This document shows positions 1-64,000 of a DNA stretch of 64,000 nucleotides, piece after piece. The stretch comes from Deltaproteobacteria bacterium (GTDB lineage Bacteria; Myxococcota; XYA12-FULL-58-9; JAFGEK01). How positions within the stretch are numbered: position 1 is the first letter of the stretch; every line of letters begins with the position of its first letter. The position numbers and the translations under genes are program-made. Below the pieces are notes generated by a model. That model ran no database searches, was not told where the DNA came from, and was given only the letters and a program-made list of their open reading frames with translations. The stretch spans positions 24,124 through 88,123 of the forward strand of contig JAFGEK010000219.1 in the NCBI GenBank assembly GCA_016931625.1. The letters run 5' to 3'.

Positions 1-2105
1 TGGCGTTTGCTATCTTGTTATTAGCCATTGGCTGTGGTGAGCAATCACTTGCTAATAATACTGAAACTGAAGCAAACAACACTGAGATGATTTCAGATGT
101 TGCAAGTTCTGCTTTGTCTGCATCGATCATTAATAAGTCTTTTGTAAGCGCTAAAATTTTATTTCCACCACCAATATCTACTGCGGTCGCGCCACCACTT
201 GATGCTCGCGGCGCTGGTATGTACTGGCGTTTTATTGCCATAAAAAGCGACCCAGATGTTTCGTGTCCGAATGTCAGTGGATTACGTGTTCGTCCATTGT
301 TCACCACACGTGACAAGGCACAAGAGATAGATATACCTCCGGGACTAAGACAATATTGTCTATACGAAGATCCCTCTGTAGCACACCGGCTTGGGGCAAG
401 ACAGCTACCACCACAGCTTGAAGAATTATTAAAAGGAGGTTTCTTTACCTCTGTGTCTCAAGATCAAGCAGCGCTGGCGACTTTGGGTGATCCCCTTGAT
501 GACATTATGATCGAGCCATTCAGCAAGGCTTTTGACCAACAAACCGGTAAAATGCCGTTTTTACCAACCATTACTGCTCGAGTCAGACCTGTGCGTTTAG
601 CTCTTATTGATACTACCCCGACAAAAGAACCTACGGTAGCTATTGAAAATATCACAGGTTTTTCACTACATGGTTATAGTCTAGCGAATATGATCAAAAG
701 ACTAACTTGCCATAAAGAAAATTGTACTACCGTAATGACTAGCCAGTTGGGTACGCAATTACGTTATACTAATACTGGCAAACTCATTGAAGACGAGGTT
801 AATGGTGGTAGTTTCGGTTCGATTGCCTTTCTAGCAGAAGCAATAAGGCATGAAGTACAAAGATGGGATTCAATACCTGAAAAAAACCGACCACGTTTAG
901 TGATTAATCTTTCACTTGGTTGGTTATCACTTTACGGTGGTAATGAACTTACAAAAGAACCAGCGGCTGATGTTAAAAATCAAATCGGATTGTTAGCCCC
1001 TGATGTTAGAGCAGTGTACAGTGCGCTTGTCGATGCCCGCTGTCGTGGTGCAGTCGTTATTGCAGCGGCTGGTAATACTAGCGGAGGTCAAACTCTTACT
1101 AAAGGACCAATTTTACCCGCTGCTTGGGAAAGTGTATCAGTACCTGATGCACATGAATGCGAAGAGCTACTTGGCGGCGAACACCAAGGTATATCAGAGC
1201 GAGCAAATATTGGAAGAATTCCCTTGGTATATGCTGCTGGTGGTATCGATACCATGGGTCTTGATTTAGCAATCTCACGTCCCCAAAGTCGACCACGTTT
1301 AGTAGCTTATGCTGATCATGCTACTGTTCCGGTTATTAAAGGTGCAACACCAATTAAACCACTAACCGGCACTAGCGTTGCCTCTGCCGTTATTGCGGCC
1401 ACTACCAGCACTGTTTGGTATTACCAATCAGGGCTCGCCGGTTATGAGATAATTGAGACTATTTATAAAGCTGGTGACTTTATTGGTATCGACGCCGAAT
1501 TTGGTCTTGAGTCACCATTGCTTCCAGCAAAACGTATTTCTGTCTGCCAAGCTGCTACGGCAGCCTGTGCTTCTGGGGGTGGGGCATGTCCGCCAGTGTC
1601 TACCTGGCCAGAATGCGGACTCTGGGAGAAAAAACCGATTGCTTTGGATGCCCTAGATTTTACCGCATTTAACACCACGGCAACATCGACTACTGGTACA
1701 TTTAATGTATCTTACACAGATCCTGTTTGCGGCAGTTCTAAACTATATAATTATACCACCGGTAAAGCATTAAATCCTTGCCCTGATAGCCAATACTATA
1801 ATGCAAGCGCACAACCTTGGGTTGATACACAACCAGGCAGTACACCGTGCCCAAATTGTCTTGCCCGACGTAGCTTTAATCTTTTAAACCTAAGCTTAGA
1901 TTCATCTTATACAACTATGAGCAGCCCAAGTATAGAAGTAGTAACCGCGGGTACTAGCACTTATTATAGCCTGGCTGATTTTACCGGTGCTGCAACGGTA
2001 AATGTGCTCTTACCTAGCGGCTCTTTGAGTACTGCAGATTCGGTAACTTTAAATGGGTTGATGGGCTCTCAGAGTATAACTAGCGCTCTCTATATTGCCG
2101 AATAA
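1..2105 (+). CDS. Subtilisin-like (S8 family) serine peptidase, probable lipoprotein; 5' end runs off the window
   Basis: Long ORF. The frame stays open back to base 3 (AFAILLLAIGC, lipobox-like LAIGC). Triad-like contexts are LALIDTTP (Asp), LHGYSLANM (His) and LTGTSVASAV (GTSxA Ser motif). The C-terminal extension is Cys-rich. Confidence 0.75.
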   Translation, partial: AFAILLLAIGCGEQSLANNTETEANNTEMISDVASSALSASIINKSFVSAKILFPPPISTAVAPPLDARGAGMYWRFIAIKSDPDVSCPNVSGLRVRPLFTTRDKAQEIDIPPGLRQYCLYEDPSVAHRLGARQLPPQLEELLKGGFFTSVSQDQAALATLGDPLDDIMIEPFSKAFDQQTGKMPFLPTITARVRPVRLALIDTTPTKEPTVAIENITGFSLHGYSLANMIKRLTCHKENCTTVMTSQLGTQLRYTNTGKLIEDEVNGGSFGSIAFLAEAIRHEVQRWDSIPEKNRPRLVINLSLGWLSLYGGNELTKEPAADVKNQIGLLAPDVRAVYSALVDARCRGAVVIAAAGNTSGGQTLTKGPILPAAWESVSVPDAHECEELLGGEHQGISERANIGRIPLVYAAGGIDTMGLDLAISRPQSRPRLVAYADHATVPVIKGATPIKPLTGTSVASAVIAATTSTVWYYQSGLAGYEIIETIYKAGDFIGIDAEFGLESPLLPAKRISVCQAATAACASGGGACPPVSTWPECGLWEKKPIALDALDFTAFNTTATSTTGTFNVSYTDPVCGSSKLYNYTTGKALNPCPDSQYYNASAQPWVDTQPGSTPCPNCLARRSFNLLNLSLDSSYTTMSSPSIEVVTAGTSTYYSLADFTGAATVNVLLPSGSLSTADSVTLNGLMGSQSITSALYIAE

Positions 2106-2124
2106 TTCATTCAAACTGAGTGTC

Positions 2125-2160
2125 GGGCCTATTACTACCTAAAAATTTAGTAATAGGCCC
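2125..2160 (+). terminator. Stem-loop just downstream of the S8 peptidase stop (12-bp perfect stem)
   Basis: gggcctattact ... agtaataggccc perfect inverted repeat 20 nt after the TAA. The following sequence is A/T-rich but has no clean T-run. Confidence 0.5.
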
Positions 2161-2497
2161 ATTATGACAATTGATTTTTATATAGATGCACCAAAAACTA
2201 GTTGCACATAGTGACCAAGTGTATAAGCACTTATTTGTCGCAACGCAGCATTTATATTATCTGCCGATTATCTGGATCTTAAAAAACTGCTCAAAATCAA
2301 TCAAACTCATGCGATCTTGCAATACTGAAGGCAATTTGTGCACCACTTGCGTCATTAATATATTTTGTGATATTAATATTTTTTTTAATGGATTATATGA
2401 TTGACAAAATAGTAATAAATTGTCGTTATATTACAAGCGAATATAAAGCATACTGGTACTTTAAAACCGGTACGAGTTAATAAGAAAGAAGAATGAT

Positions 2498-3745
2498 ATG
2501 GCTTCTGTTCAAAGTTCTAGTAGCGCACATGATGCTATTTTTAGGCAAATGGGTGTATATAACTTTGCATTTCCATCGACACCTCCGGGATTGGCAAAAA
2601 CAAAAGATTCAACAGATCACCCTTATCCGTGGTCTACTGATTACATCGCAATCGATCTAAACAACCTTCCATCATATGAGAATGAATACATACAGGCAAT
2701 TTATTCAACTTTAATAAATAATAAATACAATAAATATGCAAAGTTTGAAGATATCGTCACTACCACAGAAGCGCGTAATGCTATCATAACTAATGCTAAG
2801 AAGGCCCCAGATATTGAAATCGTACTCACTTGCTGCCAAAGCTATTCGCTCTTATGGAATAACAGCCTCGCTATCTTTCTCTGCGGGAAACTATCAGAAG
2901 ATGTCTTACCCGGCACTGGTGCGATAAATAACAATAGAGTTGCTGCATCCTTTATAGCTTGGGCTGATGTTGAGTTATGGTGGCGTCACTGGGCCAGTTA
3001 TAATAAAAATAATGATGGTCAAGTGCCAGATTGGAAAGAGAAGTATCAAGAAACTTGGGCTGAGAAGCTAGAAGAAATTCCTGATTTTTGGCAAGATGTA
3101 CTCGACGCTGAAGATAATTCAGATGAAGAAGTGAAACGTTTTGATAAATTAAAAAAAGCCAGCGAGTTGTTTGGGTCTCTTATAATGGCCCTGGTAGAAT
3201 ACCCTGAATCAGAAGAACTTTTAAGTGCCCTAGATGCCTTTTGCAAAAAGCAAAGTTACGCGGTTAGGTATGGTGTTAATTTAGCAGAAGAAGAGACCAA
3301 AGAAGACAATATTAAAGTAATGGAAGATATTCGCGCGGCTTGTAAAATTGAAAACAAGCAAGAACGCCTAGATGCCCTGAGCCGCATCGCTTTTCATACC
3401 AATGCTAATTTCGATATCACAGACCTTTGTGAAGAAATGGAGACGAAATTAGGGGAATTAGATGATATTAGGAAAGAAGAAGATGTAACAGCGCAACGTC
3501 ATGCTAAAGAGTACATCAACCCTGCGATTGTGAAAAAACTCAGCATTCAAGAATCTAGCGCTTCGGTAGGAGTATGTTTAAGCTCCAGAAATTTTGAAGG
3601 GCGAAATACCACAACGTCTAAAAACGTAAATTTCTATAATGCATTAGGCCGCCGCCAATCCATCAACGATCACCGAAATGCTTCTAATATATTCATCAAA
3701 GTTGAAAATCCTAGATTCAAGCACAACACCAAGACAACTCATTAA
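2498..3745 (+). CDS. Hypothetical acidic cytoplasmic protein (no recognisable family)
   Basis: 415-aa ORF preceded by aagaaagaag (purine-rich RBS-like) and a ~390-bp AT-rich spacer. No signal peptide. The central part is Glu/Asp/Lys-rich and looks helical. Confidence 0.55.
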   Translation: MASVQSSSSAHDAIFRQMGVYNFAFPSTPPGLAKTKDSTDHPYPWSTDYIAIDLNNLPSYENEYIQAIYSTLINNKYNKYAKFEDIVTTTEARNAIITNAKKAPDIEIVLTCCQSYSLLWNNSLAIFLCGKLSEDVLPGTGAINNNRVAASFIAWADVELWWRHWASYNKNNDGQVPDWKEKYQETWAEKLEEIPDFWQDVLDAEDNSDEEVKRFDKLKKASELFGSLIMALVEYPESEELLSALDAFCKKQSYAVRYGVNLAEEETKEDNIKVMEDIRAACKIENKQERLDALSRIAFHTNANFDITDLCEEMETKLGELDDIRKEEDVTAQRHAKEYINPAIVKKLSIQESSASVGVCLSSRNFEGRNTTTSKNVNFYNALGRRQSINDHRNASNIFIKVENPRFKHNTKTTH

Positions 3746-3770
3746 GAAAAATTAGCGCTAAAACGCTATA

Positions 3771-3971
3771 TCACGGCGAGGTATATCTCTTTAGCCTATA
3801 TCTTTGCACTAAATCTCTTCTTTGTTCCTCGGGCAGCGAAAAGAGGTAGGCTCTAAAACCGGGGCACCACCCTGCATGCCACCGCCAAAACCTTCCCAGC
3901 AGCGATTGAGGTCGGGCTTCATATTTTGCTCTGAACTTGCAACTCTCGCATCCCATTTCTGGCATAGGCAT
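3771..3971 (-). CDS. Small conserved Cys/Trp-rich protein (CxxC...WRWH..WCPG motif), function unknown
   Basis: 66-aa ORF with a strong AAGGAG RBS 5 nt upstream of the ATG. The motif CESCKFRAKY...GRFWRWHAGWCPGF resembles a small-protein family I recall from anaerobic bacteria. Its GC looks higher than the surroundings by eye. Confidence 0.6.
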   Translation of the reverse strand: MPMPEMGCESCKFRAKYEARPQSLLGRFWRWHAGWCPGFRAYLFSLPEEQRRDLVQRYRLKRYTSP

Positions 3972-4115
3972 ATCTCCTTAAAAAAATATTAGCACTCGTT
4001 CTACTAGATTTTTACCCTAATGTTACCTACGATGTTACCATAAATTGTGCTTGGCTTAAGGCTCTATAGATTGATATCTTCTTAATCATCTCACTCATTT
4101 ATATGGATAACTAGC

Positions 4116-5009
4116 ATGATATATAAATCTATTATATTTATATTTATTATACTTATATCCCCTTTTACAATAGCAGCGCCACTGCAACCAACAACAAAGC
4201 AAGATAATCCAACAGGTGCCAAAATTACTCGTGAAGGTTCTGCTAGACGACTCTTGCTTCGCAGGTTAGGCAAAGGTTGGAAAATCTCGGTACGCACCGC
4301 AAGTTGTGCAAGTGTTTGTACTTCTGGAGTTATTTTTTCAGGTGAAAATCAAAAAATGCGCATTCCTAAAGCCGAAATTAACCCATTAAGCAATGCTAAT
4401 TTCGCACATTTTACTTATTGCTTATGCCCATTTGCTCTTGCAAAGCCTAATCAAATGGCGCAACCGGCTTATCCTGAACTAAATTTAGAAAGTGAAACTG
4501 TACGCGCCTATGGTTATGCAGATATTCCCGAAACGCCCCAAGGTAAAAAAGTACTTAGTATACTTCATGAAGAGTTAGGCCTAAGGTGGGGCGCTGCTAA
4601 TTCAGTTGGCCTGCATTGTCGCATCGAAATACAGGCAAATAAAGTACACCGAAAAAAATCAATACCACTAAAGCTATTTATACATAATATCAGCGATAAA
4701 TCTGTAAATGTGGTTGATACGATTAATCAACCCAATGGTGCGGGCTTTACAATTAGCCTGGAAGACCACGAAATTGATGCAACTTATGCCGCAAGTGCTG
4801 CAAAGTATATACTACTAGAATCAGGTCAAACTTATAGTCGTGAAATCGCTATAGCCAAATATGAGCCACAACCACCGGATGATAGCAAGTATGGCAAAGC
4901 TAAAAAGTTTGAAATTTATACAACTTACTCAACACAACCCAAATTATCAAACGGTGACTTGCCCAATGATGTTATTTCTTGCCCACCAATATCTTTTATT
5001 CTACGCTGA
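4116..5009 (+). CDS. Hypothetical secreted protein
   Basis: 297-aa ORF with an N-terminal hydrophobic signal-like segment (IIFIFIILISPFTIAAP). No family recognised. Confidence 0.5.
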   Translation: MIYKSIIFIFIILISPFTIAAPLQPTTKQDNPTGAKITREGSARRLLLRRLGKGWKISVRTASCASVCTSGVIFSGENQKMRIPKAEINPLSNANFAHFTYCLCPFALAKPNQMAQPAYPELNLESETVRAYGYADIPETPQGKKVLSILHEELGLRWGAANSVGLHCRIEIQANKVHRKKSIPLKLFIHNISDKSVNVVDTINQPNGAGFTISLEDHEIDATYAASAAKYILLESGQTYSREIAIAKYEPQPPDDSKYGKAKKFEIYTTYSTQPKLSNGDLPNDVISCPPISFILR

Positions 5010-5632
5010 TATATACTTAGTACATATTTTTAAAATAAACGCTGTCATCTCCTGTCCTGTTTAGGGAAAGCAAAGCGGTGTGAAATGACAGGCTTTATTA
5101 TTTCGCCTTTTTTATAAATTCACGTTTAAAATATTCTCTTTTTATCCGAGGATCTATCTTTAACGCTTTCTTATAAAGCATAGCAAATTATTATATTTTA
5201 ATAGAAATTTATTGCGATAGAGAAGAGATGGCTCGATTTCCATGGGTGATGATGCTGACTTTTCTGCGGTTGGTGGTGGTGGTTTCTTGATAAAAATTGG
5301 ATGCGAATAAACCCCATTAAAAAACTTTGCAATCATCCCGTTTCTATCAACTTTATTTGCCATTTTAATATCCTGCAATTGCAATTTCAGTTTTAAGCTT
5401 AGCTTAATTTTCGGCAAATAAACGAACGAGTTGCTTAAAAAAACACCAGCGGCAGCGCTCGATACTAATAGCGCTATCACTTTGTAGTAGCAAGCCACTC
5501 ATCAACCAGCGCTTTGGGTCAATGACTGAACATACGAACACAAATTTTATGCTTCAGTGTCATCAACATCACCAAAGAATAATTCTTCCATATGCCCGCG
5601 TAAAACTGCTTGACCATAAGGTTCAGCCGGAT

Positions 5633-6559
5633 TTATTTGGTAATTGGCTTAACTGATGGCAAAAGCACAACTTCGATACGTCGATTTTTATGCCTACCTG
5701 CTGCAGTACGATTGCTTGCTGATGGACGATATTCAGAAAAACCCGCGGCAACTAAACGGCGTCCTGGCACTTTGATTTCATCTTGCAAAAACCGTACAAC
5801 ATTGGTCGCACGTGCAGTTGATAAATCCCAATTACTAGCAAAAAGTTTATGCAGTTTTGGTGATATCGGAATATTGTCAGTATGACCACCAACTTGAATA
5901 ATTTTATCTTTAATTTTTAAAAAGGTTTCTCCAACCTTTTTAAGAACCGCTTTACCTTTAGAATTTAACTCAGCCTCACCAGAATCAAATAAAATTTGGT
6001 CACTAACATCGACTACTAATTCACCGGCGCGTTGATTAATGAGTACTTCGCCCTTTTTTATTTCTTCTTGTAATTTTTGCGAAAGCTCATCTTGAGTTTT
6101 GCTCAACTCCGCAAGGACTTGGTCTTTTTTATCGACGGCATTTTGCAGTGAAGCGGCAGCGGTTTTTAATTCATTAATTTGCTCAGCTAATTTTGTATTT
6201 TCACTTCGAGCAATTACCAGATCATCAGCCTGCTGTTTAATTTGCTCAGCTAAAGGCAAGTAATAGAAAAATATAAAAGCACCGGCACCAATCAGTAATA
6301 AAATCGTTATTAGCCATGGTACCGGGTTTGATTTACGACGAATTTTATAAGTCGGTATTTCAGCAGATGATAAATCACCCATATCAAACTGCTGGCGTTG
6401 TGGCTCAGGTGATATCTCTGATGGCAATGAATCTGGGGGTGATTCACTCGTATTAGGCACCGAGATTGGTGCTGGGGCATTTTGACCTTCAGGAGCACTT
6501 GACATTACTGTCGGATCCCATGCTTCGCGACTTTTATAATCAGCCATACGCACCTCCAC
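5633..6559 (-). CDS. OmpA/MotB-family protein with TM anchor and coiled-coil
   Basis: The C-terminal OmpA-like peptidoglycan-binding motif is GGHTDNIP...NWDLSTARATNVVRFL...NRRIEVVLLP. There is a single TM segment (WLITILLLIGAGAFIFFYY) followed by a coiled-coil. The start may be the ATG 4 codons downstream (MADYK). Confidence 0.85.
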   Translation of the reverse strand: MEVRMADYKSREAWDPTVMSSAPEGQNAPAPISVPNTSESPPDSLPSEISPEPQRQQFDMGDLSSAEIPTYKIRRKSNPVPWLITILLLIGAGAFIFFYYLPLAEQIKQQADDLVIARSENTKLAEQINELKTAAASLQNAVDKKDQVLAELSKTQDELSQKLQEEIKKGEVLINQRAGELVVDVSDQILFDSGEAELNSKGKAVLKKVGETFLKIKDKIIQVGGHTDNIPISPKLHKLFASNWDLSTARATNVVRFLQDEIKVPGRRLVAAGFSEYRPSASNRTAAGRHKNRRIEVVLLPSVKPITK

Positions 6560-6624
6560 AAATAACGGTCGTTTTTATCTAAAAGCTTGTCTACCAAAGT
6601 CTAGCTCGAATTTGAGATTAAATC

Positions 6625-6873
6625 TTAAATTAAAATAAAAAACAAACCCGCGGTCACCAAAGCTATTACTGAAAGCACCACAATTAACCGTAACATTGAT
6701 TTAGTGCCTGCATTTTGTGGTACACGACCAATTAGTCGCTCGGCTTCTTGTACTATCTGTCTGGTGCTAGGAGGACGTTTGCGACGATTACTTTTCTCTG
6801 CATTTTTAGAACGTAGAGCTTCACCTGTTTGAATCAAATGTTCGGTAGAATCTTTATGTTTGCTTGGGCACAT
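6625..6873 (-). CDS. Small basic protein with C-terminal TM anchor (hypothetical)
   Basis: 82-aa ORF co-directional with and between the GT4 and OmpA-like genes. C-terminal hydrophobic helix LIVVLSVIALVTAGLFFILI. Confidence 0.4.
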   Translation of the reverse strand: MCPSKHKDSTEHLIQTGEALRSKNAEKSNRRKRPPSTRQIVQEAERLIGRVPQNAGTKSMLRLIVVLSVIALVTAGLFFILI

Positions 6874-6899
6874 TATTAGTCTCCCAATTTACTTTTAAT

Positions 6900-8036
6900 T
6901 TAGAGCTTTTTTAAAGTTCGTTGATATAAATCTATAGTAGCTAAAGCTTCATTTGTAAAACTACGCTCATTAAGTACATACTGTCTAGCATCCTCAATAC
7001 GTTTACTTCTTTGGGGATCTTGCAACGCTGCTAAAATACCCTGCTTAATCACATCAGGATCTCGCGATATAATAGGATAACCTCTTTTTTTAGTAACCAA
7101 CTCACCAATCGCACCACTTGCAACCGCAACTACTGCAACCTGAGCAGCCATTGCCTCTAAAATAGCTCTGGCACTAGCATCATTACCTGGTTGCGCTAAA
7201 AAACACACATCTGCACATTGATATGCATTTTCAAGTTCTTGACCTTTTAAATAGCCGGCAAACCGTACCCAGGGCTGCATTTGCAACTTAGCAATATGTT
7301 GATGCAAATCTGCTTCACCTTCGCCACGACCAACAAATAATACAACCGGTCGTTGCTCTGCTGCTATCAACGCCAACGCCGATACCAACTCTTTTTGACC
7401 GCGCTTTGCAATAAGTGCCACATGCGCAACTACTGCCGTATTATCAGGTATTAAAAAATGTTGGCGTAATTCTGCACGTTTTGCTGCTGATGAATGTGGC
7501 CATTTAATTGCATTAAAACCACTTGGAATTACCGCAACTTTGTTTGCATCCACTGAAAACTGCTTAATAAGCTTCTCGCGATGAATGTCAGCGCGAGTAA
7601 TCCACGCTGCAGCTCGCCTATGCAAAAAAGCTTGGCCGAAGCGCTTATGCAATGAACGTTCAGCATGAATCGTTCGCACACAAGCAAGAGAGTGCAAACT
7701 TGATAGGGCTAAAGCAGCGAGCAGATGATCATGTGAAAGATGCACATGTACAATATCAAGAGAACCTTGTTTGGCACTTTTACGTAAGGTGTAAAAATCT
7801 CGCCAAAATTCTAAAAAATTTGATTTTGCTGACAAAGTAAAGTGCCACGGAGCTTGTAGATTTGCCACGGCTAATTTTGGTGCGGCTGGTTCTTCAAAAT
7901 CATTAAAAGCTCCGCGTTTGCTATCGTAGGCCAAATAAACCTCATGTCCGAGATCACGCTGCGCCAAAGCCAAGCCAACCGTAGGAGGCAATGGACCTGA
8001 GTAAAGCGAATAACTTACTAAATGCAGAATACGCAC
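6900..8036 (-). CDS. Glycosyltransferase, GT4 (GT-B fold) family
   Basis: 378 aa. Typical N-terminal start MRILHLV...GP and a C-terminal E(x7)E-type region (ARAILEAMAAQVAVVAVASGAIGELV). Confidence 0.85.
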   Translation of the reverse strand: MRILHLVSYSLYSGPLPPTVGLALAQRDLGHEVYLAYDSKRGAFNDFEEPAAPKLAVANLQAPWHFTLSAKSNFLEFWRDFYTLRKSAKQGSLDIVHVHLSHDHLLAALALSSLHSLACVRTIHAERSLHKRFGQAFLHRRAAAWITRADIHREKLIKQFSVDANKVAVIPSGFNAIKWPHSSAAKRAELRQHFLIPDNTAVVAHVALIAKRGQKELVSALALIAAEQRPVVLFVGRGEGEADLHQHIAKLQMQPWVRFAGYLKGQELENAYQCADVCFLAQPGNDASARAILEAMAAQVAVVAVASGAIGELVTKKRGYPIISRDPDVIKQGILAALQDPQRSKRIEDARQYVLNERSFTNEALATIDLYQRTLKKL

Positions 8037-8086
8037 GTTTTTTACTACCTTCCTAATCCCTTCATGTAGCGCTACAATCCCCTCCC

Positions 8087-9205
8087 ATGCGTTATCAAAT
8101 ATTTACCATTTTCTTGGTTATCACTATCACCGCTACAAATGCTATCTTGGCGGCGCCAAGGCCAAAACCCGGCGGTTTATCGGGGTTTACTTCTGGCAGC
8201 TTAGGAAAAATTGATCCTAAAGCCGCGGCACTTGAAGTACAGATACTTAAAGCTATCAATCAAGCTCGTCAAAAGGCGCAACAACAAAACTTGTCTCTTG
8301 ATGAGCAATTACGTCAATTTATTCGCAATGAAGCTGAAATTGCGGCCACTGACGGTGTTGATATCAATGCTGCAATAGTACGTTTTAAGCTAAAAGGTTT
8401 AGCAACCGATTATTATCGTTTGCAATATGGATTTGGAACTAAAGCTTCTCTTATTGTTGAACAATTACTTGCGCAAGCACAAAGCAAAGAGATTTTACTT
8501 GGTGATTTCACGCGTGTTGGGATCGGTGCTTTTTGGGTGCCTATAGATAAACCTACCTTTCAAGTGGCATTAATATTTGTACTTGACCCCGATCCTCATG
8601 ATGGCCAGCCAGGTTTATCACCTTCGCAAACTGATCCTATTGTTGCCCAAGCGCAAGAAACAATTCGTAGCTGTTATGATGCTGCTTTAGAAGACATGCC
8701 CGATCTTAAAGGTGATCTGCTTTTACAGATTGTGATTGGCCCTCAGGGTACCGTTATCAACAGCAAAATGCTTAAAAGCCTTGGTAATCGAGGTTTTGAT
8801 GCCTGTGCCCTGGCGGTAGTTAATCGGTTAAAATTTCCTGTCCCATATAAAAATAAATCTGTCACTTTAAATCAACCAATGCATTTTACTCCCTCTGTTG
8901 GCTATGAAAAGGTTGGTAAACTCACTAATTCACAAATTAATGGTAGTTTTGCCATTGCCAATAATGATTTTCGAGCCTGTTACGATCGTCGTTTAAAAGA
9001 AAAGCCCGATCTCGCTGGTTTTATAATTGTAAAACTCAATATTGAAGCTGATGGCTCAGTAGCTAAAGCTAATGTTGAAGAAGATACGCTTGCTGATGCC
9101 GAATTCACTGCTTGTTTGTTAAAACGTATTGAAACATTACATTTTCCAAGGCCAGAATTTAAAGCGGGGTTAGAGATATCTTACCGTTTAGATTTTCGCC
9201 CATAA
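8087..9205 (+). CDS. Secreted protein with two AgmX/PglI-type (TonB-C-like) C-terminal domains
   Basis: Signal peptide present. Two internal repeats, CYDAALEDMPDLKGDLLLQIVIGPQGTV...KFPVP and CYDRRLKEKPDLAGFIIVKLNIEADGSV...HFPRP, match the myxobacterial AgmX/PglI C-terminal domain pattern. The N-terminal part is weakly CAP/SCP-like. Confidence 0.7.
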   Translation: MRYQIFTIFLVITITATNAILAAPRPKPGGLSGFTSGSLGKIDPKAAALEVQILKAINQARQKAQQQNLSLDEQLRQFIRNEAEIAATDGVDINAAIVRFKLKGLATDYYRLQYGFGTKASLIVEQLLAQAQSKEILLGDFTRVGIGAFWVPIDKPTFQVALIFVLDPDPHDGQPGLSPSQTDPIVAQAQETIRSCYDAALEDMPDLKGDLLLQIVIGPQGTVINSKMLKSLGNRGFDACALAVVNRLKFPVPYKNKSVTLNQPMHFTPSVGYEKVGKLTNSQINGSFAIANNDFRACYDRRLKEKPDLAGFIIVKLNIEADGSVAKANVEEDTLADAEFTACLLKRIETLHFPRPEFKAGLEISYRLDFRP

Positions 9206-9330
9206 CGCGTTGCGTTATCTATTATTTAACAGCTTATCACAAATTTATTACAAACCATACAAAACTATTATCATTATAAGCAGATAAATATTTGCCGTTT
9301 ACCTCAATTTGACTTAAGAATTTTGATCCC

Positions 9331-10557
9331 ATGGATGAGATGAGGGAACGCATAGTCGCCGCTGCCAAAAGACAGCGAAATCGTTGTACTGAATTTACGC
9401 GCGAGCTAATCTCGATTGCGTCACATAGCAGGCAAGAAGAAGCCATAGCCATGCATGTACGCCGCGAGATGCTAAAGCTTGGCTATCACGACGCTGATGT
9501 TGATCGTTTTGGCAATGTCGTTGGTCGTATCGGAGATGGTCGTACTCGTATTATTTACGATGCCCATCTTGATACTCCTGGTATTGGCGATCGTAGCTCT
9601 TGGCGTTTTGATCCATATTCCGGCGATATGAAAGCTGGCAAAATTTATGGTCATGGCGCTGCCAACAACAAAGGTGGTCTTGCTGCTATCGTTTGCGCAG
9701 GTGGTATCATTCGCGATCTTGATCTCGCCAATGACTGCACAATTTATGTCATTGGCTCAATTCAATCTGAAGAATGCGAAGGTTTAGCCTATAAAGCTTT
9801 ATTTGATGTTGAAAAGCTTTATCCACACTTTGTCGTTCTTTCAATGCCAACTGGCATGCGCATATGTCGTGGGCAACGCGGACGCGCTGAAATACAAGTG
9901 ACAATGCGCGGTCAACCTGTACATGCCTCAATGCCTGAAAAAGGTTTTAATGCCATCTATGGCATGAGTAAAATCATTGATGGTGTGCAAAAGCTCAATC
10001 AAAGCTTACCTTCTGATCCTTTCTTAGGAAAAGCTACGGTGGCTGTTACTCATATTGAATGCGATTCTACTGGGGCTAATATGCTGCCAGAATCATGTCG
10101 CATTATTATTGATCGGCGTATGCTACCTAACGATCAAGTTAAACGAGTAATTATGCAAATTAAAGAACTTGCTCGTGGCTCTCGGGCTAAGGTTGAGATT
10201 GCTGCATACGACAAACCAAGCTATCGTGGTTTGCGCTTACCTATGGAAAAATATTTCCCCACTTGGGTACTGCCAGAAAATCATCCTCTTATTGATGCTG
10301 CCGAAGGTGCATATAAGAGTGTTTTCAAGAAAAAACCTCTGATCGATCGTTGGACCATGTCTACCGCAGGGGTTTATACCATGGGTATTGCTAAAGTACC
10401 TACCATTGGATTTGGCCCTTCTGAAGAAAGCTTTTCAGGCCCAATTAACGACCATGTACGTATAGATGATTTAGAAAAATGTATGTCTTTTTATGCCACG
10501 CTACCGGGTTATCTACCAGATACCGAGCCTATTAAAATTCCACGACGAAGACGATAA
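9331..10557 (+). CDS. M20-family metallohydrolase, YgeY-like
   Basis: 408 aa. From memory it aligns along its length to E. coli YgeY (RGQRGRAEIQV..., IDRRMLPND, YFPTWVLPE.H, ...TIGFGP). Confidence 0.85.
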   Translation: MDEMRERIVAAAKRQRNRCTEFTRELISIASHSRQEEAIAMHVRREMLKLGYHDADVDRFGNVVGRIGDGRTRIIYDAHLDTPGIGDRSSWRFDPYSGDMKAGKIYGHGAANNKGGLAAIVCAGGIIRDLDLANDCTIYVIGSIQSEECEGLAYKALFDVEKLYPHFVVLSMPTGMRICRGQRGRAEIQVTMRGQPVHASMPEKGFNAIYGMSKIIDGVQKLNQSLPSDPFLGKATVAVTHIECDSTGANMLPESCRIIIDRRMLPNDQVKRVIMQIKELARGSRAKVEIAAYDKPSYRGLRLPMEKYFPTWVLPENHPLIDAAEGAYKSVFKKKPLIDRWTMSTAGVYTMGIAKVPTIGFGPSEESFSGPINDHVRIDDLEKCMSFYATLPGYLPDTEPIKIPRRRR

Positions 10558-10609
10558 ATTTTAATCGAAAATTTGGCTTATTCGTGCCGACAACTATATT
10601 ATATAGATT

Positions 10610-11431
10610 GTGACTAATTTCTTTTTATATTTTTTAACTTGGTATTTTGCCGCCACCCCGGTGACCAATCAAAATGTCACGACTTTGGCAGCTAATAATG
10701 CACGTAATAATAAGTCAACCAACTTTTTAGTAGTATTGGATGCTGGTCACGGCGGCAATCAAAGTGGTGCCCGTGGTGTATGCGGCGCTTATGAAAAAGA
10801 TGTAGTTTTAAACATAGTTTTAGAACTTAACAAATTACTAATGGCAAGTGGACGAGTTCGTACTAAACTGACACGTAATAAAGATATAAGACTAAGCCTT
10901 GAAGAACGTGTGCAAATAGCCAATCATGAAAAGGCTAATTTGTTTATTTCGGTGCATGCTAATGCTGCTCCAGGTGTTACTTCACATGGAGTAGAAACTT
11001 TTTTTGTATCACAGCGCGCTTCTGATAAACGCATTGCAAAATTAGCCCTTATTGAAAATGAAGGTAGGCGTGACTTCACAACTGCTGAAAACACCTTAGG
11101 GCTTATTCTCGATAGCTTGCGTCTGCATGCAGCACATACTGAAAGTCAACGTTTTGCCGCGTTAGTGCAACAAAGTGTCTGTTCACGCCTTAAACAACCT
11201 AATCGTGGCGTACTTCAAGCCCCTTTTTATGTTTTACGATTTGTAAATATGGCTTCAGTATTAGTTGAAGTTGGCTTTTTAAGTAATCCTAGCGAATGCC
11301 TTCGCCTAAATACGCCCAACTATCAACGCAAAATTGCTCAAGCATTAGCTGCTGCTATTTTAACTCATGTTTTCACAACTGAAGACACTAAATTAGCATC
11401 GATAATGACAAAAAATGACTCCCAAAAGTAA
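10610..11431 (+). CDS. N-acetylmuramoyl-L-alanine amidase (Amidase_3, AmiC-like)
   Basis: VVLDAGHGGNQSGA and FISVHANA zinc-ligand motifs. GTG start, with the N-terminus hydrophobic. Confidence 0.85.
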   Translation: MTNFFLYFLTWYFAATPVTNQNVTTLAANNARNNKSTNFLVVLDAGHGGNQSGARGVCGAYEKDVVLNIVLELNKLLMASGRVRTKLTRNKDIRLSLEERVQIANHEKANLFISVHANAAPGVTSHGVETFFVSQRASDKRIAKLALIENEGRRDFTTAENTLGLILDSLRLHAAHTESQRFAALVQQSVCSRLKQPNRGVLQAPFYVLRFVNMASVLVEVGFLSNPSECLRLNTPNYQRKIAQALAAAILTHVFTTEDTKLASIMTKNDSQK

Positions 11432-11543
11432 GTACTCAAAAATTTTTTTATTTCTCTTAATCACTTGTTAATTCCATCACCATAGGCTAAAGCAGCACCA
11501 TGTAGGAAAGAGACTTACAGGTCTTTTATGGAGTATGTAAAAA

Positions 11544-12224
11544 ATGCATCTATCCGTCCTAGAGGCGGCGCACGTATTAAAAATCCCTGAAAACCATGTC
11601 TATCGCCTAATCGAAGAGGGACAGCTTCCGTGCTACTGGGTAAATGATCAAGCACGGCTGAATCGTACTGAGTTGCTTGAATGGGCCACGGCTCGTCGTA
11701 TGTTTATATCTACCGAACTTTTTAACGATAGTGATAAACAAACCCAACAACTACCAATGTTAACTGATGCCCTCATGCTTGGTGGTATTCACTACCAAAT
11801 AACCGGTAGCGATCGTGAATCTGTCTTACACTCAGTAGTATCCATCTTACAATTACCTGAAGATGTTGATCGTGAAATGTTGTTACAAATTCTTCTTGCT
11901 CGCGAATCCGCAGGATCAACCGCTGTTGGCGACGGTATCGCCATACCGCATGTACGCCAACCCATAGCTGTCAATGGTGATGGTTTAACTTCAATGGCTC
12001 TATGTTTTTTGGCCTCACCAATACAGATGGGAAACAAACCCGTCGAAAAAGTGCATACATTATTCGTCATGGTCACGCCCAATGTTCGACGTCACTTGCA
12101 ACTATTAGCACGTTTAGCCACAGCTTTACGTGATGAACAATTTAAAGCTTGTGTGCTTGCCCGCCATGACCCACAATCCATCTTGCAACATACCCGCCGT
12201 CTCGATGCGATAATTACATCTTAA
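11544..12224 (+). CDS. Fusion of an excisionase/MerR-type HTH with a PTS EIIA(Ntr)-type (PTS_EIIA_2) domain; putative regulator
   Basis: The N-terminus LSVLEAAHVLKIPENHVYRLIEEGQLPCYWVN is an excisionase-family HTH. The C-terminal EIIA-2 region has GDGIAIPHVR (phosphorylatable His context). It ends 32 bp before the complex operon. Confidence 0.75.
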   Translation: MHLSVLEAAHVLKIPENHVYRLIEEGQLPCYWVNDQARLNRTELLEWATARRMFISTELFNDSDKQTQQLPMLTDALMLGGIHYQITGSDRESVLHSVVSILQLPEDVDREMLLQILLARESAGSTAVGDGIAIPHVRQPIAVNGDGLTSMALCFLASPIQMGNKPVEKVHTLFVMVTPNVRRHLQLLARLATALRDEQFKACVLARHDPQSILQHTRRLDAIITS

Positions 12225-12256
12225 TTACAAACTTTTTCCAAACTAAGGATACACGC

Positions 12257-14296
12257 ATGCTCGAGAACCTAGTCATTGGTAGCATTTTGCTAACTGCCAT
12301 CAGCGGTATTCCTGGGTTATTTTTTAACAAACAAAACACCATAGGCGAGCGTCTTGCAAATGCCTTAATTATCTTTGGCTCATTATTAGGCATTAGTGCC
12401 GCAGTGTTAGTATTTTTTCCGGTATCGTTTGATAATAGTTTTAATATATCTTGGCCTTGGCTTACTCATTGCAGTGCTGTTTGGCTGCACCTCGATGCTC
12501 TCACCGCAATTTTTCTTCTGCCCATATGTTTAATCGCTGCACTGGGATCAATATATGCCCGTAGTTATTGGCCGCAACAACAGCACCTGCGTGACGGTCG
12601 TAGACTGCAACTTTTTTATGGTTTGCTTTGTGCCGCGCTTATTCTCATAGTTTGTGCACGTAACACTATTGTCTTCTTGGCCGCTTGGGAAATTATGGCG
12701 TTAACCGCTTTTATGGCCTTAACCTCCCAAGATGATAAACAAGTCGTACGTGAAGCTGGTTACGTTTTTTTAGTTGCTGCTCGTTTGAGTACCCTTTGCC
12801 TTTTTGCAATGTTCACACTCTTATTCGTGGCGAGCGGCCAACTTGCATTTGCCGCACCAATAGACAGCAGCAATCAAGCTATTGCTAATACCATCTTTTT
12901 GCTGGGCGTCGCTGGCTTTGGCCTCAAAGCCGGGATAATACCGCTACATGTTTGGTTACCTGAAGCCCATGCTCGTGCCCCTAGTCATTTGTCAGCATTA
13001 TTTTCAGGGGTTTTAATTAAAGTTGGTATTTACGGGTTAGTACGCCTTGGTTCACTTTTTGCGCACCCGCCAATTTGGTGGGGTGCGCTTTTACTTGCTT
13101 TAGGAATGATTTCGGGTGTGCTTGGCGTTGCCTTTGCTATTGGTCAACACGACCTCAAACGTTTGCTTGCTTATCATAGCATTGAAAATATTGGCATCAT
13201 TTGCATGGGTCTTGGTTTAGCCTTTATCGGGCGTTCGCTTGATTCTCCGGTGCTTCTCGTTCTTGGTATTGCTGGCGCATTATTACATGTTTTAAACCAC
13301 AGTATGTTTAAAGCGCTGCTTTTTTTTGCTGCAGGTTCAGTGCTTCATCGTACTGGCACACGCAATATGGATCAACTCGGTGGGCTAACTCGACGTATGC
13401 CCTATACTGCAATTGCTTTTATCATCGGAGCTATAGCAATTTGTGGCTTACCACCACTAAACGGCTTAGTTAGCGAATTTTTAATCTATCTTGGCCTATT
13501 TCGTACTGTTGCATCACCGGCAACAACACTTTGGGCAGTTGGTGCCTGTGGAGCGCCCATTTTAGCACTAATTGGTGCTTTAGCGCTTGCTTGTTTTGTT
13601 AAAGCTTTTGGTACAGTATTTCTCGGAGAAGCACGCTCAAAATCTGCGCTTAATGCGCATGAAGCCGATAAAATCATGCTTTGGCCTATGGCAATCTTAG
13701 CTATAGGATGTATTTTTGTTGGTTTATTTCCACCGCTTATGGCCCCAATATTCAATGTAACCGCTACAATTTTTGCACCTGAATTAAAACATTCTATACC
13801 TGATTTAGCTGCACTTGCACCTCTCTCATGGCTACAGCTATTAGCCGTAATATTATGGGTTTTACTCGTAGGTGCTTTTATCACGCTGCGCCTTTTCACT
13901 CGTACCAAACAGACAATAGCCACCTCGACTAATAACCCAGCCATTGCTTCACTCTTGACTACTGTACCTACCTGGGATTGCGGCTATGCGGCACCAAGTG
14001 CGCGTATGCAGTATACCAGTTCATCATTAGCAAAAACTATCGTAGGCTTTTTTAAATGGGCTTTATGGCCAAAAGAACATTTACCTCATGTTCATGGCGT
14101 TTTTGCACGTCCGAGTTCATTTCATAGCGATATCCCTGATACTATTTTAATACGTTTTATTACGCCAACACTGCGTCGTCTGGCTCGCTGTTCTCGACAT
14201 TTACGATGGATTCAGTCAGGAAGTTCGCAAGCATATATACTTGGTATATTAATAGCACTTATCGTTTTTGCTTGCATAGCATTGATTAGGCATTAA
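12257..14296 (+). CDS. HyfB/NuoL-like proton-pumping antiporter-type membrane subunit
   Basis: 679 aa and polytopic. It carries Mrp/NuoL-family motifs (WEIMALTAF, GLKAGIIPLHVWLPEAHA.AP, LLAYHSIENIG). Confidence 0.9.
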   Translation: MLENLVIGSILLTAISGIPGLFFNKQNTIGERLANALIIFGSLLGISAAVLVFFPVSFDNSFNISWPWLTHCSAVWLHLDALTAIFLLPICLIAALGSIYARSYWPQQQHLRDGRRLQLFYGLLCAALILIVCARNTIVFLAAWEIMALTAFMALTSQDDKQVVREAGYVFLVAARLSTLCLFAMFTLLFVASGQLAFAAPIDSSNQAIANTIFLLGVAGFGLKAGIIPLHVWLPEAHARAPSHLSALFSGVLIKVGIYGLVRLGSLFAHPPIWWGALLLALGMISGVLGVAFAIGQHDLKRLLAYHSIENIGIICMGLGLAFIGRSLDSPVLLVLGIAGALLHVLNHSMFKALLFFAAGSVLHRTGTRNMDQLGGLTRRMPYTAIAFIIGAIAICGLPPLNGLVSEFLIYLGLFRTVASPATTLWAVGACGAPILALIGALALACFVKAFGTVFLGEARSKSALNAHEADKIMLWPMAILAIGCIFVGLFPPLMAPIFNVTATIFAPELKHSIPDLAALAPLSWLQLLAVILWVLLVGAFITLRLFTRTKQTIATSTNNPAIASLLTTVPTWDCGYAAPSARMQYTSSSLAKTIVGFFKWALWPKEHLPHVHGVFARPSSFHSDIPDTILIRFITPTLRRLARCSRHLRWIQSGSSQAYILGILIALIVFACIALIRH

Positions 14297-14312
14297 GCCC
14301 GAGGACATTGTC

Positions 14313-15224
14313 GTGACTCTTATTAATATTGCCATTCACACAACGCTTATATTGAGTATGCCTTTGCTATTGCTTGGTGTCATTGGTAAAACCAAGGCGG
14401 CTTTTGCTGGCTGCAACGGACCACCCCTCTGGCAACCCTACTTCGATGTAATCAAACTTTTACGCAAAGATTCTATATTTAGTAATTCCACTACCTGGGT
14501 CTTTCGTGCTGGTCCGGTGGTAAGCTTAGTTACGGCGCTGCTAGCATTGTCATTGGTACCACTTGGCGGCCATCCTGCCCTTATTTCTTTTGCCGGAGAT
14601 TTTGTACTCTTCGCCTATCTTTTAGGCTTAGGTCGTTTTTTTACCATCGCTGCTGCCCTTGATACCGGCTCAGCCTTTGAAGGTATGGGCTCTGCACGTG
14701 AAGCCGCTTTTTCTTGTCTGACTGAACCCGCACTATTCTTAGGACTTGTGGTCTTAGTACGCATCTCTTCATCACTATCATTGTCGCACATGCTTGGCAG
14801 TTATTTAAATAATGCCTGGCATCAATATGGAGCTTCGTTAGTGCTAGTGGTAGTCAGCCTGTTTATTATTCTGTTAGCTGAAAACTCGCGTATTCCGTTT
14901 GATGACCCTAATACACATTTAGAATTAACTATGATTCATGAGGTCATGGTACTTGATCACAGTGGCCCCGCGCTTGGCTTCATCCAATATGGTGCGGCAT
15001 TAAAGCTTTTTGTAATGGCAGCAATAATCGTACGCCTAATTATACCCTTTAATACAGGTATATTTAGTAGCTGGGGTATTTTCATTGTCAGCATGATAGG
15101 ACTTGCAATTGGTATCGGTGTTATCGAATCAATAATGGCCCGGCTACGTCTCACTCAAGTCCCCATATTATTAATTGCCGCATGTCTGTTATCTGCATTC
15201 GGTATTATCTTAATGGCAAGGTAA
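14313..15224 (+). CDS. HyfC/HycD/NuoH-like membrane subunit
   Basis: 303 aa and polytopic. NuoH-like ENSRIPFD and E.EL motif region (AENSRIPFDDPNTHLELTMIHE). GTG start. Confidence 0.85.
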   Translation: MTLINIAIHTTLILSMPLLLLGVIGKTKAAFAGCNGPPLWQPYFDVIKLLRKDSIFSNSTTWVFRAGPVVSLVTALLALSLVPLGGHPALISFAGDFVLFAYLLGLGRFFTIAAALDTGSAFEGMGSAREAAFSCLTEPALFLGLVVLVRISSSLSLSHMLGSYLNNAWHQYGASLVLVVVSLFIILLAENSRIPFDDPNTHLELTMIHEVMVLDHSGPALGFIQYGAALKLFVMAAIIVRLIIPFNTGIFSSWGIFIVSMIGLAIGIGVIESIMARLRLTQVPILLIAACLLSAFGIILMAR

Positions 15225-15232
15225 AACTATAA

Positions 15233-15874
15233 ATGAATAGCATGGTCGATGCTCTAATCGTTGTTGTGCTTCTGCTTAATTTTTTTCTGCTTGGCACTAG
15301 CCGTTTGCGTGCTGTTATCAACGCTTCGGCAGCTCAAGGTGTCTTGTTGGGCATACTTATGTTTTTTATGCACGTAGACTTTGGTATTAAAGCCGTGCTT
15401 ATCATAGCCGCTACGATTATTCTTAAAGGTGTGTTTATTCCTAGTATGTTAGTACGAGCTATGCGTGATGCTGCTATTCGTCGTGAAATCGAGCCGATTA
15501 TTGGTTTTTTACCATCATTATTGTTAGGTGCTCTTGGTACCGGTGCTTCACTATTATTTGCTAAAACCCTGCCACTAGCACCACAACATGAAGGCTCGCT
15601 TTTAGTACCTGCATCGCTAGCTACTGTATTCACGGGTTTTATAATTCTTACCACACGTCGCAAAGCCATCAGTCAAACTGTGGGCTATCTTGTACTTGAA
15701 AATGGTATTTTCATTATGGGCTTAACCCTTATCTTGGCTATGCCTTTTATGATTGAGATGGGTGTTTTGCTCGACCTCTTTGTCTGTATCTTCATTATGG
15801 GCATCATCATAAACCACATTAATCGTGAATTTTCATCGTTAGATACAGCGCGCCTAAGCACGCTTAAGGAGTAA
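15233..15874 (+). CDS. HyfE-like small membrane subunit (NuoK-related)
   Basis: 213 aa and polytopic. The position and size match HyfE of hydrogenase-4-type operons. Confidence 0.75.
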   Translation: MNSMVDALIVVVLLLNFFLLGTSRLRAVINASAAQGVLLGILMFFMHVDFGIKAVLIIAATIILKGVFIPSMLVRAMRDAAIRREIEPIIGFLPSLLLGALGTGASLLFAKTLPLAPQHEGSLLVPASLATVFTGFIILTTRRKAISQTVGYLVLENGIFIMGLTLILAMPFMIEMGVLLDLFVCIFIMGIIINHINREFSSLDTARLSTLKE

Positions 15875-15877
15875 AAA

Positions 15878-17311
15878 ATGCTGTTGGCGCTTATCATCGC
15901 ACCTTTGAGCTTCGCTGTAATTACATTCTTTATACCGCATCAACGTTTACGCGCTATTATGCTACCAATTGGTGGTAGCGCGCATCTTATTTTGGTGACA
16001 ATTACATTAATATCTCCGCAAATTGCCAAACCCTCACCTTGGCTTGCCATTGATCCCCTCAACCGTTTAGTTTTAGGTTTATTAAGTTTTTTATTTTTTA
16101 TCTGTTCGCTATACACTCCCGGCTATTTGCGCCTACGCGCTAATCGGCCCAATCGCGTTTTTTGTAGTGCTTTATTCGCCTTTTTGGCCACTATGAGCTT
16201 AGCAGTTTTGGCGCAACATTTAGGATTAATGTGGGTAGCAATCGAAGCCTGTACTTTAAGTCTAGCACCTCTAATATATTTTAATCATAATCCGCGTTCT
16301 ATTGAAGCTACCTGGAAATATTTACTTATAGGCTCTGTTGGTATTGCATTAGCTTTGCTCGGTTCATTTTTTCTATCTTATGCTGCCCTTGCTACCGGCA
16401 AACCTGTGTCGCTTTTCTTTAACGAGCTAGTAAGCGATGGTGTTCACTTATCACGCCCATGGTTGCGTGCCGCCTTTATTCTCTTATTCGTTGGCTATGG
16501 TACTAAAATGGGTTTGGCGCCTATGCACTCCTGGAAACCTGATGCTTATGGTGAAGCACCCGGTTTAGTAGGTGCCTTGTTAGCTGGTGGCCTAACCAGT
16601 TGTGCGTTTTTAGCTGTACTTAGGTTTTTTCGCATTTGCCTAGCCGCTGGCGAAACTGCCTTTGCACAACAAATCATGATCATAAGCGGCCTTGCCTCAA
16701 TGGCGATTGCCGGTATCTTTATGATTGGACAGCGTGACTTCAAACGCTTGCTTGCCTATTCGAGTGTCGAACATATGGGTATTTTGGTATTGGGTGTTGG
16801 TATCGGAGGGCTTGCAACCTTTGGCTCGTTATTACACTTGATTAACAACGGGCTTACTAAAGCAGTGCTCTTTCTAGCTGCAGGCAATATCCATCGCGCT
16901 TATCAAAGCAAGCTTGTCAATGAAGTAAGTGGTGCTATGCGTCGCTTACCTATAAGCGGCGCTTTATTATTAGCAGGTTTTTTTGCTATTACCGGCTCTC
17001 CGCCTTTTGGTCCTTTTATTAGTGAACTTACTATATTACGAGCCGCAATTGCCAATAATCAGATCCTCATCACCGTTCTCTTCTTGCTGTTTCTTCTGGT
17101 GGTGTTTATGGGTATGGGCACCCAAATACTCGCAGTCGTACAAGGCGAACCATCAAGAGCGGCTACTAATACCAATATAAAAGACCATTTCTTAACTGTA
17201 GCACCAATAATTATTTGTTGTGCTTTGGTGTTATTACTTGGAATTTATCTACCTACACCACTAGTTAATGCATTACAGGTAGCTGCGAATTTTCTTGAGA
17301 AAACCCTATGA
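15878..17311 (+). CDS. HyfF/NuoN/NuoM-like antiporter-type membrane subunit
   Basis: 477 aa. Motifs GTKMGLAPMHSWKPDAYGEAP and LLAYSSVEHMG are typical of Mrp/NuoMN-family subunits. Confidence 0.9.
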   Translation: MLLALIIAPLSFAVITFFIPHQRLRAIMLPIGGSAHLILVTITLISPQIAKPSPWLAIDPLNRLVLGLLSFLFFICSLYTPGYLRLRANRPNRVFCSALFAFLATMSLAVLAQHLGLMWVAIEACTLSLAPLIYFNHNPRSIEATWKYLLIGSVGIALALLGSFFLSYAALATGKPVSLFFNELVSDGVHLSRPWLRAAFILLFVGYGTKMGLAPMHSWKPDAYGEAPGLVGALLAGGLTSCAFLAVLRFFRICLAAGETAFAQQIMIISGLASMAIAGIFMIGQRDFKRLLAYSSVEHMGILVLGVGIGGLATFGSLLHLINNGLTKAVLFLAAGNIHRAYQSKLVNEVSGAMRRLPISGALLLAGFFAITGSPPFGPFISELTILRAAIANNQILITVLFLLFLLVVFMGMGTQILAVVQGEPSRAATNTNIKDHFLTVAPIIICCALVLLLGIYLPTPLVNALQVAANFLEKTL

Positions 17312-18825
17312 TCACGAGTTCATTCTTATCATTACATAACGCGCGTGCAGTACCTTTAGCGCATATACCACTTTTAACGTTACTAGAGTTACAGCAAGCT
17401 ATAGTAACGGCAGCAAATCGCAATCGCCGTGTTGTTTGTCTTTTTACCACTTATATTGATAATACTCTTGAACTCTGGGTAATACTTGCATCTGATATCG
17501 ATGGTATTCTCGAAGTGGCGCGAGCCCCTTTAAGCGATGATGGGTTTGCTTCTATTGCTACCCAATGTCCTGAAATACAATTATTCGAACGTGAAATTGC
17601 CGAACAGTATGGGCTTAATATTATAGGACATCCCTTACCAAAACCGGTACGCTTTCATACCTCATGGCGTGAAGGTCATGTAGCTTGGGGGCATACAACC
17701 TCTGCGAACATCGGAGTTATGGACTACTACCAGGTTGACGGCCATGAAGTCCACGAGGTAGCTGTCGGACCGGTTCATGCTGGCGTAATTGAACCTGGAC
17801 ATTTTCGTTTTCAATGTCATGGTGAACAAGTATTTCACCTAGAAATTTCATTAGGCTACCAACATCGTGGTATTGAGCAAGCTCTACTGCAAGGGCCAAA
17901 TCTGCGCTCTATTCATTATATGGAAACCTTAGCTGGTGATACATCCATCGGTCATACTAACGCTTATTGCCAGGCGGTAGAAAGTTTAAGCGGGTCTAGT
18001 ATTTCAGCACGTGCCCATGTCTTACGGGCGATTGCACTTGAGCTTGAACGCTTAGCAAACCATACCGGTGACCTTGGTGCTTTAGCTCATGATGTTGGCT
18101 ATTTACCAACAGCATCATATTGTGGTCGTTTGCGTGGTGACTTTTTAAACCTAACTGCATTACTATGTGGTAGTCGTTTTGGGCGTGGTATAGTACGACC
18201 AGGTGGTGTTACTTTTGATCTTGAACCCATCCGCGCTGTTGAATTTATAACTCGTCTTGATGCTATTTACCGTGATGTAAAAGAAGCCGTGCGACTGTTA
18301 TGGACTACCACCTCAGTACAAGCACGCTTTGAAGATACCGGTCGCTTAAGTACAGACTTAGCTCGTAATCTTGGTTTAGTAGGCTTAGCTGCACGCGCTT
18401 GTGGCCTGCAACGTGACGTACGTAAAAATCACCCCGCTGGTATTTATCAATTTGTACACATACCAATATCAACTTGGCATAGTGGCGATGTTTTTGCACG
18501 TGCCTTTCTACGTTGGCTTGAAATTGAACGTGCCGTAAAATTTATTCGTGATCAAGTCCATGAACTTCCGCATGGCGACATCCAAATCACACCTGCGCCT
18601 TTGCAATCTAAGCATCTTTGCGTTTCACTGGTTGAAGGTTGGCGAGGCGAAATTTGCCACGTAGCTATTACTGATGGCCATGGACGCTTTAGCGCTTATA
18701 AAGTTGTAGACCCTTCTTTTCATAATTGGATTGGTCTAGCTATGGCGCTGCGCAATCAACCTATCTCTGATTTTCCGTTATGTAATAAAAGCTTTAACCT
18801 CTCATACTGCGGGCACGACCTGTAA
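17308..18825 (+). CDS. HycE/HyfG-like NuoC-NuoD fusion 'large subunit' lacking the [NiFe] cysteine ligands
   Basis: NuoC-like FEREIAEQYG...GHP, then GPVHAGVIEPGHFRFQCHGEQVFHLEISLGYQHRGIE. The expected RxCGxCxxxH reads ETLAGDTSIGH. The expected C-terminal DPCxxC reads NLSYCG, and the protein ends 3 residues later. Confidence 0.9.
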   Translation: MITSSFLSLHNARAVPLAHIPLLTLLELQQAIVTAANRNRRVVCLFTTYIDNTLELWVILASDIDGILEVARAPLSDDGFASIATQCPEIQLFEREIAEQYGLNIIGHPLPKPVRFHTSWREGHVAWGHTTSANIGVMDYYQVDGHEVHEVAVGPVHAGVIEPGHFRFQCHGEQVFHLEISLGYQHRGIEQALLQGPNLRSIHYMETLAGDTSIGHTNAYCQAVESLSGSSISARAHVLRAIALELERLANHTGDLGALAHDVGYLPTASYCGRLRGDFLNLTALLCGSRFGRGIVRPGGVTFDLEPIRAVEFITRLDAIYRDVKEAVRLLWTTTSVQARFEDTGRLSTDLARNLGLVGLAARACGLQRDVRKNHPAGIYQFVHIPISTWHSGDVFARAFLRWLEIERAVKFIRDQVHELPHGDIQITPAPLQSKHLCVSLVEGWRGEICHVAITDGHGRFSAYKVVDPSFHNWIGLAMALRNQPISDFPLCNKSFNLSYCGHDL

Positions 18826-18852
18826 AAAAAAAATCTAAGGAGCCTTAAACCA

Positions 18853-19647
18853 ATGCTTAATGTTTTGTTAACCCGCTTACGCCAAGGTCATCGTACTGCA
18901 TCCTATCCTAAAAGCGAACCTATATTGCCTGATCGCTTTCGTGGCCTGCTGCAAATTGATGCTAATAAATGTCTGACGCTACGAAACCCACAAAAGCAAA
19001 ACGATTGTGTTAAGTGTGCAACCATCTGCCCTACTAATGCAATCAGAGTTATTGCAGAACAAGGACCGCAGATAGATCTTGGCAAATGTATTTTCTGTGG
19101 TGATTGCGTTCATGCTTGCCCCACCCAAGCTGTCACTCATAGCTCTATTTACCCTATGTCTACACGGCAACGTAGCGATCTCAATATATCACATAACAAA
19201 ACTTTAGCTTTAGCAAAGCCACTGGCACATGAATTACGCCGTATATTTAAGAGATCTTTGCACTTACGCCAAGTCAGCGCCGGTGGTTGTAATGCCTGTG
19301 AATCTGACATTAACGTGCTTAGCACCTTAACCTTTGACCTTGGGCGTTTTGGCATTAAAATGGTAGCCTCGCCTCGTCATGCCGATGGCTTAATCATTAC
19401 AGGCCCGGTCACCGAAAATATGAAACTAGCTCTTGAAAAAACTTATGCCGCCGTAGCTAACCCAAAAATAGTAATCGCCGTTGGCGCCTGCGCTATCTCA
19501 GGTGGCTTATTTGCAGGCCACACTCAAACTCATAACGGAATCGATAATCTATTACCAGTAGATTTATATATTCCGGGTTGTCCGCCACATCCATACACCA
19601 TTCTCGATGGTTTGCTACGCTTGCTTGGACGTCTGCCAAAACAATAG
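18853..19647 (+). CDS. Fusion of a HycF-like 2x[4Fe-4S] ferredoxin module with a HycG/NuoB-like small subunit
   Basis: The N-terminal half has C-x11-CVKCATICP and the canonical CIFCGDCVHACP. The C-terminal half has the NuoB/HycG motifs GGCNACE, SPRHADGLIITGPVT, GACAISGG and PGCPP. Confidence 0.9.
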   Translation: MLNVLLTRLRQGHRTASYPKSEPILPDRFRGLLQIDANKCLTLRNPQKQNDCVKCATICPTNAIRVIAEQGPQIDLGKCIFCGDCVHACPTQAVTHSSIYPMSTRQRSDLNISHNKTLALAKPLAHELRRIFKRSLHLRQVSAGGCNACESDINVLSTLTFDLGRFGIKMVASPRHADGLIITGPVTENMKLALEKTYAAVANPKIVIAVGACAISGGLFAGHTQTHNGIDNLLPVDLYIPGCPPHPYTILDGLLRLLGRLPKQ

Positions 19648-19702
19648 ATTTGTTATGTTAGTTTAACTAGCGTTTTTTAGCGTAGATTATTTTATATTAA
19701 AT

Positions 19703-20125
19703 TTACGGACAGCAACCAGTTGAATATTTGTTACTGCATTTACTACAAGTCTTTTGACATCCATCTTCTAAAGTACACTGTTTACAATCAACCGATGCAT
19801 ATGAACATTCGATTGCGTTTGCGGTACCAATCAATTTTTTGCACGTCGCACCATAAGCAGGTTTGCGCCAATCGCCGACTTTTACCGAGCATCCGCAAGA
19901 ACCAAAAGATTCCCATTCACCGTTGTTACAAATCTCAATGATAGTGCTTCCTGTTGCATAGCATTTATAGGATCCAGCTGGTGCTGAACCACAAGATTTA
20001 CCATGTGCCGAAACGTTATTACCATCAATACTATCGTCTTCTTCATCACCACATGACACAATGGCTAGCGCTAATATTGCGAAAACAATAAGATTAAAAC
20101 TGAACCAATTTTTTTTAACCCACAT
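19703..20125 (-). CDS. Small Cys-rich lipoprotein (hypothetical)
   Basis: 140 aa. Signal peptide with lipobox (LAIVSC). About 16 Cys in the mature part. AGGAG-like RBS (ttaggagaaataaatATG on the minus strand). Confidence 0.6.
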   Translation of the reverse strand: MWVKKNWFSFNLIVFAILALAIVSCGDEEDDSIDGNNVSAHGKSCGSAPAGSYKCYATGSTIIEICNNGEWESFGSCGCSVKVGDWRKPAYGATCKKLIGTANAIECSYASVDCKQCTLEDGCQKTCSKCSNKYSTGCCP

Positions 20126-20390
20126 ATTTATTTCTCCTAAGTGCTAACCGCTTATTGCTTAGTTGTCGGCAAAATACAACAAACCAAACAATAATTTTAT
20201 TTTGATTACAGATAAATTTGGTTTGCTGATAACACTACCCCCACATTTAGCTAGTTCTAACTAGGGCATACTTTTTGAAAATAAAAAACTCTTTTATTTC
20301 AATATAGTAATCTCGCTTGGCATCATTTAGCTTGGCTTGGGTTTTTCTTTTTACCCTGCTATTATCCATTTTATTTTAGGAGTTAGCACC

Positions 20391-20807
20391 ATGAAATCAC
20401 ATCGCCAAGAGTTGACATTCAACACCCCCCATCGTCGCGATTACATTAATATCACTTCAAAAGTACAAGCAGCACTTGCTGAGAGCGGGATTCGCGAGGG
20501 TCTCTGCCTAGTTAATGCCATGCACATAACTGCTAGCGTTTATATTAATGATGATGAGCCCGGCCTGATAAAAGACTATGACGACTGGCTTGAAGAGCTG
20601 GCGCCCCATGAGCCTATTGAGCATTACCGGCACAATGGCGCTGAAGACAATGGTGATGCTCACCTTAAAAGACAAATTATGGGACGCGAAGTAGTAATCG
20701 CTGTAACCAATGGCGAGCTTGATTTTGGCCCGTGGGAACAAATTTTTTATGCCGAGTTCGACGGGCGGCGCAAAAAACGCGTGCTGATAAAAATAATTGG
20801 CGAATAA
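20391..20807 (+). CDS. YjbQ/UPF0047 family protein (secondary thiamine-phosphate synthase-like)
   Basis: [12 protein letters not shown]...INIT..V......GI.EGLCLV...[12 protein letters not shown] is the characteristic family N-terminus. The ATG at 20391 has an AGGAG RBS, and the ORF-track TTG start at 20337 is probably too long. Confidence 0.85.
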
Positions 20808-20812
20808 AAAAA

Positions 20813-21805
20813 TTAAGCTACGTTTGCTTTAACCCACTTTATTATTTCATCAACATAGGCGAAAGCCAAACCAACAACTGTATCAGCCGCACCATAGTAA
20901 ATCGCCATTCTGCCAGTAGGACCGTCAACTATGGCTGCACACGGAAATACTACATTGGGTACATCACCAACACATTCATATATTGTTTGCGGTGACATAA
21001 GATATGGTGCGGCGCGATAGCGCACAATCCATGGATTCTCAAGATCAAGTAAGGCTGCCCCCATGCTATAAATAAATCCATTACATGAAGTCAGCACCCC
21101 ATGAAATATAAGCAACCATCCTTCATTGGTTTCAATCGGTATTGGACCGGCACCAACCTTAGTATGACACCAGCGATGCGTGGTGCCCATAACATGACGA
21201 TGCTCACCCCAATGAATCATATCTATGCTATGTGATAAAAATATATCACCAAAAGATGTGTGACTATCATCGCTTGGGCGACTTAGCATAACGTATTTAC
21301 CATTGATTTTGCGTGGAAACAGCACGCCATTGCGATTAAATGGCAAAAATGAATTTTCTAATTGATGAAAAGTTTCAAAATTAAAAGTATAGGCTATACC
21401 AATGGTTGGCCCATGATATCCATTACACCAAGTTAAATAATAGCGGTCTTCAATCCATACAAGTCGCGGATCATAACGATAAATAAATTCAGCAATTTCC
21501 GGCTTGGCCCCAACAAACTCAATTGGTTTTTCATTAATTGACCACTTAATACCATCAGCACTTTCGCCATAATGCAGATTCATTATTCTTTGTTGGTCAT
21601 CGACCCGAAAAATACCAACGAATTTTCCATCGTGGGCAATAACTGCACTATTAAAGACGCTATTAGCCCCACTAAAAGGCGCGCGTGGTACTATCGGATT
21701 GCCAGAATAACGCCAAATTACATCGTTGTTTTCGGCGGATCTTTCTTGCCAGGGAATATTAGTAACTGCTGCGGTATTTATTGTAAGTGGCATGTCGCAT
21801 GCCAT
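20813..21805 (-). CDS. Glycoside hydrolase family 130 (mannoside phosphorylase-like)
   Basis: 330 aa. The pattern is GH130-like (PWQERS....VIWRYSGNPIV, FNSAVI, five-bladed propeller-like repeats). Confidence 0.75.
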   Translation of the reverse strand: MACDMPLTINTAAVTNIPWQERSAENNDVIWRYSGNPIVPRAPFSGANSVFNSAVIAHDGKFVGIFRVDDQQRIMNLHYGESADGIKWSINEKPIEFVGAKPEIAEFIYRYDPRLVWIEDRYYLTWCNGYHGPTIGIAYTFNFETFHQLENSFLPFNRNGVLFPRKINGKYVMLSRPSDDSHTSFGDIFLSHSIDMIHWGEHRHVMGTTHRWCHTKVGAGPIPIETNEGWLLIFHGVLTSCNGFIYSMGAALLDLENPWIVRYRAAPYLMSPQTIYECVGDVPNVVFPCAAIVDGPTGRMAIYYGAADTVVGLAFAYVDEIIKWVKANVA

Positions 21806-21862
21806 AGCATATAACTCATTAAAAATAAGCTTATGTTATGTATTTTTTAATTCTCTGAATAC

Positions 21863-23215
21863 TTACACCTCATGTTCAAGTAAAAACTGCTCCATAGTTA
21901 CACCACTAATATTGCCAGCAGTAAATTTATCTTTATTTATAACCAGCAACTGAGCGTGTGGAAAGGTTTGTACAAACCAACTAAATTCAAATGCACTAGC
22001 TTGACCATGTTTAACCTCAATGAACTTTTTAGAGTTAATAACAAAATCAAGTTCATGCTTTTTAGTTTGCCAAAATGGCAAATGTTCGGGAACATCATCT
22101 CCACGCACTGCAGCACGACTCCATAATTCTTGTGCAACTAGCCATTCAAAATATTTGCCTAATATTTCATGTGGCATATTCGCAAAAGCTTTCACCGTAT
22201 TAGGTGCATTAGCACTAAAGGCGATAGCCGCAAGCAAATTAACAAAAGGAAATTTTGCTGGACGACGAGACTGCACCACATTTCGCGAGGCATCCCAGGA
22301 ACCTGATATACCCACAATCATTAGATCTGCCAATAATTCAAGATAACCAGCAGCAACCGTATTGTTAGCTAATCCGGCTTCACGCGCAATTTTTGCCTGA
22401 CCTATAGGAGTAGTAGCAAAACGCATTAATGTTTGCATTAAAGTTATTAAAGTTGCTCGTTGTCTACCACTAGCAGCACACTCACCAAAAACCCAATCAC
22501 GAATTGTAGCAGTAACATAAGTTGGCAAATGCTTCTCGTTAACTAATGCTATTGCTGCCATGGGACAGCCACCAGTTAACATGTAACCGAACAATGTATA
22601 CTCTTTTAATTCATCACCCATTACCCGTTTAAATTCTTTATAAGGTACTGGAGTAAACAAATACTGAGTTCGTTTTAAACGACCTTTACGTCCTGGCAAT
22701 CTCTCAGCTCCACGACGCAAATCAGTAGCTTTTGAGCCGGTTGTTACTAATAAAACATTTTTTAATTCACCAGCATCGAACAATCGCTTAACGGCTTTTT
22801 CCCAGTTATCTATTGCGGTGATCTCATCTATGAATATGCGTCGTACCGTAGCATCGCGATGAAACAAATTATTTAGAATATGTAATTCATTAGTTAAAAC
22901 ATCAGCATCAGCAATCCAATCACCATTTAAATAAAACGTCGATGCAGAACCATATTCTCTGGCACTTAGGTAAGCTTGCTGCTCAAGCCATGTGCTTTTA
23001 CCATACTGGCGCGGTCCTCTGATTTGAATCAAACCTGATTGAGTTGGTAACTCTGGTAATCCAAAATCAAAATGAAAAATTACTGGCGCTGTATTTAACT
23101 CATCAAGATGCGGAAATAGCCCTGATTGGTCTATATTTCCATTGATTAATAGACTATTTATTTCTCTAACGTTCATAACGTTAATTAATTTAACGTTATA
23201 AACGTTAATTGTCAA
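21863..23215 (-). CDS. AAA-type ATPase with DUF4143-like C-terminal region
   Basis: Walker A IRGPRQYGKSTWL and Walker B RIFIDEI. The C-terminal ELDFV...EVK pattern is typical of the AAA_14/DUF4143 orphan ATPases. The start (23215 or ATG 23176) is uncertain. Confidence 0.75.
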   Translation of the reverse strand: MTINVYNVKLINVMNVREINSLLINGNIDQSGLFPHLDELNTAPVIFHFDFGLPELPTQSGLIQIRGPRQYGKSTWLEQQAYLSAREYGSASTFYLNGDWIADADVLTNELHILNNLFHRDATVRRIFIDEITAIDNWEKAVKRLFDAGELKNVLLVTTGSKATDLRRGAERLPGRKGRLKRTQYLFTPVPYKEFKRVMGDELKEYTLFGYMLTGGCPMAAIALVNEKHLPTYVTATIRDWVFGECAASGRQRATLITLMQTLMRFATTPIGQAKIAREAGLANNTVAAGYLELLADLMIVGISGSWDASRNVVQSRRPAKFPFVNLLAAIAFSANAPNTVKAFANMPHEILGKYFEWLVAQELWSRAAVRGDDVPEHLPFWQTKKHELDFVINSKKFIEVKHGQASAFEFSWFVQTFPHAQLLVINKDKFTAGNISGVTMEQFLLEHEV

Positions 23216-23250
23216 ATTTGTCTATTTTTTTAGTCAGTTGACTTCGTTTG

Positions 23251-23302
23251 GCATCACAATCGCAGCACCACAATCAGCACCACAATCAATCAACCACAAT
23301 CA
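23251..23302. repeat. Four tandem ~12-bp repeats (gcaccacaatca; two copies exact)
   Basis: gcatcacaatcg-ca-gcaccacaatca-gcaccacaatca-atcaaccacaatca, read directly. It lies in the divergent spacer between the DUF4143 ATPase and the AbrB-type antitoxin. Confidence 0.8.
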
Positions 23303-23303
23303 A

Positions 23304-23335
23304 TTGACATAATATTATTACATGATATCATGTAA
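23304..23335 (+). promoter_or_regulatory. Sigma-70-like promoter (TTGACA-16 bp-TATCAT) overlapped by an 18-bp perfect palindrome; probable TA operator
   Basis: TTGACA at 23304-23309 and TATCAT at 23326-23331. The palindrome ttacatgat|atcatgtaa is at 23318-23335 and ends 2 nt before the antitoxin ATG. There is no SD sequence, so the transcript may be leaderless. Confidence 0.55.
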
Positions 23336-23337
23336 TT

Positions 23338-23586
23338 ATGTCCGATAAAACAATCGTTACCATTCGTGGGCAAACATCTATTCCAGCTCGGTTGCGGCGC
23401 GAATATCGCATTGAGCCTGGTACCGAATTAGTATGGGAAGCAGCTGGTGAACATGAATGGCGTGTGTATATCGAACGTAAAACAGAGGTCCTACCAAATC
23501 CTACAGGCATGCTTGGTTTTGCACGCCAATTTCGCAAAACACGCTCTACAGAACAATGGATGCGCGAACTTCGAGAAGGCGAGTGA
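23338..23586 (+). CDS. AbrB/MazE/SpoVT-type antitoxin
   Basis: 82 aa. The N-terminal swapped-hairpin motif is VTIRGQTSIPARLRREYRIEPGTELVWE. It is directly followed by a PIN toxin gene. Confidence 0.8.
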   Translation: MSDKTIVTIRGQTSIPARLRREYRIEPGTELVWEAAGEHEWRVYIERKTEVLPNPTGMLGFARQFRKTRSTEQWMRELREGE

Positions 23587-23588
23587 TA

Positions 23589-24002
23589 ATGCTAGTAGTC
23601 GATACTTGTGTAATAATTGATATTGCTGATGCTGACCCGACATATGGCACATTATCAGCGCAGTGCTTAGAAGCGCATCTTAATCAAGGGTTAACAATTT
23701 CACCTATTTCTTATGTAGAACTTGCTCCCGTTTTTGACAATTCTACTCGCCTTTTGGATGAATTTCTTGATGGTGTTGGTATAGAAAAAAATGAGCAATT
23801 TTCCATCGCTGACCGATATGTCGCTTTTAACGCATGGGCTCGCCATATCATTGCCAAACGAACCAAAGTTACACATAAACGCCCAGTAGCCGATGCTCTA
23901 ATCGGTGCTTTAGCAATACGCCTTGACGGTATCATTACTCGCAATGGTAATGACTTTCGTTCATTTTATCCCAAACTTTTGGTTATCGATCCAAGTCATT
24001 GA
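23589..24002 (+). CDS. vapC: PIN-domain toxin (VapC family)
   Basis: MLVVDTCVIIDI (first acidic PIN residue) and ITRNGNDF at the C-terminus. The ATG lies 2 nt after the antitoxin stop. Confidence 0.85.
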   Translation: MLVVDTCVIIDIADADPTYGTLSAQCLEAHLNQGLTISPISYVELAPVFDNSTRLLDEFLDGVGIEKNEQFSIADRYVAFNAWARHIIAKRTKVTHKRPVADALIGALAIRLDGIITRNGNDFRSFYPKLLVIDPSH

Positions 24003-24183
24003 CTTTTTATAAGTTAACGGTTTTTCAAGACCAATACCACTAAGTGTAAAATATTTTAGAAAAAATTACCCTCCTAATGCTTGAAATATCTACTTTCTGC
24101 CCTTTATTCCGAGCACGAACAGTTGCGCTATTAGGCCATCTTGCGCTAGCGCAAGTTGCACAAAAATTAATCATGAGGATCAA

Positions 24184-26148
24184 ATGAGCGAGCAAAAACA
24201 TACATTTACTGCCGAAGTGCAAGAACTATTGCATCTTATGGTTCATTCTCTTTATTCTAATAAAGACATTTTTTTACGTGAGCTGATTTCAAACAGCTCT
24301 GATGCTCTTGATAAACTGCGACTTTTAGGCATAACTCAAAAAGAGTTATTACCCAATGACGAGCTGCATATTCGTCTCGAACTTAATAAAGATAATAAAA
24401 CCTTAACCATACACGACAATGGTATTGGTATGAGCCGCGATGATCTTATTAAAGAAATCGGTACCATTGCTCACTCAGGTACACAAAGTTTTCTTGCCAC
24501 AATGAAGGAGCGGGCCCAAAACCAAACTGATAATGCAAATGCAGCGCCTGATCTCATTGGTCAATTTGGTGTTGGTTTTTATTCAACCTTTATGGTCGCC
24601 AAAAAGGTCACCATAATTACCCGACGGGCTGGCGAGGATACTGCCACCAAATGGGAGTCTACCGGCGACGGCACTTATACAATTGACGATGCTCAAAAAT
24701 CCGAAACTGGCACTATTATTACCTTAGCGCTTAAAGACGTTGACGAAGAAGATGGGCTGAAAGATTATACTGACCCCTGGGTAATTAAAGATATTGTTAA
24801 GAAGCATTCAGATTTTGTCAGTTATCCGATTCGTATGATGGTTGAGCATCAAGAACCGGTGCTCGATGATAAAGGAAAAATCGTAGAAAATACGGTACCC
24901 AAGATTATCAAAAAAGACGAAGTCCTAAATTCCATGAAAGCAATTTGGACACGTCCGCGCAGCGAAGTTAAAGACGAAGAATATAAAGAATTCTACCACC
25001 ATATTACTCATGATTATGGTGATCCGCTTGAGATTATTACCGCAAATATGGAGGGTAATTTCTCAGCCCGTCTCTTACTGTTTATCCCGCCTAAAGCACC
25101 ATTTGACCTCTATTATCGTGATAAAATCAGCAAAGGCGTGCAACTATATGTCAAACGGGTTTTCATACTTGATGATTGGAAGGCCCTGTTGCCTGAATGG
25201 CTGCGCTTTGTCAAAGGTGTTATTGACTCTGAAGATTTGTCGTTAAATGTATCGCGTGAAATCCTCCAACAAGACCGTCAAATTCAAGCCATAAAAAAAT
25301 TCGCGGTGAAAAAAGTTCTTGATGCGATTGAAAACATCAAGAGCAAACGACCTGATGATATGAAAAAATTATGGCAAGAATTTGGCCCAGTGCTTAAAGA
25401 AGGGCTAACTCTTGGTGATAAATCAGGTGAGCGTATTTTAGAGTTTATGCTTTGTCAGTCGACCAATAGTAATGAGCCGACCTTTTTAAACGATTACGTA
25501 GAACGTATGCCAGAAAAGCAAGAAGGTATTTATTATCTTGCTGGTTCTTCATTAGATGTACTCAAAGGTTCACCACACCTTGAAGCTTTTAAAGCTAAGA
25601 GTCTTGAGGTGTTATTATTTACGGATCCCATCGATCAATTCTGGTTGCAAAGCCATCTTGCCTATAAAGATAAAAAGTTCATCCCGATTGATAAGGGCGC
25701 TATCGATCTTGAAGCAGATGCCGACAAAGAAGTCGCTGATAAAACTAAAAAAGAAATGGATGAAGCACATTACAAAGATCTGTTGCAATGCTTACGCTCG
25801 CATCTTCAAGATGATATTAAAGAAGTGCGACTTTCAGGTCGCTTAACCGATAGTGCTGCTTGTTTGGTTGGTGATACGCATGATCTTACCCCACAAATGG
25901 AAGAAATCATGCAACGACTTGGGCAACAAATTCCGAAAACTAAGCGTATTTTAGAGTTAAATCGCAATCATCCCTTTATTGAAAAACTGCATGCTATTCA
26001 TGCAACAGACCCCAAAGCAAACGATCTCGAGATTTATGCCAAGTTGCTATATGGCCAAGCCGTACTAGCTGAGGGTGGCAAACTTGCAAATCCAGGTGCC
26101 TATAGCCGCTTAATTATGGATGTGGCAACTAAAGCTGCTGCTAACTAA
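24184..26148 (+). CDS. htpG: Molecular chaperone HtpG (Hsp90)
   Basis: FTAEVQELLHLMVHSLYSNKDIFLRELISNSSDALDK, IGQFGVGFYS and the full-length architecture (654 aa). Confidence 0.97.
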   Translation: MSEQKHTFTAEVQELLHLMVHSLYSNKDIFLRELISNSSDALDKLRLLGITQKELLPNDELHIRLELNKDNKTLTIHDNGIGMSRDDLIKEIGTIAHSGTQSFLATMKERAQNQTDNANAAPDLIGQFGVGFYSTFMVAKKVTIITRRAGEDTATKWESTGDGTYTIDDAQKSETGTIITLALKDVDEEDGLKDYTDPWVIKDIVKKHSDFVSYPIRMMVEHQEPVLDDKGKIVENTVPKIIKKDEVLNSMKAIWTRPRSEVKDEEYKEFYHHITHDYGDPLEIITANMEGNFSARLLLFIPPKAPFDLYYRDKISKGVQLYVKRVFILDDWKALLPEWLRFVKGVIDSEDLSLNVSREILQQDRQIQAIKKFAVKKVLDAIENIKSKRPDDMKKLWQEFGPVLKEGLTLGDKSGERILEFMLCQSTNSNEPTFLNDYVERMPEKQEGIYYLAGSSLDVLKGSPHLEAFKAKSLEVLLFTDPIDQFWLQSHLAYKDKKFIPIDKGAIDLEADADKEVADKTKKEMDEAHYKDLLQCLRSHLQDDIKEVRLSGRLTDSAACLVGDTHDLTPQMEEIMQRLGQQIPKTKRILELNRNHPFIEKLHAIHATDPKANDLEIYAKLLYGQAVLAEGGKLANPGAYSRLIMDVATKAAAN

Positions 26149-26355
26149 AAGTTATATTTAGTTTGTAAAAACGAACGGTTAATGCTTGACTTGCCGCATC
26201 CCAAGCGAGATCTATAAACCGCGCTATCTGTTATAGCAACTGGTGTCTTTATATAGTTAAACATTTGCTATATGAGTCACATCTGCAGCGCATGAAAACC
26301 TGATTATCGGCCACATAGGGTGTTGCCGATGCGGGGTGCAGCTTTAAAGTAGCTA

Positions 26356-26538
26356 GGGGGTGTCCCTAAATTGTTGGACCGAAAAATTCACGAAAGCCGC
26401 GTAAACGATGGCCGCGCGCTTAAGCAAAATCATGCAAAAGGCTTGCTTATAGCAAGTCGCAGGCAGGATTTTTGCGGGCACGCGGTCGTAAGTAGCGGAT
26501 TTCGTGAAGATCGACTGGAGACATTTAGGGACACCCCC
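26356..26538. repeat. 16-bp perfect inverted repeat (gggggtgtccctaaat / atttagggacaccccc) enclosing ~151 bp; MITE-like element or structured RNA
   Basis: The arms at 26356-26371 and 26523-26538 were read directly. Inner segments also pair (ttcacgaaa/tttcgtgaa, cttgc/gcaag). The core tagggggtgtcccta recurs at 51503-51517. Confidence 0.6.
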
Positions 26539-26561
26539 AATTATTCCTGGCGGAGAGAAAC

Positions 26562-27389
26562 ATGATTAAGTTGTCGCTAAAGTTGTTGCTGCGTGGCGTT
26601 ATAGTCATCGGATTTGCTGCTTGTACGGGCTCAACTGCTGAAATCGCTAAAGAAATGGTTGACGCTATAAATACTAAAAATTCCGAGGCTGCCACAGCAT
26701 TGCTTGCGCCTGAAGCAATGAGCGCTCTGACGCCAGTTGTAGAAGAACTTATAGCACAAAACTCAAAGCTTGAATTGGTAGGTGATTATACAGTGAAAAG
26801 TCGTCACGCAAACGCCCAGTACAAAGTGACTAATGATGAACTTATCAAGCTTGGTATCACTGCGGTAGAAGCCACTCTTGAAACTGTAGTTATCAACAAA
26901 AAACTAACCGATTTTAGATTAGTATATACTGCTGAAACACAAGCAAAAATTACTGAAGCTGAATTAAAAGATACCATTAAAATCATCGACGATTTTGAAA
27001 ATGCTATAAATGAAAAAAATATTGATGCTGCACTTGCTCTGTTAAGTCCTGAAGCGAAAATAATTAGCTTGGATAACACGCAACTTAGTAATCAAGAAGA
27101 AATTAAAGCCTATTTAACCCAATTAGCCGCGCAAAATTTTAAAATTGAAAAAGCTGAAAAGAAAATTGAAGATGACAAATTCGTGTGGCAAAGCAAAGTG
27201 CAGACCGCTGATTGGACAAAAGCAAAACTTGAACCTCTTGATGTTACTGGGCAAGCCACTATTATTGACAGCAAAATTATAAGTTATGGCATTGCCCTTA
27301 CTGAAGAAGCGCTAAACAAATTGCAACAAGCTGCTGCTGCAGCTCAAGCCACAGAAGCAAAAGATAGCAAAAAGAGTAAAAAACACTAA
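26562..27389 (+). CDS. Lipoprotein with two NTF2/SnoaL-like repeats (hypothetical)
   Basis: Lipobox GFAAC. The internal duplication is (AKEMVDAINTKNSEAATALLAPEA / IIDDFENAINEKNIDAALALLSPEA). The C-terminal tail is Lys-rich. Confidence 0.6.
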   Translation: MIKLSLKLLLRGVIVIGFAACTGSTAEIAKEMVDAINTKNSEAATALLAPEAMSALTPVVEELIAQNSKLELVGDYTVKSRHANAQYKVTNDELIKLGITAVEATLETVVINKKLTDFRLVYTAETQAKITEAELKDTIKIIDDFENAINEKNIDAALALLSPEAKIISLDNTQLSNQEEIKAYLTQLAAQNFKIEKAEKKIEDDKFVWQSKVQTADWTKAKLEPLDVTGQATIIDSKIISYGIALTEEALNKLQQAAAAAQATEAKDSKKSKKH

Positions 27390-27429
27390 AGAAATCTAGC
27401 TCACCTATTTGATTGAGTTATTCTATTGA

Positions 27430-27858
27430 TTATATTAGAGGGTTAAGCACTTGCATACCATCAAAGCGACTAAAATCACGGTCGCAAGTGCATAAAATGG
27501 CGCCATGTTCTATGGCAAGCGCGGCTAAATGAGCATCTGGTATGAGATTACCGTTGGCTTGACCATCTTGTATAAGCTTTTTAAAAATTTGCCAATGGCG
27601 ATTAGTCGGATGCAAATAATCAACCATTGGCCTCGCAAACCAACTCTCAACATGTTTAGCAGCATCAGCAATTAAAAAAGGCTTGTGCAATAAGCGGGGA
27701 TGAGTACTTATTCGTAAAAAAGCTAATACAGTTGACCATGCTAAACGTATTTGTCGGTCATTTGATAAACAATCTTCCCACCAATGACACGCTACTTTAT
27801 GAAAAGGCGAAATGCTATCATACACGTATAAAATAATATTAGCATCTACTAAATACAT
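27430..27858 (-). CDS. vapC: PIN-domain toxin (VapC family)
   Basis: MYLVDANIILY...IPDAHLAALAIEHGAILCTCDRDFSRF. It is preceded by an antitoxin gene with a 2-nt gap. Confidence 0.9.
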   Translation of the reverse strand: MYLVDANIILYVYDSISPFHKVACHWWEDCLSNDRQIRLAWSTVLAFLRISTHPRLLHKPFLIADAAKHVESWFARPMVDYLHPTNRHWQIFKKLIQDGQANGNLIPDAHLAALAIEHGAILCTCDRDFSRFDGMQVLNPLI

Positions 27859-27860
27859 TA

Positions 27861-28094
27861 TTACCGCTCAGCCATTTCTAATAATTCACCAATGTTGTCG
27901 TAAGATAATCCATCACGTAATCCTAGAGGTCGTGCTTGTACTTTAAAGCGCGGTAATGCTTTAAATGATTTTTTGCAAGTTAATCCATCACGTAACGTCT
28001 CATTAACTACTAGCTTGAATGATTTGCCACTTAGGCGACGACGCTCATCGAGCTTGGTGGCAATATCTTCATCGATGGTTAAAGTTGTGCGCAT
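27861..28094 (-). CDS. vapB: VapB-type antitoxin (MRTTLTIDED family)
   Basis: 77 aa. The N-terminus MRTTLTIDEDIATKLDERRR is typical of the VapB antitoxin family that pairs with this VapC type. Confidence 0.8.
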   Translation of the reverse strand: MRTTLTIDEDIATKLDERRRLSGKSFKLVVNETLRDGLTCKKSFKALPRFKVQARPLGLRDGLSYDNIGELLEMAER

Positions 28095-28127
28095 ATCATG
28101 ATGCTATCAAATAGACATCATGATGTC
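28095..28127 (-). promoter_or_regulatory. Palindromic operator-like sites upstream of vapB (ATCATGAT twice; 14-bp palindrome gacatcatgatgtc)
   Basis: ATCATGAT at 28095-28102 (abutting the start codon) and at 28117-24, the latter inside the perfect palindrome at 28114-28127. Confidence 0.5.
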
Positions 28128-28214
28128 TAGTCCTCAACTTTTCGATTTCGCAACTGATAAAATACCATAAAATGACACAAGTTATATTTTGGCTATTGGT
28201 AAGCTTTAATCCCC

Positions 28215-28745
28215 TTAAAAATAATACCTACCTCCAATGCCGCCCATTAAAGATGGGCCTAATCGTGGTAATAAAATTATTGACGGTACCAAGTCTACAT
28301 ACGCCTCTACCCTAGGCTTAGGAAAAAAGGCAGTAAAAGTAACAGGTACACGAAATATGATCCCGGCATTATCATCATAACAATAACGTCGGTTAAACCG
28401 ATCACGATAACAACCACCATCATGAATATAGCCAGCAGCGCCGCCCACCCCTGCAGTAAAATCAAAGCTAACTACTTGGGTACGCGCGTCAATATGTCCC
28501 ATTTGATGCTGCCAATCAGCAATAAAAATTGGACCAGAAGCACCATAGTAGGTCCCGGTCCAACCTAAAACAGCTTGCACCGCATCAGTATTGTTAAACC
28601 AGTACCTGCCAGTAAACCCAAAAGCTGGGTCGCCAAAATAAAGCCCTAAACCAAATTTGCGCTCGGGTAATTGTGCATGGGCGACTGAAGAAACCACAAA
28701 GGTTAAAAATATAAATAATAAGCAAGGTTTTAAAGCTTTGTTCAT
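28215..28745 (-). CDS. Small outer-membrane beta-barrel-like protein (hypothetical)
   Basis: The start is taken at MNKALKPCLLFIFLTFVVSSVAHA (signal peptide). The sequence has alternating Gly/aromatic-rich strands and a C-terminal ...GGRYYF (terminal Phe). Confidence 0.6.
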   Translation of the reverse strand: MNKALKPCLLFIFLTFVVSSVAHAQLPERKFGLGLYFGDPAFGFTGRYWFNNTDAVQAVLGWTGTYYGASGPIFIADWQHQMGHIDARTQVVSFDFTAGVGGAAGYIHDGGCYRDRFNRRYCYDDNAGIIFRVPVTFTAFFPKPRVEAYVDLVPSIILLPRLGPSLMGGIGGRYYF

Positions 28746-28791
28746 GATCGTGCAATTTACTACAACCGGTAGCAATATTTCAAAAGAGTTT

Positions 28792-29433
28792 TTAGTTTGC
28801 TTTTTCAATAGATGGTCGCAAAAGTCGTAAACCCAACAACGCACAACCGCTAGCCAAAATAAAAACACCAAAAACAGCAACGTACTCTGAAATCATGGGT
28901 CCAATTCCATATAAAACCACTCCTGTTAAAAATAATATTCCTGAAATTTTTGAAAACTCTCGCGAACGTATTAGAGCAATTGAAAAAGTAACAACGCCAA
29001 TTAACATTACAGCCAAAAACATATTCTGAAAAATTAGTATGCCCGTATCATTAAAATAAATTTTGCCACCAAAAAGGGGGTATAATAATTCATGCTTTGC
29101 TAACAGTGGAAATATAAGCAACGCCCAAGCGCTATTTGCTATCTGAAGTATATAAGCTAATGTTACAAAAACATACCCAATAAAGCCTAAAACACCTGAG
29201 CTACTATAAAATCGAGAATATATCGCAGCAAAACCAAAAACTAAAAAAAGTACAGCTAACAATGCTGTTAATTCTAACCAACAAAAATGAGGATTCAATA
29301 TTAACGGAGTTATATCACTACCATGTGCAAAATTTGGTAATAATATAGTATGCAAAATCGACCAGGCTGCTAATAAAACTGCGCCAATAATAACCGCGAA
29401 CCCACCAAGACGTTGGATTTTTTCTAATTTCAT
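28792..29433 (-). CDS. Polytopic membrane protein (hypothetical)
   Basis: The start is taken at MKLEKIQRLGGFAVIIG. About 6 hydrophobic helices. No family recognised. Confidence 0.5.
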   Translation of the reverse strand: MKLEKIQRLGGFAVIIGAVLLAAWSILHTILLPNFAHGSDITPLILNPHFCWLELTALLAVLFLVFGFAAIYSRFYSSSGVLGFIGYVFVTLAYILQIANSAWALLIFPLLAKHELLYPLFGGKIYFNDTGILIFQNMFLAVMLIGVVTFSIALIRSREFSKISGILFLTGVVLYGIGPMISEYVAVFGVFILASGCALLGLRLLRPSIEKAN

Positions 29434-29514
29434 TGAGTTATTAGCTCCTTTTCTCAAACCAGTTGTGCTAATACAAAACACAACAATTTATATTACTATT
29501 GGGAAAAAGAATCA

Positions 29515-32337
29515 ATGTCGCCTATTGAACCTCGTAATTTATCAAACAAATTTCTTTCTGTACAGCAATGGACGCAACTAACTATAGCCAATGCTGCTGC
29601 TACCCTGCAAAGTAACCTTAAAAATGGGATCAGCTCTAACCAAGCCAGTGAACGCCAAAAGCATTACGGCTTAAACACCTTGCAAGAAAAAGGCAACAAG
29701 TCGCCTTTGCGTGTAATATTAGATCAGTTCGCCAATACTTTAGTCATCGTTCTCATTATCGCCGCCGTGATTTCAGCCGTTGCTGGCAGTCTTAAAGATG
29801 CTATCGCCATTGTTGCCATTGTTACTCTCAATGCTGTACTTGGCTTCATTCAAGAAATTAGAGCCGAACGGGCCATAGCCGCGCTACGCCAGTTAGCTAT
29901 ACCTAAAACACGGGTGCGACGCGATGGTATTGTTGTTGAAATCTCTTCAAGCGAATTAGTCCCTGGTGATATTGTTTTGCTTGAAGCTGGTAATCTGGTG
30001 CCTGCAGACGGCCGAATAATTGAATCTGCCAGTATGCGTATTGCCGAAGCTATGCTTACCGGGGAGTCAGAACCTATTGAAAAACAAACTGAAACTATAC
30101 CAGGCAAAAATGCCTTAGCGCTTGGTGATCAAGTCAATATGGCTTTTATGGGCACTAGCGTTACTTTTGGCCGAGGGCAAATATTAGTTACCGCAACAGG
30201 AATGAATACTGAACTTGGCAAGGTTGCTAATCTAATTCAAAATGTTGGACAAGTTATTACTCCGCTACAACATCGTCTCAATAGATTAGGGCGCATTTTA
30301 GCAATCGCGGCATTTTGTGTAGTTGCAGTTATTTTTATTTTCGGCTTACTGTTTGGTCACGATTGGAAATTGATGTTTATGACTGCAGTAAGTATGGCTG
30401 TTGCTGTAATACCCGAGGGTCTCCCAGCAGTTGTTACTATTGCTTTGGCACTTGGGGCTCAACGAATGTTACATCGAAATGCACTAATACGACGCTTACC
30501 TGCAGTTGAAACATTGGGTTCAGTTAGTGTTATATGTTCAGACAAAACTGGTACCCTTACTGAAAATCGTATGAAGGTAAGTGTGCTAGATCTCGCTGGG
30601 CATCGAATTGATATCTCTGAAGAACTAAAACATCGCCAGCCCATAACTATAGCCAATAAGAAAACCTCAACACTTATTAATGATGAACCATCTCTTGCCC
30701 TATTATTAATGAGTGGCAGCTTATGTAATGATGCTACGCTGCAAATTGATCGCGGCAGACCAGGCCATTATCGTGCTGTTGGTGATCCAACTGAAGGTGC
30801 CTTGGTTATAGCAGCAGCACATTTTAACTTACTTCGCGATCAACTTGATCTTGATTTCCCTCGTATCAATGAAGCGCCTTTTGACTCAGAACGTAAACGC
30901 ATGAGCACCATGCATAGTATTGTTAATCCATCAGCTTGGTTTTCGACCAATACTCTAAATCATAACAGTAAGTTCGTAGTATTTACCAAAGGCGCCGTTG
31001 ATAGTCTGCTTACTGTATGTTCTCATGTCTTATATGAAAACCAGGTGGTGCATTTAGATGATGCTTGGCGAAATAAAATTACTGCTACTAATAATGAACT
31101 TGCACGAGATGGTATACGAGTTCTTGGTATTGCATATCGATTAGCTGCAAATGAAGAATCCGATAAAAAGCTTACGGCAACGCAGCTTGAGCGCAATTTA
31201 ATATTTATTGGTCTGGTTGGTATGCTCGACCCACCACGTAGCGAAGTAAAACAAGCTGTGGCTACTTGCCAAAGCGCTGGTATTCGCCCCGTAATGATAA
31301 CTGGTGACCATCCCGTTACTGCGCGTCGTATTGCTGCTGATTTAAATATTTTAGGTACCGGACAAGTTATTACCGGCCCCGAATTATTAGGCATCTCACC
31401 GGCACAGCTTGATAAATTAGTAAATCAAGTATCGGTATATGCTCGTGTCGCTCCCGAACAAAAATTACGTATTGTAGAAGCTCTACAAAGACAGGGGCAT
31501 GTTGTCGCTATGACTGGTGATGGCGTTAACGATGCTCCAGCTTTGCGCCGCGCCGATATTGGAGTAGCGATGGGTATTACTGGTACTGATGTCGCTAAAG
31601 AAGCCGCAGCAATGGTATTAGTTGATGATAACTTTGCCACTATAGTTGCCGCAGTTGAAGAAGGTCGTTCTATTAACGATAATATTCGTAGGTTTCTAAA
31701 ATTCTCGCTTGCTGGCAATCTTGCCAAGCTATTATTAGTATTTGTTGGACCACTTTTAGGTATGCCCCTGCCTTTAACTCCATTTCAAATTCTTTGGCTT
31801 AACTTAGTCACTGATGGTGTACTAGGTTTAGGTATTGGGGTCGAACCCTCCGAACCTGATGTTATGCAACGTAAGCCACAAAAATCCTCCGAAGGTATTT
31901 TAGCTCATGGTTTAGGCATACAAATTATTTGGCAAGGTTTGCTAATGGGAATAGTTAGTATTGCTGTCGGTTGGTGGGCTTTTAGTACCAAACAACCACA
32001 ATGGCAAACTCTCGTGCTCACCACCGTAGTTCTACTGCAAATATTTCAAGCACACGCTAGTCGTTCTTCGCAACAAAGTGTTTTTAAACAAAATCCATTT
32101 TCAAATAAGCCATTGTTAGGTGCAACTTTATTACTTATAATTTTACAAGCCGCAGTGATCTATATTTCACCTTTACATAATATCTTTGCCACTTTATCTA
32201 TGTCCGCAAAACAAGTTGGCATTTCATTTCTTGCAGGACTAGTTGTGCTGATTGTAGTAGAAATATTTAAAAGTCTTATCAATTATAGAAAAATAAAGAA
32301 AAAATCTAATAATTTCCTGAATGCTGCTATTGAGTAA
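29515..32337 (+). CDS. Cation-transporting P-type ATPase, type IIA (SERCA/Ca2+-ATPase-like)
   Basis: Motifs TGES, PEGLPAV (M4), CSDKTGTLT, MITGDH and GDGVNDAPAL. 940 aa with Cation_ATPase N- and C-terminal regions. Confidence 0.93.
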   Translation: MSPIEPRNLSNKFLSVQQWTQLTIANAAATLQSNLKNGISSNQASERQKHYGLNTLQEKGNKSPLRVILDQFANTLVIVLIIAAVISAVAGSLKDAIAIVAIVTLNAVLGFIQEIRAERAIAALRQLAIPKTRVRRDGIVVEISSSELVPGDIVLLEAGNLVPADGRIIESASMRIAEAMLTGESEPIEKQTETIPGKNALALGDQVNMAFMGTSVTFGRGQILVTATGMNTELGKVANLIQNVGQVITPLQHRLNRLGRILAIAAFCVVAVIFIFGLLFGHDWKLMFMTAVSMAVAVIPEGLPAVVTIALALGAQRMLHRNALIRRLPAVETLGSVSVICSDKTGTLTENRMKVSVLDLAGHRIDISEELKHRQPITIANKKTSTLINDEPSLALLLMSGSLCNDATLQIDRGRPGHYRAVGDPTEGALVIAAAHFNLLRDQLDLDFPRINEAPFDSERKRMSTMHSIVNPSAWFSTNTLNHNSKFVVFTKGAVDSLLTVCSHVLYENQVVHLDDAWRNKITATNNELARDGIRVLGIAYRLAANEESDKKLTATQLERNLIFIGLVGMLDPPRSEVKQAVATCQSAGIRPVMITGDHPVTARRIAADLNILGTGQVITGPELLGISPAQLDKLVNQVSVYARVAPEQKLRIVEALQRQGHVVAMTGDGVNDAPALRRADIGVAMGITGTDVAKEAAAMVLVDDNFATIVAAVEEGRSINDNIRRFLKFSLAGNLAKLLLVFVGPLLGMPLPLTPFQILWLNLVTDGVLGLGIGVEPSEPDVMQRKPQKSSEGILAHGLGIQIIWQGLLMGIVSIAVGWWAFSTKQPQWQTLVLTTVVLLQIFQAHASRSSQQSVFKQNPFSNKPLLGATLLLIILQAAVIYISPLHNIFATLSMSAKQVGISFLAGLVVLIVVEIFKSLINYRKIKKKSNNFLNAAIE

Positions 32338-32382
32338 TCGTTATATATTAAGCTAGTGTAACTCTGTAAATGAGGAGTCTTA

Positions 32383-33558
32383 ATGCTGACTCAAGTATGG
32401 TTTAAAAACTACAAAGGTCTCCGTGATATTAAGCTTAATTTAGGCAGATTTAATGTCCTAGTCGGACCAAATGCTTGTGGTAAAACCTCTGTACTTGATG
32501 CCATTCGACAATTATCAATGGTTACATATAGGGATCCCTCTTTAGTATTTAATGGTTTATGGGATAAACGTGTTCTTTACAATCAAACTGCAAAGTCAAA
32601 TACCATTTCTATTGGTGCTATCGGTGAAATGTTCAATAATGATATAAAATCAAACATAAAAGTTGAAGTTACTATTGATGTTGCCGCAAAACCACGTCCA
32701 TTGCGTAAAGATGGCAATATAGATGGCCCTGATGGTGCTTTTAGTGTAGAAGCGGAGATTAATGATAAACCTCTAAATATCCCTAAAGGTCATCAAATTA
32801 ATTGGGAATCTGCAGCTCATCCATTAGTCGAAGCTTTAAATTCTTCATATTTAAGACTTGATTATTTTAAACTTGCTGAACCAACATACTCAGATAGTAT
32901 TATTCCTCAGTTAGAAGCTGGTGGTTTTGGTCTTGCTACAGTATTAAATAATATGCAAGCAAGTAACCCATCTGAATTTTCACAACTTATAGAAGATGTA
33001 TGTTCAGTTGTACCTATAATAACATCAATTAGAACAACTAGAGTCCCTTTAAAAATAACCCGTCCACAAACTATTACTATTAATGGTCAAACTATAACTA
33101 ATGAAATTAAAGAAGATGTAATCGGGCATCAAATATTACTCGATACTCAGTATGCCAAAAATATCCCTCCAAGTGGTATAAGCGAAGGTACTCTAATTGT
33201 ACTTGGTATTCTTACTGAATTACATTCACAACCTTATGCAAAATTATTATTGCTTGATGATATTGAGCATGGCCTACATCCTAAAGCACAAAAAAATTTA
33301 ATTGACCTATTACGGATTATACTTAATAAAAATTCTGATCTGCAAATAATCGCGACCTCTCATTCACCCTATCTTATAGACTCTCTTGAGCCTAGCGAAG
33401 TAATACTTTTTGATATTGGTGATGAAGGAGAAAGTATTGCTAAGCGTTTAATTGATCATCCAGATCATAAACATTGGCTTGAAACTATGACACCTGGTGA
33501 ATTTTGGAGTTTTGCTGGTGAATCATGGGTAAAAGGTAAACAAGATAAGGATAAATAA
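32383..33558 (+). CDS. ABC/AAA_21-type ATPase (OLD/AriA-like ATPase component)
   Basis: Walker A GPNACGKTS, signature-like GISEGT, Walker B LLLLDDIEHGLHP and H-loop ATSHSP. GAGGAG RBS. Confidence 0.8.
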   Translation: MLTQVWFKNYKGLRDIKLNLGRFNVLVGPNACGKTSVLDAIRQLSMVTYRDPSLVFNGLWDKRVLYNQTAKSNTISIGAIGEMFNNDIKSNIKVEVTIDVAAKPRPLRKDGNIDGPDGAFSVEAEINDKPLNIPKGHQINWESAAHPLVEALNSSYLRLDYFKLAEPTYSDSIIPQLEAGGFGLATVLNNMQASNPSEFSQLIEDVCSVVPIITSIRTTRVPLKITRPQTITINGQTITNEIKEDVIGHQILLDTQYAKNIPPSGISEGTLIVLGILTELHSQPYAKLLLLDDIEHGLHPKAQKNLIDLLRIILNKNSDLQIIATSHSPYLIDSLEPSEVILFDIGDEGESIAKRLIDHPDHKHWLETMTPGEFWSFAGESWVKGKQDKDK

Positions 33559-33560
33559 AA

Positions 33561-34325
33561 ATGAATGGGGGAATTTTTTTAAAATTCGGACTCGTTTGTG
33601 AAGGCAAAGGTGATGCAAGAACGATACCTTTAATTGTGTGGAGAGTTCTTTGTCATCAATTTGATTACCTTACTGATTATGATCCCTCATGCATTTCATG
33701 GCGCGGCCTTTCATCAAATAAAAATTATCTTCCTTGGGCACAAGTAAAAAGGATTTTTAAACTATCTAACTTAAAAATACATGGTAATTTTTCTGGTACT
33801 AGATCTACTGAATTTGTCAGTGCCCGTAAAGCATTGCTACTAATGCAAAAGGCTCATCATTCTGAGCCTATAGATCTTGTCTTTCTTATACGCGATGCTG
33901 ACAAACTACCAGAGCAAAGATATGATGCATTAATTAATGCTTGTAATTCTTTTAAGTATCCCTTTTTCGTTGCTGTAGGTGTACCAATTGCCAAACGTGA
34001 ATGTTGGGTTTTAGCTACTATTACCATTGAAATTGAAGATTTCGATTCACAATTGAAAACGAAAATAGCACAATTAGAAAAGGACCTTGGATTCAATCCT
34101 ATTTTTAATTCACATCGTCTAAATGCTTCAGAGCCTAATGCCAAACGAAGTGCTAAGCGAGTCTTAAACCTATTAACAGATGATAATATTGCCCTTGAAG
34201 ATACATGGATTAGTTCTGCGACACCTGAAATCTATATTAATCGAGGTATTAAAAATGGCCTCGCAATGTTTGTTCAAAATATTAAGAAACAACTGAGTCA
34301 ATTATATAAAAAAAGAAAAATATGA
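33561..34325 (+). CDS. Putative TOPRIM-like partner protein (DUF4276/DUF4435-like), function unknown
   Basis: Its ATG is 2 nt after the ATPase stop. The motifs GLVCEGKGD (E), LIRDADK (DxD) and AKRECWVLA (E) appear in the order expected for a Toprim fold. This assignment comes from motifs only. Confidence 0.45.
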   Translation: MNGGIFLKFGLVCEGKGDARTIPLIVWRVLCHQFDYLTDYDPSCISWRGLSSNKNYLPWAQVKRIFKLSNLKIHGNFSGTRSTEFVSARKALLLMQKAHHSEPIDLVFLIRDADKLPEQRYDALINACNSFKYPFFVAVGVPIAKRECWVLATITIEIEDFDSQLKTKIAQLEKDLGFNPIFNSHRLNASEPNAKRSAKRVLNLLTDDNIALEDTWISSATPEIYINRGIKNGLAMFVQNIKKQLSQLYKKRKI

Positions 34326-34426
34326 CCGATACACAATAAATTTAACTTGCTGCTAAATCTCAGTTTTCTGAGACATGATGGAAATATCAAGTTTATCGGT
34401 TGATAACAAACCTTAGATTATTCGCC

Positions 34427-36397
34427 ATGGAGCTACCTTTGAACAGTATAATCGGTCAAAGCCTTATTTGGATAGCAATGATTGCTGCTTTCGCCGGAGT
34501 GCTATTAGGTTTTGTAACCGGCAAAAATCCTAGTCGCACTTCTATGCAATGGCTTTATCGGTTGGTGATGATTTTTTCGGGGGCCATGGTTGCTGCTAAT
34601 GTTGTTATGGTAACTGCTCTTATAACCCATGACTTTTCTGTTAGTTATGTTGCTAAAGTTGGTAGCCGCTCAACTCCATTATCAATTACTATTGTATCTT
34701 TATGGTCAGCCCTTGAAGGTTCACTTCTATTTTGGGGCTTTATACTAGCTTTAGTTGTTGTCGCTTTTGCCCATATATGGCGCAAAAATTCTCCCCGACA
34801 TATGGCATATGCTATCGGCACAATTCTTACGGTTTCACTTTTTTTTGCAATAATTATTGTTGGTCCGGCAAATCCGTTTACCGTCTTATCGCCGATACCC
34901 TTTGACGGCCCAGGACCAAATCCACTTTTGCAAAACCATCCATTAATGATTATTCACCCGCCACTACTATACTGTGGCTATGTTGCAATGGTGCTACCGT
35001 TTGCAATTGCTATTGCAGTCTTGCTAGCTGGTGAAACCAATTGGCCTTGGCTAAACATGCTACGTCAAACAATGCTAATTGCTTGGGGCTTTCTTGGCCT
35101 CGGTATTCTTACTGGGAGTTGGTGGTCATATGAAATATTAGGTTGGGGTGGTTATTGGTCTTGGGATCCCATAGAAAACGCTTCACTTATTCCTTGGCTA
35201 ACGGCAACTGCTTGCCTACATGCAATTATAATTCAAAAACGCCAAAAGTTTTTAGCATTGTTAACATTAGCCTTAGCTATTATTACTTTTCTATTAACTA
35301 TTTTCGGTACCTTTATAACTCGTAGTGGTATTATTAATTCCGTACATGCCTTTACTCAATCAACTATTGGTCCCACATTTCTTGCCTTTTTAGGGGTTAT
35401 ATCAATAGCTTCTTTAGCTTTACTCAGTAAACGTAATGTTCTTAACTCATCAACTATATCAACTACTAAATCTTATACGCTATTATCAAAACCTACTTTG
35501 CTTCTTATGGTTATTGCATTATTACTAACTTTTGCTTTTACCATACTTCTTGGCACTATATTTCCGTTATTTACTGAATTTATGCGTGGGGTTAAAATTT
35601 CAGTTGGCGCCCCTTATTTTAATAACATGTCTGTGCCCATTGTTATTTGCTTACTTATAATCTTAGCACTTAGTTACTTCGCCCCCTTCGAAGAAGTAAA
35701 AATAATTCACCCAAATTTTTTACTTATTTCATTATTTATCTCCAGTATAACATTTATTCTATTTTTGTTAACCGGCATCCGCCCCATATTTGCCGATTTT
35801 ATTTTTTCACTTTGTGCTTTTGCTGCAACTGGTATCTTACTAAGTTTTACTTATGTATTCTCAATCAATAAAATTGATAGTACTGAAAACAAAAACCATC
35901 GATGTTGGTCTAAATATTTTTTAACTCGTTTCTTAGGGATGCAGCTAATTCATCTTTCTTTTATTATCATTGTTGCTGCAGTCTGTGGTTCGCATTTTTA
36001 TAAACAAACTTACGAGTTCTCACTTACACCAGGGTCAAACCAATCCATTAACAATTATAAACTCACTTATGTAAAAGCATCGTTGTTAAAAGAACCACAT
36101 CGCCAAGCAATAAATACAAAAATTAAACTTGAACAAAATAACAAAATTTTCTCTTTTTTATATCCATCACTAGTTTATTACCAAACTCAACGTGAACCTC
36201 TTGGTGTACCTCATATTTTGACTATTAATTACCGCGATTTATATTTATCACTTATATCGTTCAACCATGACGATAATAAAGCTTCGTTTAAATTTTTTAT
36301 CATTCCACTTATTTCTTGGTTATGGTTGACTATACCGCTAATAGGTGTTGGAACTATTTTGTTGATAAGTTTTAAAAATAAATCTTCCGTAGACTAA
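34427..36397 (+). CDS. ccmF: Cytochrome c-type biogenesis protein CcmF (heme lyase)
   Basis: WWD/W-rich motif WWSYEILGWGGYWSWDPIENASLIPWL. Polytopic. The start is taken at the ATG at 34427 (MELPLN). Confidence 0.92.
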   Translation: MELPLNSIIGQSLIWIAMIAAFAGVLLGFVTGKNPSRTSMQWLYRLVMIFSGAMVAANVVMVTALITHDFSVSYVAKVGSRSTPLSITIVSLWSALEGSLLFWGFILALVVVAFAHIWRKNSPRHMAYAIGTILTVSLFFAIIIVGPANPFTVLSPIPFDGPGPNPLLQNHPLMIIHPPLLYCGYVAMVLPFAIAIAVLLAGETNWPWLNMLRQTMLIAWGFLGLGILTGSWWSYEILGWGGYWSWDPIENASLIPWLTATACLHAIIIQKRQKFLALLTLALAIITFLLTIFGTFITRSGIINSVHAFTQSTIGPTFLAFLGVISIASLALLSKRNVLNSSTISTTKSYTLLSKPTLLLMVIALLLTFAFTILLGTIFPLFTEFMRGVKISVGAPYFNNMSVPIVICLLIILALSYFAPFEEVKIIHPNFLLISLFISSITFILFLLTGIRPIFADFIFSLCAFAATGILLSFTYVFSINKIDSTENKNHRCWSKYFLTRFLGMQLIHLSFIIIVAAVCGSHFYKQTYEFSLTPGSNQSINNYKLTYVKASLLKEPHRQAINTKIKLEQNNKIFSFLYPSLVYYQTQREPLGVPHILTINYRDLYLSLISFNHDDNKASFKFFIIPLISWLWLTIPLIGVGTILLISFKNKSSVD

Positions 36398-36423
36398 ATA
36401 ATTAACTAAAAAGGACTAATATA

Positions 36424-36954
36424 ATGAATTGGCGACTGTTTAGTATTACGAGCATTGCAGTCGTATTTTTATTAGTAATTTTATTTATGGGTTTTTTTTA
36501 TGACCCTCATGCAGTACCTTCTGTTTTAGTCAATAGACCCGCACCATCATTTTCACTTATTGAACACCAAGGTACAAATTGGAATTTACTTCAAAACCAA
36601 GGCAAACCTATCGTTATCAATTTTTGGGCAAGTTGGTGTCAACCTTGTATTGACGAATTGGCAACACTTGCAAAATTATCACAAGACTATAAAGAACGGA
36701 TAACTTTCATAGGTATTCTATATCAAGACACTACTGAAAATGCGCAAGCAATATTACATGAATATTCTCAATATTTTCCACAATTACTAGACCACGCCGG
36801 TCTTGTTGCAATTGATTATGGGGTAGCTGGCATACCAGAAAGTTTTATCATCGATAGTAAAGGTATTATTCGCCAAAAAATCGTTGGCATTATTAACCCT
36901 GATCAATTACGCCATGATCTTGACATATTACTAATGAGTAATTCGACGCCATGA
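36424..36954 (+). CDS. ccmG: Thiol:disulfide oxidoreductase CcmG/DsbE (TlpA family)
   Basis: TM anchor, FWASWCQPC (CxxC) and GIPESFIID. It sits between ccmF and ccmH. Confidence 0.88.
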   Translation: MNWRLFSITSIAVVFLLVILFMGFFYDPHAVPSVLVNRPAPSFSLIEHQGTNWNLLQNQGKPIVINFWASWCQPCIDELATLAKLSQDYKERITFIGILYQDTTENAQAILHEYSQYFPQLLDHAGLVAIDYGVAGIPESFIIDSKGIIRQKIVGIINPDQLRHDLDILLMSNSTP

Positions 36955-38045
36955 ATATATATTTTATTATTACCCTTTGCTTAACTGCAAATCTCAACTC
37001 TACAAATGCAAATAATATTCATCCAGTTAATCCTGTAATTGAGCAAATTGGCCGTGAGCTACGCTGTCCGGTATGCCAAGGAGTGCCAATTGGTGAATCA
37101 CCGGCACCAATGGCCCATTCAATGATGCATAAAGTACGTGAACTACACGCTCAAGGAAAATCCCGTGAAGAAATATTACAATACTTTGTTGAACGATATG
37201 GTGAATGGGTATTGCTTAACCCAACCACCAAAGGCATTAATTGGCTGCTATGGCTATTACCACTTATAATTTTTATATTTTCAATATCGGCAATCTATTT
37301 TTATATTTCAACTCAAAAAAAAGTTGATCGCATAAATCAATCAATAACTCATAACACCGCCGCAAAAGAGCAAAATACTTATAATAACAACGCATCGGCT
37401 AACAATATAACTATTTCATCATTACCAAAGCACAAACATTTCGTCAAATTATTACCATTTGCTATTTATTTTCTTTTGCTACTAGGTTTTGTATTATTTT
37501 CTTTATATACATCTTTATTTTCTTCAAAATCATCTTCATCAGATCAATCGGTTAAGCAACAAAATTCTTCCTCCTCACTACCTCCGCTTTTTATTACTGC
37601 CGCACCTATTGATGCGAATGAATGGCAAAATTTAATTGATAAAATATCAAAAGAACCAAATAATGTTGATTTATTAGTAAGAATGGGACATTTGTTGATC
37701 ATTGATAGAATGTATGAAGAAGCACAACTTGTTACTGAACGAGCTTTAAAAATAAATAGCAGCAATTTTGAAGCTCGCATTCATGCTGCCGCGCTAATCG
37801 CGCTTACTGATCCTCAGACCGCACTCAATAAGCTTTATGAATTGTTACAAACTAATCCCAACTTTGCTAATGGTTGGTTACTGCATGGTACTATTAGTAT
37901 GTGGTCAGGTCATATTGACCTTATGTATGATAGCTTTAACAAATATATAGAAACTGCCCCTGATGGAAATGATAAAACCTTTATTATAAATATGCTGCAA
38001 CAACTAAAATCTACTAGTCGCTTTTCGCGGCCCCACAAGAATTAA
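36951..38045 (+). CDS. ccmH: CcmH with C-terminal TPR (CcmI-like) extension
   Basis: LRCPVCQGVPIGESP (CcmH CxxC motif), a TM segment, a low-complexity Ser/Asn linker, then TPR-like repeats. Confidence 0.85.
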   Translation: MNIYFIITLCLTANLNSTNANNIHPVNPVIEQIGRELRCPVCQGVPIGESPAPMAHSMMHKVRELHAQGKSREEILQYFVERYGEWVLLNPTTKGINWLLWLLPLIIFIFSISAIYFYISTQKKVDRINQSITHNTAAKEQNTYNNNASANNITISSLPKHKHFVKLLPFAIYFLLLLGFVLFSLYTSLFSSKSSSSDQSVKQQNSSSSLPPLFITAAPIDANEWQNLIDKISKEPNNVDLLVRMGHLLIIDRMYEEAQLVTERALKINSSNFEARIHAAALIALTDPQTALNKLYELLQTNPNFANGWLLHGTISMWSGHIDLMYDSFNKYIETAPDGNDKTFIINMLQQLKSTSRFSRPHKN

Positions 38046-38870
38046 ACGCATGCCCTTATCAATTCTCTCTACAACTAAAAAACCTTTAGTCTTTAATGCC
38101 TTAACTAACTCGGTTAAAGCGTCGTTGACTGTCTTACCTTGTAAAAAGATTGACATTCGCGCTTCTTGTTGATCGCATTTCATCTCCGGCATCATTAATA
38201 CTCGTGCATTACGTGCCGTTTGATTTAAAGCCATTGCAATATGACATACTGATACATTGGCAAAACCGTCTCGCGGGTTTGGCATTGAGCGCTTACCGGG
38301 ATAACCATCTCCATCTAAATCATAATGTAAATCACCTAACCAATTACCGTTAAAAAACTCTAGTTGCCAATTAACATAATCACGAGCATCGAGATTGGCT
38401 GCCATACCACCTACAAGTAAACTAAGTAGTTCAGCTCTACGGCCAGTCCGGTCATTTAAGTTAGGCGAATCAAGCATTGCATTCCAGCGTGCTACAAACC
38501 ATTCAATCAAATCTGCTGCTCCTTGAGCACGCACTTGTCTTAGTACCGCTGCATATCGCTTAGCTGCTTGGGTATGACGTTTGCGAATATCTGGATCAAG
38601 CTTACCAATATCATTATTTTCTTGCACCGCTGGATGCTTAATTGCCCATTGCAATTCACCAATTTTACGTTTTGCGTTTACTAATTCATTTTCTAAAGCG
38701 GCTATACGAGCTTTGGCTTCATCTGGACTTTCAGGCGCTAAAAACACTCCAATTAAAGCACCAACACTTATCAAAGCTGTTCCAATAATAAGCCTATTTA
38801 ATAACTGGCGTTTAGCAGGAGGTAATTGACCTGCAACTTTGCGATTAGGCTGGTTGTCAATCTCGTTCAT
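38004..38870 (-). CDS. Membrane-anchored hypothetical protein with coiled-coil
   Basis: 288-aa ORF. One TM segment (LIIGTALISVGALIGVFLA). Its 3' end overlaps the ccmH 3' end by 42 bp (convergent). Confidence 0.55.
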   Translation of the reverse strand: MNEIDNQPNRKVAGQLPPAKRQLLNRLIIGTALISVGALIGVFLAPESPDEAKARIAALENELVNAKRKIGELQWAIKHPAVQENNDIGKLDPDIRKRHTQAAKRYAAVLRQVRAQGAADLIEWFVARWNAMLDSPNLNDRTGRRAELLSLLVGGMAANLDARDYVNWQLEFFNGNWLGDLHYDLDGDGYPGKRSMPNPRDGFANVSVCHIAMALNQTARNARVLMMPEMKCDQQEARMSIFLQGKTVNDALTELVKALKTKGFLVVERIDKGMRLILVGPRKATSRF

Positions 38871-38889
38871 TTTTTTTACCGTATGATCG

Positions 38890-39861
38890 CTATGGTATTT
38901 GTGAGGTTGAATTTAACAATAATGGTGGATCCCCTTTGCGACCTACTTTAGTCCAAAGATCATGAGGTATTTCCCAACCATCCGGATTATCATCAACCTT
39001 CCAACGTCGATGCAACCATAGCCATTGCTCTGGCACTTTTCGTATCCAACCTTCAATTACACGATTTAAGCGTTCAGTGTTATAACGAATATTGTCAGCA
39101 TTCTCCTTATATGGTGTTTCAAGTATGAATGGTGGATCTACATGAAATAAATGATGTCCATTTTGATCAAGTCTTTCAATATGGCAAGTAATAATAGTAG
39201 CACCAGTCTCCATGGCAAATCGCACTGGAGCTGGTGAAGTTGCTGCTAAATGATTAAAGAAATCACACACAATAGCACGATGTCGCGCCATGTGTTGGTC
39301 AACAGCAAACGCAACTATTTCATTACGCGCTAAACTAGCACGAATTTCATTTTTTGAATTACGTGGTGCAATTTGACGAACTCCGGTACGATCACGAACC
39401 GCATACCAAAAATCTCGCGCCGGTTTCCAAGCAATATCTTTAAATACTACCGCCAACGGCAAACCCATTAAAGGGCCGCTACAAGCTAATAAATCAAAAC
39501 TACCAATATGAGCAGTAACACAGACAATACCTTTGCCACGCGCTAAACCAGCTTCAAGATGTTCAAAACCTTCTCGTTTAATTAATTGTTCAATCTGTTT
39601 GTCACTCAAATACGGAAGTCGCAAACTCTCAACCCCATACATTGCCCAATGACGAGTTGTTGCTCGCAAAATACGCTTTTGCGCTTTGGCATCAAGCGAA
39701 CCCTTAAAAACACGAGAAATATTCTGCCGCGCCACTTTAAGACGAATGGGAATGCCCCAATACCATAGCCAACTAAAAAATCGCCCAATCCTCAAAGACC
39801 AATTGAGGGGCAGCGCAGAAAATATGCGGCTTAAAAAAAGAACAATGGCTAAAACCTCCAC
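38890..39861 (-). CDS. Lysophospholipid/lipid A acyltransferase (LpxL/HtrB family)
   Basis: N-terminal anchor. TAHIGSFDL (HX4D-type acyltransferase motif) and PEQWLWLHRRWK (typical LpxL-family C-terminus). Confidence 0.85.
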   Translation of the reverse strand: MEVLAIVLFLSRIFSALPLNWSLRIGRFFSWLWYWGIPIRLKVARQNISRVFKGSLDAKAQKRILRATTRHWAMYGVESLRLPYLSDKQIEQLIKREGFEHLEAGLARGKGIVCVTAHIGSFDLLACSGPLMGLPLAVVFKDIAWKPARDFWYAVRDRTGVRQIAPRNSKNEIRASLARNEIVAFAVDQHMARHRAIVCDFFNHLAATSPAPVRFAMETGATIITCHIERLDQNGHHLFHVDPPFILETPYKENADNIRYNTERLNRVIEGWIRKVPEQWLWLHRRWKVDDNPDGWEIPHDLWTKVGRKGDPPLLLNSTSQIP

Positions 39862-40719
39862 TTTATAGAACTAATTTGGCTTTGCGATCGCATAAAGATC
39901 GTAATTATACAACTATGATAATTACGCTGAGGTTGTACAGATCTGTACTATAAAATTGAAGCAATAATCTAAATCAGTAATGAATTAGCGAGAACAATGA
40001 CCGCCTGGGCAATAAGATGACATAACAACATTTTCACATAAATGAATAAAAAGTGTATCCCATATAAGTTTTCACATTTCCCATCTCGGTTGCACGTTAT
40101 AGAAGATGTACAGCTTTTCCCAACTTATTAGCAAGTGCGTTATGAACTACCCGTATATAATCAATTAGTATTAGTTCGTTGGAATTACCTGTATCTACGA
40201 CAATAATATTGTTTGGTTGTGCAATTACCGTTTTTTCTGCAGCATAGCTGACTCTCACTGGCAATATGATTACTATAGAGTCATTTACAAAAGTCTTACA
40301 AAAGCTCATTATCGTCACTCCTACGAAAGTGGGATTCCATAACTAGCTGATATTGCATAACATTATGGATTCCCGCTTTCGAGACGTTATATTTGCTATA
40401 ATTAGAGCTATTTGCGATGCGGTAACAATACGATAATAATGAAGTAATGGAGCGATCGGAAAAAAAATACCCCAAAATTCTATCCTTTTTGGCCATAAAA
40501 TTACCCTACACATATGGCGGTTTTCACCCATCATGCAAAGCCCAACCTGAATGATTTCGATCACTTACGCTTGTGTACGCTAAAAAGTTAACAGCGCAAA
40601 TAGCTCAATTATTAATTGCATTGACTTTTGCAAGTGGCTCTATAGTAATAAAAAAAATATTGCACATAAGAATAAATGTTTTATTTTGCATACTATGCCC
40701 CTATTAATAATAATTGTAA

Positions 40720-41748
40720 TTATGGCGCGTTCATATGCATTTGCGGTGACCATCTACGGGTTTCGCCAGCAGTTAACGTTATAGTATATGCAACAGCCTG
40801 CCAACCATCACGCTGTGCTTGTAATTTATATTTACCCGCTGGCAATTCAATAATTAATGGTGTTGTACCATAAGTTTTACCATTAATTGTAATGTTCGCC
40901 CATGTGCTTGTTGAAATAATCTCGAGAACGGCTGAATTTTTATTAAGTGGAGTTTCTTTATTCTGATTATCTTTTAACTTATTTTTCTTAGGAACTTTCT
41001 TATTGTTAATGACAGATTCTTTGTTCGTAATAACTTTGCGATTAGCTCCTAGAGAAGTTGCTGGTTTAATAGCAGATGCAGGGATCACAGAGGTTTGTAC
41101 TGGCGGCATATAATTTACCGGTGCCCCAGCACTAGTTTCAACTGATTGAATTTTTATTGGCTGATTATCTGTTGCTATACCAAAATATAATTTATGCACT
41201 TCTTGCGAATTTTGAGGGAAATAATTCCAAGCTAAAAATATACTTATAGCCGCTAAAACAGCTATTGTCATACTAATGACAACTAAGACTTTACGCCTGA
41301 TGGGCAAAATTGCAGATTGCTGTTTAAGATAAGTCTTAGAAATTTTGTCGTTGTTTGTTTTTGGTTTAGCAATCTCTGTTGACGGAGTATTCTCATTTGC
41401 TACTAGTGATGAATTCTTTATATTGGGTAATTCTAAAGTAACTCTTTTATTAACACCTATGGCTGCTGAACCTTCTGGCCATAACTTTTGCATGAGTGAG
41501 CGTAAATCATAGTCATTAGGTTCTTTTGCGATGTTTAACAAAACAGCTTGCAGTTGTTTAGCAAGTTCATAAGCTGAAGCAGTACGCTTGAAAATATCAC
41601 GTTCAAGCGTTGCCATAATAATATCATCAAGCTCTTTAGATACATTAGGATTGTGTTTTGATGCAGGTTCAATTTTAGGCTCGGGACCAATCACTGCTAG
41701 TAAGGTTGCCGATTCATTTTGTCGTCTAAATCCCTGTATTGAAAGCAA
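40720..41748 (-). CDS. Ser/Thr protein kinase C-terminal remnant + TM + PEGA domain (catalytic core missing; possibly pseudogene)
   Basis: Only the terminal kinase subdomains are present (...NPNVSKELDDIIMATLERDIFKRTASAYELAKQL). A TM helix follows, then a C-terminal PEGA-like domain (ITINGKTYGTTPLIIELPAGKYKLQAQRDGW). TTG start. No GxGxxG, HRD or DFG motifs anywhere. Confidence 0.55.
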   Translation of the reverse strand: MLSIQGFRRQNESATLLAVIGPEPKIEPASKHNPNVSKELDDIIMATLERDIFKRTASAYELAKQLQAVLLNIAKEPNDYDLRSLMQKLWPEGSAAIGVNKRVTLELPNIKNSSLVANENTPSTEIAKPKTNNDKISKTYLKQQSAILPIRRKVLVVISMTIAVLAAISIFLAWNYFPQNSQEVHKLYFGIATDNQPIKIQSVETSAGAPVNYMPPVQTSVIPASAIKPATSLGANRKVITNKESVINNKKVPKKNKLKDNQNKETPLNKNSAVLEIISTSTWANITINGKTYGTTPLIIELPAGKYKLQAQRDGWQAVAYTITLTAGETRRWSPQMHMNAP

Positions 41749-42358
41749 TAGCTTTAATGAACGTAGCGAAAAATTAAAACACTTTGCTTCACTGATTGGA
41801 GCTGAAACTATAGTTGGTGTGCGTATTGAAAAAGCTCCTGACCATGATGCTTACATTGTAACTGAAGCTGCAGAAGTATCAGTCGGCACTAAGCATAACG
41901 GTGCTGCAATTAAATTAGTTGATGGTCAACCATCACCTAGTGCCCTTGCTGAGTTGTGGGAGGTGCTTTCAGGCTCACCAAATAAACTATTTGAGTTATC
42001 GCAAGCCAGAAGTCAATTAAATACATTGGCTGTAGTGCCAACCCCACCACCACCGCCGCCACGCTGGATGCGGCCAGCATCTTTTATCACTGGTGTGATC
42101 GCATTGGGTTTCGGTGGATTAATGGTCTATGAAGGAGTCAAAGCCCATAATGCAAATAAACGAGCTGATGCTGCACACACATCACAAGGCTCAATTGCTA
42201 TGGGTAGTAACGATACTTATGATAAGGCTATTAAAGATGCTGATGCTGCAAATCAAGCCATGCTCTATAGCGCTGGAGCAACTTTGCTTTTTGGCAGTGC
42301 TGCAGGGGTACTATGGTATTGGTCACGCGAGCCCAAGCCGTTTGTAGTAAGGTTTTAA
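41588..42358 (+). CDS. Hypothetical membrane protein (poly-Pro linker, 2 TM-like segments); true start uncertain
   Basis: The first ~55 codons of the ORF overlap the opposite-strand kinase remnant. The credible part starts around 41760-41820 (GTG at 41819 possible). Features include PTPPPPPPRW and GVIALGFGGLMVY. Confidence 0.4.
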   Translation: MKISRSSVAIIISSSSLDTLGLCFDAGSILGSGPITASKVADSFCRLNPCIESNSFNERSEKLKHFASLIGAETIVGVRIEKAPDHDAYIVTEAAEVSVGTKHNGAAIKLVDGQPSPSALAELWEVLSGSPNKLFELSQARSQLNTLAVVPTPPPPPPRWMRPASFITGVIALGFGGLMVYEGVKAHNANKRADAAHTSQGSIAMGSNDTYDKAIKDADAANQAMLYSAGATLLFGSAAGVLWYWSREPKPFVVRF

Positions 42359-43362
42359 TGAATCTGTACTGGTGACTTTCGACTGATCGTGGTTCCATCA
42401 CCTAACTCACCATAGGAGTTATCCCCCCAAGCCCAAAGAGTACCATCAGTTTTTATTGCTGCTGTATGGTTACCTCCAGCTGATATAGAGGTCCAGGTAT
42501 CAACGCCTATCTGTATTGGAGTATGGCTGTCGTTAGTCGTTCCGTTACCAAATTGACCTGCTTCGTTCCAACCCCAAGCCCAAAGAATACCTTTAGAATT
42601 GATTCCAACGGTGTAAAAATAGCTAGCAACTATGGTATCCCAAGTGTCCGTGCCAATCTTCACCGGAGCATTATGTCTATTTGTTGTACCATCACCGAGC
42701 TGGCCCATTGAGTTATCACCCCACGACCACAAAGTCCCGTTAGTATCAATCGCCGCTGTATGAGTGTGACCAGCGGTCACGGTGTTCCATAAATTGTTGC
42801 CGATTCGTGTCGGAGCATGGCGAAAAACATCATTTGAGCCAATACCAAGCTCACCCTCATTATTGTTTCCCCACGCCCATAGGGTTTTATCTTCTTTAAT
42901 TGCTGCCGTGTGAGCATAGCCAGCAGATACAATATTCCATACTTGTGTGCCTCCAATCTGTATGGGAGTAGGGGAATTATTTGTTGTTCCGTCACCGAGC
43001 TGACCATAAAGGTTTTCTCCCCATGCCCATAAAGTCTTATCAGCATTAATGGTCATGCTATGATGATTGCCACCCGCTACAGCAAGTCCTATCATTGCAC
43101 AGCTTACAAAAATGTTCATAATATCTCCATCTGCGATAGTGCCTGTACCATTAGTAACGGCACAGATCTGTTCTGGGCTATTTGGTCGGTTGCTCTGCAA
43201 CCGTGATCTCGTACCATGCACCGAAGGAGAGGGAGGCCTCATCAATAAGTATCTCGACGGGATCACTGTTGTTACTTGTTGGTACCGCCACAATTTTATG
43301 TGGCGTTCATTGTGTATCTGATAATACGAGTCCACTACCTGTAAGACCAGTAACCCGTACAC
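42355..43362 (-). CDS. RCC1-repeat (beta-propeller) protein; 3' fragment of a disrupted Ig-like-repeat/RCC1 gene
   Basis: Six or more repeats of the W(A/S)WG.N..GQLGDGTT type. The first ~60 codons of this ORF are an out-of-frame read of the upstream repeat domain. The real in-frame part begins about 43179. Confidence 0.7.
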   Translation of the reverse strand: MYGLLVLQVVDSYYQIHNERHIKLWRYQQVTTVIPSRYLLMRPPSPSVHGTRSRLQSNRPNSPEQICAVTNGTGTIADGDIMNIFVSCAMIGLAVAGGNHHSMTINADKTLWAWGENLYGQLGDGTTNNSPTPIQIGGTQVWNIVSAGYAHTAAIKEDKTLWAWGNNNEGELGIGSNDVFRHAPTRIGNNLWNTVTAGHTHTAAIDTNGTLWSWGDNSMGQLGDGTTNRHNAPVKIGTDTWDTIVASYFYTVGINSKGILWAWGWNEAGQFGNGTTNDSHTPIQIGVDTWTSISAGGNHTAAIKTDGTLWAWGDNSYGELGDGTTISRKSPVQIH

Positions 43363-44509
43363 TTAAGCTGTATGCTGTTTTTGAGCAGTTAACCGATATA
43401 TCTGAGATGTCTTCGCTGGCAATAGTGCCTGTACCATTAGATACAGAGCAAATTAGCCCATTAGGTTGACCGCTTGTATTTACCGAATAATCTTCACCAC
43501 TAGTCACAAGACTCTTAAACTGAAAACTTGTTTTACCTGAGTCTACCACAAACACAGCAGTCGCATCATTTAGAGAAAGAACTAAACCAGAACTTGTGGC
43601 ATCATATCCAGATATGGTCCCACCAACTTTGTACTGGTTAGTAATGCAGTCTACATAAACAGTTGCATCAACCCCAGCAATTTTACCAGTCCCATTAGTT
43701 ACCGTGCAGGTTTGACAGGGGTTAATCGGCTGTGACTTTACAGTGACTTCATATGCAATACCGCTGTCACTAAGGGGTACAAGCGTTGAAACCATTGCCT
43801 CTTGCTTAACGCTCCGATCAGGTTGGCCGCTTATTGCCAGAACTAAACCAGAGCCCTTTAAGCCACTAATATTAGCTTTAACCGCATATTGATTGGTAGT
43901 GCAGGCGACATTAACAGTAGTATCAGCTAGCAATGCACCACTGCCATTATCTATGGTGCAAGTCTGCCAAGGATCTGTGGGTTGAGCTAAAATATCAATA
44001 AGATAAGAAGCGCCAGAGGCAATTGGCCCTGACACCATAACCGTACCATTAGTATCGATATTAACTGTTTTATAAGTGCTCTGTATTTCACCTAATACTA
44101 AACCACTACCAACTAAGCCGGTAACAGTAGCGCTCACTTGATAAGTAATATCAGAACAGGTGATCACAATATCAGAGACATCATTACCAAAAATTACCCC
44201 TTGCCCATTAGAGACGGTGCACGTCTGCGCAGGCATTTTTGGCTGCGTTTTTACCGTTACGTTATAAGAGTAACCATCGGGCGCTTTAACTAACGGATGC
44301 GTGCCATCTTTTAATATCGCCAGGTTGGCAGTACCATTTTCTTGTAGGACTAAACCAGAACCATTAAGCCCTGTAACAGTTACTTCAATTTTATAATAAA
44401 CAGTGTGATCTGGTTGAAAACATCCGGTACTAACACCTAAAAATAAAACCACAAAAATCTTTATTGCGAGCGACCAACGCGCGCTGAAAATAAAAAAACG
44501 ACTAAACAT
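43307..44509 (-). CDS. Secreted protein with ~5 tandem Ig-like repeats; 5' fragment of the same disrupted gene
   Basis: Signal peptide present. The repeats follow Y.V..TVTGL.GSGLVL...(Y.V)..QP....C(T/S)V.NG.G.I...DV..I.V.C. The ORF ends at a TGA in the middle of a repeat. Confidence 0.7.
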   Translation of the reverse strand: MFSRFFIFSARWSLAIKIFVVLFLGVSTGCFQPDHTVYYKIEVTVTGLNGSGLVLQENGTANLAILKDGTHPLVKAPDGYSYNVTVKTQPKMPAQTCTVSNGQGVIFGNDVSDIVITCSDITYQVSATVTGLVGSGLVLGEIQSTYKTVNIDTNGTVMVSGPIASGASYLIDILAQPTDPWQTCTIDNGSGALLADTTVNVACTTNQYAVKANISGLKGSGLVLAISGQPDRSVKQEAMVSTLVPLSDSGIAYEVTVKSQPINPCQTCTVTNGTGKIAGVDATVYVDCITNQYKVGGTISGYDATSSGLVLSLNDATAVFVVDSGKTSFQFKSLVTSGEDYSVNTSGQPNGLICSVSNGTGTIASEDISDISVNCSKTAYSLSVRVTGLTGSGLVLSDTQ

Positions 44510-44618
44510 TTCAACCCCCTAAATTAATTGCAAAAGCGAAGAACTATTTTGTGATATTGTACGCAATTCGTCAAGCCGAATTAGAGACGAGCCCTAATTA
44601 ATTTGGAGTAACAAGCAT

Positions 44619-45350
44619 ATGCTCTCAAATATTCCACGTATAGGCATTACCTGCGATTTTGATACTGCTTTGAATAAACATGGTTTACCATCACCCCAAT
44701 ACACTTTATCTGAAGATTATGTTAATGCGGTTTTGGCTTCCGGCGGTGAACCTTGGTTATTACCGCATTTACCTATCGATCACGCAGAAAAAGTAGTTGA
44801 GCAACTTGATGGTCTTATAATTTCTGGAGGATTTTTCGATGTACCTCCTTCTTTCTATGGCGAAGCCATTAGACGAGTTGATGGTATTCGCGAAGTTCGC
44901 AGTGCTTTTGAGCGAGCCTTGATCCTACAAGCACGTAAAATTCTGTTGCCACTGCTCGGTATTTGCGGCGGGATGCAAATTATTAATGTTGCACTGGGGG
45001 GAACACTTTACCAAGACGACTCAGAAAGACCTGACACTCAAGAACATGAACAACCTCGCCCTAAAACCTACACTTATCACAATATAAATATTAGCGAAAA
45101 AAGTCGCTTAGCAAAAGTAGTGCAAACTTTAGAACTCGAGGTCAATAGTACTCACCATCAAATGGTACGTAATCTCGGCAGCGATCTTCACGTCAGTGCC
45201 GTTGCTCCTGATGGGGTAATAGAAGCAATCGAAACTAATGATTCCCACTTTTTGTTAGGGGTACAGTGGCATCCCGAAGCTTTATTAAAAAACCAAAAGC
45301 AGCTTGCTATCTACCAAGGGTTAATTAGCGCAGCTCGTGAACGTGGCTAA
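44619..45350 (+). CDS. Class I glutamine amidotransferase, gamma-glutamyl-GABA hydrolase (PuuD/peptidase C26)-like
   Basis: GICGGMQIINVALGGTLYQD (nucleophile Cys) and VNSTHHQ ... VQWHPE. Confidence 0.85.
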   Translation: MLSNIPRIGITCDFDTALNKHGLPSPQYTLSEDYVNAVLASGGEPWLLPHLPIDHAEKVVEQLDGLIISGGFFDVPPSFYGEAIRRVDGIREVRSAFERALILQARKILLPLLGICGGMQIINVALGGTLYQDDSERPDTQEHEQPRPKTYTYHNINISEKSRLAKVVQTLELEVNSTHHQMVRNLGSDLHVSAVAPDGVIEAIETNDSHFLLGVQWHPEALLKNQKQLAIYQGLISAARERG

Positions 45351-45352
45351 AT

Positions 45353-46702
45353 TTATACATTTGCAGGTGCCGCATTATCAAAACGCGTATATTCTTTAAA
45401 GAAGCGCAGTTTTACTATATCAGTTGGGCCATTACGCTGTTTACCAACAATGATCTCGGCAATACCTTTATCGGCGCTTTCAGTGTTGTAATACTCATCA
45501 CGATATACAAAACAAATAACGTCTGCGTCTTGTTCAATGGCGCCTGATTCTCTTAAATCTGAAAGCATTGGGTGTTTATCTTGCCTTTGTTCAAGCGATC
45601 GATTTAGCTGCGAAAGTGCAACAACTGGTACCGCAAGCTCTTTGGCCAATGCTTTTAAACCACGTGATATTTCTGAAATCTCCCGCTCTCGTCCTTCATT
45701 TCCAGCACGGCCACGCATAAGCTGCAAATAATCTACAATAATTAATCCTAAACCTTTTTCAGCCTGCAGGCGCCGGGCCTTGGCGCGCATTTCTAAAATA
45801 CCAATCGCACCGGTGTCATCAAGGTATACTGGAGCTTCTGCAAGTATACCTGCAGCTTTAGCAAGTTTTGGCCAATCACTATCTTTTAAGAAACCTCCAC
45901 GTAGCCGTTGACTATCTATTCTGGCCTCTGCACAAAGCATACGCATAACCAGTTGCTCTTTTGACATTTCTAATGAAAATATTGCAACCGGTGTTTGGGC
46001 ACGCACTGCAGCATTTAAACCTACATTTAATGCAAATGCCGTTTTACCCATTGAAGGTCGTCCAGCTATGATTATCAAATCAGATGGCTGAAAACCAGAA
46101 GTAACTCGGTCAAGATCAACAAAGCCTGTGGGAATACCAGTAACCGCCTCTTTGCGTTCATAAAGCGTTTCAATGTGTTTAAAAGCTGTCTTTACCGCTT
46201 CTTTTAACGGGGTAAACCCACGGTGCTCACGCGCTCTGGTAATTTCGAATATTTTGGCTTCAGCTTGATCCAGTAAAAGCTCTATTTCACCGCCTTCATA
46301 ACCTTGGCCAGCTATCGCAGTCGCTGCCGTAATTAAACGCCGCGATAATGAATTATCACGTACGATATTTGCATAATGAATAGCATTAGCTGCGGTTGGG
46401 ACACTTTCGGTTAATGCTGCAACATAGCTTGCACCGCCAGCAACATCGAGTTGCGCCATATGGCGAAGTTGCGCAATAGTGGTTACTTCATCAATAGGTT
46501 CATTACGTTCAAATAATGCCTGCATTGCTTCGAAAATTCGCGCATGATTGACTCGATAAAAATCATCAGCCGTCACTAACGATATAACTTCACTAGCCGC
46601 GCCGCCATCGAGCATCATTGCACCAAGTACACTACGTTCGGCGTCGAGATCTTGTGGTGGTAGACGTCCTACCCGTTCAAGCTTGTTTTCCTCTGCGGTC
46701 AT
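45353..46702 (-). CDS. dnaB: Replicative DNA helicase DnaB
   Basis: PPQDLDAERSVLGAML, Walker A GRPSMGKTAF and IIVDYLQLM. 449 aa with no intein. Confidence 0.97.
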   Translation of the reverse strand: MTAEENKLERVGRLPPQDLDAERSVLGAMMLDGGAASEVISLVTADDFYRVNHARIFEAMQALFERNEPIDEVTTIAQLRHMAQLDVAGGASYVAALTESVPTAANAIHYANIVRDNSLSRRLITAATAIAGQGYEGGEIELLLDQAEAKIFEITRAREHRGFTPLKEAVKTAFKHIETLYERKEAVTGIPTGFVDLDRVTSGFQPSDLIIIAGRPSMGKTAFALNVGLNAAVRAQTPVAIFSLEMSKEQLVMRMLCAEARIDSQRLRGGFLKDSDWPKLAKAAGILAEAPVYLDDTGAIGILEMRAKARRLQAEKGLGLIIVDYLQLMRGRAGNEGREREISEISRGLKALAKELAVPVVALSQLNRSLEQRQDKHPMLSDLRESGAIEQDADVICFVYRDEYYNTESADKGIAEIIVGKQRNGPTDIVKLRFFKEYTRFDNAAPANV

Positions 46703-46738
46703 AAATTCTACTCACCCAATTATACCGTCATTTATTTT

Positions 46739-47095
46739 TTAACAACCCGCATAAGTAGTACTATTATGCCCCCAATTTTTACCTTCAATATTCATCATAA
46801 TTATTGATACTCGCTCTCCATTTATATTTAATGTTTTTTGCAATAAACTGCAGAGTTTTTCAGATAATTCATGATTAACTTCAGCAGTTAATCCGCCAAT
46901 ACTTCGTACTTCTATAAAAGCAGCAGGGCCGGGTTTTCCGGCCCTAAAAATAGTCACGCCATCACGTACAATTGCCATTTGATAATTTTCTGATTTACCA
47001 ATGGTTTCAGCGCATAGCTTTGATAACTGGGCGCAAAGAGATTCTTGTTGTTCTTTAGTTAATGTCTCAGTAGTCTCAAGACGAATACACGGCAT
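46739..47095 (-). CDS. MIF/tautomerase-superfamily protein (Pro-1 enzyme)
   Basis: 118 aa starting MPCIRLETT (Pro at position 2, which is catalytic Pro-1 after Met removal). MIF-like length. Confidence 0.65.
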   Translation of the reverse strand: MPCIRLETTETLTKEQQESLCAQLSKLCAETIGKSENYQMAIVRDGVTIFRAGKPGPAAFIEVRSIGGLTAEVNHELSEKLCSLLQKTLNINGERVSIIMMNIEGKNWGHNSTTYAGC

Positions 47096-47097
47096 AA

Positions 47098-47388
47098 CTA
47101 ATCTCCTTTTTTGGCCTTAGCGTAATAATATTTTGCTAGAAGTAAATGAACGTAGCTAGCATATCCATATTCATATGGTTTGTCATCAAGTGTAGTTTGT
47201 ATTTTTATAGTTTCTAATAGTTTTGCCAAAAAGACTTTCTCATTTCTTTGCTCTAATGCTGCTTCAGCTTCGTTTATTAGTTCTTTTGCTTCTCCATAGC
47301 CGTTAGCTGAAACACTCTGACTAAAAATAGGTACAACAAAAGATAAAATAACTACAATAAATATATTCTTTCGTTGTATGTATCGCAT
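47098..47388 (-). CDS. Small secreted hypothetical protein
   Basis: 96 aa. Signal peptide (IFIVVILSFVVPIFSQSVSA). Its stop is 2 nt before the MIF-like start. Confidence 0.45.
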   Translation of the reverse strand: MRYIQRKNIFIVVILSFVVPIFSQSVSANGYGEAKELINEAEAALEQRNEKVFLAKLLETIKIQTTLDDKPYEYGYASYVHLLLAKYYYAKAKKGD

Positions 47389-47595
47389 CTCTTTTATTCT
47401 TTAGTTTAAGGAATATATAATCCATTCATGTCATAATAATTTATGCCTTCATACCCCCCAAAAAAAGTATTGAGCTAAATATAGATATTTCTAACTTGTT
47501 TATTAGCAATCGTGAAGTCAGATGCTATGAAAAGTCATTTAAGTATTGAGTAAAATTTGAAAATGCAAAAGATGTGATTACTAACTTGTTTAGAG

Positions 47596-48042
47596 TCAAG
47601 TTTCTGCAACGATCTGGACTTTTACTTCAGCGGTAACTGCTGCGCGTAACTTAATACCAACTTTAAAATCGCCAAGTTGTTTTAAAGGTTCTGGCAATAC
47701 TACTTTTTTACGATCGATATTAATGCCCTTTTCACTTAAGGCTTGTGCAATATCATGGCTCGTAACCGAACCAAACAACTTATCTTGCTCACCAACCTTA
47801 CGCGCAAATACAAGTGTCAAAGAGCTAACTTGCTTGGCAGCCTCTGCTGATAGAGCTTTAGCCTTTTGCAGACGAAATGATACAAGGCGTTTTTCATGTT
47901 CGAGTCGTGCTTTATTTTTGCTTGAAGCAGGAATGGCAACCTTATGTGGAATAAGAAAATTACGTCCAAATCCTGGCTTAACATTGACAAGATCACCGAT
48001 CTCGCCGAGGTTTGGTACATCCTCGATGAGAATGACTTCCAT
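47596..48042 (-). CDS. rplI: 50S ribosomal protein L9
   Basis: MEVILIEDVPNLGEIGDLVNVKPGFGRNFLIP. Confidence 0.96.
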   Translation of the reverse strand: MEVILIEDVPNLGEIGDLVNVKPGFGRNFLIPHKVAIPASSKNKARLEHEKRLVSFRLQKAKALSAEAAKQVSSLTLVFARKVGEQDKLFGSVTSHDIAQALSEKGINIDRKKVVLPEPLKQLGDFKVGIKLRAAVTAEVKVQIVAET

Positions 48043-48066
48043 GGTATTCTCCTTAGCTAACTTCTA

Positions 48067-48348
48067 TCAGGCCCCGCTTACCATATATGGTAATAGTGCT
48101 AATTGACGTGCACGTTTAACTGCTTCGGTAACTTTGCGTTGATGTTTTGCACAATTGCCCGAAATACGTCTTGGCACAATTTTGCCTCGCTCACTAATGA
48201 AATATTTTAGTGAGGCGGCATCACGGTAATCAATAGCGATTTCTTTCTCGCTACAAAACCTGCATGCACGACGTCTACGAAAATTGCCGCCACGCCCCCC
48301 ACGTTCATCAAGTTCGCCGCGCTCGCCATTCTTTATGTCTTCACTCAT
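48067..48348 (-). CDS. rpsR: 30S ribosomal protein S18
   Basis: CRFC....IDYRD...[24 protein letters not shown]...A.KRAR.LALLPY. Confidence 0.96.
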
Positions 48349-48369
48349 TAGCTGCTCCTCAACGAGTAT

Positions 48370-48843
48370 TTAGTCAGAAGTTAAGTCGTCCTCATCATCT
48401 ATTTCGTTCTCATCATCGAGATCCTCCTCGTATTCTTCGCTGCTATTTATTTCTTCAACAGCCTCTAATTTCTCTTCGCGTTCTGCTATATCATCAGACT
48501 CGTATTTTGGTTTAACATAAGTTTTTTCATCACGAGTCGTAGCATCAATCTCTATTGCCGTACGAATTGTCTCGTAACGTAAAATGCTGTCAGAAATGCG
48601 TAAATTACGCTCTAATTCAGCAACTAGACCTTTTTGGCCTAAATACTGGGTATGTATAAAAATACCACGCACTTGCTTTTTAATTTCATAAGCAAGTTTT
48701 TTCTTACCCCAATGATTGATTGCGATAAGCTTTCCACCTTGACTCTTAACTACCTCACGAACACGGTCGATAGTGCTTTCAATAGCTTCACCACTAAGAT
48801 CAGGACGCATCACCATCGTCGTTTCATACTCGGTCATCAACAT
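48370..48843 (-). CDS. rpsF: 30S ribosomal protein S6 with long acidic C-terminal tail
   Basis: YETTMVMRPDL...WGKKKLAYEIKK. The C-terminal ~45 residues are almost all Glu/Asp. Confidence 0.93.
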   Translation of the reverse strand: MLMTEYETTMVMRPDLSGEAIESTIDRVREVVKSQGGKLIAINHWGKKKLAYEIKKQVRGIFIHTQYLGQKGLVAELERNLRISDSILRYETIRTAIEIDATTRDEKTYVKPKYESDDIAEREEKLEAVEEINSSEEYEEDLDDENEIDDEDDLTSD

Positions 48844-48862
48844 TGTCTAGTCACTCCATAAG

Positions 48863-49435
48863 TCACGCATTGTTATCATGGCGGTTGAAATAATTCATCG
48901 CCACTTGCGTACCATCCTCGATAATACTCACGACCGCTTTAGCCGCTAAAGCAATCGCATCGTCTATATGGCTTTGCTCCCTTTTGTCAAAACTTGATAA
49001 CACATAATCAGCACCAGCCATGTTTATGCTCGGCTTGCCAATACCAAGCCGCACTCGCACAAACTCTTTTCCAACATGGGTAATGATCGAGCGCAGGCCA
49101 TTATGCCCACCATGACCACCACCAATCTTTATGCGCACCACACCTGGCGCAAAGTCGAGCTCGTCATGTACTACAATCAGATCTTTTAGATCTAACTTAT
49201 AATAATGCAGCAAACTTCCTACTGCATCGCCCGACAAATTCATATACGTCATGGGTTTAGCAAATAATACATCGCTAGACCCAATCGCTAATTTTACCAC
49301 CCGAGCACCAATAAGCGACTTCCATGAACAACAACCAATGCCGCTTACAATTTGGTCAAGAACACGAAACCCAACATTATGTCGGGTTTTTTCGTATTCT
49401 TTGCCCGGATTACCAAGGCCGACAACCAACAACAT
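48863..49435 (-). CDS. pth: Peptidyl-tRNA hydrolase
   Basis: LVVGLGNPGKEYEKTRHNVGF...GGHGGHNGLRSI. Confidence 0.96.
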   Translation of the reverse strand: MLLVVGLGNPGKEYEKTRHNVGFRVLDQIVSGIGCCSWKSLIGARVVKLAIGSSDVLFAKPMTYMNLSGDAVGSLLHYYKLDLKDLIVVHDELDFAPGVVRIKIGGGHGGHNGLRSIITHVGKEFVRVRLGIGKPSINMAGADYVLSSFDKREQSHIDDAIALAAKAVVSIIEDGTQVAMNYFNRHDNNA

Positions 49436-49463
49436 ATAACCTCACATGGTATTGTTTAGTTGG

Positions 49464-50144
49464 TTATTTCTTAGCCTTATCCTCCTTGACTTCACCCTTA
49501 TCAACCGCAGCCGGAGCCGCTGCTGTCGCTACCGCACCTTCAACAACTGCAGCTTCTGCTGCTGGTTGTGGTGTACTTTCTTCTTCAGCAGCTACCATTG
49601 TTGCAATAGTTTGGTCGAGACGACCATGAACCTTTACCCCTTCAGGTAAAGTAAGTTCACTAGCTTTTATCGAGTTACCAATATCTAAGGCAGATACATC
49701 AACCGTAATATTCTCTGGGATGGCAGTAGGAAGACATTCGACCTCAAGACGACGTACTATTTGCTGTAAAATGCCACCTGCCAACAATCCCGCTGGCTTA
49801 CCAATGAGTTCAACATGCACATCTACATGAATTGGTTTCTTCATATCAAGGGCATATAAATCTACATGCAAAGTGTTTTGCGTATATGGATCAATTTGTA
49901 TTTCACGTATCAGGGCTTTGAATGGAATCGAATCGCCCTCGACCTTGACATCATAAACATGGCTTGAGCCATATTGCTGACGTTGTAAACCAAATATATG
50001 TGGATCAAGCGCCAATAAACGTGTTGGTAAGTTTGGTCCATATGCAATTGCTGGAATTTGACCAGCTTTACGAATTTTATGGGTAGCGCCTTTACCACAG
50101 TTTAAACGTGGTTGCGCTTCAATAGTATCTGTCATTTGAGGCAT
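49464..50144 (-). CDS. rplY: 50S ribosomal protein L25/general stress protein Ctc
   Basis: GKGATHKIRKAGQIPAIAYG with the long Ctc-type form and an Ala-rich tail. The ATG at 50144 has an AAGGAG RBS, and the ORF-track start at 50180 overlaps prs and is probably too long. Confidence 0.92.
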   Translation of the reverse strand: MPQMTDTIEAQPRLNCGKGATHKIRKAGQIPAIAYGPNLPTRLLALDPHIFGLQRQQYGSSHVYDVKVEGDSIPFKALIREIQIDPYTQNTLHVDLYALDMKKPIHVDVHVELIGKPAGLLAGGILQQIVRRLEVECLPTAIPENITVDVSALDIGNSIKASELTLPEGVKVHGRLDQTIATMVAAEEESTPQPAAEAAVVEGAVATAAAPAAVDKGEVKEDKAKK

Positions 50145-50176
50145 AAACAAAGCTCCTTCTTTTCTTCTAAGCCGCC

Positions 50177-51127
50177 TCATACAAAAAGCGAGCTAACTGA
50201 TTCTCCTAGATGAATACGCCGCATAGCTTTGGCTATTAAAGGTGCTGTTGATAGCACCGCAATCTTGCTACTAGCCATCGCTTCTTCACGCATGGGTACA
50301 GTATCTGTAACAACAAACTGATCTATTGGCGAACGTTCAATACGTTCCATCGCCGGACCAGAAAAAACTGCATGTGTTGTATATGCAAAAACACGACGAG
50401 CACCCTTATCTTTTAGCGCGCTGGCTGCTTCTGTCACTGTCCCTGCAGTATCGACCATATCATCGACTAAAATAGCATCTAGACCCTCTACCTCACCAAT
50501 AAGATTCATAATTTTGGCAATATTCGGTTGTGGCCGACGTTTGTCAACAATAGCTAACATAGCACCATGACGCTTAGAAAAAGCTCGGGCACGTTCGACG
50601 CCACCTGCATCAGGAGACACTATTACTGATTCTTCAGGTGAGTGAAACTCTTTCATGTGCTCAAGTAACACTGGCATGGCAAATAGATTATCAACTGGAA
50701 TATTAAAAAAACCTTGGATTTGCCCTGCATGCAGATCAATAGAAAGCACCCGCGTAGCACCAGCAGTTGTAATAATATCGCTAACTAACTTAGCAGTAAT
50801 TGGGGTTCGAGGCGCAGCTTTGCGATCTTGGCGTGCATATCCATAATACGGAATAACCGCACAAATACTATTTGCTGATGCACGTTTTAATGCATCTATC
50901 ATTATCAGCAATTCAATTATGTGATCATTTGCAGGCGATGATGTCGATTGAATAACAAAAACTTCGGCACCACGTACATTTTCGCCAATCTCGACGAACA
51001 TTTCACCATCAGAAAAGCGAACATTACGAGCTGCACCTAAAGGTACATCAAGGCACTCGCATATCTTGCGCGCAAGCTGCGGATTAGAGCTCCCGGCAAA
51101 GATTTTTATGTTATGTTCACTCGGCAT
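50177..51127 (-). CDS. prs: Ribose-phosphate pyrophosphokinase
   Basis: IKIFAGSSNPQLA...FSDGE, YYGYARQDRK and DLHAGQIQGFF. The start is taken at the ATG at 51127 (MPSEH). Confidence 0.96.
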   Translation of the reverse strand: MPSEHNIKIFAGSSNPQLARKICECLDVPLGAARNVRFSDGEMFVEIGENVRGAEVFVIQSTSSPANDHIIELLIMIDALKRASANSICAVIPYYGYARQDRKAAPRTPITAKLVSDIITTAGATRVLSIDLHAGQIQGFFNIPVDNLFAMPVLLEHMKEFHSPEESVIVSPDAGGVERARAFSKRHGAMLAIVDKRRPQPNIAKIMNLIGEVEGLDAILVDDMVDTAGTVTEAASALKDKGARRVFAYTTHAVFSGPAMERIERSPIDQFVVTDTVPMREEAMASSKIAVLSTAPLIAKAMRRIHLGESVSSLFV

Positions 51128-51168
51128 GCATGCCAAACCTTGTTAATACCACCCAAAAAACCACGAAG

Positions 51169-51245
51169 TGGCTGGGGCGCCAGGATTTGAACCTGGGAAT
51201 GTCGGAATCAAAATCCGATGCCTTACCAAGCTTGGCTACGCCCCA
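51169..51245 (-). tRNA. tRNA-Gln (anticodon UUG), CCA encoded
   Basis: The minus-strand read TGGGGCGTAGCCAAGCTTGGTAAGGCATCGGATTTTGATTCCGACATTCCCAGGTTCAAATCCTGGCGCCCCAGCCA folds as a cloverleaf. The anticodon loop is TTTTGAT. It closely parallels E. coli tRNA-Gln. Confidence 0.93.
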
Positions 51246-51454
51246 ATACGCTCACCTAATCGCTTCAACACCTAGCAAAGAGCGCGCAGAAGTAGCAATT
51301 ACCGTGAACTGTGTCAATATCAGCGAGCAATATGGCTGCTTGGCTGACAAAAAGCCGCGATCGTCCAATTACTTAGCAAATTCGTAATCGGTAATTAAAG
51401 CCTGGCCCTGATAAGTTCGATGGCAATAACCGACGCCCTAATAGAGCATTAAAA

Positions 51455-51476
51455 AGCCCGAGTCTAGGCTCGGGCT
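51455..51476 (-). terminator. Rho-independent terminator downstream of the repeat lipoprotein gene
   Basis: The minus strand reads agcccgag-cctaga-ctcgggct followed by TTTTT (8-bp GC-rich stem plus T-run). Confidence 0.7.
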
Positions 51477-51502
51477 TAATAATAAAATTAATCATAACAA
51501 AC

Positions 51503-51517
51503 TAGGGGGTGTCCCTA
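51503..51517. repeat. Solo copy of the tagggggtgtcccta motif
   Basis: The 17-nt string ctagggggtgtccctaa is identical to the one at 26353-26369. It lies between the lipoprotein stop and its terminator. Confidence 0.7.
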
Positions 51518-51522
51518 ATTAT

Positions 51523-52134
51523 TTATTTTTTTGCTTTACGTTTACCTTTTTTAGCAGCTTTACCAGGTTTTTTAGAGGGTTTCTCTGAAAATTGCGCAGC
51601 ATTAATTTTCCAACCATCAGCTGTTTTGCTTAGCGGTATTTCAATTTTTTTGGCTTTTTTCCCTTTGCCCTGAGCCAGCGGAACCATAGCCGCATCACCC
51701 TCGACCACTGGTTCTCCAGCAGTACCCTTCGCTAATGCTGCAACCAGACGTTTTTTAGCTTTTGCTGGTGCTATTTCACCTTCAATTAAAGCATTAAGTG
51801 CTTCTTGGTCTTTGCCTTTGGCGGCAGCAATAGCTTTTTCAATAACCACTTTAGGGGAAACCTCGGGTTCTGCAGGAGAAAAAGCTACTGCTTTGTCAGC
51901 GGTTGCGCCTTCGGCGGCTGGTTTATCAGTAGCAGCGCCTTCAGCAGCTGGTTTGTCAGTAGCAGCGCCTTCGGCAGCTGCTTTGTCAGCGGTTGCGCCT
52001 TCGGCGGCTGGTTTATCAGCGGCAGCGCCTTCGGCAGCTGGCTGCTCTGCTGCTTGCTCACCCTCTTGACAAGCGTACAAACCAAAAACCGACATGGATA
52101 ACGATAGCACACCGACAAGAACGCGCAGCTTCAT
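51523..52134 (-). CDS. Lipoprotein with Ala/Glu-rich decapeptide repeats and Lys-rich C-terminus
   Basis: Lipobox FGLYAC. Five repeats of AAEGA(A/T)(A/T)DK(P/A). The C-terminus is KKPGKAAKKGKRKAKK. Confidence 0.7.
   Translation of the reverse strand: MKLRVLVGVLSLSMSVFGLYACQEGEQAAEQPAAEGAAADKPAAEGATADKAAAEGAATDKPAAEGAATDKPAAEGATADKAVAFSPAEPEVSPKVVIEKAIAAAKGKDQEALNALIEGEIAPAKAKKRLVAALAKGTAGEPVVEGDAAMVPLAQGKGKKAKKIEIPLSKTADGWKINAAQFSEKPSKKPGKAAKKGKRKAKK
51899..52048. repeat. Tandem 30-bp coding repeat, ~5 units (units 1 and 4 identical)
   Basis: gcggttgcgccttcggcggctggtttatca and variants were read directly. They encode the decapeptide repeats. Confidence 0.85.
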
Positions 52135-52314
52135 GAAATGGCTCCTTAATGACTCGACAAAGTATCGAGTGATAAAGCTAAAGTTGTGGTACCTACTAAA
52201 ACTAATATTACAAACTCGTACTTAAGAAACATAATTAAATCAAGTTAGCCGCACTATTGGCTGTAAGCAATCTTTGTTTCACGTTCTTTAAAAAATCTTA
52301 AAGCAAGAAAGTAC

Positions 52315-52341
52315 GCGCCTCACAAATAAATTGTGAGGCGC
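52315..52341 (-). terminator. Stem-loop 17 nt downstream of hpf stop (10-bp perfect stem)
   Basis: gcgcctcaca-aataaat-tgtgaggcgc. The T-run on the minus strand is interrupted (gtactttcttgcttt). Confidence 0.5.
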
Positions 52342-52357
52342 ATTTTAACAAGGATAG

Positions 52358-52789
52358 TTATGAGTGCGCCATCGCTGTTTCGTATTGTTGAACTTCATCC
52401 TCCCAAGTTTCGCGTGCGGTAGTCATATTTTTCCGTGCTGTTTCAGCCCTCGCTTTCTTGGCTTGTTTGCGACGATTACTAGTATTTAAGCGACGATCAC
52501 GCTCACGTTTAACCTGTTCGAGCAAACGATCGTGAGCTAGATCAATGGCTTTATACATATCTTCATCTACCTCAACTAAATTAATTGTTTTGCCTCTAGG
52601 CATTACTACAGTTACTCGACATTCTTTATTCTTGCCATCACGGACATGACCAATCGCGTTAAGCTCTATATCAATACGCATAGACGGTTTATCAATAATA
52701 CGCATTAGAGCATTTCCAAGCTTCTGTTCTGCATGCTCCTTTAATGATGGAGTAAGATTCATATGCCGAGCCTTTACGATTACTATCAT
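52358..52789 (-). CDS. hpf: Ribosome hibernation promoting factor (HPF/RaiA family) with basic C-terminal extension
   Basis: IVKARHMNLTPSLKEHAEQKL ... ECRVTVVMPRGKTINLVEVDEDMYKAIDLAHDRLLEQV matches the sigma-54-modulation-protein/S30EA family. Confidence 0.88.
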   Translation of the reverse strand: MIVIVKARHMNLTPSLKEHAEQKLGNALMRIIDKPSMRIDIELNAIGHVRDGKNKECRVTVVMPRGKTINLVEVDEDMYKAIDLAHDRLLEQVKRERDRRLNTSNRRKQAKKARAETARKNMTTARETWEDEVQQYETAMAHS

Positions 52790-53164
52790 GCATGTCTCCT
52801 AGAACTGGTACTTAAAGACCAACGACAACCTGTCGTTGGCCAAAATAAATGAAGAAAATTTGGAAGATAAAATAAAAGAAATGCTAGGTGGTTTAGCCAC
52901 AAGATGTGAAGTCCAGGCATAAAAGGCGCGCTGGCTTGCAACCAAAGCTCCCAATCCAAAACTTCTCTCCCCCAACTTTTATAGTTTAGCCTATGTGAAT
53001 TAGAATTACCTATAAATAAGATGAACCCCGGTACACATAGACGCAAGTATCTAATTAACGATTTTCCGTAAAAAAAAATTCCTTTTATTTTTCAAGAAAA
53101 TAGGACTTATCTATCGCTTATGAAGGCAGGGTAAACTTTTCGGGCGCGGCAAGCAACGCCCCTA

Positions 53165-53881
53165 CTAGTTCATTTGGGCGGTTTTGGGGGGTTCGCCAAC
53201 ACGTACCATTACTTCTGCCAGGCCATCGATTAACATTTGAATGCGGTTACGAACTTTTTGGGCGGCAAGTAGTTTTTGCTGCAGATCACTATCAGATATA
53301 ACTGCTGCAGCTAGTACATCAGCAATTTGTACAGGGTCAGGAGTTGAACGTAGAACTTCACCTAGCTGAGCATCTTTATCTTCTAAAGAAGTACGCAAAC
53401 TCATAATGCAACTTTCAAGACGTCCTAATTCAAGAGAAGCTTCTTCAAGATCTTTTTCAGTTGGTAAGGGCATAAGTTCAACATGAAATCGACGGTAGCG
53501 CTCTGAAGGTATTTCCTTAATAATATTCATACGTTGTACGCCCTGAATCAGCACATTATATGAATCATTGGCCAATTTTTCGGCATGAATAATTCTGCCA
53601 ACACAACCAACAGCACATACTTTTGCTAAAGATTCTGTTGGTCCACTGGTGGGATCAAGTCTAACAACACCAACAATAGCTTCACTAGCAATTGCATCTT
53701 CTAACAATAAAACTATATCACTATCAGTTACATGCAAGGGTAAAACAGTACCAGGAAACAACACTGTCGTTGCCATAGGCATGACAGCCAAGTGCGAAAA
53801 TATATTTGTGCCAAATTTTTCTTTATCCACGCTTGTAAGCGTTAACAAGGTAAAGAGTTGTGAGCAAGCAGGTATGTGCAA
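53165..53881 (-). CDS. LON substrate-binding (Lon N-terminal) domain protein
   Basis: VLFPGTVLPLHV...(PUA-like LON N domain). ~230 aa stand-alone form. The start is uncertain (53881 or 53782). Confidence 0.75.
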   Translation of the reverse strand: MHIPACSQLFTLLTLTSVDKEKFGTNIFSHLAVMPMATTVLFPGTVLPLHVTDSDIVLLLEDAIASEAIVGVVRLDPTSGPTESLAKVCAVGCVGRIIHAEKLANDSYNVLIQGVQRMNIIKEIPSERYRRFHVELMPLPTEKDLEEASLELGRLESCIMSLRTSLEDKDAQLGEVLRSTPDPVQIADVLAAAVISDSDLQQKLLAAQKVRNRIQMLIDGLAEVMVRVGEPPKTAQMN

Positions 53882-53932
53882 TATCTGCCTTTTTTTTGCA
53901 TGTGTGACAATGTATGTACTAAACTAGTTATT

Positions 53933-54241
53933 ATGGAGCAATTCTCCAACTTAGAAACGGTGCTATCGCGGATAGAAACTCGCCTGAGCGCCATAGAACA
54001 AAAAATCGACAGTTTGACCATGGCCCGGCGAAAATCCATGGAATGGATCGCGCAATTATCTGAGCATATAAATTCGCTTGATAGTTTTCGTGAAGAAGTA
54101 CGCGCCAGCCTTGAACCACTGTTTGCCAAAGTCGAAAGCTGCGAAGATAATGTTCGTATTCTTCGCCATGCAACTAGCGATATGTCACGACGGCTTGATG
54201 ACGCAGATAACCATCGCGTACATAAAGCTACGATTGTCTAA
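53933..54241 (+). CDS. Small coiled-coil hypothetical protein
   Basis: The start is taken at the ATG at 53933 (MEQFSNLETVLSRIETRLSAIEQKIDSL). The sequence is heptad-like. Confidence 0.45.
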   Translation: MEQFSNLETVLSRIETRLSAIEQKIDSLTMARRKSMEWIAQLSEHINSLDSFREEVRASLEPLFAKVESCEDNVRILRHATSDMSRRLDDADNHRVHKATIV

Positions 54242-54289
54242 ATTTATTTGTATTAGCTATAGCTTACCAATTCAGCCATAATTGCGGCA

Positions 54290-55609
54290 ATGACGCATAA
54301 CAAATACCCCGTTATTATTATTGGTGCAGGTATTACTGGTTTAGCAGCAGCACATGTGTTGGGTAAAAATTGCTGTGTTGTTGAACAAGAAAAAGAAGTA
54401 GGTGGTCTATTACGTTCTTTTACTCGTCATGGTTGTACTTTTGATATTACTGGTCATTGGCTGCATTTTCGTGATCGGCAAATTAAACAATTTGTACAAG
54501 ATATATTAGGGGATAATTTAATAAATATAGAGCGTCGCGCTTCTATTTATAGCAATGGCATCACCACCCCTTACCCCTTTCAGGCTAATACTTTTGGCCG
54601 ACCCGCTTCAGTTATTGCTGACTGTTTATTAGGTTATTTTGCCGCTCGTGAAAAATGCCCTCCGGCTGATACAACCAATAATCAAAATTCATTTGCAGAT
54701 TTCATTAATAACAAGCTTGGTTATGGTTTCGCCAAACATTTTATGACTCCATACAATACCAAGTTGTGGACAGTGCCTCCCAATGAATTTGATGCACGCT
54801 GGTGTGAACGATTTATCCCAACCCCTACTCCAGAAGAAGTAATATATGGCGCACTAGAACCAAGCGGCGCTGGGCATCGTCTTGGTTATAATGCGCAATT
54901 TTTATACCCAAAAAATGGAGGCATCGCACAATTAGTAAAAAAACTTAAAAATAAATGTACCGGCGCAATTTATACTGAAAGTACTGTAGTAAAAGTTGAT
55001 TGGAATAAACAACAACTAATCACCGCTAACGGTGAAGTGTTTGAATATAATAGTTTAATTTCAACAGCGCCACTTGATGCCTTAATAAATATGTTAATAG
55101 AACCACCCAATATAGTTATTGATGCCGCAAAAAACTTACGGGCAGCAAGTGTTACTTATTGGGATGTTGTTCTGGCAAATAAAAACCAAGCAAATGATGC
55201 GCATTGGACGTATTATCCTGATGCCGAAATAGCATTTTATCGCGTGGGTTCTCCATCGGCAGTATTGCCTTCACTTGCCCCGGGCTGCCGCACACTATGT
55301 GTTGAACTTAGTCATCCTCGCGGTTCAAACATAACTGTGACTACAGATAATATAATAGCAAGCTTACGTGCTGTTGGCCTGATAGCCAAAGATGAAACGC
55401 CAATATTATGTGAGCAAAATACTATTGAATGCGCTTATGTAATTATGGACCATAATTATGGTAAGTCTCGCAACAACGTTTTTGATTGGCTTAAAAATAA
55501 TAAAATTTTTTCAATAGGTCGCTATGGTAGTTGGACTTATGATTCAATGGAAGGTGCTATATTTGAAGGGCTGCAAACTGCAAAAGAAATATTGATCAAT
55601 TTTTGCTAA
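54290..55609 (+). CDS. FAD-dependent oxidoreductase (amine oxidase/protoporphyrinogen oxidase/UDP-galactopyranose-mutase-like fold)
   Basis: N-terminal dinucleotide-binding motif VIIIGAGITGLAAAHVL...VVEQE...GG. 439 aa. Confidence 0.75.
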   Translation: MTHNKYPVIIIGAGITGLAAAHVLGKNCCVVEQEKEVGGLLRSFTRHGCTFDITGHWLHFRDRQIKQFVQDILGDNLINIERRASIYSNGITTPYPFQANTFGRPASVIADCLLGYFAAREKCPPADTTNNQNSFADFINNKLGYGFAKHFMTPYNTKLWTVPPNEFDARWCERFIPTPTPEEVIYGALEPSGAGHRLGYNAQFLYPKNGGIAQLVKKLKNKCTGAIYTESTVVKVDWNKQQLITANGEVFEYNSLISTAPLDALINMLIEPPNIVIDAAKNLRAASVTYWDVVLANKNQANDAHWTYYPDAEIAFYRVGSPSAVLPSLAPGCRTLCVELSHPRGSNITVTTDNIIASLRAVGLIAKDETPILCEQNTIECAYVIMDHNYGKSRNNVFDWLKNNKIFSIGRYGSWTYDSMEGAIFEGLQTAKEILINFC

Positions 55610-56616
55610 TAAGGCGGTGGACAATACCACCATAACCATACCAACAGTAATAAACCTAAAAAAATCACACCTGCACCAAGTACTAAAGCTATATTTAATG
55701 TACTTTCAATCATAATAAATCCAATAGCCGCGCCAGCAATGCCCACCAAGTAAGTTGTTAAAGCAATTTGCCGTGCTGACCAACCACGATGTTGCAAACG
55801 CAAGGCAAAATGATCGCCACTACCATGCCATGGTGCAGCTCGGCGCACGATACGTGCCAAACTAACTAAAGCCATTTCTAAAATGGGAATAAATAATAAA
55901 ACTCCTGGCACAATTATACTAGCAATGTTTTGCCGTGTATAAGCGGCAATCATTGATAGTGCCGCCAGCATAAAACCAACTAAGAGACTACCAGCATCAC
56001 CGAGATAAATACGCGCTTTGGGAAAATTAAATTTTAAAAAACCAATAAGACTACCAGCAAGGGCCACAGCAGTGGTGGCAACTAGAATGTTGCCATTTCG
56101 CCATGCGATCCATCCTAAGGCCAATGCTGCAATCGCACCTACACCTGAGGCAAGACCGTCGGCAACATCTATAATATTAACAGCATTAGTTATGAAAACT
56201 AACCACAATACTGTAACTAAGTAGCTTAAACCTTCTGGCAATATTTCAAGTTGTACTGCAATACCGCTTTTAATAAGCACGAATGCCGCTAAAAATTGCC
56301 CGGCTAGTTTTAGCCAAGGCGGCAGCACCTTCATATCATCAAATAGACCAAGCATTACCATTATTGTGCTGCCAAGCAATAAACCCAATAGATAAGCGCT
56401 AAACTCATAAATTATGGCTAGGGTTATAAGAAAGGTGAGATAAATCGCTATACCACCTAAATATGGTATTGGTTCATGCTGACGCTTGAGCTTACCATCA
56501 GGATGATCAAGCACACCAAAACGCATTGCACCCTGGCGTACAATAGGAGTGAGATAAAGACTTAAAACTATGGCAAAAGTAAATGTTACGAATAAATGCA
56601 AGATACCTTGAGGCAT
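55606..56616 (-). CDS. Polyprenyl-phosphate N-acetylhexosamine-1-phosphate transferase (MraY/WecA GT4 family)
   Basis: Polytopic. Motifs LFDDMK, NAVNIIDVADGLA and YLGDAGSL. The ATG at 56616 overlaps the upstream stop (TGATG). Confidence 0.85.
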   Translation of the reverse strand: MPQGILHLFVTFTFAIVLSLYLTPIVRQGAMRFGVLDHPDGKLKRQHEPIPYLGGIAIYLTFLITLAIIYEFSAYLLGLLLGSTIMVMLGLFDDMKVLPPWLKLAGQFLAAFVLIKSGIAVQLEILPEGLSYLVTVLWLVFITNAVNIIDVADGLASGVGAIAALALGWIAWRNGNILVATTAVALAGSLIGFLKFNFPKARIYLGDAGSLLVGFMLAALSMIAAYTRQNIASIIVPGVLLFIPILEMALVSLARIVRRAAPWHGSGDHFALRLQHRGWSARQIALTTYLVGIAGAAIGFIMIESTLNIALVLGAGVIFLGLLLLVWLWWYCPPPY

Positions 56617-57401
56617 CAAATAGCCTTTCGGCGAGCAAATAAAATAATGGCTAATACTAAGGCACAACTAGCATATGCAAAAGCATAAACGGTCGCAAAA
56701 AAAGTAAAGGCCGCTGGCACCGCTAAATTATTGGCAGCTTGCAAACGTAACGATAGTGCTTGTAAATCTGGAAGTACTGCATGGGCAGCATATAAAAACC
56801 AACTAAATATCGGAGAGCTATCAATAAGCTTGTCAGCAAGTAAGACTATATCGTTAGTGAAGTTCCCAGCGACTACTACAGTAATGCTATAAGTGGCTGC
56901 AAAAACTGGGGAGGCAAAGCATGAAAATAAAAGAGACAAAGCTGTAACCACAATCATTTCAAGACAAGCAAGCCAAATGCTTGCAGCAAAAGCTTGCGGC
57001 AATTTATCACCGTACATCCACACGGCTAATGCTGTAGCAAACAACAGCAAGAGCACAATCATAACCATAGTCGTTAGCACGCCGATGTATTTGCCAAGAA
57101 CGAAAGCGCTTCGTGGCAGAGGTCGTGCTAATACCGGATAAGCGCTATGGCGCTCTAACTCACGACCAAAAGAGATAATCATAAGCGCGACCGCCATTAA
57201 ACTACCCATGGCACTTGCAGCAGCTAAACCAACATCCACAATAAGGCGCGCTCGTTCACCCATTGAGACTGCCGCTAGCGTTACCGAAAAACCTACCAAA
57301 GCTACACCAAACATAACAGCAACAACCAAAATACGATTACGTATTGATTCTAAAAAAGTTGTTATGGCAATGGCTAGGGTAGCTGAAAAATATCGTCTCA
57401 T
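56616..57401 (-). CDS. ABC-2-type transporter permease (PilI-like position)
   Basis: 261 aa with ~6 TM segments. It overlaps the ATPase gene stop by 4 bp. Confidence 0.75.
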   Translation of the reverse strand: MRRYFSATLAIAITTFLESIRNRILVVAVMFGVALVGFSVTLAAVSMGERARLIVDVGLAAASAMGSLMAVALMIISFGRELERHSAYPVLARPLPRSAFVLGKYIGVLTTMVMIVLLLLFATALAVWMYGDKLPQAFAASIWLACLEMIVVTALSLLFSCFASPVFAATYSITVVVAGNFTNDIVLLADKLIDSSPIFSWFLYAAHAVLPDLQALSLRLQAANNLAVPAAFTFFATVYAFAYASCALVLAIILFARRKAI

Positions 57402-58339
57402 AACGCACTTGCCTCAATCTTATTAAGCGATTCTGCTACAAAGACCTCTTCAAGTGAACGCCGCTGCGTCTGCACCGCCACTATTTGCGCTTGTGCTTTT
57501 CGTAATGTATCAATGATTTGATTAGCCGCATCGCTGTTTTGCGCCACAAAAACATCTGCATCAAAACGCTGGCTGCTCACTAGCGCTAAAGCGGCGGCGG
57601 CTTGACGAGCTTTTTTATTGCAGCCTTGAGCGATAATTTCAACACTCGCAGCAGTTTCTTCAAGTAAAGTATCAATAGTACCTAACTTTCGTACACTACC
57701 CTCAACTAGTATAGCCACCCGATCACAAATTGATTCGACATCAGGCAAAATATGGGTTGAAAAAAATACTGTTTTACCTGCAGCTTTTAAATTTAACATG
57801 ATCTGCCGCACATCGTGCCTGCCGATGGGGTCAAGTCCACTCATTGGTTCATCAAGAATCACTAGCTCAGGCTCAGCTATTAGTGATTGGCCTAAACCAA
57901 CACGTTGTTGCATTCCCTTTGACATGCCCCCCAAACGTTCATGCGCTACAGCGCGCATGCCAACAAGTTCTAAAACTTTATCAATACGCTGTAACGATTG
58001 TTTGGGCGATAAACCAGCAAGTATGCCGTGTAACAATAATAATTCATGCGCACTAAGATACTCAGGAAAATATGCACGTTCAGGCATAAAACCAATACGC
58101 TTGCGTGTTGCTACTTGCGTTACTGGTGCGCCAAAAATCTGCACCACCCCCTTTTTAGGTTTAAGCAAACCTAATAACGCTTTAATGGTAGTGGTTTTAC
58201 CGGCACCGTTTGGCCCTAAAAATCCAAATATTTCACCTGGGGCTACATTAAAACTGACCCCGCGTAAAACGGTTTTACGTCGTGACCAAAAATGCGGCTG
58301 GACACAATAATGTAAGTCTTCAATCAAAATCGGATTCAC
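57398..58339 (-). CDS. ABC transporter ATP-binding protein (PilH-like position)
   Basis: Walker A GPNGAGKTT, signature MSKGMQQR and Walker B LVILDEP. Confidence 0.9.
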   Translation of the reverse strand: MNPILIEDLHYCVQPHFWSRRKTVLRGVSFNVAPGEIFGFLGPNGAGKTTTIKALLGLLKPKKGVVQIFGAPVTQVATRKRIGFMPERAYFPEYLSAHELLLLHGILAGLSPKQSLQRIDKVLELVGMRAVAHERLGGMSKGMQQRVGLGQSLIAEPELVILDEPMSGLDPIGRHDVRQIMLNLKAAGKTVFFSTHILPDVESICDRVAILVEGSVRKLGTIDTLLEETAASVEIIAQGCNKKARQAAAALALVSSQRFDADVFVAQNSDAANQIIDTLRKAQAQIVAVQTQRRSLEEVFVAESLNKIEASAL

Positions 58340-58342
58340 TAT

Positions 58343-59194
58343 TTAAAGATCCTCTTTTTGTTTATGAACACGCAAGCGTTTGTCGTCGTTGCTGCTTTGT
58401 ACCCTACCTTGAGAATTGATAAAAAATTTACCCCCTAAAACTTCCTTAGGAATACTTCTTAAAAGCCCTGGTGCAATAAGCTCATTAATACTCTGTGGTC
58501 GGCGACCATTTCTTTTACTAAATAAATCAGCAATACGATTAAGTTCGCGCAGTTGTAATTCAAAAATGAGCAGTTGGCGACGCTCAAGATATTCTTGACG
58601 TAATTTCTCATCGGTTATGCCTTCAAGTAATGAATCAACTAACGCGATCCCTACTTCGGGGGCGCCCCCTTCTGCTGCAAGGCGAGCCGCCAATGGCCCG
58701 GTAATCGGTGGAGCAGCCGCAAACTTTGCTGCAGCAGCTAAAGCTTTTGCACCACCAATATAATCACCTAAAAAATAATAACGATTAAATCCTAATAAAA
58801 AAGGTAAGCGCCAATCATTGGGGCAATATTTTTGCCCACGTTCAAGAAACGTAACCGCAACTTTTATATCCATGCCTTTAACGGTTAGGGCCGTACCGGC
58901 AAAAAAATAGGCGCTATCAAAGTAAGGATCGAGTTCAGTAATGCGGTAAATAAACGGTTCAAGATTTGGATAAGACCACTTGTGCATGCCTTTGTCGCCA
59001 AAATGCGACAACGCGCGTAACCAATAATAATCGGCAACGACTGAACGATAACCCATGCTTAAAATATTTAAGGCGCGCATTGAAGGCAGTGCTTCGTGTG
59101 GCGAGGTGGGCATGGGTAATTTTTGCTCATGCAAATTGCTATGAATAAAACCGGTGATAATAACGCCTATAATAAAAACCACTAGCAATCGCAC
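58343..59194 (-). CDS. Membrane-anchored helical-repeat protein (PilG-like position), hypothetical
   Basis: N-terminal TM segment. TPR-like helical content. It lies 3 nt upstream of the ABC ATPase gene. Confidence 0.55.
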   Translation of the reverse strand: MRLLVVFIIGVIITGFIHSNLHEQKLPMPTSPHEALPSMRALNILSMGYRSVVADYYWLRALSHFGDKGMHKWSYPNLEPFIYRITELDPYFDSAYFFAGTALTVKGMDIKVAVTFLERGQKYCPNDWRLPFLLGFNRYYFLGDYIGGAKALAAAAKFAAAPPITGPLAARLAAEGGAPEVGIALVDSLLEGITDEKLRQEYLERRQLLIFELQLRELNRIADLFSKRNGRRPQSINELIAPGLLRSIPKEVLGGKFFINSQGRVQSSNDDKRLRVHKQKEDL

Positions 59195-59223
59195 GATGAT
59201 TCACCTTTGTCGCCATACCAATA

Positions 59224-59643
59224 TTATTGGTTAGTAACAAATCCCTCACTGAAAGCTGCATCAGCTAATCGTTTATCAAAAGTATGAAAAACTCGACCAG
59301 TTGGTTCACCAGCCCATACTAAAGCAGCTGCTAACTGTAAGGCATCAGCCGCTTTTAAGCTGTGCGTACATAATAACCGTACGGCTAAAGGTTTAACTTT
59401 TTCAACATCAATTACCATACGACATGAAGCTATGAGTTCATCGGCTCGTTTAGTTACATGCATTAATTGTTGCATATCAACAATACCTTCGCGATATCGC
59501 CGCTGCAAGGCCGAGATAATTTCTATTGGGGTTAAAGTCCAAACAACAATAGCTGCATCTTCATGCAACCATGATTTTGTTTTAATCGTAAATTTTTCTT
59601 TTATTAACAAAGGAACCAATGCTGATGTATCCCAAAACCTCAC
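59224..59643 (-). CDS. vapC: PIN-domain toxin (VapC family)
   Basis: MRFWDTSALVPLL ... SLKAADALQLAAAL ... FHTFDKRL. It overlaps the antitoxin gene by 4 bp. Confidence 0.88.
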   Translation of the reverse strand: MRFWDTSALVPLLIKEKFTIKTKSWLHEDAAIVVWTLTPIEIISALQRRYREGIVDMQQLMHVTKRADELIASCRMVIDVEKVKPLAVRLLCTHSLKAADALQLAAALVWAGEPTGRVFHTFDKRLADAAFSEGFVTNQ

Positions 59644-59936
59644 TGTTCACTCTCATCACGTTCTGCTAACACCGCATCTACAAGATTTAACTCCAATGAT
59701 GATATTTGTTTAAGCCATTTGGATGACAGCACTTTTAAGGGAGGGCGTAAAACCCCTGCATTTTCTAGTTCTACAATTCTTGCATCTTCAGTGCCCAAAC
59801 GATCAGTATTAGATGCCGGTGTTAGCTTTGCTATTACATGATTTCGATCACGCACTAATACGATTTCACCGCGCCGCACACGTTTTAAGTATTTGCTAAG
59901 ATTGTTTTTAAGCTCGGCGGTACCAATTGAAATCAT
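59640..59936 (-). CDS. Phd/YefM-type antitoxin
   Basis: ISIGTAELKNNLSKYLKRVRRGEIVLVRDRNHVIAKLTP. Confidence 0.85.
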   Translation of the reverse strand: MISIGTAELKNNLSKYLKRVRRGEIVLVRDRNHVIAKLTPASNTDRLGTEDARIVELENAGVLRPPLKVLSSKWLKQISSLELNLVDAVLAERDESEQ

Positions 59937-59944
59937 AGCTATTA

Positions 59945-59978
59945 TATAGCCTATTAATATAGCTATATCAAGGCTATA
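59945..59978 (-). promoter_or_regulatory. Operator-like TATAGC/GCTATA half-site array including 12-bp perfect palindrome atatagctatat
   Basis: TATAGC at 59945 and 59958, and GCTATA at 59962 and 59973. The palindrome is at 59957-59968, immediately upstream of the phd-type start. Confidence 0.5.
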
Positions 59979-59990
59979 TTATTTCATAAT

Positions 59991-60431
59991 TTAAGTGCCG
60001 TTAGCCACATTGGTTAAATTATTAGCATTATCGATTGTCCACGTGTCACAAGAACTTAAGTTATGAGCAGCACCGGTGGTAAACGCCGTTGTTGATTGAG
60101 AACCCGACCCCGCAGGTTTAGTGGTGCAAGTAGCATCTGCTGATGATAAATCGTTAGTGCCGTCTACCCAGTAATTATATTTATAGTTAGCTTCTGGCGA
60201 CCAACCGCAAAGGCCACATACATAGGTACTACGCTCAGCATAATTAGCTTTGGCAGAAGTAAAAAAGGCTTTAAGATTAGCTTTGGCTTCTGATTGTTTG
60301 GCTCTATTTTGAAACTTGGCAAAATTCGGTATGGCAATAGCTGCAAGAATACCAATAATGGCAACAACAATCATAATCTCGATCATTGTAAAACCGCGTT
60401 CTATTTTATGAAGCATAAGTTTCTTTTTCAT
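59991..60431 (-). CDS. pilA: Type IV pilin (class III signal peptide), paralog 1
   Basis: KIERGFTMIEIMIVVAIIGILAAIAIPNF (G/F cleavage site, Glu+5). The C-terminal region has Cys pairs. The ATG at 60431 was chosen over the longer ORF-track start. Confidence 0.93.
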   Translation of the reverse strand: MKKKLMLHKIERGFTMIEIMIVVAIIGILAAIAIPNFAKFQNRAKQSEAKANLKAFFTSAKANYAERSTYVCGLCGWSPEANYKYNYWVDGTNDLSSADATCTTKPAGSGSQSTTAFTTGAAHNLSSCDTWTIDNANNLTNVANGT

Positions 60432-60513
60432 TGCGTTACCTACAATCTTCATAAGGCAGTGTATGTTTGCAAGTGGCCTCATTGTGGACCAACTTTCACC
60501 TACATTCAACCAT

Positions 60514-60528
60514 GCAACAACAATACCA
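60514..60528 (-). promoter_or_regulatory. Sigma-54-type -24/-12 promoter upstream of pilin paralog 1
   Basis: The minus strand reads TGGTAT-tgttg-TTGCA (consensus TGGCAC-N5-TTGCW), ~83 nt upstream of the ATG. Confidence 0.6.
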
Positions 60529-60590
60529 AAAAATTAAATATCTCGAACACGTAAATTCAACAAATTAAGCCACCATACGCCTTGAAATAC

Positions 60591-60629
60591 TGACGTATTT
60601 TGTCACTCGCCTTTTTTATACTGACAATC
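60591..60629 (-). promoter_or_regulatory. Putative enhancer-binding-protein (PilR-like) sites: TGAC-N7-GTCA plus ctgacaatc
   Basis: tgacgtattttgtca at 60591-60605 and ctgacaatc at 60621-60629. The same two elements occur with the same spacing upstream of paralog 2. Confidence 0.5.
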
Positions 60630-60700
60630 CACGTCCATAAAGCTGTTTGGTGTAAAAAGAGCTTAAGATTGAACTTATGCAACCATTAATTCTCTTGCTT

Positions 60701-62608
60701 CTATTCTGAAGAATTAAGAGTGTTAAATATTCTAGCTGATTCTTTATCAAGCGCTAGTATTGCTTTGGCGCGGCCTTGATATCTCTGGGCTGCATTTTGC
60801 GCTAAAACAATTTTTAAGGTAAGCTCACCTATGCGTGCAATATCTTGTTCACGCTTTGCTTGCAGTGCCAATTGCACTAAAGCACGTGCACAATATGGTT
60901 CTTCAATTATGGCATTTTTATAGGCAACAAGCGCTTTATCTAATCGACCACTTTCTTGATAAGCATTGCCTAAATTCCAATAGGTAAGTGCATTATGCGG
61001 TTCGCCAAGTAGCGCCAATTGATAAAGGCGAATAAGTAATTCGTTGGCGACAGTATGAGGCAAGTGGACTCGCTCATTTTCAATAATCATTGCCGCGAGT
61101 AACAAAGGCTTAGGGTTAAGCGGAAATCTCTGTGCTAATTCACTTAAGTCTTCAGCAAATTCAATGGCTGATTTACCATTTTGGCGACTAAATTGTTGGT
61201 ATTGCAATGCAGCCCCTAAACTCCAAGGTGTAATTTTACTGGCCCAAGCAGCAACTTTTTCAGCTCTGCTTGTATTACCTTGTTTGGCGAAATAAGTGGC
61301 ACTTGTTTCTAAAAGTTGGCCAATTGCACCGGGGATGGCGAAAACTAAAACTAGTAGCGAGATAAAACGCAATGGCAGCAACTTCACCAAAGACACCTGA
61401 ACACTTATTTTTTGCTTTGGTGCTATAGCTTTTTGTTCTTGATAGCGAAAACGCGTCAACTCGGCCGCCCATATGGCCGCAAAAAATGCAATTACTGAAA
61501 CATGCAAAGTTGCGCCGAATAAAGCCGGAATACCAAAAGCAAACAACATTGCAGCATCATAACTAGCTTGTTGTTTTTGCTTAGTATCATCTGCGCGCAA
61601 ATTTGAAATTATATTAAATAATACCCAGATAATTGGTAGTAATACTGCCAAAAGACCAAACCAACCGAGTTCAACCCAAATATTTAATAACTCATTATGT
61701 GCATCACTAGCTAAACGTGGGTAGCGCACCATGCCATTATCAATACGAATGCCATGATGGCGCATGGCTGCTTCATAATTACCTAAACCTACACCAATTG
61801 GAGATTCGGCTAAGGCTAACTCAGCACTTGAGCGCCAAATAGCAAGACGCGAATACGCATAAGGATCGCTAGTGCTCTGCCAACGAGACTTGAATGTTGG
61901 TACCAAAAAAACAGCAAGCAAGGCTATGACAACCGCAGCTATGGTTAAACGGCATAAGCCGCGCATGAAAGTATACGCCAATAGAGATACCGCTAGGGCC
62001 AACCAACCGGATCGTGACTGTGTGCTTACCATTGCAATCAACAAAATTAAAAATACTACTGCCAATACTTTTCGCTGAGAGCTAGTTGAAAAAAAACGAT
62101 GGACAATAATCACTATTGCCGGACACAAAAAGGCTGCTAATTCATTAGGATTAAAAAAACCTGCAGTTGCTCGCCCGCCAATAAATACAAATTGAGCAAT
62201 AGCCCAAAATGCATGCAACATGGCGACCACCACCAAAGCGTTGAGCAACCTTTGATTAATAAAAGCGGGGCTACAGTTTAGTGCACCATAAAGCGCTACT
62301 ACTAATACCACCGTAATTAATGCTTGCAGCGCAAGACCAAAATTTACTGCAAAGATTAAACCTAATAACACTGTCATTACCGCCACCAAGGGTGGCAGTA
62401 TTTCGTACCAGCATAGTGAAAATGCCTTGATGCAATATAACGAAATGGTCTTGAAAATAACTAAAACCGCAGCCGCACGTAAAAAGAAAGCTGGTATATG
62501 TTCAGTCGCACCGTTGATCGCGGTGCAGCAAAATGCACTTAATGCAAAGACACCAATCCACCAAGGTATGGTACGAAGTATAAGATAGCCTTGATGGATT
62601 GGTGTCAA
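60701..62608 (-). CDS. O-antigen-ligase-family (Wzy_C) polytopic membrane protein with C-terminal TPR domain; candidate pilin O-glycosyltransferase
   Basis: STQSRSGWLALAVSL and DAHNELLNIWVELGWFGLL (Wzy_C signature region). C-terminal TPRs (YWNLGNAYQESGRLDKALVAYKNAIIEEP). TTG start, uncertain. Confidence 0.8.
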   Translation of the reverse strand: MTPIHQGYLILRTIPWWIGVFALSAFCCTAINGATEHIPAFFLRAAAVLVIFKTISLYCIKAFSLCWYEILPPLVAVMTVLLGLIFAVNFGLALQALITVVLVVALYGALNCSPAFINQRLLNALVVVAMLHAFWAIAQFVFIGGRATAGFFNPNELAAFLCPAIVIIVHRFFSTSSQRKVLAVVFLILLIAMVSTQSRSGWLALAVSLLAYTFMRGLCRLTIAAVVIALLAVFLVPTFKSRWQSTSDPYAYSRLAIWRSSAELALAESPIGVGLGNYEAAMRHHGIRIDNGMVRYPRLASDAHNELLNIWVELGWFGLLAVLLPIIWVLFNIISNLRADDTKQKQQASYDAAMLFAFGIPALFGATLHVSVIAFFAAIWAAELTRFRYQEQKAIAPKQKISVQVSLVKLLPLRFISLLVLVFAIPGAIGQLLETSATYFAKQGNTSRAEKVAAWASKITPWSLGAALQYQQFSRQNGKSAIEFAEDLSELAQRFPLNPKPLLLAAMIIENERVHLPHTVANELLIRLYQLALLGEPHNALTYWNLGNAYQESGRLDKALVAYKNAIIEEPYCARALVQLALQAKREQDIARIGELTLKIVLAQNAAQRYQGRAKAILALDKESARIFNTLNSSE

Positions 62609-62643
62609 TTAGCAACAATTAAGAGATAATTAAGTTACGTTGG

Positions 62644-63069
62644 TTAGGTGCCATTTGCTACATTGGTTAAGTTATTGGCATCATCAATTGTCCAGGTGTC
62701 ACAAGTACTCAAGTTATGAGCAGCACCTGTGGTAAACGCCGTTAGTGACTGAACACCCGATCCTGCTGGTTTAGTAGTGCAGGTAGTATCGGCTCCAGTT
62801 AAATCAACGCTGCCATCTACATAGTAATTATACTTATAACCCGACTCGGGTGCCCAACCGCAAAGACCACATACAAAGGTGCTATCCTCAGCGTAATTTG
62901 CTTTAGCTGAAGTGAAGAACGCTTTGAGGTTTGCTTTGGCCTCTGATTGTTTGGCTCTATTTTGGAATTTGGTAAAATTAGGAATGGCAATGGCTGCCAG
63001 AATGCCAATGATTGCTACAACAATCATTAGCTCGATAAGAGTAAAGCCGCGAGCTAATTTACGTACCAT
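62644..63069 (-). CDS. pilA: Type IV pilin, paralog 2
   Basis: KLARGFTLIELMIVVAIIGILAAIAIPNF. By eye, a large majority of residues are identical to paralog 1. AAGGAG RBS before the ATG at 63069. Confidence 0.93.
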   Translation of the reverse strand: MVRKLARGFTLIELMIVVAIIGILAAIAIPNFTKFQNRAKQSEAKANLKAFFTSAKANYAEDSTFVCGLCGWAPESGYKYNYYVDGSVDLTGADTTCTTKPAGSGVQSLTAFTTGAAHNLSTCDTWTIDDANNLTNVANGT

Positions 63070-63167
63070 GTGATGTCTCCTTTTACGCTCTGTTGCAAAC
63101 AACCATCACCGTGAAGGTTGTTGTTGCTTGTGTCACTTTGAACCAACTTAGACTTAGGTTCAACTAA

Positions 63168-63182
63168 GCAACTACAATGCCA
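63168..63182 (-). promoter_or_regulatory. Sigma-54-type -24/-12 promoter upstream of pilin paralog 2
   Basis: The minus strand reads TGGCAT-tgtag-TTGCT, ~100 nt upstream of the ATG. Confidence 0.7.
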
Positions 63183-63244
63183 AAAAAAAACTTCACTTCA
63201 AGTACACAAATACAGCAAGATAGATAAAACAACGCTACGCGTGA

Positions 63245-63284
63245 TGACAATTCTTGTCACCCGCTTAAGGTTTAACTGACAATC
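63245..63284 (-). promoter_or_regulatory. Putative enhancer-binding-protein sites: TGAC-N7-GTCA plus ctgacaatc
   Basis: tgacaattcttgtca at 63245-63259 and ctgacaatc at 63276-63284. They lie ~77 bp upstream of the -12 element, as in paralog 1. Confidence 0.5.
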
Positions 63285-63294
63285 TACGACTATT

Positions 63295-64000
63295 ATGATT
63301 TATTTCCCGAATTGGTTGTTATTAACGTATGTTAGTGTAGTCGGCGCCGTGGTTGGATCATTTTTAAATGTAGTCATTGCGCGTCTACCCGCAGGTGAAT
63401 CTATTGTATCGCCACGATCACACTGCCCAAAATGCCGCAGTCAAATTGCTTGGTACGACAACATTCCCGTGCTTAGCTGGCTTATTTTGCGTGGTCGTTG
63501 TCGCTCATGCAAAGCTACGATATCACCGCGCTATCCCTTAATAGAATTATTAGCTTGCGCTTTAATGACTGCCTTATTTTTACGTTTGGGAGTTACCTGG
63601 CAATTTGCTTTTTGGGCGCCACTCTCCATGGTTTTTTTAGCCATTGTATTTCTCGATATTGATCATTATTGGATACCTGATCTCTTAAGTATTCCGGCAA
63701 TGATTTGGGCATTGCTGGGTGCCTTTTTACCTGACCGTATTGGTATAATTGCTGCTCTTATTGGACTACTTCCCGCGCTTGCATTATTTCTTATCGCCAA
63801 AATTTTTAGTGCCATGATGCATCGTGAGGGAATGGGATTAGGTGATGTTAAGCTTTTGGCGGTAATCGGGTTGGCGCTTGGAGTTTTTCCAACCATCCTG
63901 GTAGTTTTATTTGCTTCGCTGCAAGGCACTATTATCGGCTTAATTATAATAGCTCTTGGTGGTCATAAGCCTAAAGAACCAGCAGCAGATGGTTGGACTC
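63295..64000 (+). CDS. pilD: Prepilin peptidase/N-methyltransferase PilD (A24 family); 3' end runs off the window
   Basis: This is my own translation, since the ORF is absent from the track (no stop in the window). MIYFPNWLLLTYVSVVGAVVGSFLNVVIARLP...SHCPKCRSQIAWYDNIPVLSWLILRGRCRSCKATISPRYPLIELL...REGMGLGDVKLLA. Confidence 0.92.
   Translation, partial: MIYFPNWLLLTYVSVVGAVVGSFLNVVIARLPAGESIVSPRSHCPKCRSQIAWYDNIPVLSWLILRGRCRSCKATISPRYPLIELLACALMTALFLRLGVTWQFAFWAPLSMVFLAIVFLDIDHYWIPDLLSIPAMIWALLGAFLPDRIGIIAALIGLLPALALFLIAKIFSAMMHREGMGLGDVKLLAVIGLALGVFPTILVVLFASLQGTIIGLIIIALGGHKPKEPAADGWT

Follow-up and report, generated by a model that had tools for sequence, protein, structure and literature searches.

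Ehr (Ech/energy-converting hydrogenase-related) complexes are group-4-hydrogenase-like membrane complexes in which the large subunit lacks the [NiFe]-binding CxxC motifs (PMC6349859; PMC10284858; PMC10432482). They have been placed beside group 4f (PMC10284858) and constitute a described class whose function is unknown (PMC6349859; PMC10284858; PMC7894505; PMC10432482). In G. sulfurreducens, where EhrA-1, EhrC, EhrL and EhrS were named, proteomics found all the Ehr subunits to be more abundant in formate-grown cells (PMC7894505), a link to formate that has no echo in the gene neighbourhoods studied here.

Complex I / NDH-1 is built from homologous modules (NuoB, C, D, H, I, L, M, N) and likewise has no cysteines where the NiFe site used to be; its redox site, at the NuoD/NuoB/NuoH interface, is coupled to antiporter-like subunits, as we propose below for the complex studied here. 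Pyrococcus MBS/MBX (membrane-bound sulfane reductase, PDB 6U8Y) sets a precedent: it descends from group-4 hydrogenases and has lost NiFe ligands. MBS reduces a different substrate using the region of its proximal Fe-S cluster, retains some of the cysteines and has a larger, Mrp-type membrane arm.

Organization of the operon and its subunits

Within a 64-kb window, the whole stretch of DNA that was analysed, six co-directional + strand ORFs lie at 12257-19647, exactly where the preliminary description had placed them. All six are intact and tightly spaced, with intergenic gaps of 16, 8, 3, −4 and 27 nt (15878..17311 and 17308..18825 share 4 nt). The six genes of that description, with their positions and families, stood, but its gene count did not: once the HTH-EIIA gene at 11544-12224 is included, the unit is a seven-gene operon:

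11544..12224, + strand: HTH_17 and PTS EIIA-type-2 (PtsN-like) protein, 226 aa (Pfam)
12257..14296, + strand: HyfB/HycC/NuoL-like antiporter-type membrane subunit (EhrA-like), 679 aa (NF005086)
14313..15224, + strand: HyfC/HycD/NuoH-like membrane subunit (EhrB-like), 303 aa (NADHdh)
15233..15874, + strand: HyfE-like membrane subunit (EhrC-like), 213 aa (NF008556)
15878..17311, + strand: HyfF/NuoN-like antiporter-type membrane subunit (EhrD-like), 477 aa (NF005044)
17308..18825, + strand: NuoC-NuoD/HycE-like large subunit without [NiFe] cysteines (EhrL-like), 505 aa
18853..19647, + strand: NuoI/HycF-like and NuoB/HycG-like fusion (EhrS-like), 264 aa (Oxidored_q6)

The HyfB-like subunit matched the NF005086 HyfB profile at 1e-165, under its equivalog cutoff like every other NCBIfam Hyf equivalog score in the operon, and HycC (7z0s_C) at 3.3e-79. 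Its WEIMAL, LKAG and FKALLF motifs, which we take to hold the TM5 Glu, TM7 Lys and TM12 Lys of antiporter-type subunits, sit in conserved blocks of the HycC alignment. The HyfF-like subunit was recognized by NF005044 HyfF (2.4e-98) and Proton_antipo_M (2.8e-48), and the NuoH-like subunit by Pfam NADHdh (3.4e-36). The HyfE-like subunit had neither a Pfam nor a PDB match, and aligned to positions 2-212 of the 216 of the hydrogenase-4 membrane subunit profile NF008556 (1.1e-19).

The last gene encodes a 2x[4Fe-4S] ferredoxin module (residues ~1-115) fused to a proximal-cluster module (~120-264), with matches to Oxidored_q6 (3.7e-30), Fer4_7 and the NuoB and NuoI NCBIfam models. Its NuoB-type cysteines (GGCNACE, GACAISGG, GCPP) fall in the same alignment columns as the cysteines of MbhJ and HycG, in agreement with the earlier statement that this module keeps its four cluster cysteines. 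All 12 Fe-S cysteines of the fusion are retained and conserved across loci, an 8-residue insertion lies within its first ferredoxin motif, and the three [4Fe-4S] binding sites are all intact as judged from the sequence.

The gene order resembles that of E. coli hyfB-C-E-F-G-(H)I, with the counterparts of HyfH and HyfI fused, and the NuoC-NuoD fusion is common to the large subunits of E. coli Hyc/Hyf (group 4a, PDB 7Z0S) and the window. Hyc was the top sequence match among solved structures for the subunits except HyfE and the small subunit, for which MbhJ (7.6e-33) scored slightly above HycG (2.7e-32). Similarity to complex I was weaker: the large subunit matched Nqo4 at 2.8e-32 against 1.9e-41 for HycE, and the NuoH-like subunit matched ND1 at ~5e-11 against 1.6e-29 for HycD and 7.9e-27 for MbhM. 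The operon also lacks NuoA/J/K and the NuoE/F/G modules. The MBS subunits were far more distant (MbsL 1.2e-16, MbsM 2.3e-11). The placement "between group-4 hydrogenases and complex I" given in the preliminary description can therefore be refined, as the subunits are markedly nearer to formate hydrogenlyase (FHL) and Mbh, which contain the nearest solved relative of each subunit that has one.

The Ehr-like reading itself is supported, since all the testable features of the published definition are present, and we consider it probable that the operon encodes an Ehr-type complex of an uncultured Myxococcota-like bacterium. Compared by subunit type, its subunit list matches EhrA-1/A-2/B/C/D/L/S of G. 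sulfurreducens (GSU0739-45), in which, likewise, the [NiFe] CxxC motifs are missing from the large subunit and the proximal cluster is kept in the small one; the Geobacter complex, however, has seven subunits including two that are NuoL/HyfB-like, while the window has just one HyfB-like gene. Among 53 scorable related loci, 33 carry two NuoL/HyfB-like genes and 20 a single one. The gene order is invariant in 80 genomes (Myxococcota, Planctomycetota, Verrucomicrobiota, Ignavibacteria, Zixibacteria and others).

The HTH-EIIA gene and missing partners

The product of the first gene combines PTS_EIIA_2 (6.2e-20) and HTH_17 (7.7e-10) Pfam domains. It shares with PtsN / EIIA(Ntr) the EIIA type-2 fold and the phosphorylatable His in G-x-G-I-A-I-P-H, and its alignment to PtsN structures matches this phospho-histidine motif (GDGIAIPH), whose residues are conserved to 90% or more across the window protein and 52 operon-linked homologues. 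In contrast with PtsN, it has an additional N-terminal HTH_17 DNA-binding domain, falls far short of the PtsN equivalog cutoff (49.2 vs 138.7 bits) and is encoded with Ehr genes instead of in an rpoN operon. In about 52 of 54 informative genome loci the first HyfB-like gene is immediately preceded by this gene, with a median distance of ~39 nt between the two. Conversely, a HyfB-like gene was directly downstream of HTH-EIIA relatives in 65 of 66 informative metagenomic loci. This HTH-EIIA(Ntr)-like gene is dedicated to the operon and co-inherited with it, a linkage of which we found no mention in the Ehr literature searched. Its product is probably the regulator linked to the operon, or possibly a regulatory subunit; it may also act solely on transcription and take no part in the mechanism of the complex.

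No other conserved neighbour was found in the 80 genome loci, and no conserved partner dehydrogenase, formate dehydrogenase included. Consistent with the preliminary description, a Pfam scan of all 46 other ORFs of the 64-kb window (≥120 aa, and neither contained within a longer ORF nor antisense to one) detected no hyp, hycI or formate dehydrogenase genes; a HycB-like connector was not found in the window either, which thus differs from E. coli Hyc/Hyf in the absence of HycB/FdhH partners and of nearby hyp or hycI. The window does encode the cytochrome c maturation genes CcmF and CcmH.

The large-subunit pocket

The large subunit consists of Complex1_49kDa and Complex1_30kDa domains, and E. 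coli HycE (7z0s_E) was its top PDB sequence match with phmmer (1.9e-41). In this alignment ETLAGDTSIGH (residues 206-216, nt 17923-17955) lies under HycE DRVCGICGFAH, so that Ala209 and Thr212 replace both L1 cysteines, and NLSY lies under DPCY. When the ungapped alignment was extended by eye, both L2 cysteines of HycE fell on Ser499 and Gly502, with a shifted Cys501. The L2 motif, NLSYCG, is followed by HDL-stop, three residues past Gly502; by the same extension the C-terminus falls at HycE Arg537, the HycI cleavage site, and no maturation peptide is left. Cysteine thus occupies none of the four canonical ligand columns of HycE, within a scaffold that still contains EPGHFRF and LGYQHRGIE. The preliminary description had reported the scaffold, both altered motifs and the missing peptide, and all of these were borne out.

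The replacement motifs ETxAGDTxxGH and CNKSFNLSYCGHDL are present in 120/120 closest homologues from several phyla, with cross-phylum identities of 58-74%. The clustered library contains more than 6000 relatives (E up to 1e-3); of its best 150 cluster representatives 103 are full-length, and nearly all of these lack the [NiFe] cysteines, a pattern that persists down to ~35% identity. Across 33 diverse sequences E162, G210, D211, H216, N497-Y500 and G502 are invariant. Position 501 varies between C, S and A in the wider family, and therefore there is no obvious new metal site. In sum, a strongly conserved Ala/Ser-Gly-Asp-Thr/Ser ... Ser-Tyr-x-Gly pocket stands where the [NiFe] cysteines would be. 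The recurrence of these motifs in all the closest homologues and in nearly all full-length representatives indicates purifying selection, not decay. An AF2 model of the large subunit (mean pLDDT 70.6) again retrieved 7z0s_E as the top Foldseek match (1.8e-20). It is at the pocket itself that the model cannot be relied on (pLDDT <50 at 153-184, 337-393 and 479-505).

The closest four-Cys relatives that we found (P0228, P0232 and P0267; 35-39% identity), which we infer to be group 4f-like [NiFe]-hydrogenase large subunits, have in common with the window protein GPxHAGIIEPGHFRF and the C-terminal context FPLxNKSFxL...DL/DR. They differ precisely at the ligand columns, where ERxCGxCxxSH and LCYSCxDR stand in place of ETxAGDTxxGH and LSYCGHDL. 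P0232 is from the Planctomycetota 'Ca. Wujingus'.

Possible function and regulation

The operon specifies a Hyf/Hyc-type group-4 assembly with two antiporter-like subunits, one each of the NuoH-like, HyfE-like and NuoCD-like kinds, and the NuoI-NuoB fusion. We propose that it would be unable to bind a [NiFe] centre and so would not be a hydrogenase. The NuoI-like module would be fed by a soluble, low-potential electron donor; ferredoxin would be the most plausible one, to judge from the missing partner genes and the analogy with Ech/Mbh. The three Fe-S clusters would conduct the electrons to the remodelled pocket, where the large, small and NuoH-like subunits meet, and there an acceptor other than H+ would be reduced and protonated. 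Candidate acid/base residues are the invariant Asp211, His216 and Glu162, the last of which we take to be the putative counterpart of the hydrogenase proton-transfer Glu. Coupling of this redox step would move ions across the membrane by way of the HyfB- and HyfF-like subunits; in the alternative direction, the membrane potential would drive ferredoxin reduction. It is also possible that the pocket was simply filled in and holds no catalytic acceptor site.

A specific version of this explanation names the acceptor: the complex may be a ferredoxin:menaquinone oxidoreductase that pumps ions while feeding the respiratory chain, with the former NiFe pocket as the quinone site. The loss of the NiFe site would then have had the same outcome as in the evolution of complex I, NDH-1 and Fpo. 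We regard this as a tentative possibility. The hosts belong mostly to respiratory, quinone-containing lineages (Myxococcota, Planctomycetota, Verrucomicrobiota), CcmF and CcmH are encoded in the window, the neighbours include no conserved partner or acceptor-handling gene, and both the proximal cluster and the NuoH-like subunit have been preserved. However, HMMER alignment to T. thermophilus Nqo4 placed Gly210 and a hydrophobic residue at the columns of Tyr87 and His38, which we presume to ligate quinone, leaving this Tyr and His unmatched. The operon has no NuoA/ND3 or NuoJ homologues (Pfam, NCBIfam), the NuoH- and NuoD-like subunits give far lower scores with complex I than with HycD/MbhM and HycE, and the small subunit has a hydrogenase-type CxxC, while that of complex I has a tandem CC.

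The pocket residues, small or polar and with no clear metal or quinone ligands, the retained charged residues of the antiporter-type motifs and the dedicated EIIA(Ntr)-like partner would also suit an Mrp-like cation/proton antiporter gated by redox state or the PTS, in which the Fe-S chain would sense the redox state of ferredoxin with no substrate turnover and the EIIA protein would jointly gate ion exchange. EIIA(Ntr) proteins control K+ transporters of other bacteria through direct binding. We consider this unlikely: the strong constraint on the pocket motifs and on all 12 Fe-S cysteines exceeds the apparent needs of a sensor, and we know of no precedent for such an antiporter.

It is quite improbable that a formate dehydrogenase whose genes lie at another locus supplies the electrons, as in FHL, the closest solved relative. 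An FDH-Ehr complex of this kind has been proposed for Margulisbacteria and Saganbacteria (PMC6349859), and the formate-grown G. sulfurreducens proteome points the same way (PMC7894505). However, neither the enzyme nor a HycB-like connector was found in the window or among the conserved neighbours in the 80 genome loci, and formate oxidation could not end in H2 because the NiFe site is missing.

It is very improbable that the protein is still a hydrogenase whose metal centre is held by Cys501, adjoining the L2 position, and other residues within the conserved scaffold (EPGHFRF, HRGIE, His216), given the empty ligand columns, the Ser or Ala in place of Cys501 in many family members, the missing maturation extension, the lack of hyp genes in the window, and the divergence of the four-Cys relatives at those very columns. 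That all catalytic ligands are gone could suggest a decaying, non-functional Hyf remnant, a reading effectively refuted by the conservation data, namely the six intact, tightly spaced ORFs, the unvarying substitute motifs across phyla and the thousands of relatives, among whose best 150 nearly all full-length members share the cysteine-less pattern.

Ehr is already known and widespread, and the window complex adds another member to the class. In the ferredoxin-linked, ion-translocating complex that we favour, the phosphorylation state of EIIA would set the expression, and possibly the activity, of the complex, and would thereby make it responsive to the carbon, nitrogen or energy status of the cell, as sensed by a system of the PTS(Ntr) type.

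The operon and the affinities of its products

The six co-directional ORFs that the preliminary description had assigned to a Hyf/Hyc-type complex were all found at their positions on the + strand, and Pfam and NCBIfam profiles confirmed the subunit identities proposed for them. Since the distances between them are 16, 8, 3, −4 and 27 nt, we consider the six ORFs to be one operon. It is preceded by a gene encoding a protein with a helix-turn-helix and a PTS EIIA domain (HTH-EIIA).

Genes of the unit (coordinates, strand, product, profile match)
11544-12224, + strand: HTH_17 plus PTS EIIA type-2 protein, 226 aa (Pfam); 32 nt upstream of the HyfB-like gene
12257-14296, + strand: HyfB-like protein, 679 aa (NF005086, 1e-165)
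14313-15224, + strand: NuoH/HyfC-like protein, 303 aa (Pfam NADHdh, 3.4e-36)
15233-15874, + strand: HyfE-like protein, 213 aa (NF008556, 1.1e-19)
15878-17311, + strand: HyfF-like protein, 477 aa (NF005044, 2.4e-98)
17308-18825, + strand: large subunit, NuoC and NuoD fusion, 505 aa (Complex1_30kDa plus Complex1_49kDa, 2e-34)
18853-19647, + strand: small subunit, fusion of a NuoI-type 2x[4Fe-4S] module and NuoB, 264 aa (Oxidored_q6, 3.7e-30)

The NCBIfam equivalog scores were 552.9 for HyfB (curated cutoff 667), 71.2 for HyfE (136) and 330.3 for HyfF (610), and the large subunit scored 187.8 as NuoD (360). As all the Hyf and Nuo scores lie under their cutoffs, the operon proteins are relatives of those families and not members of them. 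Two antisense ORFs, 13486-13944 (− strand, 152 aa) within the HyfB-like gene and 15334-15669 (− strand, 111 aa) within the HyfE-like gene, are most likely spurious. The sigma-54 consensus TGGCAC-N5-TTGCW had no match in 11431-11544 and its total count was at chance level, and the sigma-70 and terminator scans gave counts at or under the shuffled expectation.

The best PDB match of the large subunit was HycE of the E. coli formate hydrogenlyase (FHL; 7z0s_E, 1.9e-41), followed by MbhL of the Pyrococcus hydrogenase Mbh (7.7e-34), Nqo4 of complex I (2.8e-32) and MbsL of the sulfane reductase MBS (1.2e-16). The NuoH-like subunit matched HycD (1.6e-29), MbhM (7.9e-27) and ND1 (about 5e-11), the HyfB-like subunit matched HycC (3.3e-79), and the HyfE-like subunit had no PDB match. 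By sequence similarity, every subunit with a solved relative is thus clearly nearest to FHL or Mbh and not to complex I. An AF2 model of the large subunit had a mean pLDDT of 70.6 but is unreliable at the C-terminus and in the loops of the pocket, which fall below 50; in Foldseek the model retrieved HycE (7z0s_E) first (1.8e-20), then E. coli NuoCD and then MbhL. In contrast with complex I, NuoA, NuoJ, NuoK and NuoE/F/G are absent from the operon and the window according to family scans. With respect to MBS/MBX, the match to MbsL and that to MbsM (2.3e-11) are far weaker than those to HycE and HycD, and the arm encoded in the window has four membrane subunits, while MBS has a larger Mrp-type membrane arm. 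The alignment with HycC places the motifs WEIMAL, LKAG and FKALLF in the HyfB-like subunit, which we read as its putative TM5 Glu, TM7 Lys and TM12 Lys.

The small subunit is most similar to MbhJ (7.6e-33) and HycG (2.7e-32). The four cluster cysteines ascribed to its NuoB-like module were recovered in GGCNACE, GACAISGG and GCPP, aligned with MbhJ and HycG in a hydrogenase-type arrangement, and 12 of the 12 Fe-S cysteines are conserved across related loci. Its first ferredoxin motif (residues 40-52) carries an 8-residue insertion and reads C-x11-C-x2-C-x3-CP, the family norm being C-x3-C-x2-C-x3-CP.

The remodelled [NiFe] site and its conservation

The loss of both cysteine motifs that bind [NiFe] in hydrogenase large subunits, N-terminal L1 and C-terminal L2, had been proposed from the sequence alone and was borne out by the HMMER alignment to HycE. 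In L1, ETLAGDTSIGH (residues 206-216, nt 17923-17955) lies beneath HycE DRVCGICGFAH at the residue level, so that R-x-C-G-x-C-x-x-x-H is replaced by T-L-A-G-D-T-S-I-G-H and Ala209 and Thr212 take the place of the two L1 cysteines. In L2, SFNLSY lies beneath SLDPCY, which places Ser499 at the first cysteine; extending the alignment without gaps places Gly502 at the second, with a Cys at 501, so that D-P-C-x-x-C is absent and N-L-S-Y-C-G stands in its place. No cysteine of the large subunit falls in the L1 or L2 columns of HycE. Both scaffold motifs, EPGHFRF and LGYQHRGIE, were found. A C-terminal peptide cut by a HycI-type endopeptidase is found in Hyc and Hyf but not in all group 4 enzymes; as had been described, it is absent here, the protein ending in H-D-L-stop at the position aligned with the presumed site of HycI cleavage in HycE. 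Likewise, hyp, hycI and formate dehydrogenase genes are missing from the 64-kb window according to a Pfam scan of all the remaining ORFs of at least 120 aa, except those lying within a longer ORF or antisense to one. The factual statements of the preliminary description all hold, and we are nearly certain that the complex, being unable to bind [NiFe], is no hydrogenase.

A word-indexed search with the large subunit retrieved at least 8000 proteins at E up to 1e-10, and the best 120 of these share 61-74% identity with it. All 120 have E-[TAVE]-x-[ASTV]-G-D-[TSM]-x-x-G-H in the place of L1, and 104 of them end exactly in CNKSFNLSYCGHDL. When 33 diverse members were aligned, E162, P163, G164, H165, F166, R167, G210, D211 and H216 were invariant, as were N497-Y500, G502, D504 and L505. 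Among representatives of 50%-identity clusters, an exhaustive search detected 6061 relatives (E up to 1e-3), and in a collection of species-representative genomes 392 matching stretches were confirmed. Among the 103 full-length sequences of the best 150 cluster representatives the NiFe cysteines are missing in nearly all; the consensus down to ~35% identity is E-x-x-[A/S]-G-D-[S/T]-x-x-x-H and N-K-S-F-N-L-S-Y-[C/S/A]-G-x-D-L, and genuine CGxC...H and CYSC motifs occur only in P0228, P0232 and P0267 (35-39% identity). As judged from these alignments, the cysteine-less sequences form a large and old clade in which purifying selection acts on precisely those positions that have been remodelled; Asp211, a new residue, is a hallmark of the family.

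Eight other cluster representatives at ~41-46% identity (P0135, P0142, P0153, P0179, P0181, P0186, P0187 and P0193) have retained only the first of the four cysteines, in L1 (E-x-x-C-G-D-S...), and may represent intermediate stages on the way to losing the NiFe site.

Two readings of the altered site can be set aside. Decay of the operon into pseudogenes is ruled out by the conservation of the substitute motifs. A new Cys-based metal site is ruled out as well, because position 501 varies between C, S and A in the wider family and Cys501 is hence not an essential ligand.

The linked HTH-EIIA gene and the genomic setting

The protein encoded at the head of the unit has an EIIA type-2 domain (PF00359, 6.2e-20) and an additional N-terminal HTH_17. 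Its GDGIAIPH, whose His is His136, aligned with the phosphorylatable His motif of PtsN structures, a motif that is at least 90% conserved among its relatives. It differs from PtsN/EIIA(Ntr), which it matches with a TIGR01419 score of 49.2 against a cutoff of 138.7, and owing to the added HTH_17 it is not a single-domain protein. The Pfam scan of ORFs found no EI, HPr or NPr genes in the window.

The linkage was examined in both directions. The forward test covered 80 genome loci (L numbers below) with a large-subunit relative of 58-66% identity; they belong to Myxococcota, Planctomycetota, Verrucomicrobiota, Lentisphaerota, Kiritimatiellia, Ignavibacteria, Zixibacteria and Binatia, among others. 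Almost all of the 80 loci retain the gene order (HyfB'-)HyfB-C-E-F-G-HI; two HyfB paralogues, as in EhrA-1/A-2 of Geobacter, are present in 33 evaluable loci and a single one, like in the window, in 20. In 52-53 loci an HTH-EIIA gene lies ahead of the first HyfB-like gene. It is clearly absent only from L004 and L064, and truncation upstream makes the remaining loci uninformative on this point. The two ORFs overlap or abut in several cases (e.g., L029, L037, L054 and L062). For the reverse test we took the 80 best metagenomic loci with HTH-EIIA relatives (42-51% identity) and required at least 400 nt downstream; a HyfB-like gene follows immediately in 65 of the 66 loci with enough sequence. 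The distance between the two genes has a median of ~39 nt and never exceeds 300 nt (102 loci). When the flanking ORFs of the 80 loci were clustered, HTH-EIIA was the only broadly conserved neighbour. The HTH-EIIA gene at 11544-12224 is the seventh member of the unit. We did not find a link between EIIA or the PTS and such complexes in the literature searched, which is no proof that it is unreported.

Several loci show further peculiarities. Two or three HTH-EIIA paralogues, in tandem or divergent, lie upstream of the complex genes in L001 (1424-2209, − strand), L010 (390-2991), L025 (1324-2966), L027 (1524-3010) and L056 (1224-2900), whereas the window has one. In L071 (1825-4886), from a Pirellulaceae MAG, the genes for the large and the small subunit follow HTH-EIIA directly, without intervening membrane subunit genes; the locus is rearranged or split. 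Other neighbours are sporadic. Read from sequence, sigma-54 activators lie near the operon in 13 loci and sensor histidine kinases in 8 (e.g., L007:3-1193, L003:496-1950 and L072:12498-15619). A SulP/STAS-like anion transporter, also read from sequence, adjoins it in 8 of the 80 loci, mostly of Planctomycetota (L015, L027, L078, L019, L050, L022, L071 and L006; e.g., L050:429-2180 and L006:12524-14617); the arrangement may reflect synteny specific to a lineage, or it may hint at an involvement of anion (sulfate or bicarbonate) transport.

Regarding the host, the proteins nearest to the DnaB of the window come from uncultured Myxococcota/'Deltaproteobacteria' MAGs (73-75% identity, with further matches up to 88%), and Myxococcota are likewise the source of the closest homologues of the large subunit, consistent with vertical inheritance. 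In the window Pfam also detected a lipid A acyltransferase, PilA pilins of the Myxococcus type and genes for the maturation of cytochrome c, which fits a Gram-negative respiratory bacterium with a G+C content of ~41%. A gene convergent to the operon end (19703-20125, − strand) encodes a protein of 140 aa that is rich in cysteine, seems to start with a signal or lipoprotein sequence and matches no Pfam or NCBIfam family. Overlapping ORFs of 82 and 148 aa at 23338-24002 are, from their translations, an apparent toxin-antitoxin pair, and PIN-domain genes were detected with Pfam at 27430-27858 and 59224-59643. Beside a P-type cation ATPase (29515-32337), an AAA_21/AAA_15 (AbiEii/OLD-like) ATPase and, following it, a 254-aa protein without a family match (32383-34325) may form a defence gene pair. 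Two PilA-type type IV pilin genes on either side of a 635-aa Wzy_C (O-antigen ligase-like) protein (59991-63102, − strand) form an arrangement suggestive of pilin glycosylation.

Class, proposed working and meaning of the complex

The preliminary description had placed the complex in the energy-converting hydrogenase-related (Ehr) class, and this is supported: the large subunit, the loss of both CxxC motifs, the NuoB cysteines and the membrane arm, that is, every feature of the definition put to the test, were found, so the classification stands. The class, whose founding papers are reportedly Coppi 2005 and Marreiros 2013, is already described, and the operon is a typical, ordinary member of it. 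Ehr complexes are defined as group-4-like complexes without NiFe-binding residues, have been placed close to group 4f or 4a, and are reported from Geobacter (GSU0739-45), Margulisbacteria, Saganbacteria, comammox Nitrospira and ammonia-oxidising archaea (PMC6349859, PMC10284858, PMC7894505, PMC10432482). Compared with the Ehr of G. sulfurreducens, the subunit names match the membrane arm of the window, a likeness of subunit composition only (PMC7894505). As an overall explanation, an Ehr-type complex is probable.

A working model can be built on the intact three-cluster Fe-S chain, the antiporter-like subunits, the conserved remodelled pocket, the EIIA-HTH partner and the lack of any other conserved partner. 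Electrons would enter at the NuoI-like module from a soluble carrier of low potential, for which ferredoxin is the most plausible candidate, and would leave through the proximal cluster to an acceptor in the pocket formed by Asp211, Thr212, Ser499, Tyr500, His216 and Glu162. Their delivery would be coupled to ion translocation, or the reaction would run in reverse, and the phosphorylation state of EIIA would control the operon and might also act on the complex.

The nature of the acceptor divides the alternatives. The quinone-ligating residues of T. thermophilus Nqo4 are presumably Y87 and H38; in the ungapped HMMER alignment to Nqo4 (2fug_4), a comparison of sequences only, Gly210 stands in the Tyr column and a hydrophobic residue in that of the His. 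That menaquinone is the acceptor is conceivable but rather unlikely, and we are doubtful that it is another small molecule. A complex with no acceptor at all, working as a redox-gated antiporter, seems improbable. A link to a formate dehydrogenase is more improbable still, as the search for partners (Fdh, NuoEFG, PFOR, HycB, hyp) found none conserved among the clustered flanking ORFs of the 80 loci.

Within the Ehr-type reading we also entertain, tentatively and with low confidence, that the pocket Ala/Ser-Gly-Asp-Thr/Ser ... Ser-Tyr-x-Gly beside the intact proximal [4Fe-4S] cluster is a new metal-free catalytic or ligand site, which would reduce neither H+ nor a canonical quinone, or would drive reverse flow to ferredoxin, while HTH-EIIA would couple the machine directly to PTS phosphorylation as both regulatory subunit and transcription factor. 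If this is true, Myxococcota, the PVC superphylum and other phyla would share a way of converting energy that is widespread and as yet uncharacterised.

Few relatives of complex I without a known reaction are as widespread as the Ehr complexes. Cysteine-less homologues are labelled in databases as 'hydrogenase', 'Ni,Fe-hydrogenase III large subunit' or 'NADH-quinone oxidoreductase subunit C', and such systematic mis-annotation could inflate the H2 metabolism inferred in metagenome surveys. What is added here is how strongly and how broadly the substitute motifs are conserved, the clear affinity to FHL and Mbh over complex I, and the strictly linked HTH-EIIA gene. Three results narrow the hypotheses: the substitute motifs are conserved like a catalytic site, there is no partner dehydrogenase, and the pairing with an EIIA-type regulator is nearly constant. 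The last of these offers a practical handle on the long-standing question of function in culturable hosts such as Geobacter, Gemmata and Pirellula.

What the first reader, a model, noticed from the sequence alone, without database searches (positions are those of the whole stretch)
32383..34325. AT-rich two-gene module: ABC/AAA_21-type ATPase plus small TOPRIM-like protein inserted between a P-type ATPase and ccmF (candidate defence system)
Two genes separated by 2 nt sit between unrelated housekeeping genes.
- Gene 1 (391 aa) is a soluble ABC-fold ATPase. It has Walker A GPNACGKTS, a signature-like ISEGT, Walker B LLLLDDIEHGLHP and H-loop ATSHSP. A long insertion lies between Walker A and the signature, as in OLD/AriA/GajA-type ATPases.
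- Gene 2 (254 aa) has no obvious family. It carries an acidic triad in the order typical of Toprim nucleases: GLVCEGKGD (Glu), LIRDADK (DxD) and AKRECWVLA (Glu).
- By eye the pair is noticeably more AT-rich than its flanks.
The architecture is a split OLD-family nuclease, as seen in PARIS (AriA/AriB) and in AAA_21+DUF4276 pairs. However, gene 2 is shorter than, and divergent from, what I remember of those families. This is my best candidate in the window for an undescribed or poorly described anti-phage/anti-MGE module.
Basis: partly seen in the sequence, partly recalled or inferred. Interest (0 to 1): 0.75.

Follow-up and report, generated by a model that had tools for sequence, protein, structure and literature searches.

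The report
ATPase plus nuclease-like candidate defence pair
Two tightly coupled genes, an ABC-type ATPase and a small protein with the catalytic residues of an OLD-type nuclease, form an accessory module belonging to an uncatalogued branch of a well-known class of bacterial anti-virus systems; its role is plausible but untested.

Summary
Gene 1 (32383-33558) is an AAA_21 ABC ATPase. Gene 2 (33561-34325) starts 2 nt after gene 1's stop codon and matches no curated family.

- **Family size.** Gene 2 belongs to an uncurated family of about 1,400 clusters at 50% identity. It occurs mainly in Myxococcota, Planctomycetota and Acidobacteriota.
- **Pairing.** The same ATPase partner lies directly upstream in essentially every locus with room to show it.
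- **Active site.** The conserved residues E14, D18, D112-x-D114, E147 and K199 match, in order, the two-metal active site of OLD nucleases.
- **Homology.** Profile comparison links gene 2 to PADLOC's untested candidate PDC-M25B (95% probability). Links to HEC-01B and DUF4276 are weaker.
- **Fold.** Foldseek did not recover a Toprim fold from a high-confidence model.
- **Defence context.** One family member sits inside a complete BREX system. Another sits next to a second ATPase plus small-partner module that resembles HEC-01.
- **Accessory status.** Related genomes lack the pair at the same site. In two lineages long direct repeats bracket the roughly 2-kb module.
- **This window.** The pair breaks the usual ccmABCE-ccmF gene order. 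No close relative of the host exists to prove an insertion.

Verdict: a new family-level variant of the known split ATPase-plus-nuclease defence architecture. Moderate interest; function is inferred, not shown.

The parts
32372..32377 (+). Shine-Dalgarno-like GAGGAG, 5 nt upstream of the gene 1 ATG
   Evidence: Read directly from the sequence.
32383..33558 (+). Gene 1: soluble ABC-type ATPase, 391 aa, Pfam AAA_21
   Evidence: ORF. AAA_21 E=3.5e-32 over residues 23-333. A homologue lies directly upstream of every full-length gene 2 homologue.
32464..32487 (+). Walker A, residues G28-T35 (GPNACGKT)
   Evidence: G28, N30, G33 and K34 are invariant in 49 family members.
33181..33192 (+). ABC signature-like S267-E-G-T270
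   Evidence: G269 is 49/49 and T270 is 48/49.
33244..33282 (+). Walker B L288-D293 followed by I-E-H-G-L-H-P (to residue 300). The catalytic-base position is Asp (D293), not Glu.
   Evidence: D292 is 49/49. D293 is D in 46/49 and E in 3/49. L298, H299 and P300 are 49/49. The comparator ATPases have E at position 293.
33355..33369 (+). H-loop, T325-S-H-S-P329
   Evidence: T325, H327, S328 and P329 are 49/49.
33561..34325 (+). Gene 2: 254-aa protein from an uncurated family. It has an N-terminal alpha/beta domain carrying an OLD-like acidic motif set, and a C-terminal helical domain.
   Evidence: ORF. The family has 1,417 clusters at 50% identity. AF2 model pLDDT 93. hhalign to the PDC-M25B family gives 95.3% probability, E=2.3e-8.
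33600..33614 (+). Codons for E14-G-K-G-D18 (ExxxD), directly after strand beta1
   Evidence: E14 is at least 90% conserved and D18 is invariant in 146 sequences. Beta1 spans residues 7-13. Corresponds to E400/E404 of BpOLD (PMC6755086).
33891..33902 (+). Codons for R111-D112-A-D114 (RDxD), directly after strand beta3
   Evidence: D112 is invariant; R111 and D114 are at least 90% conserved. Beta3 spans residues 106-110. Corresponds to D455/D457 of BpOLD.
33996..34007 (+). Codons for R146-E147-C-W149, at the start of the helix after beta4
   Evidence: E147 and W149 are invariant. The helix spans residues 146-151. Aligns with SEAW of PDC-M25B and EAW of DUF4276 and the HEC-01B-like protein. Corresponds to E508 of BpOLD.
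34149..34163 (+). Codons for S197-A-K199-R-V201 in the C-terminal helical domain (invariant lysine)
   Evidence: K199 is invariant in 146 sequences. Aligns with APK of PDC-M25B and NPK of DUF4276. Candidate counterpart of K562 of BpOLD.
32279..32301 (+). Left copy of an imperfect 23-nt direct repeat, within the 3' end of the P-type ATPase gene
   Evidence: the repeat finder family D3. The 19/23 match was not reached in 300 shuffles or in 293 random window pairs. Post hoc and A-rich, so only suggestive.
34298..34320 (+). Right copy of the same repeat, within the 3' end of gene 2 and in a different reading frame. Spacing is 2,019 nt.
   Evidence: The spacing resembles that of the long bracketing repeats in L004 (2,073), L030 (2,047) and L026 (2,070).

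Best explanation
The two genes form a self-contained accessory module of the 'ABC ATPase plus Toprim-type nuclease' kind. This is the same general design as OLD, PARIS, HEC-01, PDC-M25 and MAD3/MAD4, here split across two translationally coupled genes.

**Proposed mechanism**
1. Gene 1 makes an ATP-binding ABC head that dimerises or oligomerises and holds or regulates gene 2.
2. Its catalytic-base position is Asp rather than Glu in 94% of the family. This suggests a slow ATP switch rather than a motor.
3. Gene 2 is a metal-dependent nuclease. Its active site would be built from E14 and D18 (after beta1), D112-x-D114 (after beta3), E147 (start of the helix after beta4) and K199 from the C-terminal helical domain. 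This is the same ordered set as the two-metal site of Burkholderia OLD.
4. On a trigger, most likely a phage or mobile-element product, the ATPase licenses the nuclease to cut DNA or tRNA. That stops the invader or the infected cell.

**Shown:** the gene pairing, motif conservation, remote homology to candidate defence components, defence-embedded relatives, and accessory, cassette-like behaviour in other lineages.

**Inferred:** complex formation, nuclease activity, the trigger, the substrate and the defence phenotype.
For: - **Obligate pair.** A gene 1 homologue lies directly upstream of gene 2 homologues in essentially all of 71 genome loci and the metagenome contigs. The commonest junctions are 4- and 8-nt overlaps, and the gap in the window is 2 nt.
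- **ATPase.** AAA_21 at 113 bits. All nucleotide-binding motifs are conserved. The best solved relatives by sequence are the OLD nuclease 6P74 and the retron/Septu PtuA ATPases.
- **Gene 2 active site.** D18, D112, E147, W149 and K199 are invariant, and E14, R111 and D114 are at least 90% conserved, in 146 sequences averaging about 30% identity. Their positions relative to the predicted strands reproduce BpOLD E400/E404, D455/D457, E508 and K562 (PMC6755086).
- **Homology.**
  - hhalign of the gene 2 family against the PDC-M25B family gives 95.3% probability, E=2.3e-8, over 190-222 columns, with every motif aligned.
  - 36 of 146 members weakly hit HEC-01B models, 21 hit PDC-M25B, 9 hit PDC-M31B and 1 hits mad4.
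  - The Pfam sub-threshold hits that recur or name a Toprim family are RloB, DUF3226, DUF4276 and OLD-like_TOPRIM.
  - A HEC-01B-like protein in L032 matches DUF4276 (58%) and the gene 2 family (45%) about equally.
  - The literature places HEC-01B, DUF4276 and RloB in the Toprim superfamily.
- **Defence context.**
  - In L068 the pair sits between PglX and PglZ of a complete BrxC-PglX-PglZ-BrxL system.
  - In L032 a second ATPase plus small-partner module that resembles HEC-01 lies 0.5 kb away.
  - One HEC-01 representative protected E. coli from phage (PMC12881386).
- **Accessory behaviour.**
  - The pair occurs in 71 of about 185,600 species genomes.
  - It is absent downstream of orthologous ABC-F genes in 7 related Myxococcaceae, whose ABC-F is 73-91% identical.
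  - Some loci carry decayed copies.
  - Direct repeats of 32-76 nt bracket the roughly 2-kb module in L004 and in two Cystobacter fuscus strains.
- **In the window.** The pair interrupts the ccmA-B-C-E-F order seen in 15-16 of 16 Myxococcota relatives. It also has the lowest GC3 in the window.
Against: - Foldseek found no Toprim protein, or any hit at E<=0.001, in the PDB or BFVD. This holds for both the full-length model and the isolated N-terminal domain.
- Sequence and profile searches of the PDB found nothing.
- Direct hhalign of the gene 2 family against DUF4276 is insignificant (0.7%).
- No curated model reaches threshold for gene 2.
- Most family loci have ordinary neighbours. Only a few of about 70 are next to known defence genes.
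- In Myxococcaceae the pair has a stable position after a housekeeping ABC-F gene.
- The family is absent from 72,556 plasmids and 50,697 phage records.
- In this window there is no neighbouring defence gene, integrase or transposase.
- The closest named candidate, PDC-M25, is itself untested. HEC-01 gave no protection in its original screen.
- The Asp at the Walker B catalytic position could mean the ATPase is a poor enzyme.
Confidence: 0.6

Rival explanations
1. The pair is a selfish addiction (toxin-antitoxin-like) module with no role against phages. Gene 2 would be a toxic nuclease kept in check by the gene 1 ATPase, and the module would persist because losing it kills the cell.
For: - A tight two-gene operon with overlapping or near-overlapping reading frames.
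- Cassette-like insertions flanked by direct repeats.
- Patchy distribution and decayed copies.
- Mostly non-defence neighbourhoods.
- A VapBC-like pair lies 4.5 kb away in the same window.
Against: - BREX-embedded and defence-adjacent members.
- Its closest relatives were nominated specifically through defence embedding.
- In the analogous PARIS system, the same 'ATPase restrains nuclease' logic serves defence.
- The family is absent from plasmids, where addiction modules are usually abundant.
Confidence: 0.15
2. The pair is a lineage-restricted DNA-repair or genome-maintenance system. It would be an SMC/RecF/SbcC-like ABC ATPase working with a nuclease on chromosomal DNA, not a conflict system.
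For: - Gene 1 also matches SMC_N at 40.1 bits, marginally above the cut-off of 40, and weakly matches RecF models.
- Its position after ABC-F is stable across Corallococcus, Archangium and Cystobacter.
- In the window it sits among core chromosomal genes, on the same strand as its neighbours, with no terminator-like site on that strand in either spacer and no promoter excess above chance.
- It is absent from plasmids and phages.
Against: - It is present in only about 0.04% of species genomes.
- It is missing at the same site in close relatives.
- Several genomes carry frameshifted or truncated copies.
- One member is embedded in BREX.
- Insertion footprints are present.
- All weak family links point to defence-type partner proteins.
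Confidence: 0.1
3. Gene 2 is not a Toprim-type nuclease. It would be a different alpha/beta fold whose conserved acidic residues bind a metal or nucleotide for another activity, for example a phosphatase, a nucleotide-modifying enzyme or a non-catalytic adaptor. The OLD-like motif match would then be coincidental.
For: - The models are confident (pLDDT 93 and 88), yet no Toprim structure appears in the top Foldseek hits.
- The matches are generic Rossmann-like proteins with TM scores of 0.39 or lower.
- hhalign to DUF4276 is insignificant.
- There is a roughly 45-residue insertion between beta2 and beta3 (residues 49-105) relative to canonical Toprim.
Against: - Six conserved residues occur in the same order and at the same secondary-structure positions as the OLD active site.
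- The E147-to-K199 spacing of 52 residues is close to the 54 residues between E508 and K562 in BpOLD.
- The homology chain to PDC-M25B, the HEC-01B-like protein and DUF4276 aligns exactly these motifs.
- The literature describes the OLD Toprim itself as having 'altered architecture', which could defeat Foldseek.
Confidence: 0.15

Closest known systems
PADLOC candidate PDC-M25 (PDC-M25A ATPase plus PDC-M25B), e.g. the pair between brxC and pglX on Oceanisphaera sp. IT1-181 plasmid pA
   Same: - The same two-gene layout: an ATPase of about 385-390 aa followed within a few nt by a partner of about 250 aa.
- The B proteins are homologous at profile level: 95.3% probability, E=2.3e-8, with the E, DxD, E-x-W and K motifs aligned.
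- Both families have BREX-embedded members.
   Different: - PADLOC's PDC-M25B models do not detect the window's gene 2 at E<=1.
- Gene 1 scores 90 bits on PDC-M25A, against 524 bits for a true member.
- The hosts differ: Gammaproteobacteria for PDC-M25, against Myxococcota, Planctomycetota and Acidobacteria here.
- PDC-M25 is itself untested.
HEC-01 (ABC ATPase plus TOPRIM-domain protein; Payne et al. preprint) and the related AAA_21 plus DUF4276 pairs / MADS MAD3-MAD4
   Same: - An AAA_21-type ATPase plus a small partner with an E...D...E-x-W...K pattern.
- Gene 1's best specific PADLOC hits are HEC-01A models at about 100 bits.
- Up to 36 of 146 gene 2 relatives weakly hit HEC-01B.
- A HEC-01B-like protein in L032 bridges DUF4276 and the gene 2 family.
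   Different: - The window's gene 2 hits no HEC-01B, mad4 or DUF4276 model.
- It is about 50 residues longer than DUF4276 proteins (254 against about 200 aa).
- It carries a full RDxD motif where this DUF4276 subfamily has W-D-L.
- NCBIfam MAD3 scores 92.7 bits against a cut-off of 420.
OLD-family nucleases (classes 1 and 2; e.g. Burkholderia pseudomallei OLD 6NK8, Thermus scotoductus OLD 6P74)
   Same: - An ABC ATPase combined with a nuclease whose site uses ExxxE/D, DxD, a Glu at the start of the first helix after the sheet, and a Lys from a C-terminal helical domain.
- 6P74 is gene 1's best solved match by sequence.
   Different: - OLD is a single polypeptide, whereas here there are two genes.
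- The Pfam OLD-like_TOPRIM model hits only 1 of 146 relatives, at E=0.05.
- Foldseek did not retrieve OLD structures.
- No UvrD-type helicase neighbour is present.
PARIS (AriA ABC ATPase plus AriB DUF4435 Toprim nuclease)
   Same: A split ATPase plus Toprim-type effector encoded by adjacent genes. It offers a model mechanism in which the ATPase scaffold releases the nuclease on sensing a phage trigger.
   Different: - AriB is a DUF4435 protein of about 35 kDa. Neither gene 2 nor any of 146 relatives hits DUF4435.
- The PADLOC 'AriA' hit (PDLC02980) spans the same residues (23-333) and the same 304 model positions as the Pfam AAA_21 hit, so it looks like a generic AAA_21-type match rather than an AriA-specific one.
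- PARIS is common on phage satellites, whereas this family is absent from phage and plasmid records.

Membership tests
AAA_21 ABC ATPases (Pfam PF13304) | Full-length match above the Pfam gathering score | tested here: met
   113.1 bits against a cut-off of 27; residues 23-333 cover model positions 1-304.
AAA_21 ABC ATPases (Pfam PF13304) | Walker A, ABC signature, Walker B and H-loop all present and conserved | tested here: met
   Invariant G28/N30/G33/K34, G269, D292 and T325/H327/S328/P329 in 49 family members. The catalytic-base position is Asp in 46/49.
Toprim superfamily (gene 2) | Conserved Glu at the end of beta1 and DxD after beta3, in a beta-alpha repeat of four strands | tested here: met
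   AF2/DSSP gives beta1 at 7-13 followed by E14, beta3 at 106-110 followed by R111-D112-x-D114, and beta4 at 136-140. Conservation is shown.
Toprim superfamily (gene 2) | Three-dimensional similarity to solved Toprim domains | tested here: not met
   Foldseek against the PDB gave no hit at E<=0.001 and no Toprim protein in the top 50, for both the full-length and N-domain models. Strand order and residue clustering could not be checked because model coordinates are not exposed.
Toprim superfamily (gene 2) | Significant sequence or profile match to a curated Toprim-clan family (Toprim, OLD-like_TOPRIM, DUF4435, RloB, DUF4276) | tested here: inconclusive
   - Only sub-threshold Pfam hits: RloB in 5/146 members (best 1.5e-4), DUF3226 in 3, DUF4276 in 2, OLD-like_TOPRIM in 1.
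- hhalign to DUF4276 gives 0.7%.
- The indirect chain via PDC-M25B gives 95% and then 41%; via a HEC-01B-like protein it gives 45% and 58%.
OLD-family nucleases | ATPase and Toprim nuclease fused in one polypeptide | tested here: not met
   Two separate ORFs with a stop codon and a 2-nt gap. The split form holds in all loci examined.
OLD-family nucleases | Two-metal active-site residue set (E, E/D+4, DxD, E after beta4, Lys in the helical domain) | tested here: met
   E14, D18, D112, D114, E147 and K199 are conserved in the same order as BpOLD E400, E404, D455, D457, E508 and K562. This is a sequence-level match only; the geometry was not tested.
PARIS (AriA/AriB) | Effector is a DUF4435-type Toprim protein (AriB) | tested here: not met
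   No DUF4435 or AriB hit for gene 2 or for any of 146 relatives.
PARIS (AriA/AriB) | ATPase matches an AriA-specific model over its full length | tested here: inconclusive
   PDLC02980 scores 109 bits, but over the same residues (23-333) and the same 304 model positions as the Pfam AAA_21 hit, so it looks generic. PDLC02979 scores 87 bits in two pieces.
PADLOC PDC-M25 | Both proteins detected by the PDC-M25A and PDC-M25B models | tested here: not met
   Gene 1 scores 89.7 bits (partial) against 524 bits for the Oceanisphaera member. Gene 2 has no hit at E<=1. The B families are nevertheless homologous by hhalign.
PADLOC HEC-01 / MADS MAD3-MAD4 (AAA_21 plus DUF4276-like) | The B protein is detected by HEC-01B, mad4 or DUF4276 models, and the A protein reaches the family cut-off | tested here: not met
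   Gene 2 has no hit. NCBIfam MAD3 scores 92.7 bits against a cut-off of 420. HEC-01A scores about 100 bits in two pieces, against 169 bits for the ATPase of an Anabaena AAA_21 plus DUF4276 pair used here as comparator.
Anti-phage defence system (operational definition) | Genomic association with known defence systems | tested here: inconclusive
   The family includes one BREX-embedded member (L068) and one beside a HEC-01-like module (L032). Most of about 70 loci, and the window itself, show no defence neighbours.
Anti-phage defence system (operational definition) | Experimental protection against phage or plasmid | not testable with these tools
No paper in the library tests this family or PDC-M25. 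HEC-01 gave mixed results.

The most novel reading that the evidence does not exclude
The roughly 2-kb pair is a recombinase-less, self-contained defence cassette. It would insert at the 3' ends of resident genes, duplicating 20-76 nt of the target so that the host gene's end and terminator are preserved, and it would be moved in trans by an unidentified recombinase. Its effector would be a strongly remodelled Toprim-like nuclease whose fold has no recognisable neighbour among solved structures.
Probability: 0.15. Interest if true: 0.65.

Novelty: new variant of a known kind. Interest (0 to 1): 0.42.

Why it matters
[quoted passage not shown] The catalogues, however, are built mostly from Proteobacteria and Firmicutes.

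This family has about 1,400 clusters at 50% identity and lives mainly in Myxococcota, Planctomycetota and Acidobacteria. No curated model in Pfam, NCBIfam or PADLOC recognises the window's gene 2 protein, so current annotation tools would probably miss the pair.

If it is functional, it would:
- extend the OLD-like class into under-sampled phyla;
- supply a compact system with a natural Asp-for-Glu Walker B variant, useful for studying how the ATPase gates the nuclease;
- offer, through the repeat-bracketed copies, a possible example of how small defence cassettes move without their own recombinase.

If it is not functional in defence, it is simply another uncharacterised accessory ATPase-nuclease pair.

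Tried and rejected
- **Fold searches.** Foldseek of the full-length gene 2 model against the PDB and BFVD, and of the N-terminal domain model against the PDB, gave no significant hit. Matches were only generic Rossmann-like proteins.
- **PDB sequence searches.** Sequence and profile searches with gene 2 and with the A2, A4 and A5 alignments found nothing relevant.
- **Direct link to DUF4276.** hhalign of the gene 2 family against DUF4276, and a merged gene 2 plus PDC-M25B profile against DUF4276, were both insignificant at 0.7%.
- **Insertion test against sister genomes.**
Nothing closer than 39% (genome collection) or 45% over short segments (metagenome collection) turned up.
  - All seven window proteins checked are singleton clusters at 90% identity.
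  - No true empty site could therefore be found. Only distant synteny was available.
- **tblastx synteny** between high-GC myxobacterial loci was unusably noisy. It was replaced by protein-anchored comparisons.
- **Promoter and terminator scans** around the pair gave counts no higher than shuffled sequence.
- **Plasmid and phage searches** with gene 2 gave no match.
- **A conserved third gene** was sought next to the pair across phyla and not found. The recurrent ABC-F neighbour is lineage-specific synteny, and the 'mad3/mad8/AriA' PADLOC hits on it appear to be generic ABC cross-matches.
- **Flanking repeats as a universal feature** was considered and rejected. Strong repeats occur in only 3 of 54 loci tested, from two lineages.
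- **Model coordinates** are not exposed to scripts, so 3D clustering of the conserved residues could not be measured.


Full report

Yes. ORF listing shows gene 1 at 32383-33558 (+, 391 aa) and gene 2 at 33561-34325 (+, 254 aa). Gene 1's TAA is at 33556-33558 and gene 2's ATG at 33561.

A GAGGAG ribosome-binding site lies 5 nt before gene 1's ATG. An AAGGA lies 9 nt before gene 2's ATG, inside gene 1's 3' end.

Upstream on the same strand is a 940-aa P-type cation ATPase. Downstream, after a roughly 100-nt spacer, are ccmF (called start 34427), a CcmG-like thioredoxin and a CcmH-TPR protein.

The wider window is ordinary chromosome. It encodes DnaB, HtpG, complex-I-like and Mrp subunits, and one tRNA-Gln.

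The AT-richness claim is half right:
- Gene 1 has the lowest GC (0.338) and GC3 (0.163) of 55 ORFs.
- Gene 2 has GC 0.341 and GC3 0.208.
- The window means are 0.409 and 0.300.
- The ccm genes just downstream are almost as AT-rich (GC 0.342-0.355).
- Codon-usage distance is unremarkable.

**2. What the two proteins are**

*Gene 1* is a clear AAA_21 ABC ATPase. It scores 113 bits against a cut-off of 27 and also matches AAA_15.

In PADLOC it hits a generic AAA_21-type model labelled AriA. It also hits HEC-01A, PDC-M25A, mad3 and PDC-M07A at about 87-103 bits. True members score several hundred bits, for example 524 bits for a real PDC-M25A.

NCBIfam MAD3 gives 92.7 bits against a cut-off of 420. 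The nearest solved structures by sequence are the Thermus OLD nuclease and the retron/Septu PtuA ATPases.

Across 49 partner ATPases, Walker A, the S-E-G-T signature, Walker B, the L-H-P element and the H-loop are invariant or nearly so.

One family-specific feature stands out. The residue after the Walker B aspartate is normally the catalytic glutamate. Here it is Asp in 46 of 49 members, while the comparator ATPases keep Glu.

*Gene 2* matches no curated family. Pfam gives only DUF3226 at 17.4 bits against a cut-off of 27, and NCBIfam and PADLOC give nothing.

It is not an orphan, however:
- A word-indexed search found 37 clusters.
- A full profile search of 1.84 billion representatives found 1,417 clusters at E<=0.001 and 637 at E<=1e-30. 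Those listed are nearly all about 240-260 aa.

In a 146-sequence alignment averaging about 30% identity to the window protein, D18, D112, E147, W149 and K199 are invariant. E14, R111 and D114 are at least 90% conserved. The window copy retains all of them.

**3. Is gene 2 a Toprim nuclease?**

The evidence points in different directions, and I keep the strands separate.

*For.* The AlphaFold model is confident (pLDDT 93, pTM 0.90) and shows:
- beta1 (residues 7-13) followed by E14-x-x-x-D18;
- beta3 (106-110) followed by R-D112-x-D114;
- beta4 (136-140) followed by a helix that starts with E147;
- a C-terminal helical domain carrying K199.

The two-metal site of Burkholderia OLD has the same order of elements: E400, E404, D455-x-D457, E508 at the start of the first helix of the helical domain, and K562 (PMC6755086). 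The E147-to-K199 spacing is 52 residues, against 54 for E508-to-K562.

Family-wide scans support this:
- The Pfam sub-threshold hits that recur or name a Toprim family are RloB (5 members), DUF3226 (3), DUF4276 (2) and OLD-like_TOPRIM (1). The rest of the list is scattered, mostly single-member noise.
- PADLOC hits cluster on HEC-01B (up to 36 of 146 members per model), PDC-M25B (21), PDC-M31B (9) and mad4 (1).

I built comparator profiles from two plasmid-borne pairs found with gene 1. The results were:
- The gene 2 family aligns to the PDC-M25B family with 95.3% probability, E=2.3e-8, over 190-222 columns. All four motifs are in register.
- PDC-M25B aligns to DUF4276 at 41%, E=2.8e-4.
- A HEC-01B-like protein next to the pair in locus L032 matches DUF4276 at 58% and the gene 2 family at 45%, again across the RDxD, E-x-W and K motifs.

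Published work places HEC-01B, DUF4276 and RloB in the Toprim superfamily.

*Against.*
- Foldseek found no hit at E<=0.001 in the PDB or BFVD for the full-length model.
- It found none in the PDB for a separately modelled N-terminal domain with pLDDT 88.
- The top matches are generic Rossmann-like proteins with TM scores of 0.39 or lower.
- PDB sequence and profile searches were empty.
- Direct hhalign to DUF4276 is insignificant.
- I could not obtain model coordinates to test whether the conserved residues cluster.

*My reading.* Gene 2 is most likely a strongly diverged Toprim-type nuclease with an OLD-like site. It carries a roughly 45-residue insertion between beta2 and beta3. This rests on motif logic and homology chains, not on a demonstrated fold match.

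**4. The pair as a unit, and its context elsewhere**

A degenerate-pattern scan of 185,579 species genomes returned 71 loci. By my tally of the record titles:
- about 30 are from Myxococcota;
- about 32 are from Planctomycetota;
- 7 are from Acidobacteriota;
- one is a Sumerlaeota MAG and one an Alcaligenaceae MAG.

A gene 1 homologue lies immediately upstream in essentially every locus with room for it. The same holds on the metagenome contigs. The commonest junctions are 4- and 8-nt overlaps. Several copies are decayed, either split or truncated, for example in Sorangium So ce56.

No third gene is conserved across phyla. Most nearest neighbours are ordinary genes.

In Corallococcus, Archangium and Cystobacter the pair always follows a housekeeping ABC-F gene. 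That neighbour explains the generic 'mad3/mad8/AriA' cross-hits in PADLOC.

Genuine defence context exists in a minority of loci:
- In L068, a Pirellula MAG, the order is BrxC, PglX, ATPase, gene 2 homologue, PglZ, BrxL, all on one strand.
- In L032, a second ATPase plus small-partner module that resembles HEC-01 lies 0.5 kb downstream.

The nearest named relative, PDC-M25, is itself defined by embedding in BREX.

The family is absent from the plasmid and phage collections. These collections contain few elements from the host phyla.

**5. Accessory and cassette-like behaviour**

Seven other Myxococcaceae or Archangiaceae genomes have orthologous ABC-F genes (73-91% identical) but lack the pair downstream. 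Among pair-bearing genomes, the distance to the next conserved gene varies from 0.3 to 5.6 kb.

In Cystobacter fuscus Cbf 10 (L030), the last 21 nt of ABC-F, including its TGA, plus the following GC-rich hairpin, are repeated 34 nt after the gene 2 stop. This is a 76-nt repeat at 84% identity with 2,047-nt spacing.

Two further loci show the same kind of bracketing:
- Strain NCWS (L026) has a 32-nt exact repeat.
- The metagenome contig L004 has a 57-nt repeat, 40 nt of it exact, with 2,073-nt spacing. The repeat contains a promoter-like TTGACC-N17-TACAGT.

The other loci show only short matches: 15 of 54 have any hit, against 3 in a displaced control. Bracketing repeats are therefore an occasional footprint, not a defining feature.

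**6. The window locus itself**

No sister genome exists in the data:
- The best CcmF identity is 39% in the genome collection and up to 45% over short segments in the metagenome collection.
- Seven window proteins, including DnaB and HtpG, are singleton clusters at 90% identity among 15 billion sequences.

The best CcmH-like matches are Myxococcota MAGs. The host is therefore probably a deep, unusually low-GC (about 40%) member of that phylum.

About 60 distant relatives have a ccmF-G-H cluster, and none has the pair or a P-type ATPase in the upstream sequence available. In 15-16 of 16 Myxococcota relatives, ccmA, ccmB, ccmC and ccmE directly precede ccmF. No ccmB, ccmC or ccmE is detectable anywhere in the 64-kb window. 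The pair thus sits exactly where the canonical operon is broken.

A 23-nt imperfect direct repeat (19/23) lies at the 3' end of the ATPase gene (32279-32301) and at the 3' end of gene 2 (34298-34320). The two copies are in different reading frames and 2,019 nt apart. The match exceeds all 300 shuffles and all 293 random window pairs. However, it is A-rich and was noticed post hoc.

Together with the lowest GC3 in the window, this is consistent with an old insertion. It does not prove one.

Promoter and terminator scans show nothing above chance, and no terminator-like site lies on the + strand in either spacer. Co-transcription with the neighbouring genes is therefore possible.

**7. Mechanism and comparison with known systems**

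The best-supported model is a split OLD-like module. An ABC ATPase would act as sensor or gate, possibly as a slow ATP switch given the Asp at the catalytic-base position. It would control a two-metal nuclease effector.

The analogies are OLD and Gabija, which nick or degrade DNA, and PARIS, in which AriA releases AriB to cut tRNA. The substrate, the trigger and the phenotype are all inferred.

The module is not a member of PARIS, OLD, MADS, HEC-01 or PDC-M25 by any model threshold. It is a remote sister of PDC-M25 and HEC-01.

The experimental record for that neighbourhood is thin:
- HEC-01 gave no protection in its original screen.
- A different HEC-01 representative protected against at least one phage in a later study.
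- PDC-M25 has no report in the searchable library.

**8. Verdict**

This is a real, conserved, accessory two-gene module. It is a new family-level variant of a well-known architecture, with reasonable but indirect support for a defence role.

Interest is moderate. A specialist would not be surprised by another ATPase-plus-Toprim pair. The points worth follow-up are:
- the family's size;
- its invisibility to current models;
- its host range;
- the Walker B variant;
- the repeat-bracketed copies.

Noticed in passing
window 27430-28094 (- strand): A VapBC-like toxin-antitoxin pair lies 4.5 kb upstream of the finding. It consists of a 142-aa PIN-domain protein (27430-27858; Pfam PIN E=1.5e-10) and, 2 nt upstream of it, a 77-aa ORF (27861-28094) that looks like its antitoxin.
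   Followed up: partly
window 34400-38045, compared with loci L320-L334, L347, L357 and L377: The window has ccmF, ccmG and ccmH but no detectable ccmB, ccmC or ccmE anywhere in 64 kb. In 15-16 of 16 Myxococcota relatives, ccmA-B-C-E directly precede ccmF (CcmE, CcmB and CcmC confirmed by Pfam in a representative locus). The cytochrome c maturation operon is therefore split in this genome, at the point where the P-type ATPase and the pair sit.
   Followed up: partly
window 32279-32301 and 34298-34320: A 23-nt imperfect direct repeat (19/23, in different reading frames, 2,019 nt apart) brackets the module. The match exceeds all shuffles and all random window pairs, but it is A-rich and was found post hoc. 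It could be an insertion scar.
   Followed up: partly
L030 6740-6815 and 8787-8862; L026 6791-6822 and 8861-8892; L004 455-511 and 2528-2584: In two Cystobacter fuscus strains and in an unrelated metagenome contig, long direct repeats (76, 32 and 57 nt) bracket the roughly 2-kb two-gene module. In L030 the repeat is the last 21 nt of the upstream ABC-F gene, including its stop codon, plus the terminator-like hairpin. There is no recombinase gene inside the bracketed segment.
   Followed up: partly
L068 10-13166: A Pirellula MAG carries a complete type 1 BREX cluster (BrxC, PglX, PglZ, BrxL) with the ATPase plus gene 2 homologue pair embedded between PglX and PglZ.
   Followed up: yes
L032 9191-11268 (- strand): In Corallococcus llansteffanensis a second ABC ATPase (481 aa) plus a 211-aa HEC-01B/DUF4276-like partner lies 0.5 kb downstream of the pair, in the opposite orientation. 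Two related systems sit side by side in a variable region.
   Followed up: partly
window 33259-33261 (gene 1 codon D293): The Walker B catalytic-base position is Asp instead of Glu in 46 of 49 ATPases of this family, while the PDC-M25A and DUF4276-partner ATPases have Glu. This may mean slow ATP hydrolysis.
   Followed up: partly
whole window: Seven proteins, including DnaB and HtpG, are singleton clusters at 90% identity among about 15 billion sequences. The nearest CcmF and CcmH relatives are only about 40-57% identical and come from Myxococcota MAGs. The host appears to be a deep, poorly sampled lineage with an unusually low GC (about 40%) for that phylum.
   Followed up: partly
window 21863-23215 (- strand): A 450-aa AAA_14 plus DUF4143 ATPase, a family of unknown function. 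It was not examined further.
   Followed up: no
L059, L066, L067, L074, L032, L041: Several genomes, for example Sorangium cellulosum So ce56, carry frameshifted, split or truncated copies of the ATPase or of gene 2. This is consistent with decay of a dispensable module.
   Followed up: no
window 28215-29481 (- strand): Two ORFs of 221 and 229 aa overlap by about 90 nt (28215-28880 and 28792-29481). The second is very AT-rich (GC 0.341) and looks like a membrane protein. Start-codon assignment is uncertain.
   Followed up: no

Follow-up and report, generated by a model that had tools for sequence, protein, structure and literature searches.

Pilin glycosylation is the favoured function of a Wzy_C-family membrane protein (hereafter, the ligase) encoded in the pilus operon of an uncultured sediment bacterium. 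We give about an even chance to the reading that the ligase is an active WaaL-like transferase using a lipid-linked glycan and accessory to a Myxococcus-type pilus operon, with O-glycosylation of the major pilin or pilins in the periplasm as its most likely function. The locus lies in a 64-kb stretch of DNA (the window; Table 1), and the open reading frames of the ligase and of the two pilins beside it occupy the positions first reported for them. An earlier note on this DNA described three co-directional genes, a middle protein of 635 aa and a 35-bp gap, and this layout stands in full. The gap, which separates the pilin-2 stop codon from the ligase start, contains no terminator-like site, and the two genes probably share one transcript.

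Table 1. Pilus locus features in the 64-kb window, listed in the direction of transcription of the pilin-2 operon.
Feature	Coordinates	Strand	Description
pilD prepilin peptidase	63295..63999	+	Pfam A24_N_bact and Peptidase_A24; divergent from pilin-2
Putative sigma-54-type -24/-12 element, pilin-2	63168..63182	-	TGGCAT-N5-TTGC; consensus match only
pilin-2, Myxococcus-type PilA prepilin	62644..63069	-	141 aa; Pfam and NCBIfam, synteny with the single pilins of relatives
Wzy_C/TPR membrane enzyme (ligase)	60701..62608	-	635 aa, TTG start
Second putative sigma-54-type -24/-12 element	60514..60528	-	TGGTAT-N5-TTGC; consensus match only
pilin-1, paralogue of pilin-2	59991..60431	-	146 aa
Phd/YefM antitoxin	59640-59936	-	Pfam; part of apparent insertion 59224..59936
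PIN/VapC toxin	59224-59643	-	Pfam; part of apparent insertion 59224..59936
PilG-like protein	58343..59194	-	N-terminal membrane anchor and TPR-like helical repeat domain
PilH-like ABC ATPase	57398..58339	-	Pfam ABC_tran; DrrA/GldA-like in NCBIfam
PilI-like ABC-2 permease	56616..57401	-	Pfam ABC2_membrane_2, 31.4 bits
WecA-like polyprenyl-phosphate sugar-1-phosphate transferase	55606..56616	-	Glycos_transf_4, PF00953 121 bits

In architecture, the surroundings of the ligase resemble a Myxococcus-type pil cluster. An anchored helical protein, an ABC ATPase and an ABC-2 permease follow PilA in the same order as in the pilA-pilG-pilH-pilI cluster of M. xanthus, with pilD and a histidine kinase gene adjoining and putative pilin promoters of the sigma-54 type. 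The pilD gene, 271 aa in full, runs beyond the end of the window, with the histidine kinase next, and its position is conserved in relatives. The sequence TGGYAT-N5-TTGC matches just twice in the window, once per pilin, about 99 nt 5' of the pilin-2 start and about 83 nt 5' of pilin-1. The ligase start codon has no obvious ribosome-binding site, while the ATG of the WecA-like gene overlaps the TGA of pilI by 1 nt (TGATG). The best NCBIfam model for this last gene is WecA (97 bits, under that model's cut-off). The PilG-like protein has no Pfam match; its AF2 model (pLDDT 87.2) retrieves generic TPR folds at a Z of about 12. The locus contains no other glycosyltransferase gene and no Wzx gene. 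The likeness to M. xanthus has its limits: that species is not known to have a ligase gene separating pilA from pilG, or a WecA-like gene following pilI. In a search of sequencing runs, DNA of the locus appears in one sediment metagenome run, probably the one from which it was assembled, with no RNA run listed.

The assignment of the middle gene to the Wzy_C family, made in the earlier note by inspection, is borne out by profile, fold and catalytic residues. The ligase matches Wzy_C (PF04932) at 65.6 bits, above the cut-off of 31.7, and its residues 540-571 match TPR_1/TPR_2. In its AF2 model (pLDDT 87.9, pTM 0.88), examined together with a fold search, residues 9-393 form a 12-helix WaaL-like GT-C core that holds the Wzy_C domain, followed by a basic loop (393-406), a 13th helix (407-423) and a TPR domain of 212 aa (424-635). 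WaaL ranks first in a wide fold search (7tpj_B, Z 18.4, 363 residues aligned, rmsd 4.8), and TPR proteins dominate the Foldseek matches of the whole model. A profile of the ligase family matches WaaL 7tpg at an E value of 1.2e-6 with R199, R254 and H304 aligned; searching PDB sequences with the N-terminal domain alone returned nothing relevant, and Wzy_C-family chains other than WaaL were not among the PDB matches. R199, R254 and H304 are invariant in 20 homologues, as are the periplasmic-loop residues D248, W258 and E313, in sequences only 19-38% identical to the ligase of the window. The R254-H304 spacing of 50 equals that of R288-H338 in WaaL and is in line with R298-H349 in PglL (residue positions from PMC3643930). 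The TPR domain should face the periplasm, a placement predicted because the K+R count is 6 vs 1 and a basic loop precedes helix 13.

The TPR extension is less distinctive than the earlier note supposed. Every homologue checked carries it, it is common among uncultured lineages, and clusters of Wzy_C proteins with TPRs are common in many phyla. No curated model of an O-oligosaccharyltransferase (O-OTase) matches the ligase, nor do the ArnT- or PMT-type Pfam families. PF15864 (PglL_A) and PF11846 (Wzy_C_2) give no match in the ligase at E <= 0.01, and PF15864 gives none anywhere in the genome at E <= 0.1. A complex prediction for the ligase with mature pilin scored 0.00, which is uninformative either way.

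Comparison with known pilin-modifying enzymes places the ligase between two types. Wzy_C is common to all four known O-OTase families, whose genes often lie beside those of pilins (PMC9829042; PMC3643930). TfpO (PilO; P. aeruginosa group I, Acinetobacter) and TfpM (Moraxellaceae) share with the ligase a Wzy_C domain with a conserved His, a gene directly 3' of and co-directional with the major pilin gene, and an accessory distribution. However, TfpO (440-470 aa) and TfpM (420-440 aa) lack a TPR domain (Table 2 of PMC9829042), and the last residue of their cognate pilins is consistently a Ser or Thr, the one that is glycosylated, whereas the pilins beside orthologues of the ligase mostly end in N-D-V-D/S-x. 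Substrates of TfpM end in Thr, a likeness confined to the pilins of the source genome (PMC9829042). With its 635 aa, 13th helix and TPR domain, the ligase differs from TfpO and TfpM in both size and architecture, as judged from their published descriptions. Its closest architectural analogue is TfpW, a 646-aa pilin glycosyltransferase with a periplasmic C-terminal TPR domain encoded directly after pilA (bioRxiv 10.1101/2020.04.19.049825). Both are polytopic proteins of about 640 aa in the same position and with the same extension, although the core of TfpW (P. aeruginosa group IV, Pa5196, PA7) is an ArnT/Emb-like GT-C domain with a DDX motif that uses D-arabinofuranose, and that of the ligase is Wzy_C/WaaL-like. 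The ligase thus combines the catalytic family of TfpO with the architecture of TfpW.

PglL (Neisseria) and PglS (Acinetobacter baylyi) are Wzy_C enzymes of 520-600 aa that glycosylate an internal Ser of pilin, and an internal site is likelier here as well. Many pglL homologues adjoin one or two pilin genes (PMC3643930). As a general O-OTase, PglL acts on internal Ser or Thr residues in low-complexity stretches of several proteins. In PglL, the motifs PglL_A and PglL_B flank Wzy_C (PF15864; Schulz et al. 2013). PglL_A and Wzy_C_2 have no match in the ligase, and neither PglL nor PglS is described with the TPR domain that it has in the papers cited here. The only solved relative, WaaL of Cupriavidus metallidurans (7TPG/7TPJ), has a superposable 12-helix fold with aligned Arg/Arg/His residues, but at about 400 aa it lacks the 13th helix and the TPR domain, acts on lipid A-core and is normally encoded among LPS genes.

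The linkage to pilins on which the earlier note's proposal depended recurs in related genomes. Across Myxococcota, Nitrospirota and unassigned lineages from metagenomes, 33 of 42 other loci have a pilin gene directly upstream of the ligase; the loci come from genome searches and from a search for related loci with a 10-sequence ligase alignment. Within the same taxonomic order, 12 other genomes keep the arrangement pilD<>pilA-ligase-pilG-pilH-pilI, which also occurs in two further families of Myxococcota, in Nitrospirota MAGs and in metagenome contigs. Nearly all relatives have pilG directly 3' of the ligase, wherever the flank allows. One lineage, seen in four loci, keeps the ligase between pilD and pilG while encoding the pilin elsewhere, which makes pilG and not pilA the steadiest neighbour of the ligase. 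Seven genomes of the order have pilA followed directly by pilGHI and no ligase homologue found anywhere, so the ligase is an accessory gene of the pilus operon, much as P. aeruginosa pilA has variable accessory genes downstream. A PilG tree, meant for counting independent losses, does not resolve within the order and shows just that the outgroups carry the ligase.

Presence of the ligase coincides with that of the WecA-like gene. The latter follows pilI immediately in all seven loci of the order that carry the ligase and have sufficient flank, and in none of the four ligase-less ones. Genome-wide within the order, 11 genomes have both genes and 7 have neither; each of the 4 discordant genomes is incomplete or broken between contigs at the locus. 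The earlier note named two outcomes within reach of computation that would refute its idea, namely the ligase as the organism's only WaaL acting on LPS, and no linkage to pilins in related genomes. Neither was found: the linkage recurs, and the ligase is not the sole WaaL candidate of its genome, which has two further Wzy_C genes, one of them within a polysaccharide cluster.

Both pilins match N_methyl and Pilin_PilA in Pfam and score 113 and 109 bits, in the N-terminal half only, against NF041775 PilA_Myxo (cut-off 400). They are much shorter than M. xanthus PilA: pilin-2 has the leader MVRKLARG, a mature start FTLIE, a mature length of 133 aa and 4 Cys. These are the only two PilA-type pilins found in the genome. 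They share 84% protein and 80% DNA identity, and their divergence (dS 1.06, dN 0.098, dN/dS 0.09) agrees with the old duplication under purifying selection proposed in the earlier note. The central clustering of differences claimed there is likewise visible: 11 of the 22 fall in residues 61-95, with 4 each in the leader and in residues 96-141 and another 3 in the N-terminal helix. The sandwich of two pilins, on the other hand, is no feature of the system and arises from a lineage-specific pilin duplication and a toxin-antitoxin insertion. Pilin-2 occupies the ancestral position adjoining pilD. Pilin-1, placed between the ligase and pilG, was duplicated along with an upstream block of about 230 bp that includes the sigma-54-type element, and a pilin between these genes occurs in none of the 42 other loci. 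It is a later duplicate with its own putative sigma-54-type promoter, specific to the source lineage among the loci examined, and probably supplies a surface-variant subunit. The toxin-antitoxin pair has no homologue in the related loci and is an insertion into the operon, outside the conserved cassette.

The pilin C-termini divide the earlier argument in two. Both pilins do end in NVANGT, but the inference drawn from a terminal hydroxy-amino acid falls, the Thr being confined to the source genome. Pilins adjoining orthologous ligases end in NDVDN, NDVEKP, NDIQL, NDTDK, NDVSL and similar sequences, mostly of the form N-D-V-D/S-x with N, P, L, K, A, I, V or others as the last residue, and the Thr of the source genome aligns with the Val/Ile of this N-D-V motif. 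Orthologous pilins lack a terminal Ser or Thr, and for that reason the acceptor is more likely to lie inside the chain, in the variable region rich in Ser, Thr, Ala, Gly and Pro, than at the C-terminal residue. Comparison of the C-terminus, of the loop that follows the N-terminal helix and of N-G-S/T close to the end yielded no feature that separates pilins by whether their loci carry the ligase. Pilin is a candidate acceptor.

If pilin is the acceptor, the WecA-like enzyme, going by its family, would attach the first sugar to undecaprenyl phosphate on the cytoplasmic side of the membrane, and some flippase or ABC transporter would then flip the lipid-linked glycan. The Wzy_C core, through R199, R254 and H304, would move the glycan onto a Ser or Thr of membrane-embedded pilin before assembly, and the periplasmic TPR domain may recruit the protein substrate, by analogy with the role proposed for that of TfpW.

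The acceptor might instead be something other than pilin, such as lipid A-core (with the ligase as a second WaaL), another lipid, or periplasmic or outer-membrane proteins in general O-glycosylation, with the gene kept in the pil operon as surface glycan and pilus are used together. This is possible, if on the doubtful side. WaaL is the nearest solved relative in both sequence and fold, a WecA-like initiating enzyme of its own accompanies the gene, and four loci keep the ligase by pilD and pilG without an adjoining pilin. In M. xanthus, LPS O-antigen is reportedly needed for pilus-dependent motility. Moreover, PglL-type enzymes modify many proteins (PMC9829042). Yet the ligase scores 20.9 bits against the RfaL model NF012031 (cut-off 277), the locus holds pilus genes and no LPS-core or O-antigen genes, and the WaaL and Wzy roles can fall to the two other Wzy_C genes. 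A periplasmic TPR domain also fits a protein partner better than a lipid acceptor, and the fact that, in several phyla, a pilin gene immediately precedes the ligase in the great majority of loci speaks against a non-pilin acceptor.

Two further accounts give the ligase no protein substrate, or no chemistry. It is quite unlikely that the ligase and PilGHI make or export a pilus-associated polysaccharide or glycolipid, with the ligase a Wzy-like polymerase or coupling enzyme and no protein modified. Such a role would suit pilG as the steadiest neighbour directly downstream, the WecA-like gene that closes the same operon and the breadth of Pfam Wzy_C, which spans polymerases and ligases; an ABC exporter of a lipid-linked glycan is plausible since no Wzx (PF01943) is found in the 95%-complete genome. 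But PilGHI is present without the ligase in the seven genomes of the order and presumably in M. xanthus too, so its core role is independent of the ligase. PilH and PilI resemble DrrA/GldA-type and ABC2_membrane_2 transporters and not Wzm/Wzt, genes for a chain-length regulator, an outer-membrane export protein and an elongating glycosyltransferase are all missing from the locus, and hhalign of PilG against the ligase TPR domain detects no specific relationship (probability 1.5%). That the ligase is a catalytically idle scaffold or assembly factor, its WaaL fold kept for structure alone, is very improbable: the gene is within a pilus operon and the pilus assembly factors PilF and PilW are among the generic TPR fold matches, but the Arg/Arg/His residues, D248, W258 and E313 are invariant across such divergent sequences, and an idle protein leaves co-inheritance with a donor-building enzyme unexplained.

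Pilin glycosylation could also extend to the whole cassette. Here the ligase, PilGHI and the WecA-like enzyme would form a self-contained, ABC-transporter-dependent pathway, in which the WecA-like enzyme primes undecaprenyl phosphate, PilGHI moves the lipid-linked sugar across the inner membrane and the Wzy_C-TPR enzyme transfers it to pilin. We consider this extension improbable. If true, PilGHI would gain a biochemical role, and the Wzy_C-TPR enzymes would make up a fifth class of pilin O-oligosaccharyltransferase, spread over several phyla of bacteria that are for the most part uncultured. We know of no identified substrate of PilGHI in Myxococcus-type pili.

Our literature search found no paper linking a Wzy_C-TPR protein to pilins and none on pilA with an O-antigen ligase in Geobacter, and a survey of myxobacterial pili does not mention a pilin-linked Wzy_C-TPR gene (PMC6060248). 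The ligase is a good candidate for a new kind of pilus-glycosylating enzyme because its pairing with pilin, as seen in gene order, recurs in several phyla. Pilin glycosylation alters pilus surface chemistry, phage susceptibility and adhesion, and TfpO, TfpM, PglL and PglS are working tools for bioconjugate vaccines. To our knowledge, a few Proteobacteria are the source of all characterised enzymes of pilin O-glycosylation. A Wzy_C enzyme with a periplasmic TPR domain beside the pilins of Myxococcota, Nitrospirota and others would be a new class, possibly with different acceptor rules, and the co-inheritance of ligase and WecA-like genes on either side of pilGHI gives an idea of what the PilGHI transporter might handle.

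The likeliest role of the ligase, the Wzy_C-TPR protein encoded between the two pilin genes, is O-glycan transfer to pilin in partnership with a WecA-like enzyme, which would make the ligase a new architectural class of transferase; this reading is put at about an even chance. All three open reading frames lie exactly where the earlier note placed them, and its proposal of a pilin O-glycosylation locus stands in part: the observation, the WaaL-like Wzy_C enzyme and its linkage to pilin are confirmed, while the arguments from the terminal Thr and the two-pilin sandwich fall away.

Features of the pilin-ligase region
Feature	Position	Strand	Description
Pilin-2	62644-63069	(-)	Open reading frame
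Ligase	60701-62608	(-)	635 aa; Wzy_C, 65.6 bits; TPR matches near residue 540-571
Pilin-1	59991-60431	(-)	Open reading frame
Phd/YefM-PIN (VapC) pair	59224-59936	Same as pil operon	Toxin-antitoxin pair between pilin-1 and pilG
PilG-like		 	Four-gene set; membrane-anchored, TPR-like
PilH-like			Four-gene set; ABC ATPase
PilI-like			Four-gene set; ABC-2 permease
WecA-like			Four-gene set; Glycos_transf_4 enzyme; ATG overlaps pilI stop (TGATG)
Oxidoreductase	54290-55609	(+)	FAD-dependent, PRK07208 type; weakly similar to UDP-galactopyranose mutase

HMM search recovers the expected Wzy_C domain in the ligase, together with TPR matches. An AlphaFold2 model built with 20 homologues as input (pLDDT 87.9, pTM 0.88) has WaaL as its top match in a fold search independent of Foldseek (7tpj_B, Z 18.4; alignment of 363 residues spanning 9-393 of the model), and WaaL 7tpg is the sole membrane-protein match in the PDB to a profile of the N-terminal domain (E 1.2e-6). 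The profile alignment pairs SRSG (R199), RxxIW (R254) and AHSE (H304) of the ligase with their WaaL counterparts. These residues, along with D248, W258 and E313, are invariant across homologues at only 19-38% identity to the window ligase. The second Arg and the His are 50 residues apart, the same spacing as in the R288/H338 pair of WaaL and the R298/H349 pair of PglL (Schulz et al., 2013, PMC3643930). The 12 WaaL-type helices are followed by a basic loop, then by a hydrophobic helix, the 13th, and last by a TPR domain of 212 residues (424-635). The TPR domain is predicted to be periplasmic from the WaaL topology and from K+R counts of 6 (cytoplasmic side) versus 1 (periplasmic side). A motif at ligase residues 33-44, in the first predicted periplasmic loop, reads G-(A/G)-T-x-H-x-P-A/V...R; it is kept from Myxococcota to Nitrospirota (the window ligase and loci L040, L042, L108 and L112) and may be a family-specific piece of the active or acceptor site.

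The ligase lacks the PglL_A motif of PglL, falls far below the RfaL model cut-off for WaaL/RfaL, and is set apart from TfpO and TfpM by size and architecture; unlike the ligase, the four characterised O-OTase families have no TPR extension (PMC9829042). In architecture it most resembles TfpW of P. aeruginosa group IV strains, a 646-aa protein encoded directly after pilA and bearing a periplasmic C-terminal TPR domain (bioRxiv 10.1101/2020.04.19.049825), although the catalytic core is ArnT-like in TfpW and WaaL-like in the ligase. A literature search for a Wzy_C-TPR enzyme linked to pilins found no such description. The TPR extension was at first thought unusual, but the Wzy_C-TPR architecture occurs in every homologue tested (611-687 aa) and in many ESM Atlas clusters from other phyla, and the extension is therefore a family trait and not a rarity.

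The source genome is a 4.2-Mb metagenome-assembled genome (MAG), 95% complete, and its DNA occurs in a sediment metagenome. The prepilin peptidase gene pilD lies upstream of pilin-2 in divergent orientation, and a histidine kinase gene comes after it. No terminator-like site was found in the 35-bp gap between pilin-2 and the ligase gene. On the 3' side of pilin-1, the Phd/PIN toxin-antitoxin pair precedes a compact set of pilG, pilH, pilI and the WecA-like gene. The toxin-antitoxin pair was not found in any related locus examined; another PIN-domain gene lies near the end of the contig (L127, 4341-4763). The oxidoreductase gene and the WecA-like gene converge and overlap at their 3' ends; the former is not conserved in related loci.

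The arrangement pilD<>pilA-ligase-pilG-pilH-pilI is also found in 12 further genomes of the same taxonomic order, spanning six families and labelled in their records as Myxococcota or Bdellovibrionales MAGs, as well as in two more Myxococcota families (f15 and f18), Nitrospirota MAGs and 22 metagenome contigs. Linkage to pilins in related genomes, on which the earlier note had staked its proposal, is thus borne out: a pilin gene lies directly upstream of the ligase gene in 33 of 42 other loci, a count in which the distance measure misses the three upstream pilins of L028, and L017, L029 and L115 have flanks too short to judge. A clear exception is L043, from an unassigned MAG: its Wzy_C region belongs to a 1476-aa ORF (2298-6725) that precedes pilGHI, and another, weak Wzy_C match lies past pilI (9803-10576). 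The nearest metagenome relative of pilin-2 (60% identity) belongs to a rearranged locus, L099, with the WecA-like gene, pilI, pilH and pilG on one strand and pilin, ligase and pilD on the other.

The main rival to a pilin-directed transferase is that the ligase acts on a non-pilin acceptor, which is considered unlikely. In one lineage that is likewise a clear exception (genomes G018 and G020, with loci L021 and L022, and loci L098 and L100), the ligase gene stands directly between divergent pilD and pilG without a pilin; in G018 and G020 the PilA-type pilin is encoded on another contig (C8 and C3, respectively). The window genome holds two further Wzy_C genes, one isolated and one in a polysaccharide cluster that also encodes a Bac_transf priming enzyme, GT1, GT2 and an aminotransferase, so the question of whether the ligase is the organism's only WaaL does not apply. 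Ranked next, and improbable, is a role for the ligase in a PilGHI-linked polysaccharide pathway. A PF01943 search of the 95%-complete genome found no Wzx-type flippase, PF13440 gave a single marginal match (contig C223, 24.6 bits), and six ABC2_membrane genes are present. Besides the WecA-like gene, just one PF00953 gene was found, which is taken to be a putative mraY.

Both pilins carry a prepilin N-methylation motif and a Pilin_PilA domain (Pfam), and the top NCBIfam model for each is Myxococcus-type PilA, below cut-off and over the N-terminal half only. They share 84% protein and 80% DNA identity, and 11 of their 22 differences fall in residues 61-95. With dS 1.06, dN 0.098 and dN/dS 0.09, the earlier reading of an old duplication under purifying selection is correct. 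About 230 bp of upstream DNA was duplicated along with the pilin, and a sigma-54-type -24/-12 element is kept before each copy, the sole two pattern matches in the 64-kb window. The two-pilin sandwich is a local trait, as a pilin lies between ligase and pilG in no other locus.

TfpO and TfpM attach their glycan to a C-terminal Ser/Thr, and the substrates of TfpM have ...GT as their last residues (PMC9829042). The strongest of the earlier note's specific arguments, the terminal Thr of both window pilins by comparison with PilO, does not hold for the family: pilins beside orthologous ligases end in NDVDN, NDVEKP, NDIQL, NDTDK, NDVDL, NDVSL, NDVSATT and similar sequences, and the window NGT aligns with N-D-V/I, beyond which the other pilins extend one to several residues. 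Tails of this kind (DDVSL, DDLTN) also occur in pilins of ligase-less loci. Overall, an N/D-D-V-(D/S)-x acidic tail is conserved in pilins of Myxococcota, Nitrospirota and metagenome lineages, with or without the ligase (L015, L023, L024, L027, L041, L101, L103, L104, L108, L112, L114, L117 and others); in the window pilins NGT replaces it and the protein stops earlier. Judging by these alignments, the terminal Thr is therefore peculiar to the window pilins. Should pilin be the glycosylated substrate in this family, an internal site is more likely, within the variable region rich in Ser, Thr, Ala, Gly and Pro (mature residues about 85-105), although glycosylation at the terminus might still occur in the window organism alone.

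The ligase is accessory within the order. A profile search found no homologue in seven genomes, of which five have a completeness of 92% or more. Because outgroups carry the ligase, the genomes without it have probably lost it, in two lineages or more (family f3 and part of f6); the PilG tree resolves too poorly to count loss events. The WecA-like gene directly follows pilI in 7/7 ligase-bearing loci with enough flank versus 0/4 ligase-less loci. Genome-wide, ligase and WecA-like genes are both present in 11 genomes, both absent in 7 and discordant in 4 (65-88% complete, or with a contig ending at the locus), counts that overstate independence, since the genomes are mutually related. This co-inheritance is the best argument that the ligase is catalytically active and supplied with a lipid-linked donor of its own. 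A single pilin gene is usual in ligase-bearing loci. In the ligase-less loci examined, from five of the seven genomes, one to three pilin genes directly abut pilG, with two or three in tandem in L087, L088 and L090. Tandem pilins, on the one hand, and the ligase with its WecA-like partner, on the other, may be alternative routes to vary the pilus surface.
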